A stretch of 35,546 bases of DNA. Origin: Candidatus Thorarchaeota archaeon (GTDB taxonomy: Archaea > Asgardarchaeota > Thorarchaeia > Thorarchaeales > Thorarchaeaceae). Of this stretch, positions 1 to 35,546 are shown piece by piece. The stretch covers positions 1 through 35,546 of the forward strand of contig PRDI01000077.1 in NCBI GenBank assembly GCA_003345595.1, given 5' to 3'. Numbering within the stretch: the first letter of the stretch is position 1; each line of letters opens with the position of its first letter. Position numbers and translations under genes: made by a program. Under the pieces are notes generated by a model that did no database searches, had not been told where the DNA came from, and saw only the letters and a list, made by a program, of their open reading frames with translations.

Positions 1-1378
1 TCTTCCTGATTCTGCGCAGCAGTTCTACAAATCCTGGATCGGCTTTCTCTTGGACCTTCTTCGCGGCCCATACAGGTGTCTTGTACGGAATTGCTTTCAA
101 GCCCAGAGCAATATCGAGCAGCTCTTCATTGCAGCGTCGTATCTGCTCCACGGTTGCCTTGTCCTTCGGGAATCGAATGATGAACTTGAACTCACCAAAG
201 TGCATACTGTTCATTGGCTTGAGGTAGGCCATCAGTTCGAACCCATACTTCTCAACAACGCGCCTTCCCTGGGACAGCGCCTCTGCCCAACGCTTAGGAT
301 GAATGTACGTGCCGACCCATGTCAATCCATCATACTCCGTCAGAACCTTGTAGGCATCAGACGGAAAGTCCACCCATGATTCTGCCTGATCCCCCATCAT
401 CTTGGATACCGCGTCCCAGTCAACCAAGATCTGACGCTTGTCAGCTTTTCTTGAGTCCTCCACATACTTCTCGACCAGCTCGTACTTGGAATCAACTTCT
501 TTCTCGGTGTTGCCGGAAAGGGTGAGCAGGGTCCCATAGTCTGGTTCTCCCTCGAACACTTCCACTGGGGCAGACACACCCAGAAGCATCTTGACAATGG
601 ACAAAGACATGCAGTCTGCATCGTCGACAACTTGCGCTCTTGCTATCCGCTTGAGCAAGTCGGTTGTGGCCACCTCTCCAAAAGTGAAGAGCGCTGCATG
701 TTTTGTGAATTGTTTCTTGGGCCAGAGCTGAAGCGCAATCTTCGTTACAATACCGGTCATCCCCTGCCAGCCGCTGAAGAGGCCTACAAGGTCTGGAAGC
801 GGATACCTGCCAAACCAGTTGCCATCGCCCATGATTCCTGAGCCGGCTCGCACGATTTCTCCGGTGGGAAGGACTACCTCAAGCCCATTGATGAAATCCC
901 CCATGGCACCTCTGACCGTTGACAAATCACACAGTCCCTGCAAAAGAGCGTTTGCCATCACTGAAGTGAAAGGTGGAGCCAAGGGGTATGTGTACCTCAG
1001 CGATGGGTTGTGCTCGTCGAGATACTTTCGAAGATGGCCGAAGGTGACGCCTGGTTCGAGGACAGCGTACATGGCCTCGTCGTCGACCTCGATAATCCTG
1101 TTCATGCGCTTGAGGTCTACAGTGACAGCGCCATCAACCTGCGGTATCGTCAGGCCACCTACGTTCTGTCCAGTAACGAATGGAACAAGTGGGACTCGCT
1201 CCTTGTTCGCAGTCCGGACGATTTGCTGGACCTGTTCAACCGATTCAGGCATCACAACTAGCGCAGGCCGCCGCGGCGGGTTCTCAGTCATGTCGAACGA
1301 ATAGACATACTGTTCAGCAAGCCCGTCAGACACATATGGCTCACCAACAATCGAAGCGAGTTTCTGCTTGAGGGTCAT
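1..1378 (-). CDS. FAD-binding oxidoreductase, VAO/PCMH (GlcD/D-lactate dehydrogenase-like) family; 3' end runs off the window
   Basis: Absent from the ORF track because no stop falls in the window. Translated by hand from ATG 1378: MTLKQKLASIVGEPYVSD...RPALVVMPESVEQVQQIVRTANKERVPLVPFVTGQNVGG...VDLKRMNRIIEVDDEAMYAVLEPGVTFGHL...GLEVVLPTGEIV...GMTGIVTK...DPGFVELLRRIRK; typical FAD_binding_4 motifs. Confidence 0.9.
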   Translation of the reverse strand, partial: MTLKQKLASIVGEPYVSDGLAEQYVYSFDMTENPPRRPALVVMPESVEQVQQIVRTANKERVPLVPFVTGQNVGGLTIPQVDGAVTVDLKRMNRIIEVDDEAMYAVLEPGVTFGHLRKYLDEHNPSLRYTYPLAPPFTSVMANALLQGLCDLSTVRGAMGDFINGLEVVLPTGEIVRAGSGIMGDGNWFGRYPLPDLVGLFSGWQGMTGIVTKIALQLWPKKQFTKHAALFTFGEVATTDLLKRIARAQVVDDADCMSLSIVKMLLGVSAPVEVFEGEPDYGTLLTLSGNTEKEVDSKYELVEKYVEDSRKADKRQILVDWDAVSKMMGDQAESWVDFPSDAYKVLTEYDGLTWVGTYIHPKRWAEALSQGRRVVEKYGFELMAYLKPMNSMHFGEFKFIIRFPKDKATVEQIRRCNEELLDIALGLKAIPYKTPVWAAKKVQEKADPGFVELLRRIRK

Positions 1379-1383
1379 TCGTG

Positions 1384-1743
1384 TCACCCTCCTATCGAAG
1401 AGGAGATCAGTCTGTAGAACTGCAGAGTGGCCCGAGGGTGTCTTAGAAGGCCCTTGACCTTGAGACCGCCGGTCAACAGTGCTCGAATCGGTGAGGTAGC
1501 TCCCTTCACCAGTCTGATGATCGTATCGAGGCTAGCTCTTACCCGAATCGTTGGTTGAGGGTTGTCACCGTGTTCCACTTTGACTCCTTTGTCAAACGTG
1601 ATGGTCACAGGATAGTAGTCGGTTTCAAGCACGACCACCATTCTCCATCTCATGACTTGCACTCTGAAATCGGGTTTCCTTAGTGGTTTGGATATCAGAA
1701 CTGCCAGTATGTTGCCGATGAAATCCCTCGGTTGCTCAAGCAT
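1384..1743 (-). CDS. SCP2 sterol/lipid-binding domain protein
   Basis: ATG 1743 preceded by GAGGGTGA; C-terminal PTIRVRASLDTIIRLVKGATSPIRALLTGGLKVKG fits the SCP2 pattern; ends 5 nt before the oxidoreductase start. Confidence 0.75.
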   Translation of the reverse strand: MLEQPRDFIGNILAVLISKPLRKPDFRVQVMRWRMVVVLETDYYPVTITFDKGVKVEHGDNPQPTIRVRASLDTIIRLVKGATSPIRALLTGGLKVKGLLRHPRATLQFYRLISSSIGG

Positions 1744-1997
1744 GTGTTCACCCTCGAATACTTGTCTGGTTCTTTCTGATTTCGAGCCTGTCGTACTTCC
1801 ATCTATTGAAGCCGTTGTACGTACGCGCCAACTTCTAAGTGCGCGTTTGACTTGGAAATCAGATCGAAATTCCCTCTGTTCGCTCCCTCTTATCACCTCC
1901 GTCTTCACCAGGATCCTCAGCTCGTTGGATTGAATCCTATCATTGCCTGGAAACTTGGTGGGAGCACGGTCGTTGAAGTAATTCCGAAGGCTTAGAT

Positions 1998-2120
1998 TCA
2001 TCCGTTTGCCTTTTGCGCCAGTTCCTTTGTCCAGTTTCTGATCTATTCCCAGTCACGAGTATCAAATACACCAGGCTCCATCTCTGGAACTTCGGCAACC
2101 CTACAGTAGTTTGGCATTTT
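1998..2120 (-). pseudogene. Remnant of the C-terminus of a flavodoxin-domain (HemG/Flavodoxin_5-like) protein
   Basis: Reads ...EPGVFDTRDWE*IRNWTKELAQKANG* with an in-frame TAG; D-x-RDW-xx-I-xx-W is the usual family C-terminus; no N-terminal FMN-binding motif recognisable upstream. Confidence 0.5.
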
Positions 2121-2422
2121 ACATGAGAACACCTCCTTCCATCTCTCCACCAAACTATTCACAGTGTATCCAGCAGCATCAGCGGCCGTTCCATCCTGGG
2201 TCTTCGCCTGTACGTCCAGCTCTCGTCGCTGTAACAATAGTCATGACTCAGATTTGGGCACCCGCTCCCTCTCTCGATTTGTGGAATGCAAATCTACCGG
2301 GCTATAGAATAGCCTTGAATACTATCATGAGGGCAGTGTGTTTTGGATTGAAGAGTTGCTCTTCAATCAAAGCGGTGTTGAGGAGGTCGTTCACTGAAGG
2401 ACCTCTTTGTGGAGTGGAGAAT

Positions 2423-2716
2423 ATGATAAGTATCCAACTAAAGAGGACTCTTTGTCTTGGATTTGTTTTTGTTTTTGGACTTGTAGCACTTGCAGTGGCT
2501 GGTGGATTTGCTAGCCAAGCAATATACTGCTGGGCAACGGGCAATTTTGATTTGCTCGTAGCAACACTTGCAGGTTTCGGATTGGGTTTCCTTGTCGCTG
2601 GGGCTGAGGCAGCTTTCGGTGCTGGTGTAACGATAGGGGCCGCATTGGCTGGAATGGCAGCTGCTATAGGCCCATTAGGTTGGGCTCTTATAGGTGCGAT
2701 CATCGCAGGTGTGTAG
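2423..2716 (+). CDS. Gly/Ala-rich hydrophobic 97-aa peptide, putative circular bacteriocin (archaeocin) precursor
   Basis: ATG 2423 after GGAGTGGAGA; leader with KR, a hydrophobic stretch and ...ASQA, then IYCWATGNF...GAGVTIGAALAGMAAAIGPLGWALIGAIIAGV; adjacent to a SpoIIM-like gene. Confidence 0.6.
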   Translation: MISIQLKRTLCLGFVFVFGLVALAVAGGFASQAIYCWATGNFDLLVATLAGFGLGFLVAGAEAAFGAGVTIGAALAGMAAAIGPLGWALIGAIIAGV

Positions 2717-2734
2717 ACTCATGACAGTGGTAGT

Positions 2735-3181
2735 ATGGATGAAGATACTACCACCTCTTTCGTTTATTTCAAAGACATCCCCCTAGCTATCTTGACAGGG
2801 ATTCTCATTGGCCTGGGTCTTGCGGTCTATTATCCATTTCCAGTGACTTTTTCTGCGATTCCAATTGACGCATTAAGTTTCATTGTCATGAAGAATCTGT
2901 TTGTTCTCAGTATTCTATACTTCGCAAGGGCTTCACCGGGAATTCAAGTGTTGATTCTTATGAACAACAGCTTAGTTCAAGCATATCTGATATCATCAGC
3001 AATGATTCTAGGAATACAAATCGAAGCAATAGTATCGCTGCTATTTGCAGCATTGGAAAATGGGCTCTTTGCCGGCATCTCTTTAGAATCGAGGAATAAC
3101 GTCATCACAACCAATTGTCGAAAAGTCCGGTATCCCCTTCTGATAATCGTTTCTTCTATACTAGAAGCTCTCATCCTGTAG
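2735..3181 (+). CDS. SpoIIM/DUF95-like membrane protein
   Basis: 148 aa, 4-5 hydrophobic segments; motifs FIVMKNLFV, ILMNN, FAALE and terminal SSILEALI parallel the SpoIIM IFxNN, LxxNG, HGxLE and AAxIExxI motifs in the same order. Confidence 0.65.
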   Translation: MDEDTTTSFVYFKDIPLAILTGILIGLGLAVYYPFPVTFSAIPIDALSFIVMKNLFVLSILYFARASPGIQVLILMNNSLVQAYLISSAMILGIQIEAIVSLLFAALENGLFAGISLESRNNVITTNCRKVRYPLLIIVSSILEALIL

Positions 3182-3360
3182 AAGCCCTGTTCCGTAACTT
3201 GGATTGGGGCTTGTCAAGCCACTGTGTTTGATGTCGGTCTTCGAGTTCAGGGTGCTCTTGAACAAAACTCTCGGCCTGCATCGTTTCGGATACTGCTGAC
3301 TTTGAGCCAATACCTAGTTTGTCTGCGGTCTTCTGATGTTGATCTTGACGCAACATGGAG
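3171..3360 (-). pseudogene. Fragment resembling a ParB-associated helix-turn-helix region
   Basis: QKTADKLGIGSKSAVSETMQAESFVQEHPEL resembles the HTH that follows ParB-like domains in mobile-element proteins; no intact N-terminus. Confidence 0.35.
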
Positions 3361-3880
3361 ATGGGATTCTGATTGAGACACCACAGGTAATAGGGATAGG
3401 AGGTCAGAGGTACTCTCCAGTAGCGGCACCAAGATACTGAAATACGTGTCAATGGTAAGCAAACCAGTACAGAAACTAGAGAGATGTAGGTGGGAACACT
3501 GTCATTAGACGCCTTGATGCCTCCGGAGAAGAGTCAGGCCATTATCTCTGTTATGCCTTCCGCGGCAGTTGCCTTTTGGATTAGTTCGTATTTCCTAACG
3601 CTTGGCACGTTGACCGAATAGTTGGCACTGACTGGTCTTCTGACATCGTCTTTGCTCTCTTCCTTTCGATAGTCAATGTAGATGTGTGTGTCACAAGAAG
3701 GCTACTCAGAGGAAGAGCAAGAAAAACACTGAGAGGTATGTTGGAAGAGAATGTCACAACTGCGTATGGGTCAGAGTTTGCCAACCTGATCAGAGAACTG
3801 AAGAAGAAGAAAGACTTCAAGAAGATTGATGGTCATTTCTCAATCTATTGAAGTTGCGGGATTGCCGACTCAATAACACG

Positions 3881-3901
3881 GGCGGGTCTTCGCGACCCGC
3901 C
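3881..3901. terminator. GC-rich hairpin downstream of the large GNAT gene
   Basis: GGCGGGTC-TTCGC-GACCCGCC perfect 8-bp inverted repeat about 30 nt beyond the stop at 3931. Confidence 0.45.
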
Positions 3902-3930
3902 TATGGGCAGAAAGGCCTGACTCCGCCTCT

Positions 3931-6900
3931 CTAGAACAGCTCTGTGAGGGTAGCCTGTACCTTCTCCAGGGCCTCGAAGTTCGGAGGATTCACGAACAGG
4001 CACGCCCTGACGACTCTCTCATCGCCCGGCATCAACCAGCACCTGAAGTCCATGCTGATGCATGCGGCCATCTCGTTAGTGCAGACTGCGATTGATCCAG
4101 GATCCAACCCTGCCCAAAGGATCCCTAGTCCTTCATTGCTCTCCTGAGTTCCGCTCCTTCTGAGCCATAGAGAGTTTGTTTCTGGGGTGACAGCGGCAGG
4201 GACTGGCACGTTTCTCAGGTCCACCTCACTACCTCCCCAACGGGTATGCACGATGGAGCCTCCAAAGACACCGTTGAACCCCGGATCCGCAAAAAGGCAT
4301 GGTATGAAAAACAGCGGTGCTTCAGTGGGGTTCTTGATGACCCAGTTGACAAGGACCATGGGACTCTCCGGGGCAGCAAGGTACTGAAGTCTGTATTGCA
4401 CTCCTCGGATTGTCTGCTGGATTTGGCTTGTCCAGCTCACCTCCACCCCCTTCCAGACCCCACCATGCTCGCAGGGCCTAACGTCCATCTTCTCCCTGTT
4501 CGTTTTAACTTGGAAGAAATCCTCCCCCGAGCTGTCATCCCACACTAACGGCTGGACTCCTCCATAGTAATTGTCCATGAACAGCTTGGGTGCGGGCTTC
4601 GGGAATGAAGAACACAGGAGCTCTGTGGAGTGACTGTTCTTGAGAGAAAACAGGCAGCCTCCATAGTCTGCTGAAACAGCGAACTCAGCGACCCCATTGT
4701 TCACGCGGAACACTCTTATGCCCTGCTCCATTCCTTCTGTGACAGTAACCGCGGACCCAGCAGATCCGAGCTGGAGCAACGTGAAATACTCGCGGAACTC
4801 CATGGGCGTGCGTACTCTCACGAGGCCTCTCTCGACTGAGAATCCAACCTTTCTCAGATCTGTGGGCTTCAACGTCAATATGTATTTCTGAAGACCTTGA
4901 ATCACTGTTTCTTTTGACTCATCAGTGCCCTGCTCGGCCGTAAGTGCACTGCCGCCCAAGCGCCTAATATCGGCATCCCACCCCTCTGGCGATTCAACTT
5001 CAACGTTTCCGATTACGGGGGCACTGACGGTGTTTTCGACTGTCAGTTCCGCCTCTGCACTTTGCCTATGAGGGATTATGACGGTCTTCTTGCTGACGGC
5101 AATCATCGGAAGAGTAGGCCGGCGCATACCTGCCTTCTGTATGTTCTCGAATTCGCCTTTGACATTCGCCTTCCAGATTCTCTGGATATCACGCCAGTCG
5201 CTAGCGGCAGCGATGTTCCATACTTCCGAAATGCACTTTGTTTCTTTTCCTTTGAGCCTGAGGGGCTTTGAAACGATGCGTGACAGTTGTCCAGCAGCAA
5301 GATACACAGACTCAAGATTAGTGGCCTTCCATACTTGGCCAGACGCTCCTGACGGGCCACCTGTGGCAACCCACTCCTCCGTAAGAGAGCCAAGCTCACT
5401 AGGTATTGATGGGTAACTCATAAGCAAGTTACCCGTCGGTGCCTCGACTACACCTGCTGGTAGAGGGACGAAGACACGGTCGAAGTTGAGTGGAATGCCA
5501 CCTTCTCTGCCATTGAGTCTGACTTGCATTTCGTGGCTTTCCTGACCTGTGTTTGTGACCCACACTTCGTGCTTGAGCACTGGCGACGAGTTGAGAGCGA
5601 CCCAACGATCCTCTATCACGAGTGGTCTTTCAGGATGGGTGGCAGTGGCTGATACTACTAGGCCTGACTCTGTTTCCCGGACCCTGACATCTCGCTCAGT
5701 GAAGCGGAATGGGCTTAATCCGAAGGGCGGTCCTATCTCTGTTGAAAGGGCCATTTGAGTGATCGAGCTGCCGTAGAGGGTGGACAGTCTGAGTATTGCA
5801 CCTTCGCGCAGGATGCGTGCAGTGTACTGCGGAGCGACCAGCAAGACCTCACGAGTACGGTCGTCTTCTCCAGCAGTGACACGGCCTCCTTGTAAACAGA
5901 AGAGAGATATTCTCGACCTTCCCGTCTTGACCTCTCTCCTCTTGCCAGCCTCATCGAGGTATGAGATAATCATGTATGCCCAGAGATCATGCGTCCCAGC
6001 TGGAAGATCCGGTTGAGTAGTGACAGTGATTACGGCGCCTCCGAGGCCCTCTGGAGCAAGCTCAAACTCGGACTCTGGGGGAGTCATGCTAATGTGCGGT
6101 CCGACCTCCTCGAACATGAGCTTCCCTTTCAGCGTCATCGTAGAGTTGTTGACCAAGGTAATGGGAATGGTTACAGTCCCCGACGGTAGAACACGGCATT
6201 CCTTCCATTTCGTCTGGATATCCACGACTGGTTTTATCCTCAAGCCAGTTCGCAGTATGGACTCCTGTCCATTGAGTCGCAGTTTTGCCACGACTGAAGG
6301 TGTTTTGATGTTTCGGCGATAGAGAGGGGCATCCGGTGAAAGGCTGAAGGGGACTGCCAATGTGAATGACTTCTTGGCCTTGACGCGTGTTCTCGCTTCA
6401 GACACGCCGTCGAAGTGTAGTCCCGGCAAGCCCTCAAGGGCAGCTGCGAAATCCATGTCTCTTGCGGTGCCATTCTCGATTCTGAGTTCGTAGACGGAAG
6501 GGATCCCGCACAGGGTCAAGTGCTGGCTCACCTGTGCCCTCACCACAAGACGCCCGTCATGCATGACTCGTTCAATTCCTGTGATTGACCTTGCGAGGCG
6601 ATCAACCAGAACATGCAAATTGTTCTTGCCGCTCTCAAAGTTGTAGACATAGACGGCCATTCCGTGCTCCGTGGTATCGTCAGGCGCCTGAGCCACGTCC
6701 CTGCGCTGCAGTGTGTACCATGCAGCTGGATCTGGATTTGTCGCGAAGAACGGGGCGCACAGAGGATGCCGTAGTATTCCCGGCACATAGCTCTCCATTT
6801 GCACTCCCTGACCTTCGGGATTCCACATGAGTCCCATCTTCTTGTAGAGCGGGACTGCTCTGAGGTTTCCTGCCCACGTACTGAGATCGACTCTAGCATA

Positions 6901-7251
6901 GCCCTTATGAAGAGCAATCTCGAAGCACTTCATCAGGAGGCGCTTTCCGACCTTCTTGTTGAGCGCATCTGGAGTCACACCAAGCGTTCCGACGTATGCA
7001 GCTTCGGGGTCTCTCCAGTGAGACAGGAGAGTGACAGACCCGATCGGTTTGCTAGTTTGCTTGTCAATCGCGATCAATATGGCAAGCGCTCGCATGGACT
7101 GGTACTGCTTGATTACCCTCTCAGCCGTGAAGGGGACCCCCTGGGTGAATCCATCCGGCCAAAGCGACTCCCAGCTGTTGTACATCTCTGCGAGAGGCTT
7201 TGCAAGTTCGTCGCTATAGTCGCGGATCTCGATCGTCGGTTCGTCTGTCAT
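3931..7251 (-). CDS. Large GNAT N-acetyltransferase-domain protein with long beta-rich C-terminal region
   Basis: N-terminal GNAT (YVGTLGVTPDALNKKVGKRLL...NLRAVPLYKKMG) then about 900 aa with Ig-like segments; ATG 7251 preceded by GGAGTGG (track start 7263). Confidence 0.85.
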   Translation of the reverse strand: MTDEPTIEIRDYSDELAKPLAEMYNSWESLWPDGFTQGVPFTAERVIKQYQSMRALAILIAIDKQTSKPIGSVTLLSHWRDPEAAYVGTLGVTPDALNKKVGKRLLMKCFEIALHKGYARVDLSTWAGNLRAVPLYKKMGLMWNPEGQGVQMESYVPGILRHPLCAPFFATNPDPAAWYTLQRRDVAQAPDDTTEHGMAVYVYNFESGKNNLHVLVDRLARSITGIERVMHDGRLVVRAQVSQHLTLCGIPSVYELRIENGTARDMDFAAALEGLPGLHFDGVSEARTRVKAKKSFTLAVPFSLSPDAPLYRRNIKTPSVVAKLRLNGQESILRTGLRIKPVVDIQTKWKECRVLPSGTVTIPITLVNNSTMTLKGKLMFEEVGPHISMTPPESEFELAPEGLGGAVITVTTQPDLPAGTHDLWAYMIISYLDEAGKRREVKTGRSRISLFCLQGGRVTAGEDDRTREVLLVAPQYTARILREGAILRLSTLYGSSITQMALSTEIGPPFGLSPFRFTERDVRVRETESGLVVSATATHPERPLVIEDRWVALNSSPVLKHEVWVTNTGQESHEMQVRLNGREGGIPLNFDRVFVPLPAGVVEAPTGNLLMSYPSIPSELGSLTEEWVATGGPSGASGQVWKATNLESVYLAAGQLSRIVSKPLRLKGKETKCISEVWNIAAASDWRDIQRIWKANVKGEFENIQKAGMRRPTLPMIAVSKKTVIIPHRQSAEAELTVENTVSAPVIGNVEVESPEGWDADIRRLGGSALTAEQGTDESKETVIQGLQKYILTLKPTDLRKVGFSVERGLVRVRTPMEFREYFTLLQLGSAGSAVTVTEGMEQGIRVFRVNNGVAEFAVSADYGGCLFSLKNSHSTELLCSSFPKPAPKLFMDNYYGGVQPLVWDDSSGEDFFQVKTNREKMDVRPCEHGGVWKGVEVSWTSQIQQTIRGVQYRLQYLAAPESPMVLVNWVIKNPTEAPLFFIPCLFADPGFNGVFGGSIVHTRWGGSEVDLRNVPVPAAVTPETNSLWLRRSGTQESNEGLGILWAGLDPGSIAVCTNEMAACISMDFRCWLMPGDERVVRACLFVNPPNFEALEKVQATLTELF

Positions 7252-7398
7252 AAAACAGTCCACTCCTGACTTGGCCGCGTGAACCTACCCACACATTATC
7301 CTATTGGTCTGGGTACTGCCTGCATGGAAAGCGGTCGCCCGAATATTACATCCAAACAAGAGTTTTCTTACGCGGGGAGTGGTAAGGCAGGTGATTTG

Positions 7399-10392
7399 AT
7401 GACCGGGCTGTGGGATGAAACCTCGTTTGCGTATCGGTTCATTCGTCACCTTGTTGTCATCGTTTCCGTTTCGTTTGTGGTGTACCTTGCGAGCGTTCAG
7501 GCTTGGGAGTCTTATGAGATAAGCGTGGGTTACCGCGCAGTGCTGGCTTTCCTCACGATCGAGTGTGCGTCAGCATCACTGTTCCAATCACGAGAAGACT
7601 CATCACCCATACCAGTGCTCTTCGTTTCGTTCTTCGTGTTTTCGTCTATAGACAGTATGATCGGTTCAGCGGAACAGCTGTTCAGTGCGTCTTCACCACT
7701 GGGCCTTCAGTCTGCCGCCCGGACAGCATCTGATCTTGCAGTGCTCAGTATCTTGGGCGTCCTGCTTCTCATCACGTCCTCTCTCAACCATCGGCTGGCC
7801 GACAAGCGAAAGCCGACACTCTACCGAATCACGGTGTCGATATTGATACTGTGTCTTGCAGTTCAGGGTGTGATTCAGTATATCATTCTGGCCATGTCAT
7901 GGGCAGTGATGGTCAGCGGGTTTGTATTTGGACTGGTTGCTTTGGTCACGCTGACAGTTTCCGGTGTGCAATTGAGCAAGGTGGTCCATTATCCCCATCA
8001 GACTGACAGGGTTCGGCTTCTTCTCGGGCCGGTTGTGTTGGGTCTGTCGGCAATACCTTTGCTCTTCTCCTTGATCTGGCCGAGCGCAGTCTGGACAATG
8101 TCCATGACGCTGCAGCTGGCGGGATTCTTCCTTCTTTACTTGGCTCAGGCCATGCCGATGCTGAGAAGCACATCCCTAGGTCGAGCAAAGTCGTACGCTG
8201 TAGCGTTTACAGTGTCGATGCTGGTCATTGCCCCGCTTTTGGTCACTGTCGCCGCCAAAGTGGTGATGCCCACTTTCCATTTGGTGGACTTCGGAGCCTA
8301 CACATTATCACACGTTGGTATATCCGCATTATCGAGTGTAATGGCATTCCTCGTTTTCTCATATTCAAGGCGAAAACCAGACAAGAGATACTTTCCTTTG
8401 ATTCTTATGTTTGCGATACAGGCCCTTGTTGAAATGGGCCAAATCGGAATCGGCCAGCTTTCGGGTGTTGGCGAGACCGCGTCGTTCGTAGCCTACATAG
8501 TGGGGAGTGTGGTCGTTTCAATCGGTCTATTGTTGGTTATAGGATGGGCTGGCCAGCCACAGGACAATGAGAGTAGACTGGGGGTTTGGCTTCTGAAGGG
8601 TTTCGGCGTAGTGTTCGTTATTAGCTTGATTGGCCAGTCAATAGCATTCCTACTAGTTACATCTATTTCCGATATGGCATCAAGTCCCTTGGGTCAAGTC
8701 ATCCTGCTATCAGTGAATCTTGGCAATGTCTTTGGATACACGTATCTCTGTTTTCTGCTTCTCAAATCCTCACAAGGCACATTCACGGTTGAACTGACAG
8801 CTGTCACGTTTCTCGCTCTATGGATTGCTCCAAACATTCTCAGGTCTGTCTTCAACGAATGGTCAGCTGGGTGGTGGTCGGCAGAAGTGCTTCTTCTCCT
8901 TGGGCTATTAGCAGGTCCTGCCTTTCTTGGGACTCTCTATATGGGATCATATCTGCGTGCTGAGACCTCTCAGAAGAGAGCCACTCTCTATGCCGACATC
9001 TTGGTGCATGACATCGGCAACTATCATCAGGCCATTCTGAGCGCACTGGAACTTCTCGACATGAAAGGTGTGCCGCCTGAAGTCGAGGAGAACGCAAGGG
9101 CAGGAGCACTCGATGCGCTCGCCCGAGCCTCGGAACTGACCGGGAGTGTTAGACAGCTTGCTAGGGCTGACGCAGCGAAGAGTGAACAGCTGGTGCCGGT
9201 CGACCTGGCTGCATGCATCACCGATGCTGTCAGGCAAGTGGCGGTGAGAACGCCTGAGATCGATGCACATATTCGTTTTGAAAGTGAAGAACACTACTAC
9301 GTAGACGCGAACAGCCTATTGATCGATTTGTTCCTCAATCTCTTCCATAACGCTATTCAGTACTCTCCTAGTGAGAAGAGAATCGATGTCGAAGTATCAT
9401 CCATTGTCTTTCGTGGGAGGAACCATTGGGAGGTTCGGGTGGTAGACCGTGGAGCAGGGATTGCCCCTGAGCAAAAGAAGAAGCTCTTCAGCAGATTCAT
9501 GGAGGGAGCTCGGGGAACAGGACTTGGCCTTTCTCTCGTTCGCACATTGACGGACGCATTTGGCGGCGATATCTTGGTCGAAGACAGGGTCGTTGGTGAT
9601 TTCACGAAGGGTACTGTGTTTGTCGTGCGCCTACCAGTTTCTGTGACATCAAAGTTCCTGAAGACCAGATTGAAGGGAGGATTGGAGAGGGCGATTCACG
9701 CTGCGTTGACAGGTCTCTACCCGATTGTGGTCATCGGCAGCCAAGCAGAAGTACGATTCACTATCGACATGCTCAGAATCTATGCAGCTCACCGAACAGA
9801 CCTACGAGCGTGCTACGACATTACCAGCTCGGAATGTCAGATAGGAACATGTGATATTGAAGGGATGCCGGGAGGGTCATCAAGAGGTCTTCCCTCGCAC
9901 TACGTTGTTGTGGACTTCACAAGCCAGAGTGTGACCGGGGGAGCTTCATGCAGGGCATGCATGGATTTCCTTGAGAGAACGAGTTCTCTGCCGGCGAACG
10001 ATTTGAGGAAAGTGGCACTTGAGCAGGTAAGTCAAGTTCTTGGGAATGCTAATGAGCTGGCTCGCATCCTGTCAGAAGAAGAACCATCTCGGTCGAGTGA
10101 CTTGGCAGCGTGGAAGACGCGACTGAGCCCCGAGTCAAGGGAGGTGGCTCTGGATGTTCTTCAGGGCCAATCAGGTCTTGGTCGCTTTCTCAGAGAGGCT
10201 GGGATGGTGTGTCCGCCCTCAGTACTGGCAGGCTATGATAAGCAGCTAATTGTCGTGGGCGACAGGGTCCTTCCTACTGGTAGGCCGAGTCAGGATGATA
10301 TGAGTGAAATACTGAAACGAATGGCGGCGGCAGTCAAGGACTTGGTTGGGTCCGAAGTATATGCATCGATTGAATCAAAGAGTGGGATTTAG
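7399..10392 (+). CDS. Polytopic membrane sensor histidine kinase with extra C-terminal domain
   Basis: Many TM segments; H-box HDIGNYHQ, N-box NLFHNAIQY, G1 DRGAGI, G2 GTGLGL; about 240 further residues; ATG 7399 after GGTGA (track start 7279). Confidence 0.9.
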   Translation: MTGLWDETSFAYRFIRHLVVIVSVSFVVYLASVQAWESYEISVGYRAVLAFLTIECASASLFQSREDSSPIPVLFVSFFVFSSIDSMIGSAEQLFSASSPLGLQSAARTASDLAVLSILGVLLLITSSLNHRLADKRKPTLYRITVSILILCLAVQGVIQYIILAMSWAVMVSGFVFGLVALVTLTVSGVQLSKVVHYPHQTDRVRLLLGPVVLGLSAIPLLFSLIWPSAVWTMSMTLQLAGFFLLYLAQAMPMLRSTSLGRAKSYAVAFTVSMLVIAPLLVTVAAKVVMPTFHLVDFGAYTLSHVGISALSSVMAFLVFSYSRRKPDKRYFPLILMFAIQALVEMGQIGIGQLSGVGETASFVAYIVGSVVVSIGLLLVIGWAGQPQDNESRLGVWLLKGFGVVFVISLIGQSIAFLLVTSISDMASSPLGQVILLSVNLGNVFGYTYLCFLLLKSSQGTFTVELTAVTFLALWIAPNILRSVFNEWSAGWWSAEVLLLLGLLAGPAFLGTLYMGSYLRAETSQKRATLYADILVHDIGNYHQAILSALELLDMKGVPPEVEENARAGALDALARASELTGSVRQLARADAAKSEQLVPVDLAACITDAVRQVAVRTPEIDAHIRFESEEHYYVDANSLLIDLFLNLFHNAIQYSPSEKRIDVEVSSIVFRGRNHWEVRVVDRGAGIAPEQKKKLFSRFMEGARGTGLGLSLVRTLTDAFGGDILVEDRVVGDFTKGTVFVVRLPVSVTSKFLKTRLKGGLERAIHAALTGLYPIVVIGSQAEVRFTIDMLRIYAAHRTDLRACYDITSSECQIGTCDIEGMPGGSSRGLPSHYVVVDFTSQSVTGGASCRACMDFLERTSSLPANDLRKVALEQVSQVLGNANELARILSEEEPSRSSDLAAWKTRLSPESREVALDVLQGQSGLGRFLREAGMVCPPSVLAGYDKQLIVVGDRVLPTGRPSQDDMSEILKRMAAAVKDLVGSEVYASIESKSGI

Positions 10393-10504
10393 GACATTAC
10401 ATGGTGAATCGAAGGCCGTCGGTTGACATTTCGGCTTCTTGGCGAGTCTTGAAGAAAAGCGACAGCAACAGTTATTGAGCCCAAGAACAAGACTTCGAGA
10501 GAAT

Positions 10505-12880
10505 ATGCCTGTCAAGAAGCTTCACACCGCTTGCGCGTTGAATTGCCCTGACACATGCGCGTTCGTGGTCCATGTAGAACATGGCCGCATAGTCCGACTC
10601 GAGGGTGACAAGAATCATCCCTATACTCTGGGCAGATGCTGTCCCAAGGGCTATGCTCACGTGTTGAGGACATACTCAGAAGACAGGCTGCTCTACCCAC
10701 AGCGAAGACAGGCAGACGGCACTTTCAGGAGAATCACTTGGGATGATGCACTGGGAGAGATAGCTGCTCATATAGAGAAGGCTCGCAGCAGGTTTGGTCC
10801 TCAGTCTGTGGGTATATACTCCGGGTCCGGCAACGATGGACTTGCTCCAAAGTACGCGGCTCGTTTCAGCAACGTGATTGGGTGCCGAATGATCCCGGGG
10901 ATTGCTGAAATCTGTTTCGAGGGCGCATATGAGGGTGCAAGATTCAACGTGGGACCATTTCCTCCGCATGAGTTGAGCGACTGGGTCAACTCGAAGTGCA
11001 TAGTGATCTGGGGAACGAACAAGTTCGAGTCGAGTCTTCACTCCAAGAGAATCATCCGAGAGGCGATCGAAAGGGGTGCAAAGCTGATAGTAATAGACCC
11101 CCGTAGGACTCCACATGCCAAGATGGCGGACATCTATACAACGATTAGACCTGGGACTGATGCAGCACTTGCGCTTGGAATTGCGAATGAGATAATCAAG
11201 AGAGATCTGTACGACCATGAGTTCATCGAGAGGTGCGTAGTTGGATTCGAGGAGTACAAGCACAGAGCCGCGCAGTATGATATGAAGAGAGTGAGCCGGT
11301 TAACATGGGTAGACCAGAATACAATCGAAGCAATTGCTCTAACGTTCGCTACTCATGGACCAGCTCTCATAATGACAGCCCCCGCTGGCATGAATCACTA
11401 TACCAATGGAACGTGGGCGGCCAGAGCAGTTCACAGTCTTCTTGCAATCTGCGGGTATCTGGGGGTTTCAGGCGGCGGGTTCCAGTATCTCTCATCTGAC
11501 TGTGGCCCTTTCAATGGTTCTGCCATCACCCTTGCCGACATGCTGCCTGAATCAGTCAAGCCCGTTGTGCTATCAGGGACACTCATTCCAGAGTATGTGC
11601 TGAGCCATAAGGAGTCACCCCTCAAGGTCCTGATTATCCAAGCGGCGAGTCCCATGACTCAGTGGCCCAACACAAGCAAGACTCGAACAGCGTTCGAACA
11701 CATCCCTTTCAAGATCTGCATAGACATAGAGATGACAGACACAGCTCGCATCTGTGATGTTGTTCTGCCTGCGACCACACTGTTTGAGCATCATAACCTC
11801 GTTCACAGTGAACTTCACAGGATTGTCCAGTACACGCCAAGGATTGTGAGGCCGCGAGGAGAGGCCAAACATGAACTGGAGATGTGGACTGGCATTGCGA
11901 TGAAACTTGGTTTGGGCAAGTACTTCCGGCTGACAGAGCTTGATGCCATCAGGCTGGCATTGAGGAGTGATGACTGCGAAGGGATCACACTTGAGAAACT
12001 CAAAGAGAATCCGGGCGGCATCAGGACGAGGAGTCCTGCGATTCCCTTTGCCGACCACCACTTCCTCACACCATCTGGCAAGGTTGAGCTGTACTCTAGG
12101 GCGCTGCAAGACATGGGCTTTGACCCTCTTCCCTTCTACGAGGAGCCTGCTGAGAGTCCTGTATCCACTCCTGAGGTGTTCAAGGATTATCCATTGATCA
12201 TGATCTCTGGCAGGCTGCGGACCCGACTTCACTCCCAATACACTACAGTTGAGGTTGGTGCCGAGGCCAAAAGCTACTCCGAGTGTACGACTTGCCAGAA
12301 GTGTGTCAAGGAGTGTGAGGACGAAGCGATCTTCCTGGAGCAACCCAGTCTCGAAGCGTTGGAGAGAGCAATGAGCAAAGATTCAGTAGCCCATGCTAGG
12401 ATGAGGAATGAGCTGACTGAGCTCGTCAGAGCACTCGCAGTGAAGTCTTCGGGGGGCGTCATACTTGTTCCGGGCGGCGTCACAGGTCTGCTCATACCGA
12501 GGTGGAACTCTGAGAAGTGCATTGGCTGCAGAGAATGCAATCTAGACATATGCCCATTCGACGCTGTCACCGAGCCGATTAGAATGCCGCAGATGAGTGA
12601 TACCCCAATACATAGGACGTTCCTGAAGATGAACCCGAACACTGCCGAGAGGCTCGGACTTCGGGGCGGAGACCAAATCCGTGTCGAGTCTGTTCGAGGA
12701 TCTATCGACAATCTGAAACTGGAAATCAGTGAGGACTTGGATCCGAGGGTGGTGTGGGTTTCAGATGGCTGGTGGGATCGAGACGGTAACATCAACATAT
12801 TGACTGATGACAGGCATACCGCATTTGGTCACACTCCGGGCTTCAACTCGGTTCTTGTGAGAGTCACCAAACATGAGTAG
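10505..12880 (+). CDS. Molybdopterin (bis-PGD, DMSO reductase superfamily) oxidoreductase with inserted 2x[4Fe-4S] module
   Basis: CALNCPDTC...CPKG N-terminal Fe-S motif, RITWDDAL, WGTN, VIDPRRT, RPGTDAALALG, DVVLPA, TPSGKVEL, HSQY, MNPNTAERLGL; extra CTTCQKCVKEC and CIGCRECNLDICP. Track start is 10439. Confidence 0.9.
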   Translation: MPVKKLHTACALNCPDTCAFVVHVEHGRIVRLEGDKNHPYTLGRCCPKGYAHVLRTYSEDRLLYPQRRQADGTFRRITWDDALGEIAAHIEKARSRFGPQSVGIYSGSGNDGLAPKYAARFSNVIGCRMIPGIAEICFEGAYEGARFNVGPFPPHELSDWVNSKCIVIWGTNKFESSLHSKRIIREAIERGAKLIVIDPRRTPHAKMADIYTTIRPGTDAALALGIANEIIKRDLYDHEFIERCVVGFEEYKHRAAQYDMKRVSRLTWVDQNTIEAIALTFATHGPALIMTAPAGMNHYTNGTWAARAVHSLLAICGYLGVSGGGFQYLSSDCGPFNGSAITLADMLPESVKPVVLSGTLIPEYVLSHKESPLKVLIIQAASPMTQWPNTSKTRTAFEHIPFKICIDIEMTDTARICDVVLPATTLFEHHNLVHSELHRIVQYTPRIVRPRGEAKHELEMWTGIAMKLGLGKYFRLTELDAIRLALRSDDCEGITLEKLKENPGGIRTRSPAIPFADHHFLTPSGKVELYSRALQDMGFDPLPFYEEPAESPVSTPEVFKDYPLIMISGRLRTRLHSQYTTVEVGAEAKSYSECTTCQKCVKECEDEAIFLEQPSLEALERAMSKDSVAHARMRNELTELVRALAVKSSGGVILVPGGVTGLLIPRWNSEKCIGCRECNLDICPFDAVTEPIRMPQMSDTPIHRTFLKMNPNTAERLGLRGGDQIRVESVRGSIDNLKLEISEDLDPRVVWVSDGWWDRDGNINILTDDRHTAFGHTPGFNSVLVRVTKHE

Positions 12881-12910
12881 CTATGAGAGATGCTGACTAT
12901 CAGGGCGTGA

Positions 12911-13321
12911 CTAGTCGTAGAATCTGGCAGTTCTGTGCATGGACGACTCTTCTTCAGCTATTTGGCTTGCTTCTTCAGTCTGTTTGTCCGTTTCCACGTG
13001 TATGACTGCCACACAATCGCATGATGTGAGGGGCCTGTTGGTGATATCGTTCCCACGATCATCCAGGATTATCCAATTACCATGAGCGCTCACATCCTTG
13101 AAGGGCCACTTTGCCAGACAAGCTTGACGAAAAGTGGTTGAAGACGAGCCGCTGACGACACACTCCTGACCGGATAAGGGGTTTCTTACGACTCTCGTGA
13201 CGACTGACACGTCCAGAGGACGCACGGCGAGCTTCGGATCTTTCTTCGGTTTGTCATCTCTCTTAGGAGTACGTCTAGCCCTACTAGATGGTTTCTGACC
13301 AGAGCGAATGCGCTGTGTCAT
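12911..13321 (-). CDS. Hypothetical protein (basic N-terminus, compact alpha/beta core, acidic tail)
   Basis: ORF fills the gap between flanking genes; ATG 13321 after GAGGGA. Confidence 0.65.
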   Translation of the reverse strand: MTQRIRSGQKPSSRARRTPKRDDKPKKDPKLAVRPLDVSVVTRVVRNPLSGQECVVSGSSSTTFRQACLAKWPFKDVSAHGNWIILDDRGNDITNRPLTSCDCVAVIHVETDKQTEEASQIAEEESSMHRTARFYD

Positions 13322-13658
13322 ACGTTCCCTCACTTCCTGCTTGCCAGTCTGGTCTTTCTGCCTATTGACAAGACCGACTAATGCTAGCTCTCACGATTGT
13401 TGCCTCGGGAAGGAAACGGCATCCAAGGGTGTAACTGATTGATTGCTATATACCTTTCCACAGATGGGGCGCATTAGAGAAGTGATCTATGCGATCTCAT
13501 GCTGGAAGCGGAAACAGGCACAATGCCGTGGGACATAGGGACCCAGCAAGACGGACGAATGCTAGTGTTGCCCACATCCCCTCCAACGTTTAGCATGTCG
13601 TACGTGACCAGCAGATGATGTCGGATTGTTCGGCAGAATCTGCTTGGAGAAAGCCGGA

Positions 13659-14924
13659 TCACAATAGCATAGCTACGCCAAACAGATAGATCGTGGCTAT
13701 GGCAAGGTGCAGTATTCCCAGAGGGAAAGTAGCTCTCGTGAAGACGGTCCACGTGATCGGCCGGCGATTTCTCTCAGCTATGTCCAGAACGATGTAGTTG
13801 GGTGCGTCTCCAAACGGGACGACATAGACTGATGCATTCACCCCCAAGATCAAGGACTGAGAAACAACTGGGCTCAGCGTTCCGAGCACAGTACCTTGGG
13901 CAACTGTGGGAGCAAGAAGTGCAGCAATGGGCACATTATCCATTGTTGACAGGACTAGGCCTGGCAACCATATCATCATGATTATGGCTACAAAGACGTT
14001 GGTACCCCCGACTACTCCCAACGCATACACCAAGTCTTCGACTACGCCTGTTGCCTCGAGTGCCGCCACTATCCCGAAGAGGCCTACGACAAAGAACACT
14101 GTATCCCAAGACAGCCGATTTAATAGCTCCTTCGCCCGGTCAAATGACAGCACCAGTAATGCCGCAGCGACAAGAAGACCCACGATAGCAGATTCACTGG
14201 GTATGAGCACAAGACCTGTCATCAGTACTGCTAAGGCAAGCACTGAAACATAGAAATCGAATCTTGAGCGTATCATCACGCTTGGTTCCACCATGAACAG
14301 ATCAGTTGTAGCCAGAGTCGGGGACGGGACGAAGGCGCCACGGTAGTATCTCAGGAAGTATACGATCGTCAGAACGAGAAGGATCAGCGAAAGAGGGAAC
14401 AATACAATGAACATGAGACCTACGTCCATCTTCGCAATGGAAACGATGATCATGTCTGGGATGGACGCTATGGGGGTGGCAATCGAGCCTGAGTTGGCGA
14501 TGACAGCCTCTGAGATCAGAAACGGCCTGAAATCGATGTCGAGCCCGTTGCATACCTCGACTGTGAACGCACCCATTATGAGTATGGTTGGCAACGGATG
14601 GATGAAGAGGGATATCAGAAACACAAGTGACATGAACATTATGTAGAGTTTCTTCGGGTCACCCTTGGCCCTGCCTGCGATGATCAGGGCCATGTACTGA
14701 AACATACCGGAAGAACCTAGGACTGAGATGATTATCATCATTGCCATTATGAACAGGATAGTGTCCCAACCAACGTAGCCAAGCACTACCGAGAACGATA
14801 ATCCTCCTATGACGTAGGTCACGATAGCACATATGGACATCGACAGTAGCACTATAGCTGTTTCATCGAACTTAGTGAGTACTAGAGCTGCCAGAGTCAC
14901 AATGAATACGACGAGGCATATCAC
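13659..14924 (-). CDS. ArsB/NhaD/CitMHS (ion transporter superfamily) anion permease
   Basis: About 11-12 TM; WDTILFI, ANSGSIATPIASIPD, WDTVFFVVGLF, STMDNVP, VPFGDAPN. Confidence 0.85.
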   Translation of the reverse strand: MICLVVFIVTLAALVLTKFDETAIVLLSMSICAIVTYVIGGLSFSVVLGYVGWDTILFIMAMMIIISVLGSSGMFQYMALIIAGRAKGDPKKLYIMFMSLVFLISLFIHPLPTILIMGAFTVEVCNGLDIDFRPFLISEAVIANSGSIATPIASIPDMIIVSIAKMDVGLMFIVLFPLSLILLVLTIVYFLRYYRGAFVPSPTLATTDLFMVEPSVMIRSRFDFYVSVLALAVLMTGLVLIPSESAIVGLLVAAALLVLSFDRAKELLNRLSWDTVFFVVGLFGIVAALEATGVVEDLVYALGVVGGTNVFVAIIMMIWLPGLVLSTMDNVPIAALLAPTVAQGTVLGTLSPVVSQSLILGVNASVYVVPFGDAPNYIVLDIAERNRRPITWTVFTRATFPLGILHLAIATIYLFGVAMLL

Positions 14925-15064
14925 TCCAGCGATGTCCGTTCTAGTCGCGCTCCGTTACACATCAGAAAGCCAGGAGTAGTACGTGGCTCACACTGGGACT
15001 GGACCAATGCCGATAAATAACTGTCTTGTACAGGCTGCCTTCAAACAAGCTGGTTGTGGAGTGT

Positions 15065-16141
15065 ATGGACACCAGAATCGAACATCATGCGCGCATTCTC
15101 GTGCAGTGGTGCACTGAGGTCAAGAAGGGCGACATGGTCGTAATCAGTGCCTCGCCGGATGCTCACGACCTCGCCGTCGCCGTCACAAGAGAAGTTGCCA
15201 AGGCTGGCGCCGCCTCTGTCGTGCTGATGGCAAGTGAAGAGATCACTCGTGCACTCTATGATGGAGCGGATGATGAAACCCTGAAGCTTTATCCAAGGCA
15301 CCAAGAGGCGGTCATTCAGGCCTGCGATGTGTACTTGATGCTTAATGCTCCCGTGAACACGAGAGCACTGGCTGCAGTTGATCCCAAGAGAGTCGTGACC
15401 ATGAGTAGAACCACGCAGAAGATCTCGGACATCAGACTGTCAAAGAGGTGGTGCCTCACTGTCCATCCCTGTAGAGCGTTGGCTCAACAGGCGAACATGA
15501 GCTTGGAGGAGTACCAGGACTTCGTCTACGGTGCGACGTTGATAGACTGGAAGGTTGAAAGCAAGAACCTCTACGCTATGAAGGAGCATCTCGAAAAGCA
15601 CAATGATGTGAGGTTTGTCGGTCCAGAAACAGACCTCATTGCTTCCACTGCAGGCCGGATCTGGGTGGCATCAGATGGAAAGCACAACATGCCCAGCGGT
15701 GAGGTCTTCACAGCTCCTGTGGACAACTCTGTGGAGGGCAAGGTGTATTTCGACATACCATTTCTCCAGCAGGGCAAGGTAATAGAGGGTGTGCGGCTGA
15801 AGCTCAGCAAGGGAGAGGTTGTTGACTACTCGGCAGAGAAGGGCCAGGAAACACTCAAGTCAATCATCGAAACCGACCCCGGTTCCCGACGGATTGGCGA
15901 GATGGCGATAGGCACAAACCGGGGAATCAAGCAGTACACGCTCAACATGCTGTTCGACGAAAAGATAGGACAGACCATTCATTGTGCTCTCGGCAATGCC
16001 TACAAGGAATGCAATGGTACGAACCATAGCGCGGTGCATGTAGATATGGTCAAGAGTATGGTGCAAGGTGAAGTCATCGCAGGGAATGAGAAGGTCTACT
16101 CGAAGGGCAGATACTTCTACGAACAGAAGTCCAGTTCATGA
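15065..16141 (+). CDS. Aminopeptidase, peptidase M29 (AmpS/AmpT) family
   Basis: NMPSGEVFTAP, GEMAIG, LFDEKIG, HCALGNAY, NHSAVHVDM. Confidence 0.93.
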   Translation: MDTRIEHHARILVQWCTEVKKGDMVVISASPDAHDLAVAVTREVAKAGAASVVLMASEEITRALYDGADDETLKLYPRHQEAVIQACDVYLMLNAPVNTRALAAVDPKRVVTMSRTTQKISDIRLSKRWCLTVHPCRALAQQANMSLEEYQDFVYGATLIDWKVESKNLYAMKEHLEKHNDVRFVGPETDLIASTAGRIWVASDGKHNMPSGEVFTAPVDNSVEGKVYFDIPFLQQGKVIEGVRLKLSKGEVVDYSAEKGQETLKSIIETDPGSRRIGEMAIGTNRGIKQYTLNMLFDEKIGQTIHCALGNAYKECNGTNHSAVHVDMVKSMVQGEVIAGNEKVYSKGRYFYEQKSSS

Positions 16142-16216
16142 AGACGCTGATTCACACATTGTTGGCGTCATTTGCCTGGCTCGGTACGTTTATGATGGGC
16201 GGCGGAATGGCAGGTC

Positions 16217-16663
16217 TTGGCGAAGGGAATGTCTGCCCAGAAGGAACGCTTGGCGAAACTGGTAGTGGATGAGGACCTGAGTTCGATTGCCATACTAGGA
16301 ACAAGACTCGGATTGAGTGAGGATGAGATCAGGTCGATCCTCAAGCAACTTGTGAATGAGGGGGTTTTGAAGGGTCGTCTAACACCGGACGGGCAGAGAT
16401 TCTTCAGAGAGGAGCCGAAAGTTTCGAGTCGACCCGCGGTTTCTTCTCCTGAGGAAGAGCCCGCCTTCATGAGATTCAGCTCGAAGCCAGGCAAGTATGC
16501 TGCTGTCGTAGGTTTCATCATCGTCGTAGTGGGATATGTGACCCTCACCTTGGGACAGGGTGACATGGGCGCAGAAACGTGGGGAATCATCCTAATGTTG
16601 CTCGGACTTTTCACTCTCATTGTGGGTTGTTACTCCATTGGCCGCCGAAAGACTCCGTCTTGA
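16217..16663 (+). CDS. Winged-helix (PCI-like) domain protein with two C-terminal TM helices
   Basis: LGTRLGLSEDEIRSILKQLVNEGVLKGRLTPDGQRFF wHTH pattern followed by two hydrophobic helices. Confidence 0.7.
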   Translation: MAKGMSAQKERLAKLVVDEDLSSIAILGTRLGLSEDEIRSILKQLVNEGVLKGRLTPDGQRFFREEPKVSSRPAVSSPEEEPAFMRFSSKPGKYAAVVGFIIVVVGYVTLTLGQGDMGAETWGIILMLLGLFTLIVGCYSIGRRKTPS

Positions 16664-16735
16664 ACCTCGTACACAACGGCCGGACAGCACAGCTTAAGTG
16701 CGCGTTGCAGTCTGACCCGCCTGACGGAAAGAAGA

Positions 16736-17704
16736 ATGCTAGATCTCTTCGTTCAAGCCCTTGTGCTCATTGCATGTGGTCTAGGTGTAGGCGTATTAGC
16801 GTCTATGCTTGGGGTGGGAGGAGGCATCATTCTCGTTCCGTTTCTTATCATAGCGTTTGGCCTCTCTCCGTCGACTGCTCCCGGCACGACGTTAGTCGCA
16901 GCACTTTTCGTGGCGATGGCGAGCCTGATCCCATACTATCGTCAGAAACCCAGTCCCATCATTCCAAAAGCGGGCCTGTTATTAGCGCTTACAAGTGTTC
17001 CAGGTTCACTCATTGGTGTGTGGCTCCGTGAGATAGTTTCTAACGAAGAAACACTAAGACTTGTCTTCGCGGCTATTCTAATGCCTATCGCTCTGAAAAT
17101 GCTGTTCGCGAAAAGAAGGGGAAAGGCCGATCGCGCATCCGAAGTTGGTTCATTTGACCTCTCGCGCGTTTCCCGAGCGAGGATTGGCTATTCGCTCATC
17201 GGTTCTCTCTGTGCAGGCATTCTATCTGGGCTACTCGGACTCGGGGGTGGTATCCTCATGGTTCCTGTGTTGAACATGATGATGGGACTGCCCATTCATG
17301 CAGCAGTCGCCACGTCTATGCTGACTATGGTATTCACGGCTACATCCGGCACTGTGATGAATTACCTTGGAGGGCAGATACACGTTTTCTATGCATTGAC
17401 GATCAGTCTAGGCATGATTGTGGGAGCTCAATTCGGTCCTCGTCTGGTCTGTAAGATTAACGCAGTCCTACTCAAGCAGTTGTTCGGGGTTCTCTTGGTT
17501 CTTCCACTGGTGCAAATGGCCAGGCTAGGACAGCTCTGGTTGGATCCTAGCGGCCTCGATTTCTTGATGGTGACTATCGGGAACATAGTCATCTGGCTTG
17601 TCATAGTAATACCCGTTGCATTGTACAGAACCGCTCAGTCACGACGATTGGTGAAACCCGCCGAAGAGCTCGTGGAGAAGTGTGACCAACCAAGTCCAGA
17701 GTAG
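16736..17704 (+). CDS. Sulfite exporter TauE/SafE family protein
   Basis: Duplicated GVGGGIILVP / GLGGGILMVP motifs, AVATS, multiple TM. Confidence 0.92.
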   Translation: MLDLFVQALVLIACGLGVGVLASMLGVGGGIILVPFLIIAFGLSPSTAPGTTLVAALFVAMASLIPYYRQKPSPIIPKAGLLLALTSVPGSLIGVWLREIVSNEETLRLVFAAILMPIALKMLFAKRRGKADRASEVGSFDLSRVSRARIGYSLIGSLCAGILSGLLGLGGGILMVPVLNMMMGLPIHAAVATSMLTMVFTATSGTVMNYLGGQIHVFYALTISLGMIVGAQFGPRLVCKINAVLLKQLFGVLLVLPLVQMARLGQLWLDPSGLDFLMVTIGNIVIWLVIVIPVALYRTAQSRRLVKPAEELVEKCDQPSPE

Positions 17705-17820
17705 CAGGCGGCGTGGTGATTGGCACCGATAGGAAGGACGGTCTTCTCTCATCATCACACACAAATCGGGCTTCTGTTTCCACGGACGCTAGTTGCTTAC
17801 TTCGCATAGGTGGCGGATGA

Positions 17821-18270
17821 TTGAGAATCGAAAAAGCAGGCAAGGACCAGATAGAATGGGTGGTCCGACATCGGGTTGAGATGTTCAGGTCGATGGGATG
17901 GGAGGAAGGGGACTTGCTGAAGACTGAATCAGTAGCTAGACAATTCCTGGAAACCTCTTGGAGTGAGGAGCTTGAGTGCTATCTGGCGATTGAGGACGAC
18001 AAGGTTGTTGGCGGGTGCGCCGTGGCAGTGCAGAGAATGTTGCCTAGCAGTAGGAATCCCGGCGGCACGCAGGCCTACCTGCACAACATGTACGTTGAGG
18101 AGGAGTACCGAGGTAGAGGTGTTGCCACTGCCCTTCTTGACCACATCTTCAGTGTCTGCCGCATGCGAGGAATACGGCGAGTTACCCTGCACGCCACTGA
18201 CATGGGCCGCCCCATCTACGAGCGCATGGGCTTTGAGATGTCAGACAACTACTTCGTCATGGTTCTCTAA
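17821..18270 (+). CDS. GNAT family N-acetyltransferase
   Basis: NMYVEEEYRGRGVATALL...LHATDMGRPIYERMGF. Confidence 0.92.
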   Translation: MRIEKAGKDQIEWVVRHRVEMFRSMGWEEGDLLKTESVARQFLETSWSEELECYLAIEDDKVVGGCAVAVQRMLPSSRNPGGTQAYLHNMYVEEEYRGRGVATALLDHIFSVCRMRGIRRVTLHATDMGRPIYERMGFEMSDNYFVMVL

Positions 18271-18274
18271 GCGT

Positions 18275-20341
18275 TTACGTCCGTTGCCGCCTCCGATAAC
18301 GGACTATCGCAGTGCCGAAGATGACTATGACCGCCCCGGACGCGAGCGTAATGGTGGCACCGGCTGGATTCCACATGTCAGTAATGCTTGTGGTGATGGC
18401 GCCTTCTTTCCAGTAGGTGTAGAAGTAGGGACCATGCATGGGGTGAAACACGTAGCCATTCATGCGGGCGCTCTCGACGTGGAAGTTCTGAGACTGACAT
18501 AGCCAGACGTAGGCAACCTGATCCACAATGGCCTCTTGGATCTTTCCGTAGAGGACTAGCCGCTCCGCTGCATTCTGGCTGTGAGAAGCGGCGCCAATCC
18601 AGCCATCGACGAGACTTGAGTTCCATCCTTCAGAGCCGGCAAGACCGATTCTGTCCGGAATCGTAGAAGTACTCCTCACGAATGGACCAACGTAGTTGTC
18701 CGGGTCAGCGTAATCTGGATACCACCCCATGGGGTAGAAAAACAGATCCCCGGTCATGTACAATTGTAGGTACAAATAGCTGGGTATTGGAAGCAGCTCA
18801 ATCGCCAGAGGGTAGGACGGCTGAGTGGCTAATGGGTCAGAAAGTATGGCCATAATGGCATCCTTGATCAGTGAGCATACTATCTCTCGATCAGAACTCT
18901 GTCTGTACCGCAGTTCGAGCCTGAAGGACATGTTGGCTAGAATCTCATCGAGGCCAGCAGACATTGCATCGTTCCACTTCTGCACAGCTTTCTTGACATC
19001 GTACCCGTACACGAACAGGCTGTCATTGTGTCCTAACATCCCTCTTGGGATGGGACCCTGAGCCTGCGCGCCGAATCCGTGCAGAACCTCGCCAATATAG
19101 GTCTCATAGTTGAACGTGTATGAGAGTGCCTCTCTCATCGCCCTCAATGCAAAAGGATTCTTTATGACCCTGCCAGACGCATTCAGGTAGAGTTTCATGT
19201 TTAATCCTAAGTACGTCACTGTGTAGGTCAGTTCGTGGCACCAGAGCTTGAGGTAAGGGTATTTCGATTTCAGTGTGCCGTCACCGCTAGTTCCATTGGC
19301 ACGGTTCCACACCAGATCAGAAAGAGTCAGTGGCCAGTAGCACCCGTCGCTATTACCTGTCGCTAGATTCAGGATTCTGCTGTCGGTGTCATCGTTTGTC
19401 TTGATTGTTATCGAAGTGCAGTACCCAGCATATGGATGCGTTGCCTTGGCGTCTGTCGCTCTCCAATAGAGGGGGTTCAGTTCCAGCCGGATGCGAGAGT
19501 TGGGAACCCATTCCGTCACCATGTAGGGACCAGTACCACAGGTATGCGTATCGATGTAGTTGTTGTGTTGACCATACTCAACCCCTCCGTTTGCTTCAAC
19601 CCACGTAGGGCTCATCATCGCGCCGACTTCGCAAGTAATCGCAGCGAGGAACGGAGCATGTTTGTATGCGAGTCTCATCCTGATTGTGTAGGTGTCCATG
19701 ACCATGAGGGAACTTGAGTTCCCGACCCAGTTGACATAGGCTGCGTTGAACTCAGCACTGTCGGTGCCGAAGTAGTAGGCAGCATCCTCAACCGCTTGAC
19801 CGCCTAGGATGGGTTCTGCAAACATCCAAACAGGTCCGTCGGAGTCGAAGATCTTCATGGCTCTCTCGAAGTTGTACTTCACGCATGAGGCATTGAACGG
19901 AGTACCATCATGGAACGCAATCCCTTGATGGAGGGTGAACGTGTAGTTCAGTCCGTCAGCCGACATCGCCATATCCTCAGCCAACAGCGGAACGTTTGGC
20001 GTAGAGTCGGCAGAGTCCGACGGATATGTGAAAAGGGTCTCATAGACATTGAAGAGTATCCAGGCTCCGAACGACTCGTAGTTGACATGAGGATCCAAAT
20101 TCTCGGGATTGCCGGAGGTTTCCCAGATGATTGTGTCTGATGGAATGGAGTCTGCCAAGAACCCGGTCACGGTTCTGCTGCGAAGCTGTGACATTGCTGG
20201 GCTCGCCGGAGATACTACTAATGTGCTAAGAGAAACCACCACAAATAGGACGAGTATTCCCTTCCGCCTCATTACTCGACTCTCCGTCCAGTGATCTAGG
20301 AAGACGTTCGAGGTTGCCCGATGGAGATCCCGAGATGACAC
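18275..20341 (-). CDS. ABC transporter substrate-binding protein, family 5 (peptide/nickel), C-terminally membrane anchored
   Basis: LDPH, VYETL, YTFTLHQGIAFHDGTPFNA, GTGPY, GWYPDYADPDNY; N-terminal signal and C-terminal TM plus basic tail; true start probably near MRRKG. Confidence 0.92.
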   Translation of the reverse strand: MSSRDLHRATSNVFLDHWTESRVMRRKGILVLFVVVSLSTLVVSPASPAMSQLRSRTVTGFLADSIPSDTIIWETSGNPENLDPHVNYESFGAWILFNVYETLFTYPSDSADSTPNVPLLAEDMAMSADGLNYTFTLHQGIAFHDGTPFNASCVKYNFERAMKIFDSDGPVWMFAEPILGGQAVEDAAYYFGTDSAEFNAAYVNWVGNSSSLMVMDTYTIRMRLAYKHAPFLAAITCEVGAMMSPTWVEANGGVEYGQHNNYIDTHTCGTGPYMVTEWVPNSRIRLELNPLYWRATDAKATHPYAGYCTSITIKTNDDTDSRILNLATGNSDGCYWPLTLSDLVWNRANGTSGDGTLKSKYPYLKLWCHELTYTVTYLGLNMKLYLNASGRVIKNPFALRAMREALSYTFNYETYIGEVLHGFGAQAQGPIPRGMLGHNDSLFVYGYDVKKAVQKWNDAMSAGLDEILANMSFRLELRYRQSSDREIVCSLIKDAIMAILSDPLATQPSYPLAIELLPIPSYLYLQLYMTGDLFFYPMGWYPDYADPDNYVGPFVRSTSTIPDRIGLAGSEGWNSSLVDGWIGAASHSQNAAERLVLYGKIQEAIVDQVAYVWLCQSQNFHVESARMNGYVFHPMHGPYFYTYWKEGAITTSITDMWNPAGATITLASGAVIVIFGTAIVRYRRRQRT

Positions 20342-20489
20342 CAGTGGCTACTGCCAATTGGAACACATTACTACGAATCTGCTTTTATCTATGACGACAC
20401 AAAGGAGCCTCTATTTCCCATCTCCTTCGCCAGAGGCCGCCGACGGTTCTACTTCCCGAGTGTTTTTCTATTCGTGTTGCTGACGCAAT

Positions 20490-21104
20490 ATGGGCGTGTC
20501 CATGAAGATTGACTTGAAGAAGGAGCTGAAAGAGCTGTACTTTCCCCCGGCAAAGGCACCTAGTATTGTCCGTGTTCCGAAGATGAACTTCCTGATGCTT
20601 GACGGCAAGGGCAGTCCTAGCGATGAGGAGTATCATCAGGCTATCGAAGTGTTGTACGGAGTCGCCTACACTCTGAAGTTCATGCTGAAGAAGGAGGGAG
20701 TGACCGACTTCGTGGTCATGCCGCTTGAGGGTCTCTGGTGGACGGAAGCGAAGACCGGGCTAGACATGAGCAACAAAGCTAGCTGGGAGTGGACAGCGTT
20801 GATGCTGCAGCCTGAGCAGGTCACCAAGTCGCATGTGGACAAGGCCATCGAGGAATTGCGCAGGAAGAAGAACCCCCTTGGTCTTTCGAAGCTGAGGTTC
20901 GGTGCCTTCGACGAAGGTCTGGCGGTACAAATCATGTACATCGGTCCCTGGGCTGACGAGAAAAGCACGATAGAGATGCTACATGCCTTTGCTGACGAGA
21001 AGGGTTACAGACTGCGAGGAAAACACCACGAGATATACCTCAGTGATCCGAGGAGGACCGCACCAGGGAAGCTCAAGACAGTGATACGTCAGCCCGTTGA
21101 GTAG
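20490..21104 (+). CDS. GyrI-like small-molecule-binding domain protein
   Basis: FLMLDGKGSP, MPLEGLWW, HHEIYLSDPRRTAPGKLKTVIRQPV. Confidence 0.9.
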   Translation: MGVSMKIDLKKELKELYFPPAKAPSIVRVPKMNFLMLDGKGSPSDEEYHQAIEVLYGVAYTLKFMLKKEGVTDFVVMPLEGLWWTEAKTGLDMSNKASWEWTALMLQPEQVTKSHVDKAIEELRRKKNPLGLSKLRFGAFDEGLAVQIMYIGPWADEKSTIEMLHAFADEKGYRLRGKHHEIYLSDPRRTAPGKLKTVIRQPVE

Positions 21105-21178
21105 TCCGGACATGAATTGTTATATGGGCGTTGGCACTCGCGTCAGTCCCAACTACTCCAGTTTGAGGCTTAACAAGA

Positions 21179-21967
21179 ATGACGAAGTATAACCTTCAAG
21201 GCAAGGTCGCAATAGTCACAGGTGCTTCTAGGGGTCTTGGCGAGCAGTTTGTGCGCGCCCTCGCTGAGTCTGGGGCACATGTTGTGCTGGCGGCCCGAAC
21301 TCTTGACAAGATGCAGAAGATAGCCACCGAGGTTTCTCGAGACTACGGTATCAAAGCGATTCCTCTTGCCATCGACGTCACGAAGGAGTCGGACATACTG
21401 AAGATGGTTGACACAGCTGTCAAGAAGCTCGGCACCGTGGACATCATGGTCAACAATGCCGGGATGTATGTTGTGAAGCCCCTGCCAGAACAAACCCTCG
21501 CAGACTGGAATCTGGTCATGAATGTGAACCTCACCTCTGCTTTCTTGGCATCAAGAGAAGTCGCGAAGGTGATGATCCCTAAGAAATCCGGCTGCATTAT
21601 CAATACGAGTTCTACGTTTGGTCTTGGGGCAACAGAGTTCACTGAGATTAGCTACTATGCTTCAAAGGGTGGACTGATTGCCATGACAAAGGCCCTAGCG
21701 GTCGAGTTGGGCAAGTACAACATACGTGTCAATGCAATTGCTCCGGGCTTCTTCCCGACCGACATGTCGATACAGGCGCTTACTGACAAAACGCTTCGTG
21801 AGCGATACATCGAACCACGGACAGCCCTCTTCGATCCAAAGACCGGCGCGCGGATGATGGCGCAGAATGAGTGGATCCGAGGCGCTGTCTGTTTCTTGGC
21901 AAGTGACGATGCCAGATACATAACAGGTCACACGCTCGCAGTCGACGGCGGTTGGCTGGCATACTAG
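21179..21967 (+). CDS. SDR family NAD(P)-dependent oxidoreductase
   Basis: TGASRGLG, NNAG, YYASK, VNAIAPG, VDGG. Confidence 0.95.
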   Translation: MTKYNLQGKVAIVTGASRGLGEQFVRALAESGAHVVLAARTLDKMQKIATEVSRDYGIKAIPLAIDVTKESDILKMVDTAVKKLGTVDIMVNNAGMYVVKPLPEQTLADWNLVMNVNLTSAFLASREVAKVMIPKKSGCIINTSSTFGLGATEFTEISYYASKGGLIAMTKALAVELGKYNIRVNAIAPGFFPTDMSIQALTDKTLRERYIEPRTALFDPKTGARMMAQNEWIRGAVCFLASDDARYITGHTLAVDGGWLAY

Positions 21968-21996
21968 ATCAGGAGCAGCGATTGCTGATCTTGGGA

Positions 21997-22030
21997 GTCT
22001 GGCACAGACCAGACTTCTCTCCTTTCTTCT
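21997..22030 (+). terminator. Hairpin plus pyrimidine tract after the SDR gene
   Basis: GTCTGG-CACAGA-CCAGAC followed by TTCTCTCCTTTCTTCT. Confidence 0.45.
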
Positions 22031-22117
22031 CGTTCTGCAGATTTCTTTGGCTCAAAGAAGAGCATTGATATAGGAATTGGAGGTCCGGCACGCCCGTCAA
22101 CATGTTGGGGTGTTCAT

Positions 22118-23044
22118 GTGCGAGCCCTGCCTTTCATACAGACAAGTGTGTTCATCGACGAACGTTATGCCTTCAGTGGCAATCAATTGGCTACATTCTG
22201 GGATCATATGTTGAACACGCGACTCAGTACTGAAGAGATGCAGGGAATCACCCTTGAGATGCAGCACTCGGAAACCACGTTTGTATTCGAATCCACGCGC
22301 AGTGACTGCGCTTCAAAGGTGCGGATCTTCACACCGGGCAGGGAAATTCCATTCGCTGGACATCCTACATTGGGGACTGCATTTGTCCTCCGATACAAGC
22401 GACTTATCAGCCCGGTCGACAGACGGGTGAGGCTTGAGCTTGGCATCGGCCCGATACCCGTCGACTTCGTCGCGGATGACACCATACGAATGGACCAAGG
22501 CATGCCAAAGTTCACCAAGACTTGGGATGACACGCAGTCGATCGCCGAGGCATTGGGCCTGAAGGACAGTGACATTTCCACAGCCTATCCCATCCAGTAT
22601 GTAAGTACTGGATTCCCTTTCCTGATAGTGCCGCTTCGGTCACTGTCTGCCGTCCGGAGAGCAGCGCCGAATCCCACTCTGATACTTGAAACACTCAATG
22701 GACAGGCATCACAGGAGATAGTGATTTTCAGCGATGAGACTGTCCATCCTGATTCGCACGTCCACGTTCGCATGTTTGCACCCGGGGCGGGAGTACCCGA
22801 AGATCCTGCAACAGGTAGTGCCGCTGGGCCGCTCGGGGCGTACCTAGTAGAGCATCGAGTTCTGGCGAATCTCAGACCCGAGCAGGCAATCGTCATAGAG
22901 CAGGGTCACGAGATGCGTAGGCCGAGCCGTTTGGAAGTGGTGATCACGGGTGACAAGAGCACACACGAAGCATACGTGACTGGAAAGGTCAGGCTTATTG
23001 CCGAGGGGAAGCTATACGTCAGAGACAGTGCTGACAAGGCATGA
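22118..23044 (+). CDS. PhzF family isomerase/epimerase
   Basis: GNQLA, SETTFV, RIFTPGREIPFAGHPTLG, EDPATGSA. Confidence 0.93.
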   Translation: MRALPFIQTSVFIDERYAFSGNQLATFWDHMLNTRLSTEEMQGITLEMQHSETTFVFESTRSDCASKVRIFTPGREIPFAGHPTLGTAFVLRYKRLISPVDRRVRLELGIGPIPVDFVADDTIRMDQGMPKFTKTWDDTQSIAEALGLKDSDISTAYPIQYVSTGFPFLIVPLRSLSAVRRAAPNPTLILETLNGQASQEIVIFSDETVHPDSHVHVRMFAPGAGVPEDPATGSAAGPLGAYLVEHRVLANLRPEQAIVIEQGHEMRRPSRLEVVITGDKSTHEAYVTGKVRLIAEGKLYVRDSADKA

Positions 23045-23084
23045 TATGCCGGCTACGGGTCGGCACGCAAGCAAATCAGAGTCC

Positions 23085-23266
23085 GTAGATACGTAGGCCG
23101 AGAGTGATCACTCACTTGATGACCCGTCAGCAGTTGTTTACCTCTGCTATGGGATAGCCGCTGCCAGACCCATCGATGGTGGAGTATATGGCACCATCAC
23201 CGCCCTGCCACGGGCCCCACCAGACCTTCGCTGTCTTCTGGAAGGAGGTGTAGATGTAGCCTGAGC
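23085..23266 (-). repeat. Repeat R4: degenerate terminal copy of the cassette repeat with no tip attached
   Basis: SGYIYTSFQKTAKVWWGPWQGGDGAIYSTIDGSGSGYPIAEVNNC*RVIK*VITLG; two in-frame stops. Confidence 0.9.
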
Positions 23267-23538
23267 CCCGTGAGCAGGATGGGTCGGCGAGTAACACGAA
23301 GAGAAGCCCCGTCATTGCCGCTGCCTGCTTCATACTATCCTGGCAGCATACGGTCCGGACTTGTTCCAGCTGTCGAGAATCACTGCATGAGCCTCCCGAG
23401 CAGAACCTATCCACCTGCTTCAGGCATACAGAGTACAGTATGGGACCTGAGAACTCGCCATGGTGCCTCACTTCCTGTATTAACGTGGTTGATCGCATCT
23501 CGGGAAGAAAGAGAACCATTGATGACACTGAGCCTGCG

Positions 23539-24225
23539 TCACCAACCTGTGGCAATCCCCCATGAAACGAGCATCACCAGCGCAAGAAGAAGAGCCTGGA
23601 CCGCCAAGAGCGGCCTGAGGGCCTGCTTTTCCGGCTTCTCTGATGCTCTGCCCTGGGCAAGTGAACCATCCAGCAGGCCAACTGTGTCATCGACAATGCG
23701 GCCAAGTTCGTCCTTACGCGTTCTCAGCCGCTCTAAGACTGCAGCAGATTCACGGTTGCAGTCAAACCTTGCTCTCCTCCACACGATTTCAATGAGATGA
23801 TTGGTCACGTTTCGCTTGAGAGTTCCTGATCGAAGATGCCTCACAAGGTCTCTCTCTATGCGCCTGTCCATATACCCGATCGACCACTTTCCTATCTTAG
23901 AGGCATCAAACAGGACGAGTAATACTGTGCTCAACGGAACGCCCAGAAGCCATATGACGTATAGGATGCGTGACATCTGAGTCACCAGTTGGAAACCCAA
24001 GTCGAATGTTAGGGATTCGAGGACTAGAAGCAAGAAAGGGAGGACTGACCACGCAGCCAAGGCATACATCAAATCAAGTGCCTTTCCTGAGAAGAGGACT
24101 TCCCGCAGCTTGGCGCCATCCGGGCGTACCCGGGGCAGTAGTGCCGCGAAGGATAAGAACCCAGCCCAAGTCAGGGCAATTACAGCCGTTGCTGTAAATG
24201 CGTCAGTCCACGTCATGCTTATCAA
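23539..24225 (-). CDS. Membrane protein, putative immunity/partner for tip 3
   Basis: 228 aa, 3 N-terminal TM, soluble helical part and C-terminal TM; starts 3 nt after the tip-3 stop. Confidence 0.7.
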   Translation of the reverse strand: MISMTWTDAFTATAVIALTWAGFLSFAALLPRVRPDGAKLREVLFSGKALDLMYALAAWSVLPFLLLVLESLTFDLGFQLVTQMSRILYVIWLLGVPLSTVLLVLFDASKIGKWSIGYMDRRIERDLVRHLRSGTLKRNVTNHLIEIVWRRARFDCNRESAAVLERLRTRKDELGRIVDDTVGLLDGSLAQGRASEKPEKQALRPLLAVQALLLALVMLVSWGIATGW

Positions 24226-24228
24226 CCT

Positions 24229-25213
24229 CTACTGAAGTGCCATCAATGACCTCTCGTAGAACAAACACCGGCAGTACCAAGTGACGGCGCCGATGATGAA
24301 TTTGATGACTAAGCTAATAGGTATCCACCATCCTCCGAGCTTTGCCAGTGCTTGGATTTTTGTGAGATTCTTTGCAGCGGCCATAAGCTTGTGCACTGCT
24401 GCCAAAACGATCAGGGCCTGGACGACTGTTTCACCCATGAGAGCGACTGCGAAGCCCGCCGTCAATGCTCTTGCTTCGAGAAGCGTGAGAGCACCCGTGT
24501 CCACACTTGACCAGATAAGCGGCAGCCACAGGAACCAAAATAGGACCCACGCAGTGACAAGGACCGCAGTTGCAACTCCGAGTGTAAGGACTCCAAGACT
24601 CAAGGAAGTGTCAATGGCAATCCATGCCAATGTGAGCAATGTCAAATACACTCCAAAGGGACCGCCCAAGTCCAGCAACAAGGCATCGCCTTCCTCCACT
24701 TGCAGCGCCTCTTTCTGACTCTGAGAGAGTCCGTCATCCCAAGGCGTATCGAAGAAGGCAGACTCTACTCTTGTGTCGCCAAGCAAGTCAACAGAGATCT
24801 GCAAGACCATATGGCCTCCGTATTCTGTGAATGCTTCGTAAGCCCCGAGCAATCGGGGCCACAACTGACTCATCCAAGAGAACACAATTGACGCCATCTG
24901 ATCGAGAAGAAGGTCGCGGCGTATCTGTGAACTGGGGCCCAGATTCTCAGGATCACCGAGTGCGCCTTCTGTGCTGCCATCGTACCCGATAGGCTCCTCC
25001 GGGTCAGGCGCCGTGGGGTCATGCCTCGTTAGGTCCGCGACGACGTTGATGTCGTGTACGCGCATGTCGACGAGCGAGTATGTGGAGTACCTCTGTCCGA
25101 CTGTGACCACGTACTTGATCACCCGAGAGCAGTTGTTGACCTCTGCTATGGGATAGCTGCTGCCAGACCCATCGATGCTCGAGTATATGGCCCCATCACT
25201 ACCCTGTCACAGA
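24229..25213 (-). pseudogene. Orphan cassette 3: repeat R3 plus alternative hydrophobic C-terminal tip
   Basis: R3 about 24983-25213 (TGA at the conserved W, then QGSDGAIYSSIDG...HDPTAPDPEE), open to 24229; no signal peptide or N-terminal domains. Confidence 0.85.
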
Positions 25214-25251
25214 GGCTTCAGATTGTTGCGTTGAGTAGCATCGCCTAGAAT

Positions 25252-25689
25252 TCACGACTCTTGAGCGCTCCTACTGATTGGACCCGACTCTTGATGAGGC
25301 TGAGAGGAACGATTAGTGACTGCCTTGTATGTAATCCATGCGGCATAGCATAGACTGACCACTGTCATGCTGCCGGTTGCGCCGTCGAGAAATACACTGA
25401 CCACGCCTGTCCACGTCCCGGCGGTCCAGCCGACAAATGGGAGCACCACGGAGCCAGTCAGCATCATAGCTTGCAGGAGTCTCGCACGAGAGGGGTTCGC
25501 AGCGACCCACTTTGCCATTGAGTTCATGTGCCTGAAAGTCACTTCCCGTCCGGCCGCCTTCGTAATTCTGGCAATGGTAATCATATCCTCCACGAAGAAG
25601 ACAAACAGAAGGAATACCAGTGCCACAGACAAGGCACTCACAGCCAAGATTATATTCAACACGCAGTCCAATCGCACTCACAACTCCAT
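25252..25689 (-). CDS. Membrane protein, putative immunity/partner for tip 2 (early TGA, or restart at GTG 25677)
   Basis: GGAGAACACT ATG GAG TTG TGA GTG CGA..., followed by a 141-aa three-TM ORF 25252-25677. Confidence 0.65.
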
Positions 25690-25779
25690 AGTGTTCTCCC
25701 AGACCCCTGAGTATGACTGGGGACGATTGCATCTTACGGACCATTCTCGCAGGCAGTGCATCACTTGACATCAGTCTCC

Positions 25780-26832
25780 TCAGAACGATTTCACTAGATG
25801 GTCATACGCTACGACGAAGCACCATATTGAGATTCCTAATAGAACGCAGAGGGCCACTTTCGAACTCAAGAATATGCCTGAGGGTCCCTTGACTTCTGCT
25901 GCTGCTTCCTCGAGCTCCTGAGCTGGATTGGGCCCATACAGAAGATTCCTGATAGTCACTAAGACGCTGAAACCCAGCGCGTTAAGTAGGGTCAGGGCTC
26001 CCCAGAATATGTAGAAGCAGCAAGCATCGAATTCGGTCCAGGCCCCTTTTGCAATCATGCTATTCGAGTATGTTGTCATCTCGTAGATCAGGAGCCCAAT
26101 CGAAGTTGCAAGACAGACCGTCGCGGCGACAAGTGCAGGTATACATCCGGACTCGGCGGCGATCTCAAAAGCATAGGCACTCAACCGGATGTCAATATTG
26201 ATGAGACCTATGATGATGTTGTAGGCGATTGACCTGATTGGATCGCTGGGCTGCAGAAACGAACCGTCTCCAGAAGTCGTTACGTCAAGAATCTCGACAT
26301 ATCCGAGAATGTTCTTCGCCACGTGAACAAGTAGGGTGAGGCCAGCCATGGCAAAGGCGGGGTGTCCTGCTGGAACATTCGAGGGCACAAGCTGGAGGGA
26401 GTATTGATAGTGCAAGAGAGGCCACGGTCCGGTCCAGTATGGGTCCACGACGTCCATTGCCTGAGCCGCTTCCTGATCTGCTCTTGCTCTGTCATACGCT
26501 GGAGGAGTACGTGTCCCATCATAATCTACAGGGTCCTCCGGGTCAGGCGCAGGGGGGTCATGCCTCGTCAGGTCAGCGACCAAGTTTACATCATGGATGC
26601 GCATGTCGACCAGCGTGTATGAGTTGGACCTCTGTCCGACTGTGACCACGTACTTGATGATGCGTGAGCAGTTGTTGACCTCCGCTATGGGATAACCACT
26701 TCCAGACCCATCGATGGTCGACCAAATGGCCCCAGCACCGCCCTGCCACGGGTCCCACCAGATTCTCGCTGTGTTCTTGAAGTTGGCCTGCATGTAGCCT
26801 GAGGTCTGAGAGTAGGACGCGCCATCGCACAT
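25780..26832 (-). CDS. Orphan cassette 2: repeat R2 plus alternative hydrophobic C-terminal tip
   Basis: 350-aa ORF; first about 100 aa near-identical to the matching part of 29800-32985 (R2 about 26530-26826), rest divergent; ATG preceded by AGGAACC. Confidence 0.85.
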   Translation of the reverse strand: MCDGASYSQTSGYMQANFKNTARIWWDPWQGGAGAIWSTIDGSGSGYPIAEVNNCSRIIKYVVTVGQRSNSYTLVDMRIHDVNLVADLTRHDPPAPDPEDPVDYDGTRTPPAYDRARADQEAAQAMDVVDPYWTGPWPLLHYQYSLQLVPSNVPAGHPAFAMAGLTLLVHVAKNILGYVEILDVTTSGDGSFLQPSDPIRSIAYNIIIGLINIDIRLSAYAFEIAAESGCIPALVAATVCLATSIGLLIYEMTTYSNSMIAKGAWTEFDACCFYIFWGALTLLNALGFSVLVTIRNLLYGPNPAQELEEAAAEVKGPSGIFLSSKVALCVLLGISIWCFVVAYDHLVKSF

Positions 26833-26869
26833 GGTTCCTGATTCCAGACGGTCACCTTTGTAGCAGCTG

Positions 26870-27418
26870 TCAATCCTCCTGTTCTTGCCCTGGCTGTAGC
26901 CGTTCTAAGGCGTCCCTGAACGCTTGTCCGACCTCGTCGTCGCGGGACAGGAGCCTCTGCTTTGCGTGCATGTACTCCTTCACCACTACATCGTCAGGAT
27001 CCAGCTTTCTGATCTTGTCCAGTAGCGTTGAAAGCATCCCATCCAAATGCCCGTTTCTGTAATTGTGTTCAATAGTAAGTTCTAAGATCTCGCCGGGCTC
27101 CACGTCCTTTCGTCCTGTTGTTTTAAATCGCCGCCCCAGCACTACGAACGTGAATGCAGGAGCAAACATCAGAACGACCAACACCACACCAACCTCAGGA
27201 TGCGCTGCTTGAATCCACAACATGGGAAGAACCCAGAAAAGAAGCACCAGGAGCATGGCTTCGTATGCCGCAGTGGCCCTTCGACGCGTACCGAAGACTC
27301 TGTGTCCTACGTTGCGCAGAGTGGACGGCCCTCTGTTTCGAGAAGTCAGCCAGTCTACAAAAGCGAACAACAGGACTATGCCGGCACTCGCGATTGCCGC
27401 TAATCCGAATGTATCCAC
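26870..27418 (-). CDS. Membrane protein, putative immunity/partner for tip 1
   Basis: 182 aa, 3 TM plus soluble helical C-terminus; 13 nt after the tip-1 stop. Confidence 0.7.
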   Translation of the reverse strand: MDTFGLAAIASAGIVLLFAFVDWLTSRNRGPSTLRNVGHRVFGTRRRATAAYEAMLLVLLFWVLPMLWIQAAHPEVGVVLVVLMFAPAFTFVVLGRRFKTTGRKDVEPGEILELTIEHNYRNGHLDGMLSTLLDKIRKLDPDDVVVKEYMHAKQRLLSRDDEVGQAFRDALERLQPGQEQED

Positions 27419-27431
27419 GATTCAAGGCCTC

Positions 27432-28606
27432 CTAGGTGCTCCAACCCATAGCAAGGTAGTATCCAACATACCATGCACAGGTCAACATGACGGCCATCTT
27501 GATAAAGGCCACTGCAAAGAACCAGATGCCTCTGTTGAATCCAGCTGGGGCTATCGGGAAGGGCTTACAGGCTTTGTAGAGCCTGTACATGAGCCAGCCC
27601 GCCGCAAGATCAGGACCTACGCCCGGGAATAGTAGCATAATCAGACTCAGGAAAGCGGCGGCCGCACCGTATGGATGCATCACATTGTTTTCCACTGCCC
27701 ATTGGATAAATGCCACATACGCTAAGAACAGGACGGTCCATGCGCCCAACATCGCCAAGAGAACCCAAATGCTGGTAAGCATAGCAAGCGGACTGGCAAG
27801 ATTCTCGATTAGCATCAGCCCATACTTCAATGCGAAAGCCAAACCCACTGGCGCCACGAATTTGACTAGGAATTCGGCCCACCCACTGTCCATCTGTTGA
27901 GCCACTGCGCCCATCTCTTCTTCTGTACCCTCGGCCTCTATGCTTGACGCAATGGACAAAGTATGCACCTGAATATCTCCCAGGATATCGACGGAGATCA
28001 GCACATTGAATACGGTCTCGATCACGTCAACGAGTTCTAGGAACAAGCGGGGCCAGAAGTTCACTAGAGCCCAGTATGCCTCCAGGGAAACACTCAGCAA
28101 GCTGAGCGTCTGTTCTCCCTCTTCCTGACCACACTCAGGAGTGGGAGCGGTTCCATCGCTCTCCTCCGGGTCGGGTGCTGTCGGATTGTGCCTTGTCAAG
28201 TCAGCAGCAGCGTTGATGTCATGTACGCGCATGTCGACCAGCGTGTATGAGGAGTACCTCTGCCCGACTGTGACCACGTACTTGATGATGCGTGAGCAGT
28301 TGTTTACTTCTGCTATGGGATAGCCGCTGCCAGAGCTGTCAATGGTCGAGTATATGGCGCCAGCACCTCCCGGCCACGGGTCCCACCAGATCTTCGCTGT
28401 CTTCTTGAAGTTCGTGTAGATGTTGCCTGAGGTCTGAGAGTAGGACGCGCCATTCTGGAAGTAGTACAAGTTGAATCAGCCCCTCTGACTGCCCACCCAA
28501 GCGTCGCCTAGTGCATGAGCAACACGCACTGCTTGTTCTCGTCGAACAGCCCATTGTAGGCTCTTCCCATGGTTGAACTGCACTGCACGAGCTCTCCAAT
28601 CACCGA
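27432..28606 (-). pseudogene. Orphan cassette 1: repeat R1 plus alternative hydrophobic C-terminal tip
   Basis: Open frame 27432-28469; upstream 28470-28606 is a disrupted copy (SVIGELVQCSSTMGRAYNGLFDENKQCVLLMH*) of the main gene; 28227-28304 is identical to 30535-30612. Confidence 0.88.
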
Positions 28607-28614
28607 GGACTCGC

Positions 28615-29019
28615 TCAACCGGCAGAATCGGCAGTTTCCTGAGGAACTGCCCGACTAACGACCAAGCTGGCTATCATCAGAAGGACTGGAACTAGAGGGA
28701 ACCACGCGAGCACATGCATGAACACGGAGAGCATCCCAGAACCCCATAGTGGTATGTCTGACAGCACCGCAGCCAGCGAGATCATCACTGCTGCCCATAC
28801 GACGGTCACGACCGCAAAGGAATCAGGTGCGCCCCGGCTGAGTACGCCGCGAGGCGCACCTGTTGGTCTGCCATCATGCGACCTGAGAGATCCATTATGT
28901 GCTAATATGACGTCACTGAACAGGCGATGGAATCCTATGATGAACGCGAGGTTCGCAAGGATATTAGCCCACGCAAAGATCTCAGTTACCAGTTCGAGTT
29001 GCCACATAGCCACACCCAC
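28615..29019 (-). CDS. Three-TM membrane protein, putative immunity/partner for the truncated tip
   Basis: 134 aa, three hydrophobic segments; 4 nt after the stop at 29024. Confidence 0.65.
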   Translation of the reverse strand: MGVAMWQLELVTEIFAWANILANLAFIIGFHRLFSDVILAHNGSLRSHDGRPTGAPRGVLSRGAPDSFAVVTVVWAAVMISLAAVLSDIPLWGSGMLSVFMHVLAWFPLVPVLLMIASLVVSRAVPQETADSAG

Positions 29020-29023
29020 CTAT

Positions 29024-29350
29024 TCAGAACAGACCCATGCCCAGCATGAATCCGTAAACGATGATAGCAAATCCCACGATCATTTGAATTACCCCGGAAA
29101 CCACGAATCCAACGACTAAGTAGTCCACCGTGGCCCATGGAACGCACCCAGCTGCTAGCACAAATGCATGATAGGCCGCCGATTCCACAAAGGCCATGTT
29201 CAATATTGCGTAAGCAGTGGCATCCATATGGAACCTGAACGCCTCAGGCAAAGCGTCTACCGCCCTATCGACTCATCTATCAATCCAAGCACCTCACCCT
29301 TGGTCCTTGATGCAGTGAAGGCCACAAGGCCCCTAGTGGCTCGAAGCATC
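29024..29350 (-). pseudogene. Truncated hydrophobic tip fragment lacking the repeat
   Basis: 75-aa hydrophobic ORF end (29024-29251) in the tip position between two partner genes; upstream frame is broken. Confidence 0.5.
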
Positions 29351-29354
29351 GCGT

Positions 29355-29762
29355 CTAATTCCCTTTATTGTCGGTAGGACGATCTTGCGGTTCATGTAGC
29401 AGCGCATACTCTTTCAGTGGGCCCTCAGAAACCTTTCGACGAGTCGCCATGACTCCTGCAAGGGCGGTCAGTAGCATCCCGACTGAAACCCCGACCAACA
29501 GAACAACGAAGTCCAGCTGTGGAAATGTGCCCGCCCATCTAGCAGCAGCCAAAAGGATAAGAAAGCACACTACCCCAACGCTGCACCCTAAGCCAGAGAA
29601 CCACAAAACCCACCATTGCTCTTCGTCCGCCATCATGCTCCACGGCTTTTTCCGTGTGCCAATCGCCTCGTAAGCCAGTAAGTAAACCGAGAGGACTGAG
29701 ACTGACCATGACGCAACCAGAAGCAGTAACGAGAGCACCAGAGGATCCATCACTTCTTGCAC
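29355..29762 (-). CDS. Three-TM membrane protein, putative cognate immunity/partner of the full-length protein
   Basis: 135 aa, three TM, directly downstream of 29800; alternative ATG at 29750. Confidence 0.7.
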   Translation of the reverse strand: MQEVMDPLVLSLLLLVASWSVSVLSVYLLAYEAIGTRKKPWSMMADEEQWWVLWFSGLGCSVGVVCFLILLAAARWAGTFPQLDFVVLLVGVSVGMLLTALAGVMATRRKVSEGPLKEYALLHEPQDRPTDNKGN

Positions 29763-29799
29763 TGGGCTTCACCTTCCAAACTTCAGACTGTATGTTGAT

Positions 29800-32700
29800 T
29801 CATGGAACGAAGCGCGTATAGAGAGCAGCCGTGACTAGCGCAAAGCAGGCTATGCATTTAAACACGAAGAGAATCCAGCCACCAGGCAGGATACTCAGTA
29901 GCGCCTCTGTGACATCTTTGCCGGCCAGGATACTGCCGAGTATCACATAGCCGAACGTCAGACAGAATGCCCCGAAGCAGAACACTAGACCAGTGAGCAG
30001 CAAGACCCAGAATCTGAACCAGGGGTCAAAGCCGCTATTCCTTAGAGATGCTTCCAGTATCGTGATAGAGTAGGTGTACAAGATCATCCAGTCGAATCCC
30101 AGAGCAACAGCGAATGGAATCCAGCCCGGATTAGAGTTGGATGCGAAACAGGCTGATGCCCAAAACAATTCGATTAAGTACAGGCCTGCCATTACGACTA
30201 GGTTGTCAATGATCAACTGCATAGCAGCGTTGACGATAGCCGAGTTGTCCAGTGTCTGAATGCTGTTGCCCATGTCGTCAGTAGCAGCGAGCGTTTCGAG
30301 TGTTCTAGAGCCCAGCAGGTCTGACTTTACTTGAACCACCAGTGACGATCCGCTCGGGTGGTACTTCTCCACTCTGGTGTGCAGTTCAGGCCAAGGTATG
30401 GTCCACCAGCTATTCACATGCTGAACCCAGTCCGCGTCGGGCGGATCTGCCGTCTGGCCCACGCCTAGGTCAGTCCCGTCATATATCGCGGGGTCGTGTG
30501 TCGTCACGTCAGCGACAACATTGACGTCATGGATGCGCATGTCGACCAGCGTGTATGAGGAGTACCTCTGCCCGACTGTGACCACGTACTTGATGATGCG
30601 TGAGCAGTTGTTGACCTCTGCTATGGGATATCCGCTGCCAGACCCATCGATGGTCGACCATATGGCGCCGTCACCGCCCTGCCACGGGTCCCACCAGATC
30701 TTCGCCGTCTTCTGGAAGTTGGTGTAGATGTAGCCAGAGGCTTGAGAGTAGGACGCGCCGTCCTCAAAGTAGTACAGGTTGAACCACCCCTTCTGGCTCC
30801 CATACCAGGCGTCGCCCCAGTAGACAAGCATCACACACTCTTTGTTTTCGTCGAACAGCCCCACGTAGGCTTGGCCCATGGTGTAGCTGCTCTGCACGAG
30901 CTCGCCGATAACAGAGAAATCGCTCAGCTGGTAAAGCCTGAACGGCCTGTCCAGCACATGCACGTACTGCGGTCCATGCCAACCTGATATCCCGGACACT
31001 ATCGAGGTCCACTTCATGTAGCTCTGTCCGGATGGGACCTCAAGAACACCCTCCGAAGGAGGGCCATAGGGGAACGTCAGGTCCTTCTGGAACTCATACA
31101 TGTCGTTGCATGCGTCGTGGAACACCGTGTAGTCCGAGTAGGCGTAGCTCAACCTAAGGGAGTAGATTCTTTCATCATGCTCGTTGAGGGAGCCGTAACG
31201 GTAGCTCTGGATCGCCACATACTTGATTATTCTGTTAGTATTGATCTGCGTATAGCAGTAGAGCCAAAGTTCATCCTTTCCCGGAACGTCTGCAAACAGT
31301 CCTTGCAGGGGATCGAACCTTATCTGCACAACTCCAGATACGTCACCAGTGAGCAGGTTCGATTGAAGAGACTTGCTAGTCCCGTCCTCGTTGTAGTAGC
31401 ATGCAGTGAAGACCGTGGCCGCAGTGTCTGTCCAGGAGTCAGCAACATAGAGTAGCACTGCTAGCTTCTTGTTTGAGTCGTACAATGCTACGAACGTCAC
31501 ACCCACCCGTGAGGCTTGGCCACTGTGCACAAGCGAAAGGTTTGCTGAAAAGGAACCGAGGTCCTTCATCTTGAAATAAGACGGCAGAGTCATCACGAAC
31601 GACGGACCATGCCAAGAGGTTCCCGTTGGGATGTTCGTAACAGTCAGGTATGTGCCAGTCGAGCCTATTGAACCGGTTGCTTGTGTATATCCCGGAAGAT
31701 TAGGCCAGCTCGAGTCATACTCGTAGTCGGATCTCCCACAAGAGTCGGTCCACAGACCGCCTGTCCTGCCCGGGTTGCGACCCACCACAGGCTCTGACCA
31801 TATGCCGTCCACCTTCTGCCTAGAAACATAGACACCGCCAGCACCTATCTGGTTCAACGATATCGAATCGACAGAGTCGAGGACACTGCCGCTCGCAGTG
31901 ACGTTCACCCAGACCTGAGTGTAGAGCGAGCCGTCTCCGGAATAGACTACGACACCTGAGTACGTGCCACCACAGAACACCAGTGGGCCATACTCCCAGT
32001 GTCCACGAGGTGCTATGTATATGTAGACCTGACTATAGCTTTCCGCGCCCGGAGGAGAAAGAAAGTCCGGACCGCCATCTGGGATCCATGTCGCCTCTTG
32101 ATAGTAGTTCCTCGTGTAGTTCACGGAGAGAGCCATCAGGGTCCTGAGATAGGGTACCCCATAGATGTCGAAATAGACTTTGTAGTAGTCCACTATTAGG
32201 TCTCTGAGGTCCAGAGGCAGTGCATTGAACCCGTCGGGCCCGGAGAGCTGTACCCATGTGGAGGACCTGAGGACCATGTACTCATCTGTATAGGTGTCAG
32301 AGTAGTGAGCATCTACGTACTCGATCTCGTCAAGAATCACCTGTTCGAAGTCCATGATGTGCACGCTGCAACCTGACTGAACGAGTTCCTTTGCCGTGGT
32401 CAGTTCTGTCGTCCTGTACTGCTCGACCATCTGGGAATTGATGCCGAGCGCAAGCATGACCGCTGAGGCAATCTCGACGTTGGTCACCTCCGCAGGTCTG
32501 ACACCAGGAACTGTGTAGAGTTTCTTCGCTGACTCCTCAATCCCATAACTGATGAGCCTTCTACTCTCACACGCTGCAAACAGGTGAAGGGTCGCTTTCG
32601 AGTCCTCGACTATCCCCGCCATCGCTTTCCATGAAGTGAGACGCGATCCAGTGACTATGCCTTGTGGTCCCCCGTGGGACATGTATATCACGACTGAAGC

Positions 32701-32985
32701 ATCCAGAGACTTCGCCGCACTTGGGTCACAGGTCTTGATCAGAATCAACCTGTCCACGAAGAATGGATCATCTGTTATGAATGAGGACAGTCTTCCCATC
32801 AGTTCTTGTGTAGCCCAGTCAGTGTCTGTATCGCCTGACAGCTGAAGAATGACGACGGTCGGGCCTGCATTTGCAGCATCAGCTTGCCACGCAGTTGAGG
32901 CGACAAGCTGAATCCCAAGAATCGTTGCTACACTTACTGCACACAGAATCACGATTGCTCGTGCTGAACGAACAGCTAGTTTCAT
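29800..32985 (-). CDS. Large exported multidomain protein, putative polymorphic toxin/recognition protein (caspase/CHAT-like domain, two tandem beta-rich domains, variable hydrophobic tip)
   Basis: 1061 aa; N-terminal basic plus hydrophobic signal/anchor; VVIYMSHG (H104) and LFAACES (C139); internal duplication WHGP...RIIKYV; 4-5 hydrophobic helices at the C-terminus; segment 30490-30915 repeated downstream. Confidence 0.8.
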   Translation of the reverse strand: MKLAVRSARAIVILCAVSVATILGIQLVASTAWQADAANAGPTVVILQLSGDTDTDWATQELMGRLSSFITDDPFFVDRLILIKTCDPSAAKSLDASVVIYMSHGGPQGIVTGSRLTSWKAMAGIVEDSKATLHLFAACESRRLISYGIEESAKKLYTVPGVRPAEVTNVEIASAVMLALGINSQMVEQYRTTELTTAKELVQSGCSVHIMDFEQVILDEIEYVDAHYSDTYTDEYMVLRSSTWVQLSGPDGFNALPLDLRDLIVDYYKVYFDIYGVPYLRTLMALSVNYTRNYYQEATWIPDGGPDFLSPPGAESYSQVYIYIAPRGHWEYGPLVFCGGTYSGVVVYSGDGSLYTQVWVNVTASGSVLDSVDSISLNQIGAGGVYVSRQKVDGIWSEPVVGRNPGRTGGLWTDSCGRSDYEYDSSWPNLPGYTQATGSIGSTGTYLTVTNIPTGTSWHGPSFVMTLPSYFKMKDLGSFSANLSLVHSGQASRVGVTFVALYDSNKKLAVLLYVADSWTDTAATVFTACYYNEDGTSKSLQSNLLTGDVSGVVQIRFDPLQGLFADVPGKDELWLYCYTQINTNRIIKYVAIQSYRYGSLNEHDERIYSLRLSYAYSDYTVFHDACNDMYEFQKDLTFPYGPPSEGVLEVPSGQSYMKWTSIVSGISGWHGPQYVHVLDRPFRLYQLSDFSVIGELVQSSYTMGQAYVGLFDENKECVMLVYWGDAWYGSQKGWFNLYYFEDGASYSQASGYIYTNFQKTAKIWWDPWQGGDGAIWSTIDGSGSGYPIAEVNNCSRIIKYVVTVGQRYSSYTLVDMRIHDVNVVADVTTHDPAIYDGTDLGVGQTADPPDADWVQHVNSWWTIPWPELHTRVEKYHPSGSSLVVQVKSDLLGSRTLETLAATDDMGNSIQTLDNSAIVNAAMQLIIDNLVVMAGLYLIELFWASACFASNSNPGWIPFAVALGFDWMILYTYSITILEASLRNSGFDPWFRFWVLLLTGLVFCFGAFCLTFGYVILGSILAGKDVTEALLSILPGGWILFVFKCIACFALVTAALYTRFVP
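30490..30915 (-). repeat. Repeat R0: master copy of the cassette repeat
   Basis: Partial copies at about 28165-28606, 26530-26826, 24983-25213 and 23085-23266, all in the same orientation. Confidence 0.95.
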
Positions 32986-33459
32986 TTACCCTACCCCGGT
33001 TGCGGCTCCGCGCAGACCTCCCTGCCTCCGGGCCCCACAGCCAACTGAGAACGATTGTGCACGCCGGGGATATAAGGAACGGGACATCGGGAGTGCCTGC
33101 TAATGGCCACTTGAGGCCTGCATGGCCGATTTCCTTGGCAATCTTTTCCCGACTATCAGAATTCGTTAGAGCCGGGGCATAGGAAGGTAATTTTCCCATC
33201 TAAAAAGTTAACAAACGGACAGGGGGCAGGCTGGTATCCACAAGACGCTCAGAATGCCACTACGGTGCGCCTGGAGAGCACAGTGGGCTCGAATGGTTGA
33301 TGCATTGTCAATTGAGATACCACCGACCATGAGAGTGATTTGGCGCAGATTCTGCTTCTGAGGGTCGAAGAGAGGCAAGCCAAGAAGTCCGGTTGAGATA
33401 GGGGCTTTGGCACTAGGTTCTTTGTCAAGCCCCTATCTGAGGAGCTATGAGGGCAGGGC

Positions 33460-34830
33460 TCAGGTCGTCGCCTGTACCTTTGTGGTTTCGGCTTTCTTCG
33501 CCTTCAGAGCGTCGAAGTCAGGGTCGATGTTGATATACAGTAGGATGATTGCCGCTATGCCGAGGAAAGGCGCGAAGATCGGACCCCACAGCATGAGTCC
33601 TAGAGTGTTGAAACCTGTCGTTGCCACTGAGTAGTCCATGACTAATCCAAGCAGCAGAGCCGAGCCAGCCTGGAACAGGTTGAGAGGTACGCCAATGAAA
33701 CCAGTGTACATCCCGGAGCGGCTCTGCCCTGTCAGAAGCTCATCCGCCTGTGCGATGTCAGCCGGAACAATATAGGACATCAGGTAGTAGACCGCCATAC
33801 ATGCAGCCAGAGGAATGAAGAACATGATGGCCACAACCACGTTCGGAATGGCAGGTATCAAGCGGGAGATGAAAGCCGTCGCGGGCAGCAGGAAACCCAG
33901 AATCAGCATCGAGCCGATCATGGCTTTTCCCTTGCCAATCTTCTTGATCAGCTTGACCCAAAGATAGAGGAAGACCATTATTGACGCCAGTAGAGTAATG
34001 GCCGGGGGCAGCAGGAGGTCAAGGGTTTTGAGTAGCAGCACTTCTTGCGAGAAGCCCAGTATCTGAGCAGTGATGGCTGAAAATGAGAACGACAAGAAAC
34101 CGACGGCAAACATCCAGCCAACATAGGTACGATTCCTCAGGACTGTCATGGTTTCGGCGACAACGCTTCTCTTGGGGATTACTATGTCGGGCCTCTCATG
34201 GATCCAGATTATCGAAGGCAGATAGAACAGAACAGTGATAATCGAAATAGCAAGGACGAATATCAGACCGAAGTATCTCAGACCCGGCGGATCTGGAGGC
34301 TTGTTGAATAGCAGAGTCGTCATCAAGCCTGCCACAATGCCCAGTCCGTTTGCAATCCAGTTGGCTGTATTCTGCATGCTTGAAACCAAGGGTCGCTCAT
34401 CCTCGTCAGTGATCTCGGGCAGCCAGGCCTGGAACGCAGTCAGCAAAAAAGCGTAGAAGAACTTGAATGAACAAAGGCTTGTGACGTAATAGGCAAAGAC
34501 TAGCATCTCAAGTGCTGGATTCGTCGTGTCCAGGAACCAATTCGGGACAAACAGGAGAAAACCTGTTATAGCTAGACCCGGAGCTCCGACGATCACAAAG
34601 GGCTTCCTTCGACCCCATCGAGTATGAACCCTATCGCTCCAGTAACCAGTGAGCCAGTGGGTCAGGCCAATGACTACGTATGAGAGTGCAAGGGCAACTC
34701 CTGCAAGGAGCCAGTTTAGTTCAAAAAAGGTCCCGTAGATCCAGAAGGAAGTTAGGCCTGTCAAGGTCAGAAGGAAGGACGACCCGAACCGACCCATTCC
34801 ATAAGCAACCTTCTTGTAAAACGGCAGCAT
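33460..34830 (-). CDS. MFS transporter, GPH/MelB-like (MFS_2)
   Basis: KKVAYGMG, GYWSDRVHTRWGRRKPF, ADIAQADELLTGQSRSGMYTG; about 12 TM. Confidence 0.9.
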   Translation of the reverse strand: MLPFYKKVAYGMGRFGSSFLLTLTGLTSFWIYGTFFELNWLLAGVALALSYVVIGLTHWLTGYWSDRVHTRWGRRKPFVIVGAPGLAITGFLLFVPNWFLDTTNPALEMLVFAYYVTSLCSFKFFYAFLLTAFQAWLPEITDEDERPLVSSMQNTANWIANGLGIVAGLMTTLLFNKPPDPPGLRYFGLIFVLAISIITVLFYLPSIIWIHERPDIVIPKRSVVAETMTVLRNRTYVGWMFAVGFLSFSFSAITAQILGFSQEVLLLKTLDLLLPPAITLLASIMVFLYLWVKLIKKIGKGKAMIGSMLILGFLLPATAFISRLIPAIPNVVVAIMFFIPLAACMAVYYLMSYIVPADIAQADELLTGQSRSGMYTGFIGVPLNLFQAGSALLLGLVMDYSVATTGFNTLGLMLWGPIFAPFLGIAAIILLYINIDPDFDALKAKKAETTKVQATT

Positions 34831-35164
34831 CAGTTCACAACCACCAATCCAGCCCTACGACGGATTCTGAATCCTAGACGGATTGGGTTAGCCGGCATTT
34901 AAGGGATACGCCAGACAACTCGTAGTCAGATCAATGTGGAAACCGGGCATGCAAGGAACTTGACACCCGTTCGACAGCCTGCGAACTTCGAGAAAAGGGA
35001 GGCCATGGGACACTTGAGGTTACATGAAACATAACGTTCTCTGAAGTGAAACCGAAACATGGCGATTTCTGTGTTCTCGCGGTCCCGGTGACAAGGATGA
35101 TGGTCGCTTCAATGGGCTTATAGGAGGTCCGACTAGGCCGGTCATTCCATATACGCTAGGAGAG

Positions 35165-35546
35165 ATGATGCCAATAGTCGAGGAATCACAGGAAGCCGAG
35201 GTCGTAGATACTAAGAGACCGATGCGAGCTTTCACCGTGATGTGGACAGGCCAAGCGGCATCTCTGTTTGGTAGTGGCTTGGTTAGATTCGCGCTCGTCT
35301 GGTGGCTCACTCTGACAACGGGGTCTGCTACAGTACTAGCTCTTGCTACCATCATGGCACTGGTGCCTCAGATTCTCCTGACTCCTATAGCAGGTGCGTA
35401 TGTAGACCGCTGGAACCGGCGGATTGTAATGATGGTCGCAGATTCTGCGATTGCCGCTTCGATTGGCGTACTGGCTTTGATCTACCTTCTCGGTCTGGCG
35501 GAGGTGTGGCACATCTATCTCATCATGTTTGTTGGCGAGTGTTTTG
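35165..35546 (+). CDS. MFS transporter, DHA3/MefA-like; truncated by the window end
   Basis: Hand translation: MMPIVEESQE...RAFTVMWTGQAASLFGSGLVRFALVWWLTLTTGSATVLA...PIAGAYVDRWNRRIVMMVAD. Confidence 0.88.
   Translation, partial: MMPIVEESQEAEVVDTKRPMRAFTVMWTGQAASLFGSGLVRFALVWWLTLTTGSATVLALATIMALVPQILLTPIAGAYVDRWNRRIVMMVADSAIAASIGVLALIYLLGLAEVWHIYLIMFVGECF

Follow-up and report, generated by a model that had tools for sequence, protein, structure and literature searches.

[quoted passage not shown] Gassericin-type clusters (subgroup II, class IIc, PF12173), represented by gassericin A (pLgLA39), plantacyclin B21AG (pB21AG01) and a B. thuringiensis plasmid, have bacterial hosts and place the precursor gene directly before the SpoIIM gene, whose product is a five-helix protein of 157–171 aa. 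The B. thuringiensis class IIc cluster consists of the precursor, SpoIIM and one unknown gene, with no annotated ABC transporter. The cluster for altitudin S, a peptide found to be circular by mass spectrometry, combines the precursor with M48, SpoIIM, Yip1 and ABC genes, and its authors describe the enzymes of cleavage and cyclisation as still unidentified (bioRxiv 10.1101/2025.10.31.685828). Archaeal cassettes composed of the SpoIIM-like arCOG01996, the Yip1 protein arCOG02054 and small, fast-evolving three-helix proteins are known as well, and have been read as remodelling or secretory complexes (Makarova et al., PMC5898192). No circular bacteriocin from archaea was reported in the mining studies and the one archaeal bacteriocin survey that we searched, and we found no literature linking Asgard archaea with circular bacteriocins.

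The locus described here lies in a stretch of 35,546 nt (hereafter the window) from Candidatus Thorarchaeota archaeon (GCA_003345595.1, contig PRDI01000077.1, positions 1–35,546, forward strand), whose genome is 83% complete. The host is archaeal, whereas the gene order is that of the gassericin-type clusters: a peptide gene of 97 aa (2423–2716, + strand, ATG start) precedes a gene for a 148-aa protein, here called ORF2 (2735–3181, + strand, ATG start), with a spacing of 18 nt. ORF2 is predicted to form five transmembrane helices (AlphaFold2, pLDDT 78), as in the SpoIIM slot of the bacterial clusters, and no ABC gene accompanies the pair, as in the B. thuringiensis cluster. An earlier sequence-only reading had proposed a minimal circular-bacteriocin-like cassette at this place, and its description of the DNA is accurate with respect to the 97-aa peptide with a 33-residue leader part ending in SQA and a 64-residue core with IYCW and PLGWAL, the 18-nt gap on the + strand, the AT-richer composition (GC content of 40.5% in ORF2 and 46.1% in the island at 1812–3842, compared to 52–54% in the flanks) and the statement that no ABC transporter or immunity gene is adjacent in the window. 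The explanation that we favor, and to which we give an even chance, is that the pair represents a divergent, mobile circular-bacteriocin-like cassette, here reduced to a two-gene core, from which the peptide would be processed and cyclised.

Immediately 5′ of position 2423 there is a Shine–Dalgarno-like run, GGAGTGGAG, of the GGAG ribosome-binding type. In one public annotation the peptide is 129 aa long, with its start at an ATG farther upstream; we favor the start at 2423 because the homologues agree with it. Searches of Pfam and NCBIfam yielded no match for the peptide or ORF2, even at E ≤ 10. Both are nevertheless real genes, beyond chance open reading frames, because homologues exist in other Asgard assemblies and in metagenomes. 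Five homologues of the peptide were found in such sources, with 37–60% identity, and an exhaustive HMMER search recovered four true homologues of ORF2 with 27–81% identity. P0006, a further candidate relative of ORF2, was rejected as a spurious repetitive protein, and weak matches to the peptide profile in relatives (L002 and L003) were rejected as unrelated 98-aa membrane proteins.

The two genes are adjacent, in unchanged order, at every locus for which DNA or locus tags were available. At least four independent Asgard loci carry the adjacent pair, namely the window, the metagenome contig L033, Lokiarchaeon CR_4 (L035/L047, RBG13Loki_1641/1640) and a Thorarchaeota MAG (locus tags ACTSWA_07950/07955), which is the linkage of homologous peptides to one membrane-protein family that the sequence-only reading had called for. 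The closest relative of the window pair retains the pair intact. Between close relatives, the peptides share 60% identity compared to 81% in ORF2, indicating that the peptide diverges faster, and within the peptide conservation is highest in the N-terminal segment. The module is rare: the ORF2 family occurs in 3 of the 400 Asgard genomes searched, spread over three families, and the peptide family comprises six clusters (including that of the window) among 5.8 billion protein clusters. No match was obtained when the peptide was compared with plasmids by tblastn, when viral contigs were searched with the peptide profile and ORF2, or in a first metagenome scan with the peptide, and two scans of genome contigs gave no further matches.

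In the window, the pair is contained in a lower-GC island of 2,031 bp (1812–3842), which is missing from three genomes of the same genus. In these genomes the counterparts of window positions 1–1811 and 3840/3930–7300 are contiguous and constitute an exact empty site. When both junctions are aligned with G001, in which the site is uninterrupted and the flanks are 88–90% identical to the window, a direct repeat of 11 nt, ATCTATTGAAG, becomes apparent at the borders of the island, with the left copy at 1801–1811 and the right copy at 3843–3853; G001 contains a single copy of this sequence. The island itself is present once in its genome. A search of the island for terminal inverted repeats, a transposase or an integrase found none. 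The island tail (3182–3842) contains only short unsupported ORFs, with no M48 or ABC remnant and no Rfam family, and searches for Rfam families and for Pfam domains in the other small ORFs of the island were likewise negative. An SCP2-like gene has its conserved start (MLEQPRDF, about 1743) in the left flank, at a distance of 68 nt from the island, which lies upstream of it; for this reason, the notion that the island interrupts the gene was rejected.

The cassette arrived in this genome as a 2-kb island, and the exact empty site offers a clean natural example of cassette movement; gassericin-type clusters are carried by mobile DNA, too. The patchy distribution and the exact empty site fit an accessory, competition-type cassette. 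Two genes on a small mobile island are also the typical layout of a linear toxin with its immunity protein, and it is possible, if doubtful, that the pair is of this kind. The peptide would then be a Sec-type pre-peptide that signal peptidase cuts after SQA to yield a linear, hydrophobic, membrane-active product, either released or retained, ORF2 would provide immunity, and no ring would form. The faster divergence of the peptide relative to ORF2 agrees with such a system, and further evidence for and against it comes from the peptide itself.

The putative leader of the peptide (33 residues, 2423–2521, + strand) has a basic N-terminus (K7, R8) followed by about 21 hydrophobic residues and then GGF-ASQA. 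It resembles a signal peptide or membrane anchor, with its basic n-region, hydrophobic h-region and small residues at −3 and −1, which favors the linear toxin, and it also resembles the leaders of gassericin-type precursors. The putative core (64 residues plus the stop codon, 2522–2716, + strand) starts with IYCW, contains PLGWAL and ends with IIAGV; K, R and H are absent from it, its acidic residues are a single D and a single E, Gly and Ala together make up 47%, and the GRAVY is 1.53. We place the boundary after SQA because the residues to either side of it are conserved, the family sharing GGF-x-x-x-A on the leader side and I/V-Y/W-C/G-W/F on the core side. Farther downstream, the intact peptides also share a P-x-G-W motif and a small hydrophobic C-terminus. 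The core is exactly 64 residues long, without indels, in all five intact homologues, and cores across the intact family have net charges of −2 to 0, GRAVY of 1.24–1.72 and pI of about 4–5.5. This strict length and the conservation of the first residues and the C-terminus argue against a linear toxin. In its small size, its leader and its hydrophobic helical core (about 58–82 residues in circular-bacteriocin clusters), the peptide corresponds to the precursor of the cluster definition, with cleavage presumed at the predicted junction.

The likeness to gassericin A that the sequence-only reading had suggested holds for the architecture of the peptide, whereas sequence homology is insignificant. 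The gassericin-type precursors have 85–93 aa, compared to 97 aa in the window, and the leaders, 27–35 residues in the gassericin type and 33–37 in the Asgard family, are in both cases basic and then hydrophobic. Neither family varies in the length of its core, which is 58 residues in the former and 64 in the latter. The junctions compare as ...N followed by IYWI in the gassericin family and ...A followed by IYCW in the Asgard family, and gassericin-type cores start with I-Y/V-W/F and are Gly/Ala-rich and weakly charged, as is the Asgard core. A P-x(1,2)-W-A/L-L/I motif located 10–13 residues before the C-terminus is common to both families. The Asgard cores are more hydrophobic (GRAVY 1.2–1.7 compared to 0.9–1.0), and the window core has no cationic residue; to our knowledge, its hydrophobicity exceeds that of every described circular bacteriocin. 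In comparisons with PF12173 (BacteriocIIc_cy), Pfam gave nothing for the peptide P0001 and, for P0004, P0011 and P0012, matches only to unrelated families at E-values of 0.26–0.87, far below the cut-offs. Against four PF12173 members, the hhalign probability was 0.4% and the z-scores of global alignments relative to shuffled sequences were 0–2.9.

Structural comparisons gave a similar picture. The AlphaFold2 model of the core consists of five short helices (pLDDT 77), a prediction that likens it to the altitudin S type; the core could alternatively form just two membrane helices. Foldseek found no match in the PDB to the models of the core and ORF2 at E ≤ 0.001, and a wide VIA-align search with the 64-residue helical core model returned only generic helical bundles (Z ≤ 5.6), with no circular bacteriocin in the top 50. 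Sequence searches of the PDB with the peptide, the peptide profile and ORF2 produced chance matches only and did not find the solved PF12173 members. The neighbours of the peptide in a protein language model include the circular-bacteriocin families PF12173, PF09221 and PF16942 (0.79–0.81), a result that serves as a lead only.

The assignment of ORF2 is of particular importance for the comparison with circular-bacteriocin clusters. A search of 2735–3181 against the Pfam SpoIIM/DUF95 family (PF01944), a test that the sequence-only reading had itself set, gave no match for ORF2 at E ≤ 10 or for its four relatives at E ≤ 1. PF01944 was matched nowhere in the whole genome (83% complete), with the same search being positive in control genomes, and the PHG motif characteristic of SpoIIM is missing from the ORF2 family, in contrast to the gassericin-type proteins. 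HMMER profile scores between ORF2 and SpoIIM remained below 8 bits.

We compared the ORF2 family by hhalign with a SpoIIM set taken from gassericin-type plasmid records (a gassericin A core sequence was used solely as a search probe). The alignment extends over 122 colinear columns, nearly the full length, with a score of 26.7, P = 0.0015 and a probability of 16.8%; the probabilities for this pair of families range from 17 to 24%. The score is higher than in any of the controls, which reached at most 19.0 in 100 column shuffles, at most 16.7 when columns were shuffled in windows of 8 or 15 with hydropathy kept, 10.6 for the reversed alignment and 9.2–15.7 for 14 unrelated real membrane-protein families. 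Of the residues invariant in the ORF2 family (N54, N78-S79, E108 and E144), N54 is paired with the K/R-N of SpoIIM helix 2 and E144 with the E of the final SpoIIM helix, and E108 misses the glutamate of PHG..E by a single column. The comparison with Asgard DUF95 proteins yielded a probability of 2.3% and involved the last helix only, whereas true DUF95 sets recognise one another at 96%. In the protein language model, ORF2 is placed near a PF01944 cluster (0.86, 192 shared features; a lead only), and its structure neighbours in the ESM Atlas reach TM ≤ 0.44 at best.

As judged from these profile comparisons, the similarity of ORF2 to SpoIIM is below threshold but specific. ORF2 falls outside PF01944 as that family is currently defined, and it is probably a very diverged member of the SpoIIM superfamily; its family is a new small family. 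The earlier label of a SpoIIM-like gene is accordingly right in one respect, as ORF2 gives the best, though sub-threshold, profile match to bacteriocin-linked SpoIIM proteins and occupies the same slot, and fails in another, as Pfam does not recognise it. If ORF2 is a stripped-down, diverged SpoIIM relative, then it would extend the circular-bacteriocin system to Asgard archaea. The missing Pfam match, together with the want of a dedicated peptidase or pump at this locus, is what a linear toxin with an immunity protein would lead one to expect. On the other hand, SpoIIM is the sole similarity of ORF2 that rises above background, and the immunity proteins known for circular bacteriocins are much smaller than ORF2. 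Should the peptide not be cyclised, there would still be a pair of small membrane proteins that is both new and mobile, a result of modest interest.

The gene neighborhoods of the relatives provide additional evidence. A membrane M48 metallopeptidase of about 405 aa is encoded directly 3′ of ORF2 in L033, G217 and CR_4 (Pfam E-values of 7e-14 and 8e-13 beside ORF2 relatives). The row in CR_4 extends to an ABC ATPase (PF00005, E = 1.8e-29), two genes after ORF2, and a 290-aa multi-helix permease-like protein. The CR_4 set is bracketed by DDE transposases on one side and by a 583-aa transposase-like ORF, with no Pfam match, on the other. Clusters of the altitudin S type likewise have an M48 protein next to the precursor and SpoIIM genes, accompanied by an ABC transporter as the set of CR_4 is, and this agreement with a proven circular-bacteriocin cluster again speaks against a linear toxin. 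There are also differences. The altitudin S cores are longer (75–82 residues, compared to 64), carry charges of +7 to +13 rather than −2 to 0 and have near-neutral hydropathy, and the altitudin S-type clusters, from Bacillales, include Yip1 and a true PF01944 protein.

In the window, no M48 gene stands beside the peptide gene and ORF2, and no ABC gene is present in the island or its flanks, so that the ATP-binding component of the cluster definition is missing from the window and found in CR_4. The window genome, at 83% completeness, contains no match to PF01435 (M48), and a search of the window for remnants of the M48, ABC and permease genes found nothing below E 0.04. The label "minimal" is apt because the island holds no M48 or ABC remnant and the genome no PF01435 match. 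The cassette is not a formal member of PF01944, of PF12173 or of the three-gene cluster definition; the module is probably very distantly related to the bacterial circular-bacteriocin clusters.

The M48, ABC ATPase and permease genes seen in CR_4 and not found in the window or its 83%-complete genome would also be accounted for if the island were an inert remnant, the front end of a larger cluster that yields no mature product or acts as an orphan immunity or decoy. In P0014, a homologue from a metagenome, the stop codon and several of the conserved glycines are gone; therefore, decay does occur in the peptide family. In the window, however, neither ORF is disrupted, a ribosome-binding site precedes the peptide gene, every family-invariant residue is in place, the closest relative retains an intact pair, and the B. 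thuringiensis class IIc cluster demonstrates that a bacterial cluster with just a precursor, SpoIIM and one unknown gene exists. We regard an inert remnant as very improbable.

Three genomes, all of one genus, encode the M48 subfamily but lack the pair, so that the peptidase is not an obligate partner; the DNA upstream of these stand-alone M48 homologues, when searched, showed no remnants of the pair. Such independence would be consistent with a different function, in which the 97-residue protein remains unprocessed as a stable three-helix protein and forms a membrane complex with ORF2 (and with M48 in the relatives) that serves in secretion, quality control or the remodelling of membranes. 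Three hydrophobic segments are present in the protein, and the N-terminal one is the best conserved between close relatives. By description, the published arCOG01996 cassettes are similar in that a small, fast-evolving hydrophobic protein with about three segments is linked to a diverged SpoIIM-type protein in a compact arrangement, and their reading as remodelling or secretory complexes could be extended to the present pair. These cassettes are, however, from Euryarchaeota and include Yip1, a partner that the window cassette does not have (no match to PF04893 among the scanned ORFs of the island and its immediate neighbours). The extreme rarity and patchiness of the module, its location on an island in the window and between transposases in CR_4, and the motif conserved exactly at the predicted cut site all weigh against an unprocessed complex, which we find quite improbable.

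These results lead us to return to the circular-bacteriocin-like cassette and to suggest how it could function. The 97-residue precursor would insert in the membrane via its basic and then hydrophobic 33-residue leader. The leader would be cut after ...SQA, in the relatives possibly by the adjacent M48 protein and in the window possibly by the host signal peptidase, which we propose since its rule is satisfied by S at −3 and A at −1. The five-helix ORF2 protein, standing in the SpoIIM/DUF95 position, could then assist in joining the two ends of the 64-residue core, I34 and V97, head to tail; it may in addition have a part in the release of the product or in self-protection of the producer. The computed monoisotopic mass of the core is 6,062.2 Da in linear and 6,044.2 Da in cyclic form, and the expected cyclic product, at about 6,044 Da, would be very hydrophobic and act in the membranes of competitors. 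It is unlikely, although conceivable, that the two genes are even self-sufficient, with a Pfam-invisible SpoIIM branch closing a 64-residue uncharged ring after the host signal peptidase has removed the leader, which would make the product the first cyclic "archaeocin". If the cassette is of the proposed type, it would define a new peptide family and a new SpoIIM-like family, and it would provide a minimal set with which to test the components required for cutting and ring closure, including the cyclising protein.

A comparable arrangement exists in Thorarchaeota of the same family as the window genome. Their cassettes (L012 and L013) differ from the present pair in possessing a true PF01944 protein (E = 1e-24, compared to the Pfam-negative ORF2 family), a third membrane protein of 235 aa and an unrelated peptide family, and resemble it in that a gene for a hydrophobic protein of 117–127 aa is located directly upstream of the DUF95 gene.

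The 2,031-bp lower-GC insert of the window (1812-3842), which carries the peptide gene and ORF2, the gene of a 148-aa membrane protein, is bounded by an 11-nt direct repeat, ATCTATTGAAG, at positions 1801-1811 and 3843-3853. The repeat may have arisen by duplication of the target, or it may be a site of recombination; neither a recombinase gene nor inverted repeats were found for this two-gene insert. The public gene call for the peptide spans 2327-2716 and starts at an upstream ATG, giving a product of 129 aa. Comparison with homologues and a ribosome-binding run support a start at 2423 rather than at the upstream ATG. Elsewhere on the contig, a row of minus-strand ORFs at 23539-32985 includes a 1,061-aa protein and several of 134-350 aa, all without Pfam matches.

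In Lokiarchaeon CR_4 (locus L047, 175-7346), the peptide gene belongs to a compact row with ORF2, M48, ABC ATPase and permease-like genes, in an assembly with N runs within the M48/ABC junction and within the permease-like gene. The row is flanked by DDE transposases at one side and at the other by a 583-aa transposase-like ORF, which has no Pfam match. A metagenomic homologue of the peptide, P0014 (ENA, 9.8-kb contig), extends 25 residues beyond the C-terminus of the family and has lost several glycines conserved in it; it is probably a decaying copy of the peptide gene.

Two loci in Thorarchaeota genomes of the same family as the window (L012, 1059-2711, and L013, 1081-2723) hold a gene for a 117-127-aa hydrophobic protein directly upstream of a bona fide SpoIIM (PF01944) gene, together with a gene for a 235-238-aa membrane protein. 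The hydrophobic protein differs from the window peptide, and these loci constitute a SpoIIM-linked cassette type separate from the window pair. A bacterial instance of a "minimal" cluster is provided by the region 1415-2715 of the 7-kb Bacillus thuringiensis plasmid pBTHD521-1, where the annotation places just two genes beside a class IIc cyclic bacteriocin gene, one for SpoIIM and one hypothetical, and no ABC transporter.

M48 homologues with 71-72% identity to the cassette-linked M48 of the relative G217 occur at loci L058, L059 and L060 (genomes G297, G318 and G307, respectively); neither a peptide gene nor ORF2 lies upstream of them. The upstream neighbours of M48 in two of the three genomes encode membrane proteins of 159 and 205 aa.

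Follow-up and report, generated by a model that had tools for sequence, protein, structure and literature searches.

An archaeal cassette array pairing variable membrane tips with small membrane partners: a candidate toxin/immunity locus in Thorarchaeota

On the Thorarchaeota contig PRDI01000077.1, a gene for a large, probably exported protein is followed by cassettes that each combine a copy of its pre-tip region with an alternative C-terminal tip and a small membrane protein. The copies share a common boundary with the main gene, tips and downstream partner genes co-vary, tips have been replaced at full-length genes, cassettes have been exchanged laterally and partner genes persist without their tips. 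The protein families at the locus are undescribed, the layout matches that of bacterial toxin/antidote loci, and a literature search found no paper describing such a system. We favor as the best reading a toxin/immunity system that acts on membranes and switches cassettes, by analogy with the bacterial loci and with a probability of about 0.5. More broadly, we consider it rather probable that the locus serves contact-dependent antagonism or allorecognition that is Asgard-specific and independent of bacterial systems, with a membrane module and its partner switched by cassettes and traded between species.

The interactions of Asgard cells with their neighbors are almost unknown and bear on models that derive the eukaryotic cell from close cell-cell partnerships. 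The locus makes the question testable in concrete terms, offering a surface protein particular to this lineage whose membrane module can be switched and comes with matched partners. Archaea rarely carry classical polymorphic toxin systems, which were seemingly borrowed from bacteria (PMC3482391). Had the same genetic logic been invented independently here, using new folds, it would prove to be convergent, and a new family of membrane-acting effector/partner pairs would be added. On the broader Asgard-specific reading, if true, the locus would be the first such system to be described in the prokaryotes most closely related to eukaryotes.

Organization of the locus

ORF calls placed the main gene and the array entirely on the minus strand, at 23.1–33.0 kb of the window (the whole stretch of DNA that was analyzed, 35,546 nt). 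The main gene is followed by a gene for a protein with three transmembrane segments (3-TM; s0), a possible tip remnant, a second 3-TM gene (b2), three cassettes and finally a decayed handle with no tip. A 199–424-bp copy of the main pre-tip region, a different four-helix hydrophobic tip and a small membrane protein make up each cassette. The array genes are closely spaced, and oligo-T runs are absent within the array. The individual features are:

29800..32985, minus: main full-length gene, 1061 aa; signal-like N-terminus, caspase-like domain, β-sandwich, two ~200-aa β units, linker, tip (ORF, hydropathy, homologues)
32887..32985, minus: hydrophobic N-terminal segment, residues 1–33 (hydropathy scan; kept in homologues)
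32326..32880, minus: caspase-like (clan CD-like) α/β domain, residues ~36–220, with His104-Gly and Ala-Cys139 (AF2, Foldseek)
31690..32280, minus: β-sandwich of long strands, residues ~236–432 (AF2 pLDDT 80–94)
31066..31689, minus: β unit 1, residues 433–640 (32% identical to unit 2, E 1e-23)
30490..31065, minus: β unit 2, residues 641–832, its 3' part the recombination handle (unit comparison, blastn)
30487..30926, minus: R0, the main-gene stretch copied before the orphan tips (blastn, repeat search)
29803..30489, minus: linker and tip 0, residues 833–1061 (AF2 pLDDT ~88–96 for 851–1061)
29355..29762, minus: partner s0, 135 aa, 3 TM, 37 nt from the main gene (ORF, hydropathy)
29024..29251, minus: 75-aa hydrophobic ORF, possible remnant of the last tip helices (tip profile)
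28615..29019, minus: b2, 134 aa, 3-TM, partner-like, without an intact tip (ORF, hydropathy)
28195..28617, minus: handle 1, 424 bp, 84% identical to R0 (blastn)
27432..28469, minus: orphan 1, rest of the handle plus tip 1 (249 aa past the handle; ORF)
26870..27418, minus: partner p1, 182 aa, 3 TM and a charged tail, 13 nt past tip 1 (ORF, hydropathy)
26554..26826, minus: handle 2, 273 bp, 88% (blastn)
25780..26832, minus: orphan 2, handle plus tip 2 (257 aa; ORF)
25252..25677, minus: candidate partner p2, 141 aa, hydrophobic (assigned on analogy to the other partners rather than homology)
25313..25771, minus: alternative to p2, an overlapping non-membrane frame of 152 aa (ORF)
25012..25210, minus: handle 3, 199 bp, 84% (blastn)
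24229..25122, minus: orphan 3, short handle plus tip 3 (261 aa; ORF)
23539..24225, minus: partner p3, 228 aa, 3–4 TM, 3 nt past tip 3 (ORF, hydropathy)
23098..23279, minus: terminal bare handle, 182 bp, 86% (blastn)

ORFs, hydropathy and blastn confirmed the arrangement described in the initial annotation, with a full-length exported gene, 3-TM genes, three units and a bare end. The tip size given there, about 210–250 aa, needs correcting to 229–261 aa when the tips are measured from the handle end. A "broken tip" proposed at 29024–29251 remained unconfirmed, since this ORF gave only a marginal, hydrophobicity-driven match to the tip profile (4.6 bits); it had no BLAST match among the 50 tips described below.

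When the array was searched with the main gene by blastn, four handle copies of 84–88% identity were returned with E values of 1e-57 to 1e-129, a similarity far above chance, and the handles share exact stretches as long as 78 nt. On the main gene, the first three of them end at most 16 nt apart (30487–30503, residue ~832), and the motif at this boundary is HDP...DGT. The terminal copy contains in-frame TGA stops and lacks a tip, as expected of the decayed repeat that had been proposed; its equivalent in a sister species (genome G001; L046:4729–5180, 94%) still precedes an intact cassette.

The handle-plus-tip module was found in 28 of 76 genomes of one family and in none of 224 genomes of other Asgard families. 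Among 35 homologues of the main protein, the named ones are hypothetical proteins from Thorarchaeota or Promethearchaeia/Promethearchaeota MAGs, all of them Asgard, in agreement with the origin first suspected.

Scaffold and tip of the main protein

Residues 1–33 were taken as a Sec signal peptide or an N-terminal anchor, and the hydropathy scan also revealed a hydrophobic C-terminus. The N-terminal domain looks caspase-like in its AF2 model, and may be a peptidase with a conserved His-Gly/Ala-Cys pair. Foldseek matched this model to caspases (probability 0.9–0.99, E ~1e-2), and VIA gave Z scores of 9.6–9.9 over 164 aa for SAVED-CHAT and of 7.5–8.1 for caspase-7/-3/-8, a moderate match given that unrelated α/β folds score Z ~8 against the same model. 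H104-G105 and A138-C139 follow the model strands E63-67 and E98-102 and are nearly invariant, with H104, G105 and C139 nearly invariant among the homologues. Sequence searches of Pfam and PDB gave no match for the domain. Fold searches were swamped by matches to the N-terminal domain and identified no fold for the β-sandwich. The ~200-aa β units number two to five per protein among the homologues.

A Pfam search of the main locus (E ≤ 0.1) gave only chance-level matches and no recognized trafficking module (T5/T6/T7, RHS, PVC etc.), leaving the Sec-type N-terminus. The initial annotation had not recognized the scaffold and had seen no RHS, FHA, LXG or Hint motifs; none of these was found in Pfam, but the caspase-like N-terminal domain had been overlooked.

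Residues 833–1061 comprise a Pro/Asp-rich linker carrying a conserved Asp-Gly-Thr and, in the AF2 model, a small β-sheet cap (857–910) and four long hydrophobic helices (914–1059). Conserved positions in this region are W861, W865, P866, L891 and the DGT. Neither the tip nor the partners had relatives in Pfam, PDB or Atlas. Across 50 complete cassettes from 11 Thorarchaeota genomes, 740 of 1225 tip pairs matched with E < 1e-3. The tips, reported as different from one another, do differ in sequence, but form one divergent membrane-protein superfamily rather than a set of unrelated toxin folds. They are under purifying selection (dN/dS 0.08–0.20).

Co-variation, tip replacement and lateral exchange

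The partners of the same 50 cassettes are far more diverse, falling into 33 unrelated clusters. Downstream genes were homologous in 16 of 23 pairs with a tip score of at least 150 bits, compared with 38 of 835 in the lowest bin (14/21 vs 32/750 for between-genome pairs only), and in a Mantel test of tips against partners 3 of 2000 permutations reached the observed value. Identity of the scaffold was uncoupled from that of the tip (rho 0.15). The proposed combination of a conserved N-terminus with co-varying tip and downstream gene is thus borne out.

Replacement of the tip at the full-length gene, as had been suggested, is seen among homologues as sharp breakpoints at the handle: rather than always carrying the same tip, near-identical full-length proteins bear unalignable ones. 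In P0005/P0008, the first ~650 residues are 92–100% identical, the following region 68–90% and the tip only 16–22%; in P0024/P0025, identity drops from 66–96% to 12–26% at the handle end. In addition, a tip type expressed in one genome can occur as an orphan elsewhere, as for the tip 0 type, an orphan in G003, and the main-tip type of G022, an orphan in G018; silent cassettes, three of them here, can accordingly replace the expressed end. s0 is 56% identical to the G003 partner of a related tip.

Orphan tip 1 is 98.8% identical in amino acids and 98% in nucleotides to G001 L045:4512–5384, and positions 27200–28200 are 96–100% identical to this sister species, while the housekeeping flanks are only 83–86% identical, which points to recent lateral exchange of the cassette. 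Compared with G001, dS is 0.066 for tip 1 and 0.40 for its partner, and dN/dS of p1 is 0.19. Partners can also outlive their tips. G001 has an intact s0 homologue (85% aa identity) without its tip, albeit one not under strong selection, as its dN/dS is 0.57; elsewhere, the multi-TM gene downstream of a decayed tip was retained in three of six cases.

Known systems and proposed function

The locus resembles the polymorphic toxins CdiA-CT/CdiI, Rhs-CT/RhsI and MafB/MafI (Zhang et al. 2012, PMC3482391) in its exported multidomain protein, whose N-terminal body is conserved and whose C-terminus varies past a fixed boundary motif, the co-varying small gene directly downstream (here a putative immunity gene), the silent tip/partner cassettes headed by a homology handle, lateral exchange, and a caspase-like domain as in many such toxins. 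It differs in that Pfam revealed no FHA/VENN, RHS/YD, LXG, Hint or known immunity family, the host is an Asgard archaeon without an outer membrane or a T5/T6/T7 secretion system, the tips form one membrane-protein superfamily where the bacterial loci have enzymatic toxins of many unrelated kinds, the caspase-like domain occupies the N-terminus, and killing and immunity are putative. We rejected membership in CdiA/CdiB (no FHA, VENN-type boundary or CdiB in Pfam; boundary HDP...DGT; the array is flanked by PhzF-like and MFS genes) and in Rhs/YD (no RHS_repeat match in Pfam; scaffold of ~200-aa β units).

In the VARTIG proteins of Thermococcales (Makarova et al. 2021), which are of unknown function, a C-terminal Ig domain is hypervariable through recombination and the downstream genes vary (PMC8416519). 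Like the present locus, VARTIG is archaeal and lineage-restricted, combines a large secreted protein and hypervariable C-terminus with variable downstream genes, and has an arrangement resembling polymorphic toxin systems (PMC8416519). Here, however, variability resides in a helical membrane module, paired with a single small membrane partner, rather than in an Ig domain, ordered silent cassettes carry handles, Pfam detects no Ig-family or CARDB domain, and the phylum differs (Thorarchaeota), so that we did not assign the locus to VARTIG.

Membrane-acting effectors with polytopic immunity proteins include the pore-forming colicins (Cai/Cei-type immunity), CdiA-CT of E. coli EC93, T6SS Tse4/Tsi4 and T7SS TspA/TsaI. 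Like our locus with its putative effector, they pair a hydrophobic helical protein with a small 3–4-TM protein that would act within the membrane, and have one fold with many specificities per class, but searches gave no sequence or fold match, and the tip belongs to a Sec-exported, probably membrane-anchored protein. Colicin pore domains have ten helices and the tip model four long ones beneath a β cap; the tip had no Pfam pore-forming colicin match, and none appeared among the fold-search matches listed. In Proteus mirabilis IdsD/IdsE, delivered by a T6SS, the transferred protein has a variable membrane-spanning region that needs to fit a variable small membrane protein. The location of specificity would be similar, without homology to the Thorarchaeota locus, and we know of no such silent cassette array for Ids.

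Based on these parallels, the 1061-aa protein would be exported via its signal-like N-terminus and display the caspase-like domain, β-sandwich and two β units outside the cell, with the cap and four helices seated in the membrane as a terminal module. The small 3-TM protein would be the cognate partner, which we infer to bind and neutralize the tip in the membrane, conferring immunity. Upon cell contact, the tip might enter the membrane of a neighbor without the matching partner and damage it, possibly after release by the caspase-like domain cutting at the conserved Asp-Gly of the linker; caspase-like releasing peptidases are frequent in polymorphic toxins (PMC3482391). The downstream cassettes would be silent alternatives, and homologous recombination between a 180–420-bp handle and the main pre-tip region would replace the expressed tip and partner together. 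Cassettes also pass from one species to another.

Toxicity, protection and recognition are assigned here by analogy, and several observations sit uneasily with a toxin. Searches of Pfam, PDB and Atlas identified no known toxin fold, toxin activity or delivery machinery; the tips all have one fold, whereas classical polymorphic toxins have many unrelated ones; and a Sec-made four-helix C-terminus is expected in the producer's own membrane, with no known route into another cell. Moreover, the caspase-like match is moderate, this domain does not adjoin the tip, and the tipless s0 copy of G001 is not strongly selected. The missing toxin fold and a tip that is expected to stay beside its partner would suit non-lethal self or kin recognition, in which both form a specific in-membrane complex signaling shared identity between touching cells, much as in IdsD/IdsE, with possible uses in adhesion, fusion, mating or cooperation. 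We regard this main rival as possible but doubtful. One tip fold with diversifying partners is a lock-and-key pattern, the ectodomain consists of adhesin-type β units, and the idea matches hypothesis (iii) for VARTIG, argued to play such a role (PMC8416519). Yet no signaling output domain was seen, big arrays of silent cassettes and the lateral spread of individual tips typify arms races, and the tipless partner genes (b2, G001 s0) fit protection better than recognition.

It is unlikely that the four-helix module serves purely to anchor an adhesin or enzyme at the surface, with the small protein aiding insertion or stability and the diversity arising from drift, from hitch-hiking or from escape from viruses to which the protein serves as a receptor. 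A hydrophobic C-terminus without a toxin signature, in a patchy system confined to one family, suits an anchor, but drift fails to explain why silent cassettes are ordered and keep conserved handles, why breakpoints fall sharply at a single position, why a 1-kb tract shows 98% identity in species that are ~15% apart, or why the tips are under purifying selection; virus evasion predicts variation of the exposed part, and the variable part is membrane-buried. An assembly artefact, with sequences from paralogues or co-occurring strains fused through the repeated handle, is very improbable. The genome, a MAG, consists of 129 contigs, many related arrays lie at contig ends and the handles share exact stretches, but the copies are just 84–88% identical, the array is interior to a 35.5-kb contig and flanked by ordinary genes, and similar arrays lie within contigs of 232 kb and 32 kb. 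In addition, the order of tip 1, p1 and the next handle recurs in an independent genome, and the downstream edge of the high-identity tract falls within a unique gene rather than at a repeat.

Layout of the array

The full-length gene and its array sit together inside one contig, encoded on the minus strand and flanked by a PhzF-like gene and an MFS transporter gene:

33460-34830 (-), MFS transporter gene
29800-32985 (-), main gene, 1061 aa
29355-29762 (-), small gene s0, 135 aa, three hydrophobic segments
29024-29251 (-), hydrophobic ORF, 75 aa
28615-29019 (-), three-TM gene, 134 aa
27432-28469 (-), cassette 1, orphan tip ORF
26870-27418 (-), cassette 1, partner p1, 13 nt beyond the tip ORF
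25780-26832 (-), cassette 2, orphan tip ORF
25252-25677 (-), cassette 2, partner following the tip ORF
24229-25122 (-), cassette 3, orphan tip ORF
23539-24225 (-), cassette 3, partner, 3 nt beyond the tip ORF
23098-23279 (-), terminal handle copy, in-frame stops, without a tip
22118-23044 (+), PhzF-like gene, convergent with the array

Each of the three orphan ORFs starts within duplicated pre-tip sequence of the main gene (the handle), runs on into a hydrophobic C-terminus (the tip) and is followed by a gene for a small membrane protein (the partner). In blastn comparisons, the main gene matched the array over 424 bp at 84%, 273 bp at 88%, 199 bp at 84% and 182 bp at 86% identity (E-values of 1e-57 to 1e-129), and the first three handle copies end at main-gene positions 30487-30503 (residue ~832), within 16 nt of each other. 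Given these E-values and the shared end point, the array is real and far beyond chance expectation. The ORFs and the blastn handles thus bear out the initial annotation, which had described a full-length gene followed on one strand by handle-tip-partner units and a bare, decayed terminal repeat. Across relatives, the in-frame stops of decayed handles are of mixed kinds (TGA, TAG, TAA). The supposed broken tip at 29024-29251 was not confirmed as such; it had no BLAST match to the 50 tips compared below, and its profile match reached just 4.6 bits. A Pfam search of all nine array proteins gave chance-level matches only.

The partner of tip 2 could be encoded in either of two overlapping frames, a 141-aa hydrophobic ORF (25252-25677) or a 152-aa Cys-rich, non-membrane ORF (25313-25771), and no homologue of either was detectable among the cassettes examined. 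No run of at least five T was present on the coding strand of the ~10-kb array (22900-33000, minus strand), the sole such run in the scan of this region being located upstream of the main gene (33202-33206), and intergenic gaps within the array measure 3-100 nt. Both features are compatible with, and hint weakly at, read-through transcription of the partners.

Tips and partners are exchanged as pairs

A handle-plus-tip profile matched 28 of 76 genomes of the GTDB family to which the window's genome belongs and 0 of 224 genomes from 29 other families of the phylum searched; its distribution inside the family is patchy, and many genomes have numerous copies. Database searches yielded 35 homologues of the main protein (the scaffold); the named ones come from MAGs of Candidatus Thorarchaeota or Promethearchaeia/Promethearchaeota and are annotated as "hypothetical protein". 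The window's genome (G000) is itself a MAG (2.73 Mb, 129 contigs, 83% complete); on indirect evidence, we consider it very improbable that the array is an artefact of assembly.

For comparison, 36 loci were retrieved from 12 related genomes, and a profile was used to locate their handles. Together with the window, these comprised 64 handle copies; in 50 of them, from 11 genomes, both the tip and the downstream ORF are complete. These 50 tips all belong to a single linked superfamily (E<1e-3 in 740 of 1225 pairs), so that the "different" tips of the initial annotation do differ from one another but are not unrelated. A linker (HDP-x-AP-DP-x-EP-xx-Y-DGT), a WTG-x-WP-x-LH motif and a DLLG motif are conserved across all tips; the four tip helices themselves are hypervariable. 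The proteins encoded downstream form 33 clusters and are homologous in just 30 of the 1225 pairs of these 50 cassettes. The window's own partners have a common architecture, about three N-terminal TM segments plus a variable tail, without a common sequence.

When any ORF in the 800 nt downstream was accepted, without selection, homologous downstream genes accompanied 16 of 23 pairs of similar tips (at least 150 bits) vs 38 of 835 pairs in the lowest similarity bin. Counting between-genome pairs only, the figures were 14 of 21 vs 32 of 750, and in a Mantel test 3 of 2000 permutations equaled or exceeded the observed value. The downstream gene therefore co-varies with the tip.

Full-length homologues do not always carry the same tip: among 24 of them, identity in the N-terminal 430 residues is nearly uncorrelated with tip identity (rho 0.15), and individual pairs show sharp breaks. 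Between P0005 and P0008, identity is 92-100% up to residue ~650, 68-90% from there to ~1050 and 16-22% in the tip; P0024 and P0025 are 66-96% identical to residue ~1000 and 12-26% beyond, with the handle ending at 1013. Some tip types also occur both at full-length genes and in orphan cassettes. The tip and partner types of the window's main gene recur as an orphan cassette in G003 (65% and 56% identity, respectively), and the main-gene tip type of G022 was found as orphans in G018. The G003 cassette (locus L049, G003:C5:82000-97000, positions 5139-6478) is at background divergence (68% nt). A full-length scaffold gene was not found in this 88%-complete genome, and the locus may be orphan-only.

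Recent exchange is apparent between the window's genome and G001, a sister species of the same genus, which are 83-86% identical over a 13-kb housekeeping flank. The window's positions 27200-28200 (tip 1 and the start of p1) are 96-100% identical to G001; one edge of this 98%-identical tract lies in the handle at 28200-28300, the other fades within p1, and dS is 0.066 for tip 1 and 0.40 for p1. Beyond the shared tip-1 cassette, the two genomes have different tips downstream. As an instance of gain and loss, the bare handle that closes the window's array shares 94% identity with a handle in G001 behind which an intact cassette still follows. Exact runs of 17-78 nt common to the handles could serve as substrate for homologous recombination. 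Taken together, these comparisons show that tip and partner travel as one cassette: the pair is inherited, is replaced and passes laterally between genomes as a unit, with recombination at the conserved handle.

Partners also occur without tips. G001 contains an intact 135-aa, 85% identical homologue of s0 as the second gene after a different cassette, and no tip 0-like sequence (tip 0 being that of the main gene) was found in its assembly. The window gene at 28615-29019 likewise stands without an intact tip, and a multi-TM downstream gene is kept in 3 of 6 cases of decayed tips in other genomes. The dN/dS ratio of p1 (0.19) indicates purifying selection; the tipless s0 copy (0.57) is less constrained, and tips range from 0.08 to 0.20.

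Architecture of the main protein

The main protein begins with a hydrophobic segment (residues 1-33) that is conserved among homologues. An AlphaFold2 model (29 sequences, mean pLDDT 72) comprises an alpha/beta domain (~36-220) and a beta-sandwich (~236-432). In Foldseek searches with the former, caspases-3, -6, -7 and -8 and SAVED-CHAT dominated (probability 0.9-0.99, E only ~1e-2). VIA-align ranked SAVED-CHAT top (Z 9.6-9.9 over 164 residues), followed by caspases (Z 7.5-8.1, covering 143-164 of ~185 residues), with unrelated flavodoxin-like and periplasmic-binding folds likewise at Z ~8. His104-Gly105 and Ala138-Cys139, each after a hydrophobic model strand, are nearly invariant, a layout matching that of the catalytic pair in clan CD peptidases. 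A profile of the N-terminal domain had no match among PDB sequences and only chance-level matches in Pfam, and a search of the window's own genome turned up no CHAT family. On balance, residues ~36-220 probably form a caspase-like peptidase domain.

Query residues ~7-176 of the N-terminal domain (window 32326-32880, residues ~36-220), which span the His/Cys motifs, weakly matched (E 1e-4 to 1e-7) other giant ORFs of 1205-1871 aa in related genomes (G025:C22, G004:C8, G011:C17, G009:C73 and G025:C7). The domain may therefore stand at the N-terminus of further large surface proteins. The F-A-A-C-E-S motif around Cys139 (32569-32583, residues ~135-139) recalls legumain/GPI8-type clan CD enzymes, and the conserved Asp-Gly-Thr ahead of the hydrophobic C-terminus (30475-30483, residues 836-838) is, to our eyes, reminiscent of a transamidase cleavage site; lipid attachment or transpeptidation would be a very speculative reading of this analogy.

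Residues 433-832 consist of two copies (433-640 and 641-832) of a ~200-aa beta-rich unit (32% identity, E 1e-23). Homologues have 2-5 such units, some with DUF2341 or Glce beta-sandwich inserts (P0006, P0016, P0019, P0020 and P0031 illustrate this modularity). A beta-unit profile gave marginal matches to Ephrin-receptor ligand-binding domains among PDB sequences (E 0.04-0.09) and chance-level matches in Pfam, and the one lead from an Atlas feature search, a sialidase CBM (0.91, 128 shared features), is weak; a lectin/jelly-roll-like fold is plausible but only hinted at. Elsewhere in the window's genome, an 845-aa ORF that matches neither handle nor tip, a distant paralogue, resembles beta unit 1 over part of its length, at 30% identity (E 4e-7; G000:C101:9269-9793, L007/L059).

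A second model of residues 641-1061 (54 sequences) was poor for unit 2 and confident for 851-1061 (pLDDT ~88-96). Tip 0 was modeled as a small beta sheet (857-910) and, beyond it, four helices, each 31-38 residues long (914-951, 953-983, 988-1021 and 1025-1059). In searches of Foldseek PDB, ESM Atlas and VIA wide, the tip model matched generic helical bundles only (Z <= 8 or TM <= 0.25) and had no structural relative.

Related systems and proposed action

The array shares its genetic logic with CdiA, Rhs and MafB loci that carry orphan modules. As the initial annotation had stated for RHS/YD, FHA, LXG and Hint motifs, the family-defining features of those systems (FHA/VENN, RHS/YD, LXG, Hint, known toxin or immunity families) are absent from it by Pfam. 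We therefore regard it as a member of none of these families, since every testable defining feature is missing, and suggest by analogy that it works like them. Among published archaeal systems, the nearest analogue is VARTIG of Thermococcales, whose variable part is an Ig domain and whose authors found no counterpart in other archaea by Ig-centred searches (PMC8416519). A full-text literature search found no published description of the Asgard/Thorarchaeota system. The data provide good support for a real feature, with its architecture and exchange mechanism, built from undescribed families in Asgard archaea.

As to its action, we favor, at roughly even odds (about 0.5), a membrane-acting toxin/immunity system. 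This reading is suggested by the persistence of partners without tips, by the silent arrays and the lateral transfer of individual tips, both typical of antagonistic arms races, and by the probable caspase-like domain, since polymorphic toxins commonly include releasing peptidases of the caspase-like kind (PMC3482391). The partner would bind its tip within the membrane, and the linker's nearly invariant Asp-Gly might, speculatively, be a natural cleavage site for the releasing peptidase. This reading is weakest on delivery: a protein that is exported by Sec and ends in four hydrophobic helices should stay anchored in the membrane of the cell that makes it, and we know of no route from there into another cell.

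That weakness and the single tip fold keep alive non-lethal kin recognition, a tentative alternative that we rate as possible rather than probable. A plain membrane anchor with an assembly partner is unlikely, as it leaves the handles, the breakpoints and the 98% tract unexplained. We rejected antigenic variation against viruses as the main reading, since what varies is the part buried in the membrane.

Apart from the array, the window contains a 1110-aa ORF (3931-7263, -) that combines a GNAT acetyltransferase domain at its N-terminus with a FixG_C Ig-like domain. A 1037-aa HATPase_c protein (7279-10392, +) is encoded head-to-head with it; both are unusual large fusions.

Follow-up and report, generated by a model that had tools for sequence, protein, structure and literature searches.

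The window, by which we mean the whole stretch of 35,546 nucleotides analysed from a Candidatus Thorarchaeota (Asgard) archaeon, encodes four C-terminal tips that are allelic forms of a single module. Hypervariable and lineage-specific, this module forms the C-terminal end of a large surface protein that is exported and lectin-like. We put forward, at a probability of roughly 0.45 and thus somewhat short of even odds, that the locus serves self/non-self discrimination in the manner of polymorphic toxin/immunity systems, built on a single tip family with its partners.

The whole locus lies on the minus strand, where a gene for an exported protein of 1061 aa (29800-32985; open reading frame and translation; AlphaFold2 [AF2] mean pLDDT 83) is followed by three spare C-terminal cassettes. 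The protein is composed of an N-terminal signal/anchor helix (aa 8-38), an alpha/beta domain (aa ~40-235), a beta-rich region (aa ~236-830) with two galectin/ConA-like jelly rolls at its end, and the variable C-terminal tip (aa 832-1061); Foldseek matches it to galectin-8 (E 6e-7). The second half of the last jelly roll (30487-30926; aa 687-833), covered by repeat families D1 and D2 in a repeat search, is common to the orphan cassettes and forms a shared handle of ~200-420 nt. BLASTN and the repeat search place in the window three orphans with this handle and one decayed handle. Orphan 1 (27432-28617) consists of a handle remnant (28195-28617, with stops upstream) and an open reading frame (27432-28469), the tip alone spanning 27435-28178 (tip profile E 1e-103). 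Orphan 2 (25780-26832) has its handle at 26554-26826 and its tip at 25783-26550, while in orphan 3 (24229-25210; open reading frame 24229-25122, the frame being open from 25206) the handle and tip occupy 25012-25210 and 24232-25011, respectively. The decayed, tip-less handle fragment at the array end (23098-23279; main aa 745-805) has two TGA inside. Arrays alternate tip and partner genes, with extra partner-only genes, and reach 7-8 cassettes in related genomes; their neighbours are unrelated housekeeping genes that differ among genomes.

The sequence-only reading had claimed that nucleotide similarity collapses after the repeat and that the tips nevertheless keep one motif skeleton, and both observations stand. 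Orphans and main gene are 84-88% identical by BLASTN up to a common 3' end at 30487-30503, that is, main residues 828-833, past which BLASTN finds no nucleotide similarity between them. All quoted motifs are present in the translations, the pattern W-x-WP-x-L ... [DN][IL]LG being kept in the four tips: WWTIPWPELH...SDLLG in the main tip (WP at 30388-30393, DLLG at 30310-30321), YWALVNFWPRLF...VDILG in tip 1, YWTGPWPLLH...KNILG in tip 2, and WMSQLWPRLL...VDLLG in tip 3. A search of the six-frame open reading frames of the whole genome (1.35 million residues) with the expression W.{0,6}WP.[LIMF].{12,40}[DN][IL]LG returned four matches, all in this locus. When 44-45 tips from 14 genomes are compared, the W of WP never varies, and conservation is at least 90% at W-4, at P, and at the second L of DLLG; 38/45 tips carry the strict motif, and D[IL]LG follows ~20 residues later in 33/45.

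Structure prediction assigns these residues to a neck (30280-30435; aa 851-902) in which a short helix rich in W is joined to a beta meander of four strands; the AF2 secondary structure of two independent models locates WP and DLLG at strand turns. The helical membrane bundle of the main tip (29809-30246; aa 914-1059), delimited by AF2, hydropathy, and profile membership, contains helices at 914-951, 953-983, 988-1020, 1025-1031, and 1035-1059 in the AF2 tip model (pLDDT ~90), namely four long helices and one of 7-8 residues. Hydropathy detects four hydrophobic segments in 29 of 44 tips and 3-5 in the remainder, in agreement with the four to five hydrophobic helices per tip first proposed. As modelled, the module thus comprises a disordered linker with a conserved Asp-Gly, the W-rich helix, the four-stranded neck, and the bundle of four long helices with a short cytoplasmic helix. 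The Asp-Gly pair in the linker (pLDDT below 50) before the tip, Asp836-Gly837 in the main protein (30475-30480; translation YDGT), is nearly invariant (at least 90% conserved in alignments A1, A2, and A4) and is a possible candidate for a processing site.

The kinship of the tips is most evident in profile searches. Among the four window tips pairwise BLASTP is significant over the first ~85 residues only (linker and neck), and the kinship of the helical part is detectable by profiles alone. With profiles built without close relatives of the tested tip, the helical part of 34/44 tips, including all four of the window, scored above all 165 polytopic decoys taken from the same genome, a figure that rises to 37/44 when the fourth neck strand is included. 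The helical parts reached 14.9 bits for the main tip (decoy maximum 9.6), 41 for tip 1 (6.9), 20 for tip 2 (9.6), and 22 for tip 3 (11). The tips are therefore one family, and the profile check proposed at the outset supports the idea of a single diversified fold rather than unrelated enzymatic tips. A tip ends every complete full-length homologue, its position is C-terminal in all 150 tip-profile matches listed, and the sequences carrying the profile form, at 50% identity, at least 228 clusters. The profile was found in 28 of 76 genomes of one Thorarchaeota family and in none of the 225 genomes searched from other families of the phylum. No homology of the tips to any described family or toxin emerged from Pfam, NCBIfam, the PDB profile search, or the fold search. 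Identity is evenly low across all helices, with no specificity hotspot. Comparisons between genomes, which include the orphans, give a dN/dS of 0.09-0.19, and those between paralogues inside one array give 0.5-0.6.

The tips are also tied genetically to a small membrane partner, as the initial reading supposed and as downstream reading frames, similarity coupling, and a partner HMM concur. An open reading frame of the 3-TM type lies within ~200 nt downstream in 43/45 tips, and partners range from 110 to 230 aa. In the window, the main-tip partner (29355-29762; 135 aa, 3 TM; partner HMM E 6e-16) shares 54% identity with the partner that accompanies the related G003 tip. Partner 1 (26870-27418; 182 aa, 3 TM), which shares 85% identity with the partner accompanying the G001 copy of tip 1, has a cytoplasmic tail with an R-D-D-E-x-G motif; the motif R-[DE]-[DE]-E-x-G is conserved in the tails of a subset of partners. 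Partner 2 (25252-25677; 141 aa, 2-3 TM; E 3e-13) is followed in the array by partner 3 (23539-24225; 228 aa, 3 TM and a C-terminal hydrophobic segment; E 8e-28), which is in frame with orphan 3 and separated from it by one stop and one codon. An additional, tip-less partner-like frame (28615-29019; 134 aa, 3 TM) is identified by the partner HMM (E 1e-10) and its array position. The partners have no homology to any immunity family.

Similarity between tips is coupled to that between partners (r=0.81; 0 of 2000 permutations), and similarity between N-terminal regions and tips is not significantly so (r=0.10). For example, the homologues P0012 and P0014 are 90-100% identical over aa 1-900, with tips 10-20% identical, and two species of the genus share a 98-100% identical block consisting of tip 1 and the start of its partner, between flanks of ~83% identity. 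Partners are passed on and exchanged along with their tips, whereas ectodomains are not. By homologous recombination in the handle, within the last jelly roll, a different tip-plus-partner module comes to stand behind the same ectodomain.

The sharp border between a conserved exported N-terminal region and a variable C-terminus, the small cognate gene directly downstream, and the orphan C-terminal cassettes retaining a homology handle are those of polymorphic toxin loci. CdiA, Rhs, and MafB toxins (Zhang et al. 2012, PMC3482391) have the same conserved exported N-terminus, sharp break, and variable C-terminus, with a small gene after each C-terminus and promoterless spare cassettes that keep the homology handle, and a caspase-like processing domain may be a further likeness. 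In contrast to their many unrelated enzymatic folds, all tips here are integral membrane domains of one family and match one profile over their whole length. No known trafficking, pre-toxin, or immunity domain was found in the locus proteins, and classical polymorphic toxin systems are rare in archaea (PMC3482391). Regarding processing, SHGG (His104) and AACES (Cys139) of the N-terminal domain are invariant in 10 homologues and preceded in the AF2 model by strands 98-102 and 133-137; clan CD peptidases (caspase/CHAT/legumain) have this arrangement of a His and, farther on, a Cys that both follow a hydrophobic strand in an alpha/beta fold. The domain has no Pfam and no PDB profile match, and CHAT is its nearest named Atlas cluster (0.90, with few shared features). 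Polymorphic toxins commonly carry caspase-like releasing peptidases (PMC3482391), and the His/Cys domain may cut at the conserved Asp-Gly.

By analogy, the closest functional counterpart of tip and partner would be the CDI ionophore/CdiI system. In CDI ionophores (CdiA-CT EC93 family) five helices form the bundle, and the cognate immunity proteins are small, hydrophobic, and highly polymorphic (Halvorsen et al. 2024, PMC11630599). Both cases present one large, very divergent family of membrane-spanning helical bundles, placed C-terminally in a big surface protein, with a small, very hydrophobic, equally polymorphic protein encoded directly downstream, in many pairs; the CDI pairs are cognate and used in self/non-self discrimination (PMC11630599), a role predicted for the pairs here as well. 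The glycine zipper G-x3-G-x3-G, the sole sequence element common to CDI ionophores (PMC11630599), is not enriched in the tips (3/45 versus 23/165 decoys), which show no sequence kinship to these ionophores. No CdiA, VENN, or haemagglutinin-repeat Pfam domain was found at E<=1, nor a CdiA/CdiB context in the archaeal host. Additionally, the partner has 3 TM and 110-230 aa, whereas CdiI is a two-helix hairpin of 72-100 aa, and the tip has a beta neck instead of a helical entry domain, a resident-type charge, and an archaeal host with a single membrane.

An archaeal locus laid out as a polymorphic toxin system has a precedent in the VARTIG modules of Thermococcales, in which a large secreted protein with a C-terminus made hypervariable by recombination precedes small, mostly membrane proteins (Makarova et al. 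2021, PMC8416519). There, in another lineage, the variable part is the C-terminal Ig domain of an arCOG07710 protein, in contrast to the beta neck and 4-TM bundle of Thorarchaeota; the locus proteins contain no Ig-family Pfam domain and have no homology to VARTIG. In Proteus mirabilis, IdsD and IdsE, the former delivered by the type VI secretion system, determine identity by allele-specific binding via variable regions in or next to membrane segments. To our knowledge IdsD/IdsE have no cassette arrays and no homology to the tips or partners.

If the toxin/immunity proposal holds, the tip would act on membranes as an effector, most likely by dissipating ion gradients like the CDI ionophore bundles, and its cognate partner alone would neutralise it inside the membrane; new specificities and extra protection would come from the spare cassettes and the tip-less partner genes. 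The charge pattern of the tip is positive-inside, with a K/R-rich loop of ~33 residues between TM3 and TM4, and insertion from outside is therefore unlikely; the pattern suggests instead a resident, co-translationally inserted domain. In charge pattern, both tip and partner resemble resident membrane proteins with an N-out orientation, and beside the arrays, in the window or in its relatives, no delivery or secretion apparatus is encoded, so that any transfer between cells would have to preserve topology, as might occur via vesicles, membrane fusion, or exchange after lectin-mediated contact. The resident-type charge, the missing delivery apparatus, and the lack of toxin homology and of glycine-zipper enrichment weaken the proposal, as does the same kind of tip in every homologue, which is expected of a structural anchor. 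The coupling of tip and partner could also reflect mere linkage of adjacent genes.

In an alternative scenario, which we regard as possible although somewhat unlikely, tip and partner form a resident cognate pair that serves as an identity tag in non-lethal allorecognition. Matching pairs on touching cells, joined by the lectin-like ectodomain, would permit adhesion, membrane exchange, or fusion, and a mismatch would block the outcome of contact or trigger a response via the cytoplasmic tail of the partner, in which R-[DE]-[DE]-E-x-G might present a surface for signalling. This scenario is consistent with the positive-inside topology of tip and partner, the extreme allelic diversity on a conserved scaffold, the galectin-like ectodomain suited to cell contact, and the arrays without a delivery machine. 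However, arrays of silent cassettes and partner genes lacking a tip typify toxin/immunity loci rather than known bacterial recognition receptors such as TraA and Ids, and most of the variable part lies buried in the membrane and so could not contact a neighbouring cell without membrane mixing. A related reading, which we consider doubtful, would have the lectin-like protein join cells and the 4-TM tip/3-TM partner pairs, in hundreds of alleles, gate membrane mixing, a mismatch being punished after exchange.

That the tip serves solely to hold the surface protein in the membrane, with the partner as an assembly or stability factor, is less probable again. The presence of a tip in every homologue, its resident topology, and the evenly low identity without a hotspot all agree with a passive anchor, whose diversity could arise through relaxed constraint on lipid-facing helices, paralogue recombination, or escape from viruses docking at the membrane-proximal neck. 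Nevertheless, the tips are under purifying selection even as orphans, many genomes retain intact spare cassettes with intact partners, near-identical ectodomains bear unrelated tips, the recent exchange between species spanned exactly tip and partner start, and one TM helix would be enough for anchoring.

It is very unlikely that the bundle is distantly related to the permease domain of MacB/FtsX (type VII ABC) transporters and, with its 3-TM partner, relays a signal from the lectin ectodomain across the membrane. Permeases of this superfamily do recur among the fold matches, but their Z values (HrtB 8.8, the best, with rmsd 3.7 over 125 residues; BceB 7.7; LolC/E 6.9; YtrF 6.8; FtsX 6-6.7) are below ~13, a level common by chance for helical bundles, and Foldseek gives FtsX a probability of 0.98 at an E of 0.14. 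The locus has neither a Pfam FtsX match nor an ABC ATPase gene nearby, and hypervariability and cassettes are left unexplained. Finally, pore-forming colicins, with which the sequence-only reading had compared the tips, carry at their C-terminus a domain that acts on membranes and that a small polytopic immunity protein recognises inside the bilayer, and the tips are membrane-active by composition with 3-TM partners resembling colicin immunity proteins in size and plan; yet a diverged colicin-type domain with E1/A-type immunity is hardly credible, as no tip matches PF01024 at E<=1, nothing was found in Pfam or NCBIfam, the PDB profile search gave chance-level hits only, no colicin is among the fold matches listed, and the predicted beta neck followed by 4-5 long helices differs from the ten-helix globule of colicins, in which a hydrophobic hairpin is buried. 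Absence from the fold listing does not by itself rule a family out.

In the literature searched we found no description of a polymorphic toxin system in Asgard archaea. Genetically, the locus follows the complete logic of such a system, but every part of it is undescribed: a single membrane-embedded fold is diversified into hundreds of types, each with its own partner. The question is tractable because there is a single family, for which one assay and one structural template would serve all alleles. If the pairs are specific, they would offer a natural library of orthogonal intramembrane protein-protein interfaces and a first handle on self/non-self discrimination or fighting at the membrane in relatives of the eukaryotic ancestor. 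Should allorecognition by gated membrane mixing prove true, the lineage closest to eukaryotes would have a previously undescribed prokaryotic system that governs compatibility in cell-cell fusion or exchange.

All genes of interest at this locus are read from the minus strand. First comes the main gene (29800-32985), for the exported surface protein of 1061 amino acids with its variable C-terminal tip, followed by two small hydrophobic ORFs (29355-29762 and 28615-29019). Next come the orphan ORFs 1, 2 and 3, the spare tip cassettes (27432-28469, 25780-26832 and 24229-25122), after which lie three further small hydrophobic ORFs (26870-27418, 25252-25677 and 23539-24225, respectively). The array ends in a decayed repeat fragment (23098-23279) adjoining an unrelated PhzF gene. 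Repeat search and BLASTN find, at the start of each orphan, 180-420 nt matching main residues 687-833 at 84-88% identity (the repeat preceding each tip, hereafter the handle); these homologies all stop at 30487-30503, beyond which no alignable DNA was found. This bears out the sequence-only reading, which had nucleotide similarity collapsing after the repeat, and the four W...WP...[DN][IL]LG motifs that it quoted from the tips are all present as written in the translations. The pattern W-x(0-6)-WP-x-[LIMF], 12-40 residues, [DN][IL]LG has four matches in the six-frame ORFs of this genome (1.35 million residues; assembly of 2.7 Mb in 129 contigs, 83% complete), all in this locus. In the orphans, H-D-P is followed by a common A-P-D-P-E-[ED]-P linker (24980-25011, 26520-26550 and 28150-28178), absent from the current main gene and usual in relatives. 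Orphan 3 and its partner, the small protein encoded after the tip (23539-25122 together), are in the same reading frame with one stop codon and one codon between them; a read-through fusion was considered and dropped, and in-frame tip/partner pairs elsewhere amount to about one-third, the chance expectation. Two further proteins are encoded elsewhere in the window: one of 1110 aa (3931-7263) combines a GNAT domain at its N-terminus with a FixG_C-like Ig fold, and one of 1037 aa (7279-10392) has a HATPase_c domain.

The source names of homologues (Candidatus Thorarchaeota / Promethearchaeia) place the window in an Asgard archaeon. Twenty further arrays were taken from 14 related genomes, and 45 tips were excised with a handle HMM. 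Most of these arrays sit at contig ends because repeats break assemblies, and cassette counts per genome are therefore lower bounds. Complete tips measure approximately 220-285 residues. In the alignment of tips from the 14 related genomes the W of WP is invariant; its P, the W at position -4 from it, the second L in DLLG and the linker Asp-Gly reach at least 90% conservation; past DLLG there are zero conserved columns. Identity is evenly low across all helices, with no specificity hotspot found within them, and charged residues in the transmembrane cores show no clear difference between tips and decoys except for slightly more Lys.

When the four window tips are compared with one another by BLASTP, similarity is significant over the first ~85 residues only, and no kinship of their helical parts is detected. 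A leave-cluster-out test was therefore performed, in which the profile for each tip was built from the helical parts of tips with less than 10% normalised similarity to it, and the left-out tip was scored with it alongside 165 decoys, segments with four hydrophobic peaks that this genome encodes in other proteins. The helical part outscores every decoy in 34 of 44 left-out tips, including all four from the window (main, 1, 2 and 3: 14.9, 41.3, 20.0 and 22.4 bits, the highest decoy scores being 7-11), and with the fourth neck strand added, 37 of 44 do so. Furthermore, the window tips align whole with full-length homologues (BLASTP; 223-233 residues, 26-41% identity, E 1e-12 to 1e-54), and the complete homologues all end in the tip family regardless of their number of jelly rolls. 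A tip-only profile recovers 228 clusters at 50% identity from 1.84 billion representatives; nearly all of the matches listed cover it from end to end, and every one of them is C-terminal in its protein. The same profile matches 28 of 76 genomes of one taxonomic family and none of 225 in the other families searched of the same phylum. Thus, the earlier proposal that the four tips diversify a single fold within one hypervariable family is supported by the leave-cluster-out profiles, the full-length homologues and the 228 clusters.

AlphaFold2 modelling of the full main protein (82 aligned sequences, mean pLDDT 83) predicts a helix at the N-terminus (aa 8-38), followed by an alpha/beta domain (aa 44-203), beta domains that continue to aa 830 and a disordered linker (aa 832-848). 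The tip itself comprises a neck with a short helix (851-854) and four strands (857-862, 867-875, 881-888 and 894-902), and a bundle of helices (914-951, 953-983, 988-1020, 1025-1031 and 1035-1059); both are reproduced when the tip is modelled by itself (44 aligned tips, pLDDT about 90). The WP pair (865-866) is located at the turn between strands 1 and 2 and DLLG (889-892) at that between strands 3 and 4, so that the motif skeleton, as modelled, frames a small beta neck atop a four-helix membrane bundle. The four to five hydrophobic helices previously attributed to each tip fit the model of the main tip (four long and one short); across the family, 44 tips carry three to five hydrophobic segments at similar positions, exactly four in 29 of them. 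The tandem beta domains match tandem galectins and other ConA-like jelly rolls (Foldseek, E 6e-7). Jelly-roll repeats number from two to five among homologues (P0007, P0017, P0023 and P0044), and some homologues carry DUF2341 or PF21174 in precomputed Pfam annotation.

The proposed comparison by Foldseek was run with the model of the main tip and gave no match in the PDB at E<=1e-3. Similarly, a PDB sequence profile search with the tip alignment returned no significant match, the ESM Atlas no usable match for the tip, and Pfam (E<=1) and NCBIfam (E<=0.1) chance-level matches only for the main protein, tips and partners. A wide VIA-align search gave a best Z of 9.0, to designed and generic helical proteins. 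What recurs among the matches is the four-helix domain of permeases from transporters of the MacB/FtsX type (HrtB 8.8, BceB 7.7, LolC/E 6.9, FtsX 6-6.7); these Z values are below the level that the tool calls common for helical bundles, and so the predicted likeness is treated as a lead only. The colicin-like pore put forward by the sequence-only reading is not supported, with no family-model match and no colicin chain among the Foldseek and VIA-align matches listed.

Tips and partners alternate in the arrays. Partner-only genes occur occasionally, as at 28615-29019, a partner-like ORF with three transmembrane segments and no tip in front (partner HMM, E 1e-10), and likewise in arrays of relatives. 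The partner plan consists of an N-terminal transmembrane helix, a K/R-rich loop of ~35 residues, a transmembrane hairpin and a K/R-rich tail, which in some partners contains R-[DE]-[DE]-E-x-G. The longer form R-[DE]-[DE]-E-x-G-x-x-[FA]-R lies in a helical cytoplasmic tail in 26870-27418, 23539-24225 and partners from four arrays in relatives (L019, L025, L026 and L035); partners outside this subset are without that tail. Similarity of the helical parts of tips goes with similarity of their partners (r=0.81, 0/2000 permutations), while among 24 full-length proteins N-terminal similarity is no predictor of tip similarity (r=0.10, 185/2000 permutations). The homologues P0012 and P0014 constitute a natural tip swap: their identity is 90-100% over residues 1-900, falls to 62-70% within the last jelly roll and is 10-20% between the tips. 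The block from 28187 to about 27228, which contains tip 1 and ~64 codons from the start of its partner, has 98-100% nucleotide identity to an array of a congener (L029 in G001) against ~83% in the flanks; its breakpoints fall in the handle and within the partner gene. This indicates that two species of the genus exchanged the block recently. Synonymous divergence between the two genomes is 0.06 in the tip versus 0.40 in the handle and whole partner. Tip dN/dS between genomes is 0.09-0.19, so that purifying selection acts on the tips, orphans included; the ratio is higher (0.5-0.6) between paralogues of one array.

The genetic logic of the locus matches that of polymorphic toxin/immunity loci (PMC3482391), and we tentatively read it as such a system, with a probability of about 0.45. 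In function, its closest analogue is the CDI ionophore family, whose divergent membrane bundles of five helices form specific cognate pairs with CdiI proteins that are small, hydrophobic and just as polymorphic (PMC11630599). Membership of the tips in that family fails, given that they show no glycine zipper enrichment and no CdiA context and that the partner is built differently. In an alternative scenario the tip/partner pairs would serve non-lethal recognition, which we consider rather unlikely. That the tip is a passive membrane anchor is improbable. No description of the tip family was found in the literature on Asgard archaea and Thorarchaeota, a 2019 survey of archaeal polymorphic toxins being outside this search.

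The N-terminal alpha/beta domain (32281-32883, main aa 35-235) has His104 (SHGG) and Cys139 (AACES) invariant in 10 homologues, arranged in the order that clan CD peptidases typically show. It has no Pfam match and no significant PDB sequence match in a profile search with the domain alignment, and the Atlas cluster nearest to it is CHAT, a weak match at 0.90. In combination with the nearly invariant Asp836-Gly837 (30475-30480) in the disordered linker directly before the tip, these features suggest autoprocessing, which could be Asp-specific at that site. The tip follows the positive-inside rule for an N-out protein, its K/R density being 0.13 in the ~33-residue TM3-TM4 loop versus 0.04-0.07 elsewhere, and the partner that for an N-out/C-in protein. 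No conserved neighbours or secretion apparatus were found beside the arrays, whose flanking genes vary between genomes. Both the charge pattern of tip and partner and the lack of a nearby secretion machine argue against insertion of the tip from outside. If the tips act on other cells, they would thus have to reach them with their topology preserved, for example by way of vesicles or membrane fusion.
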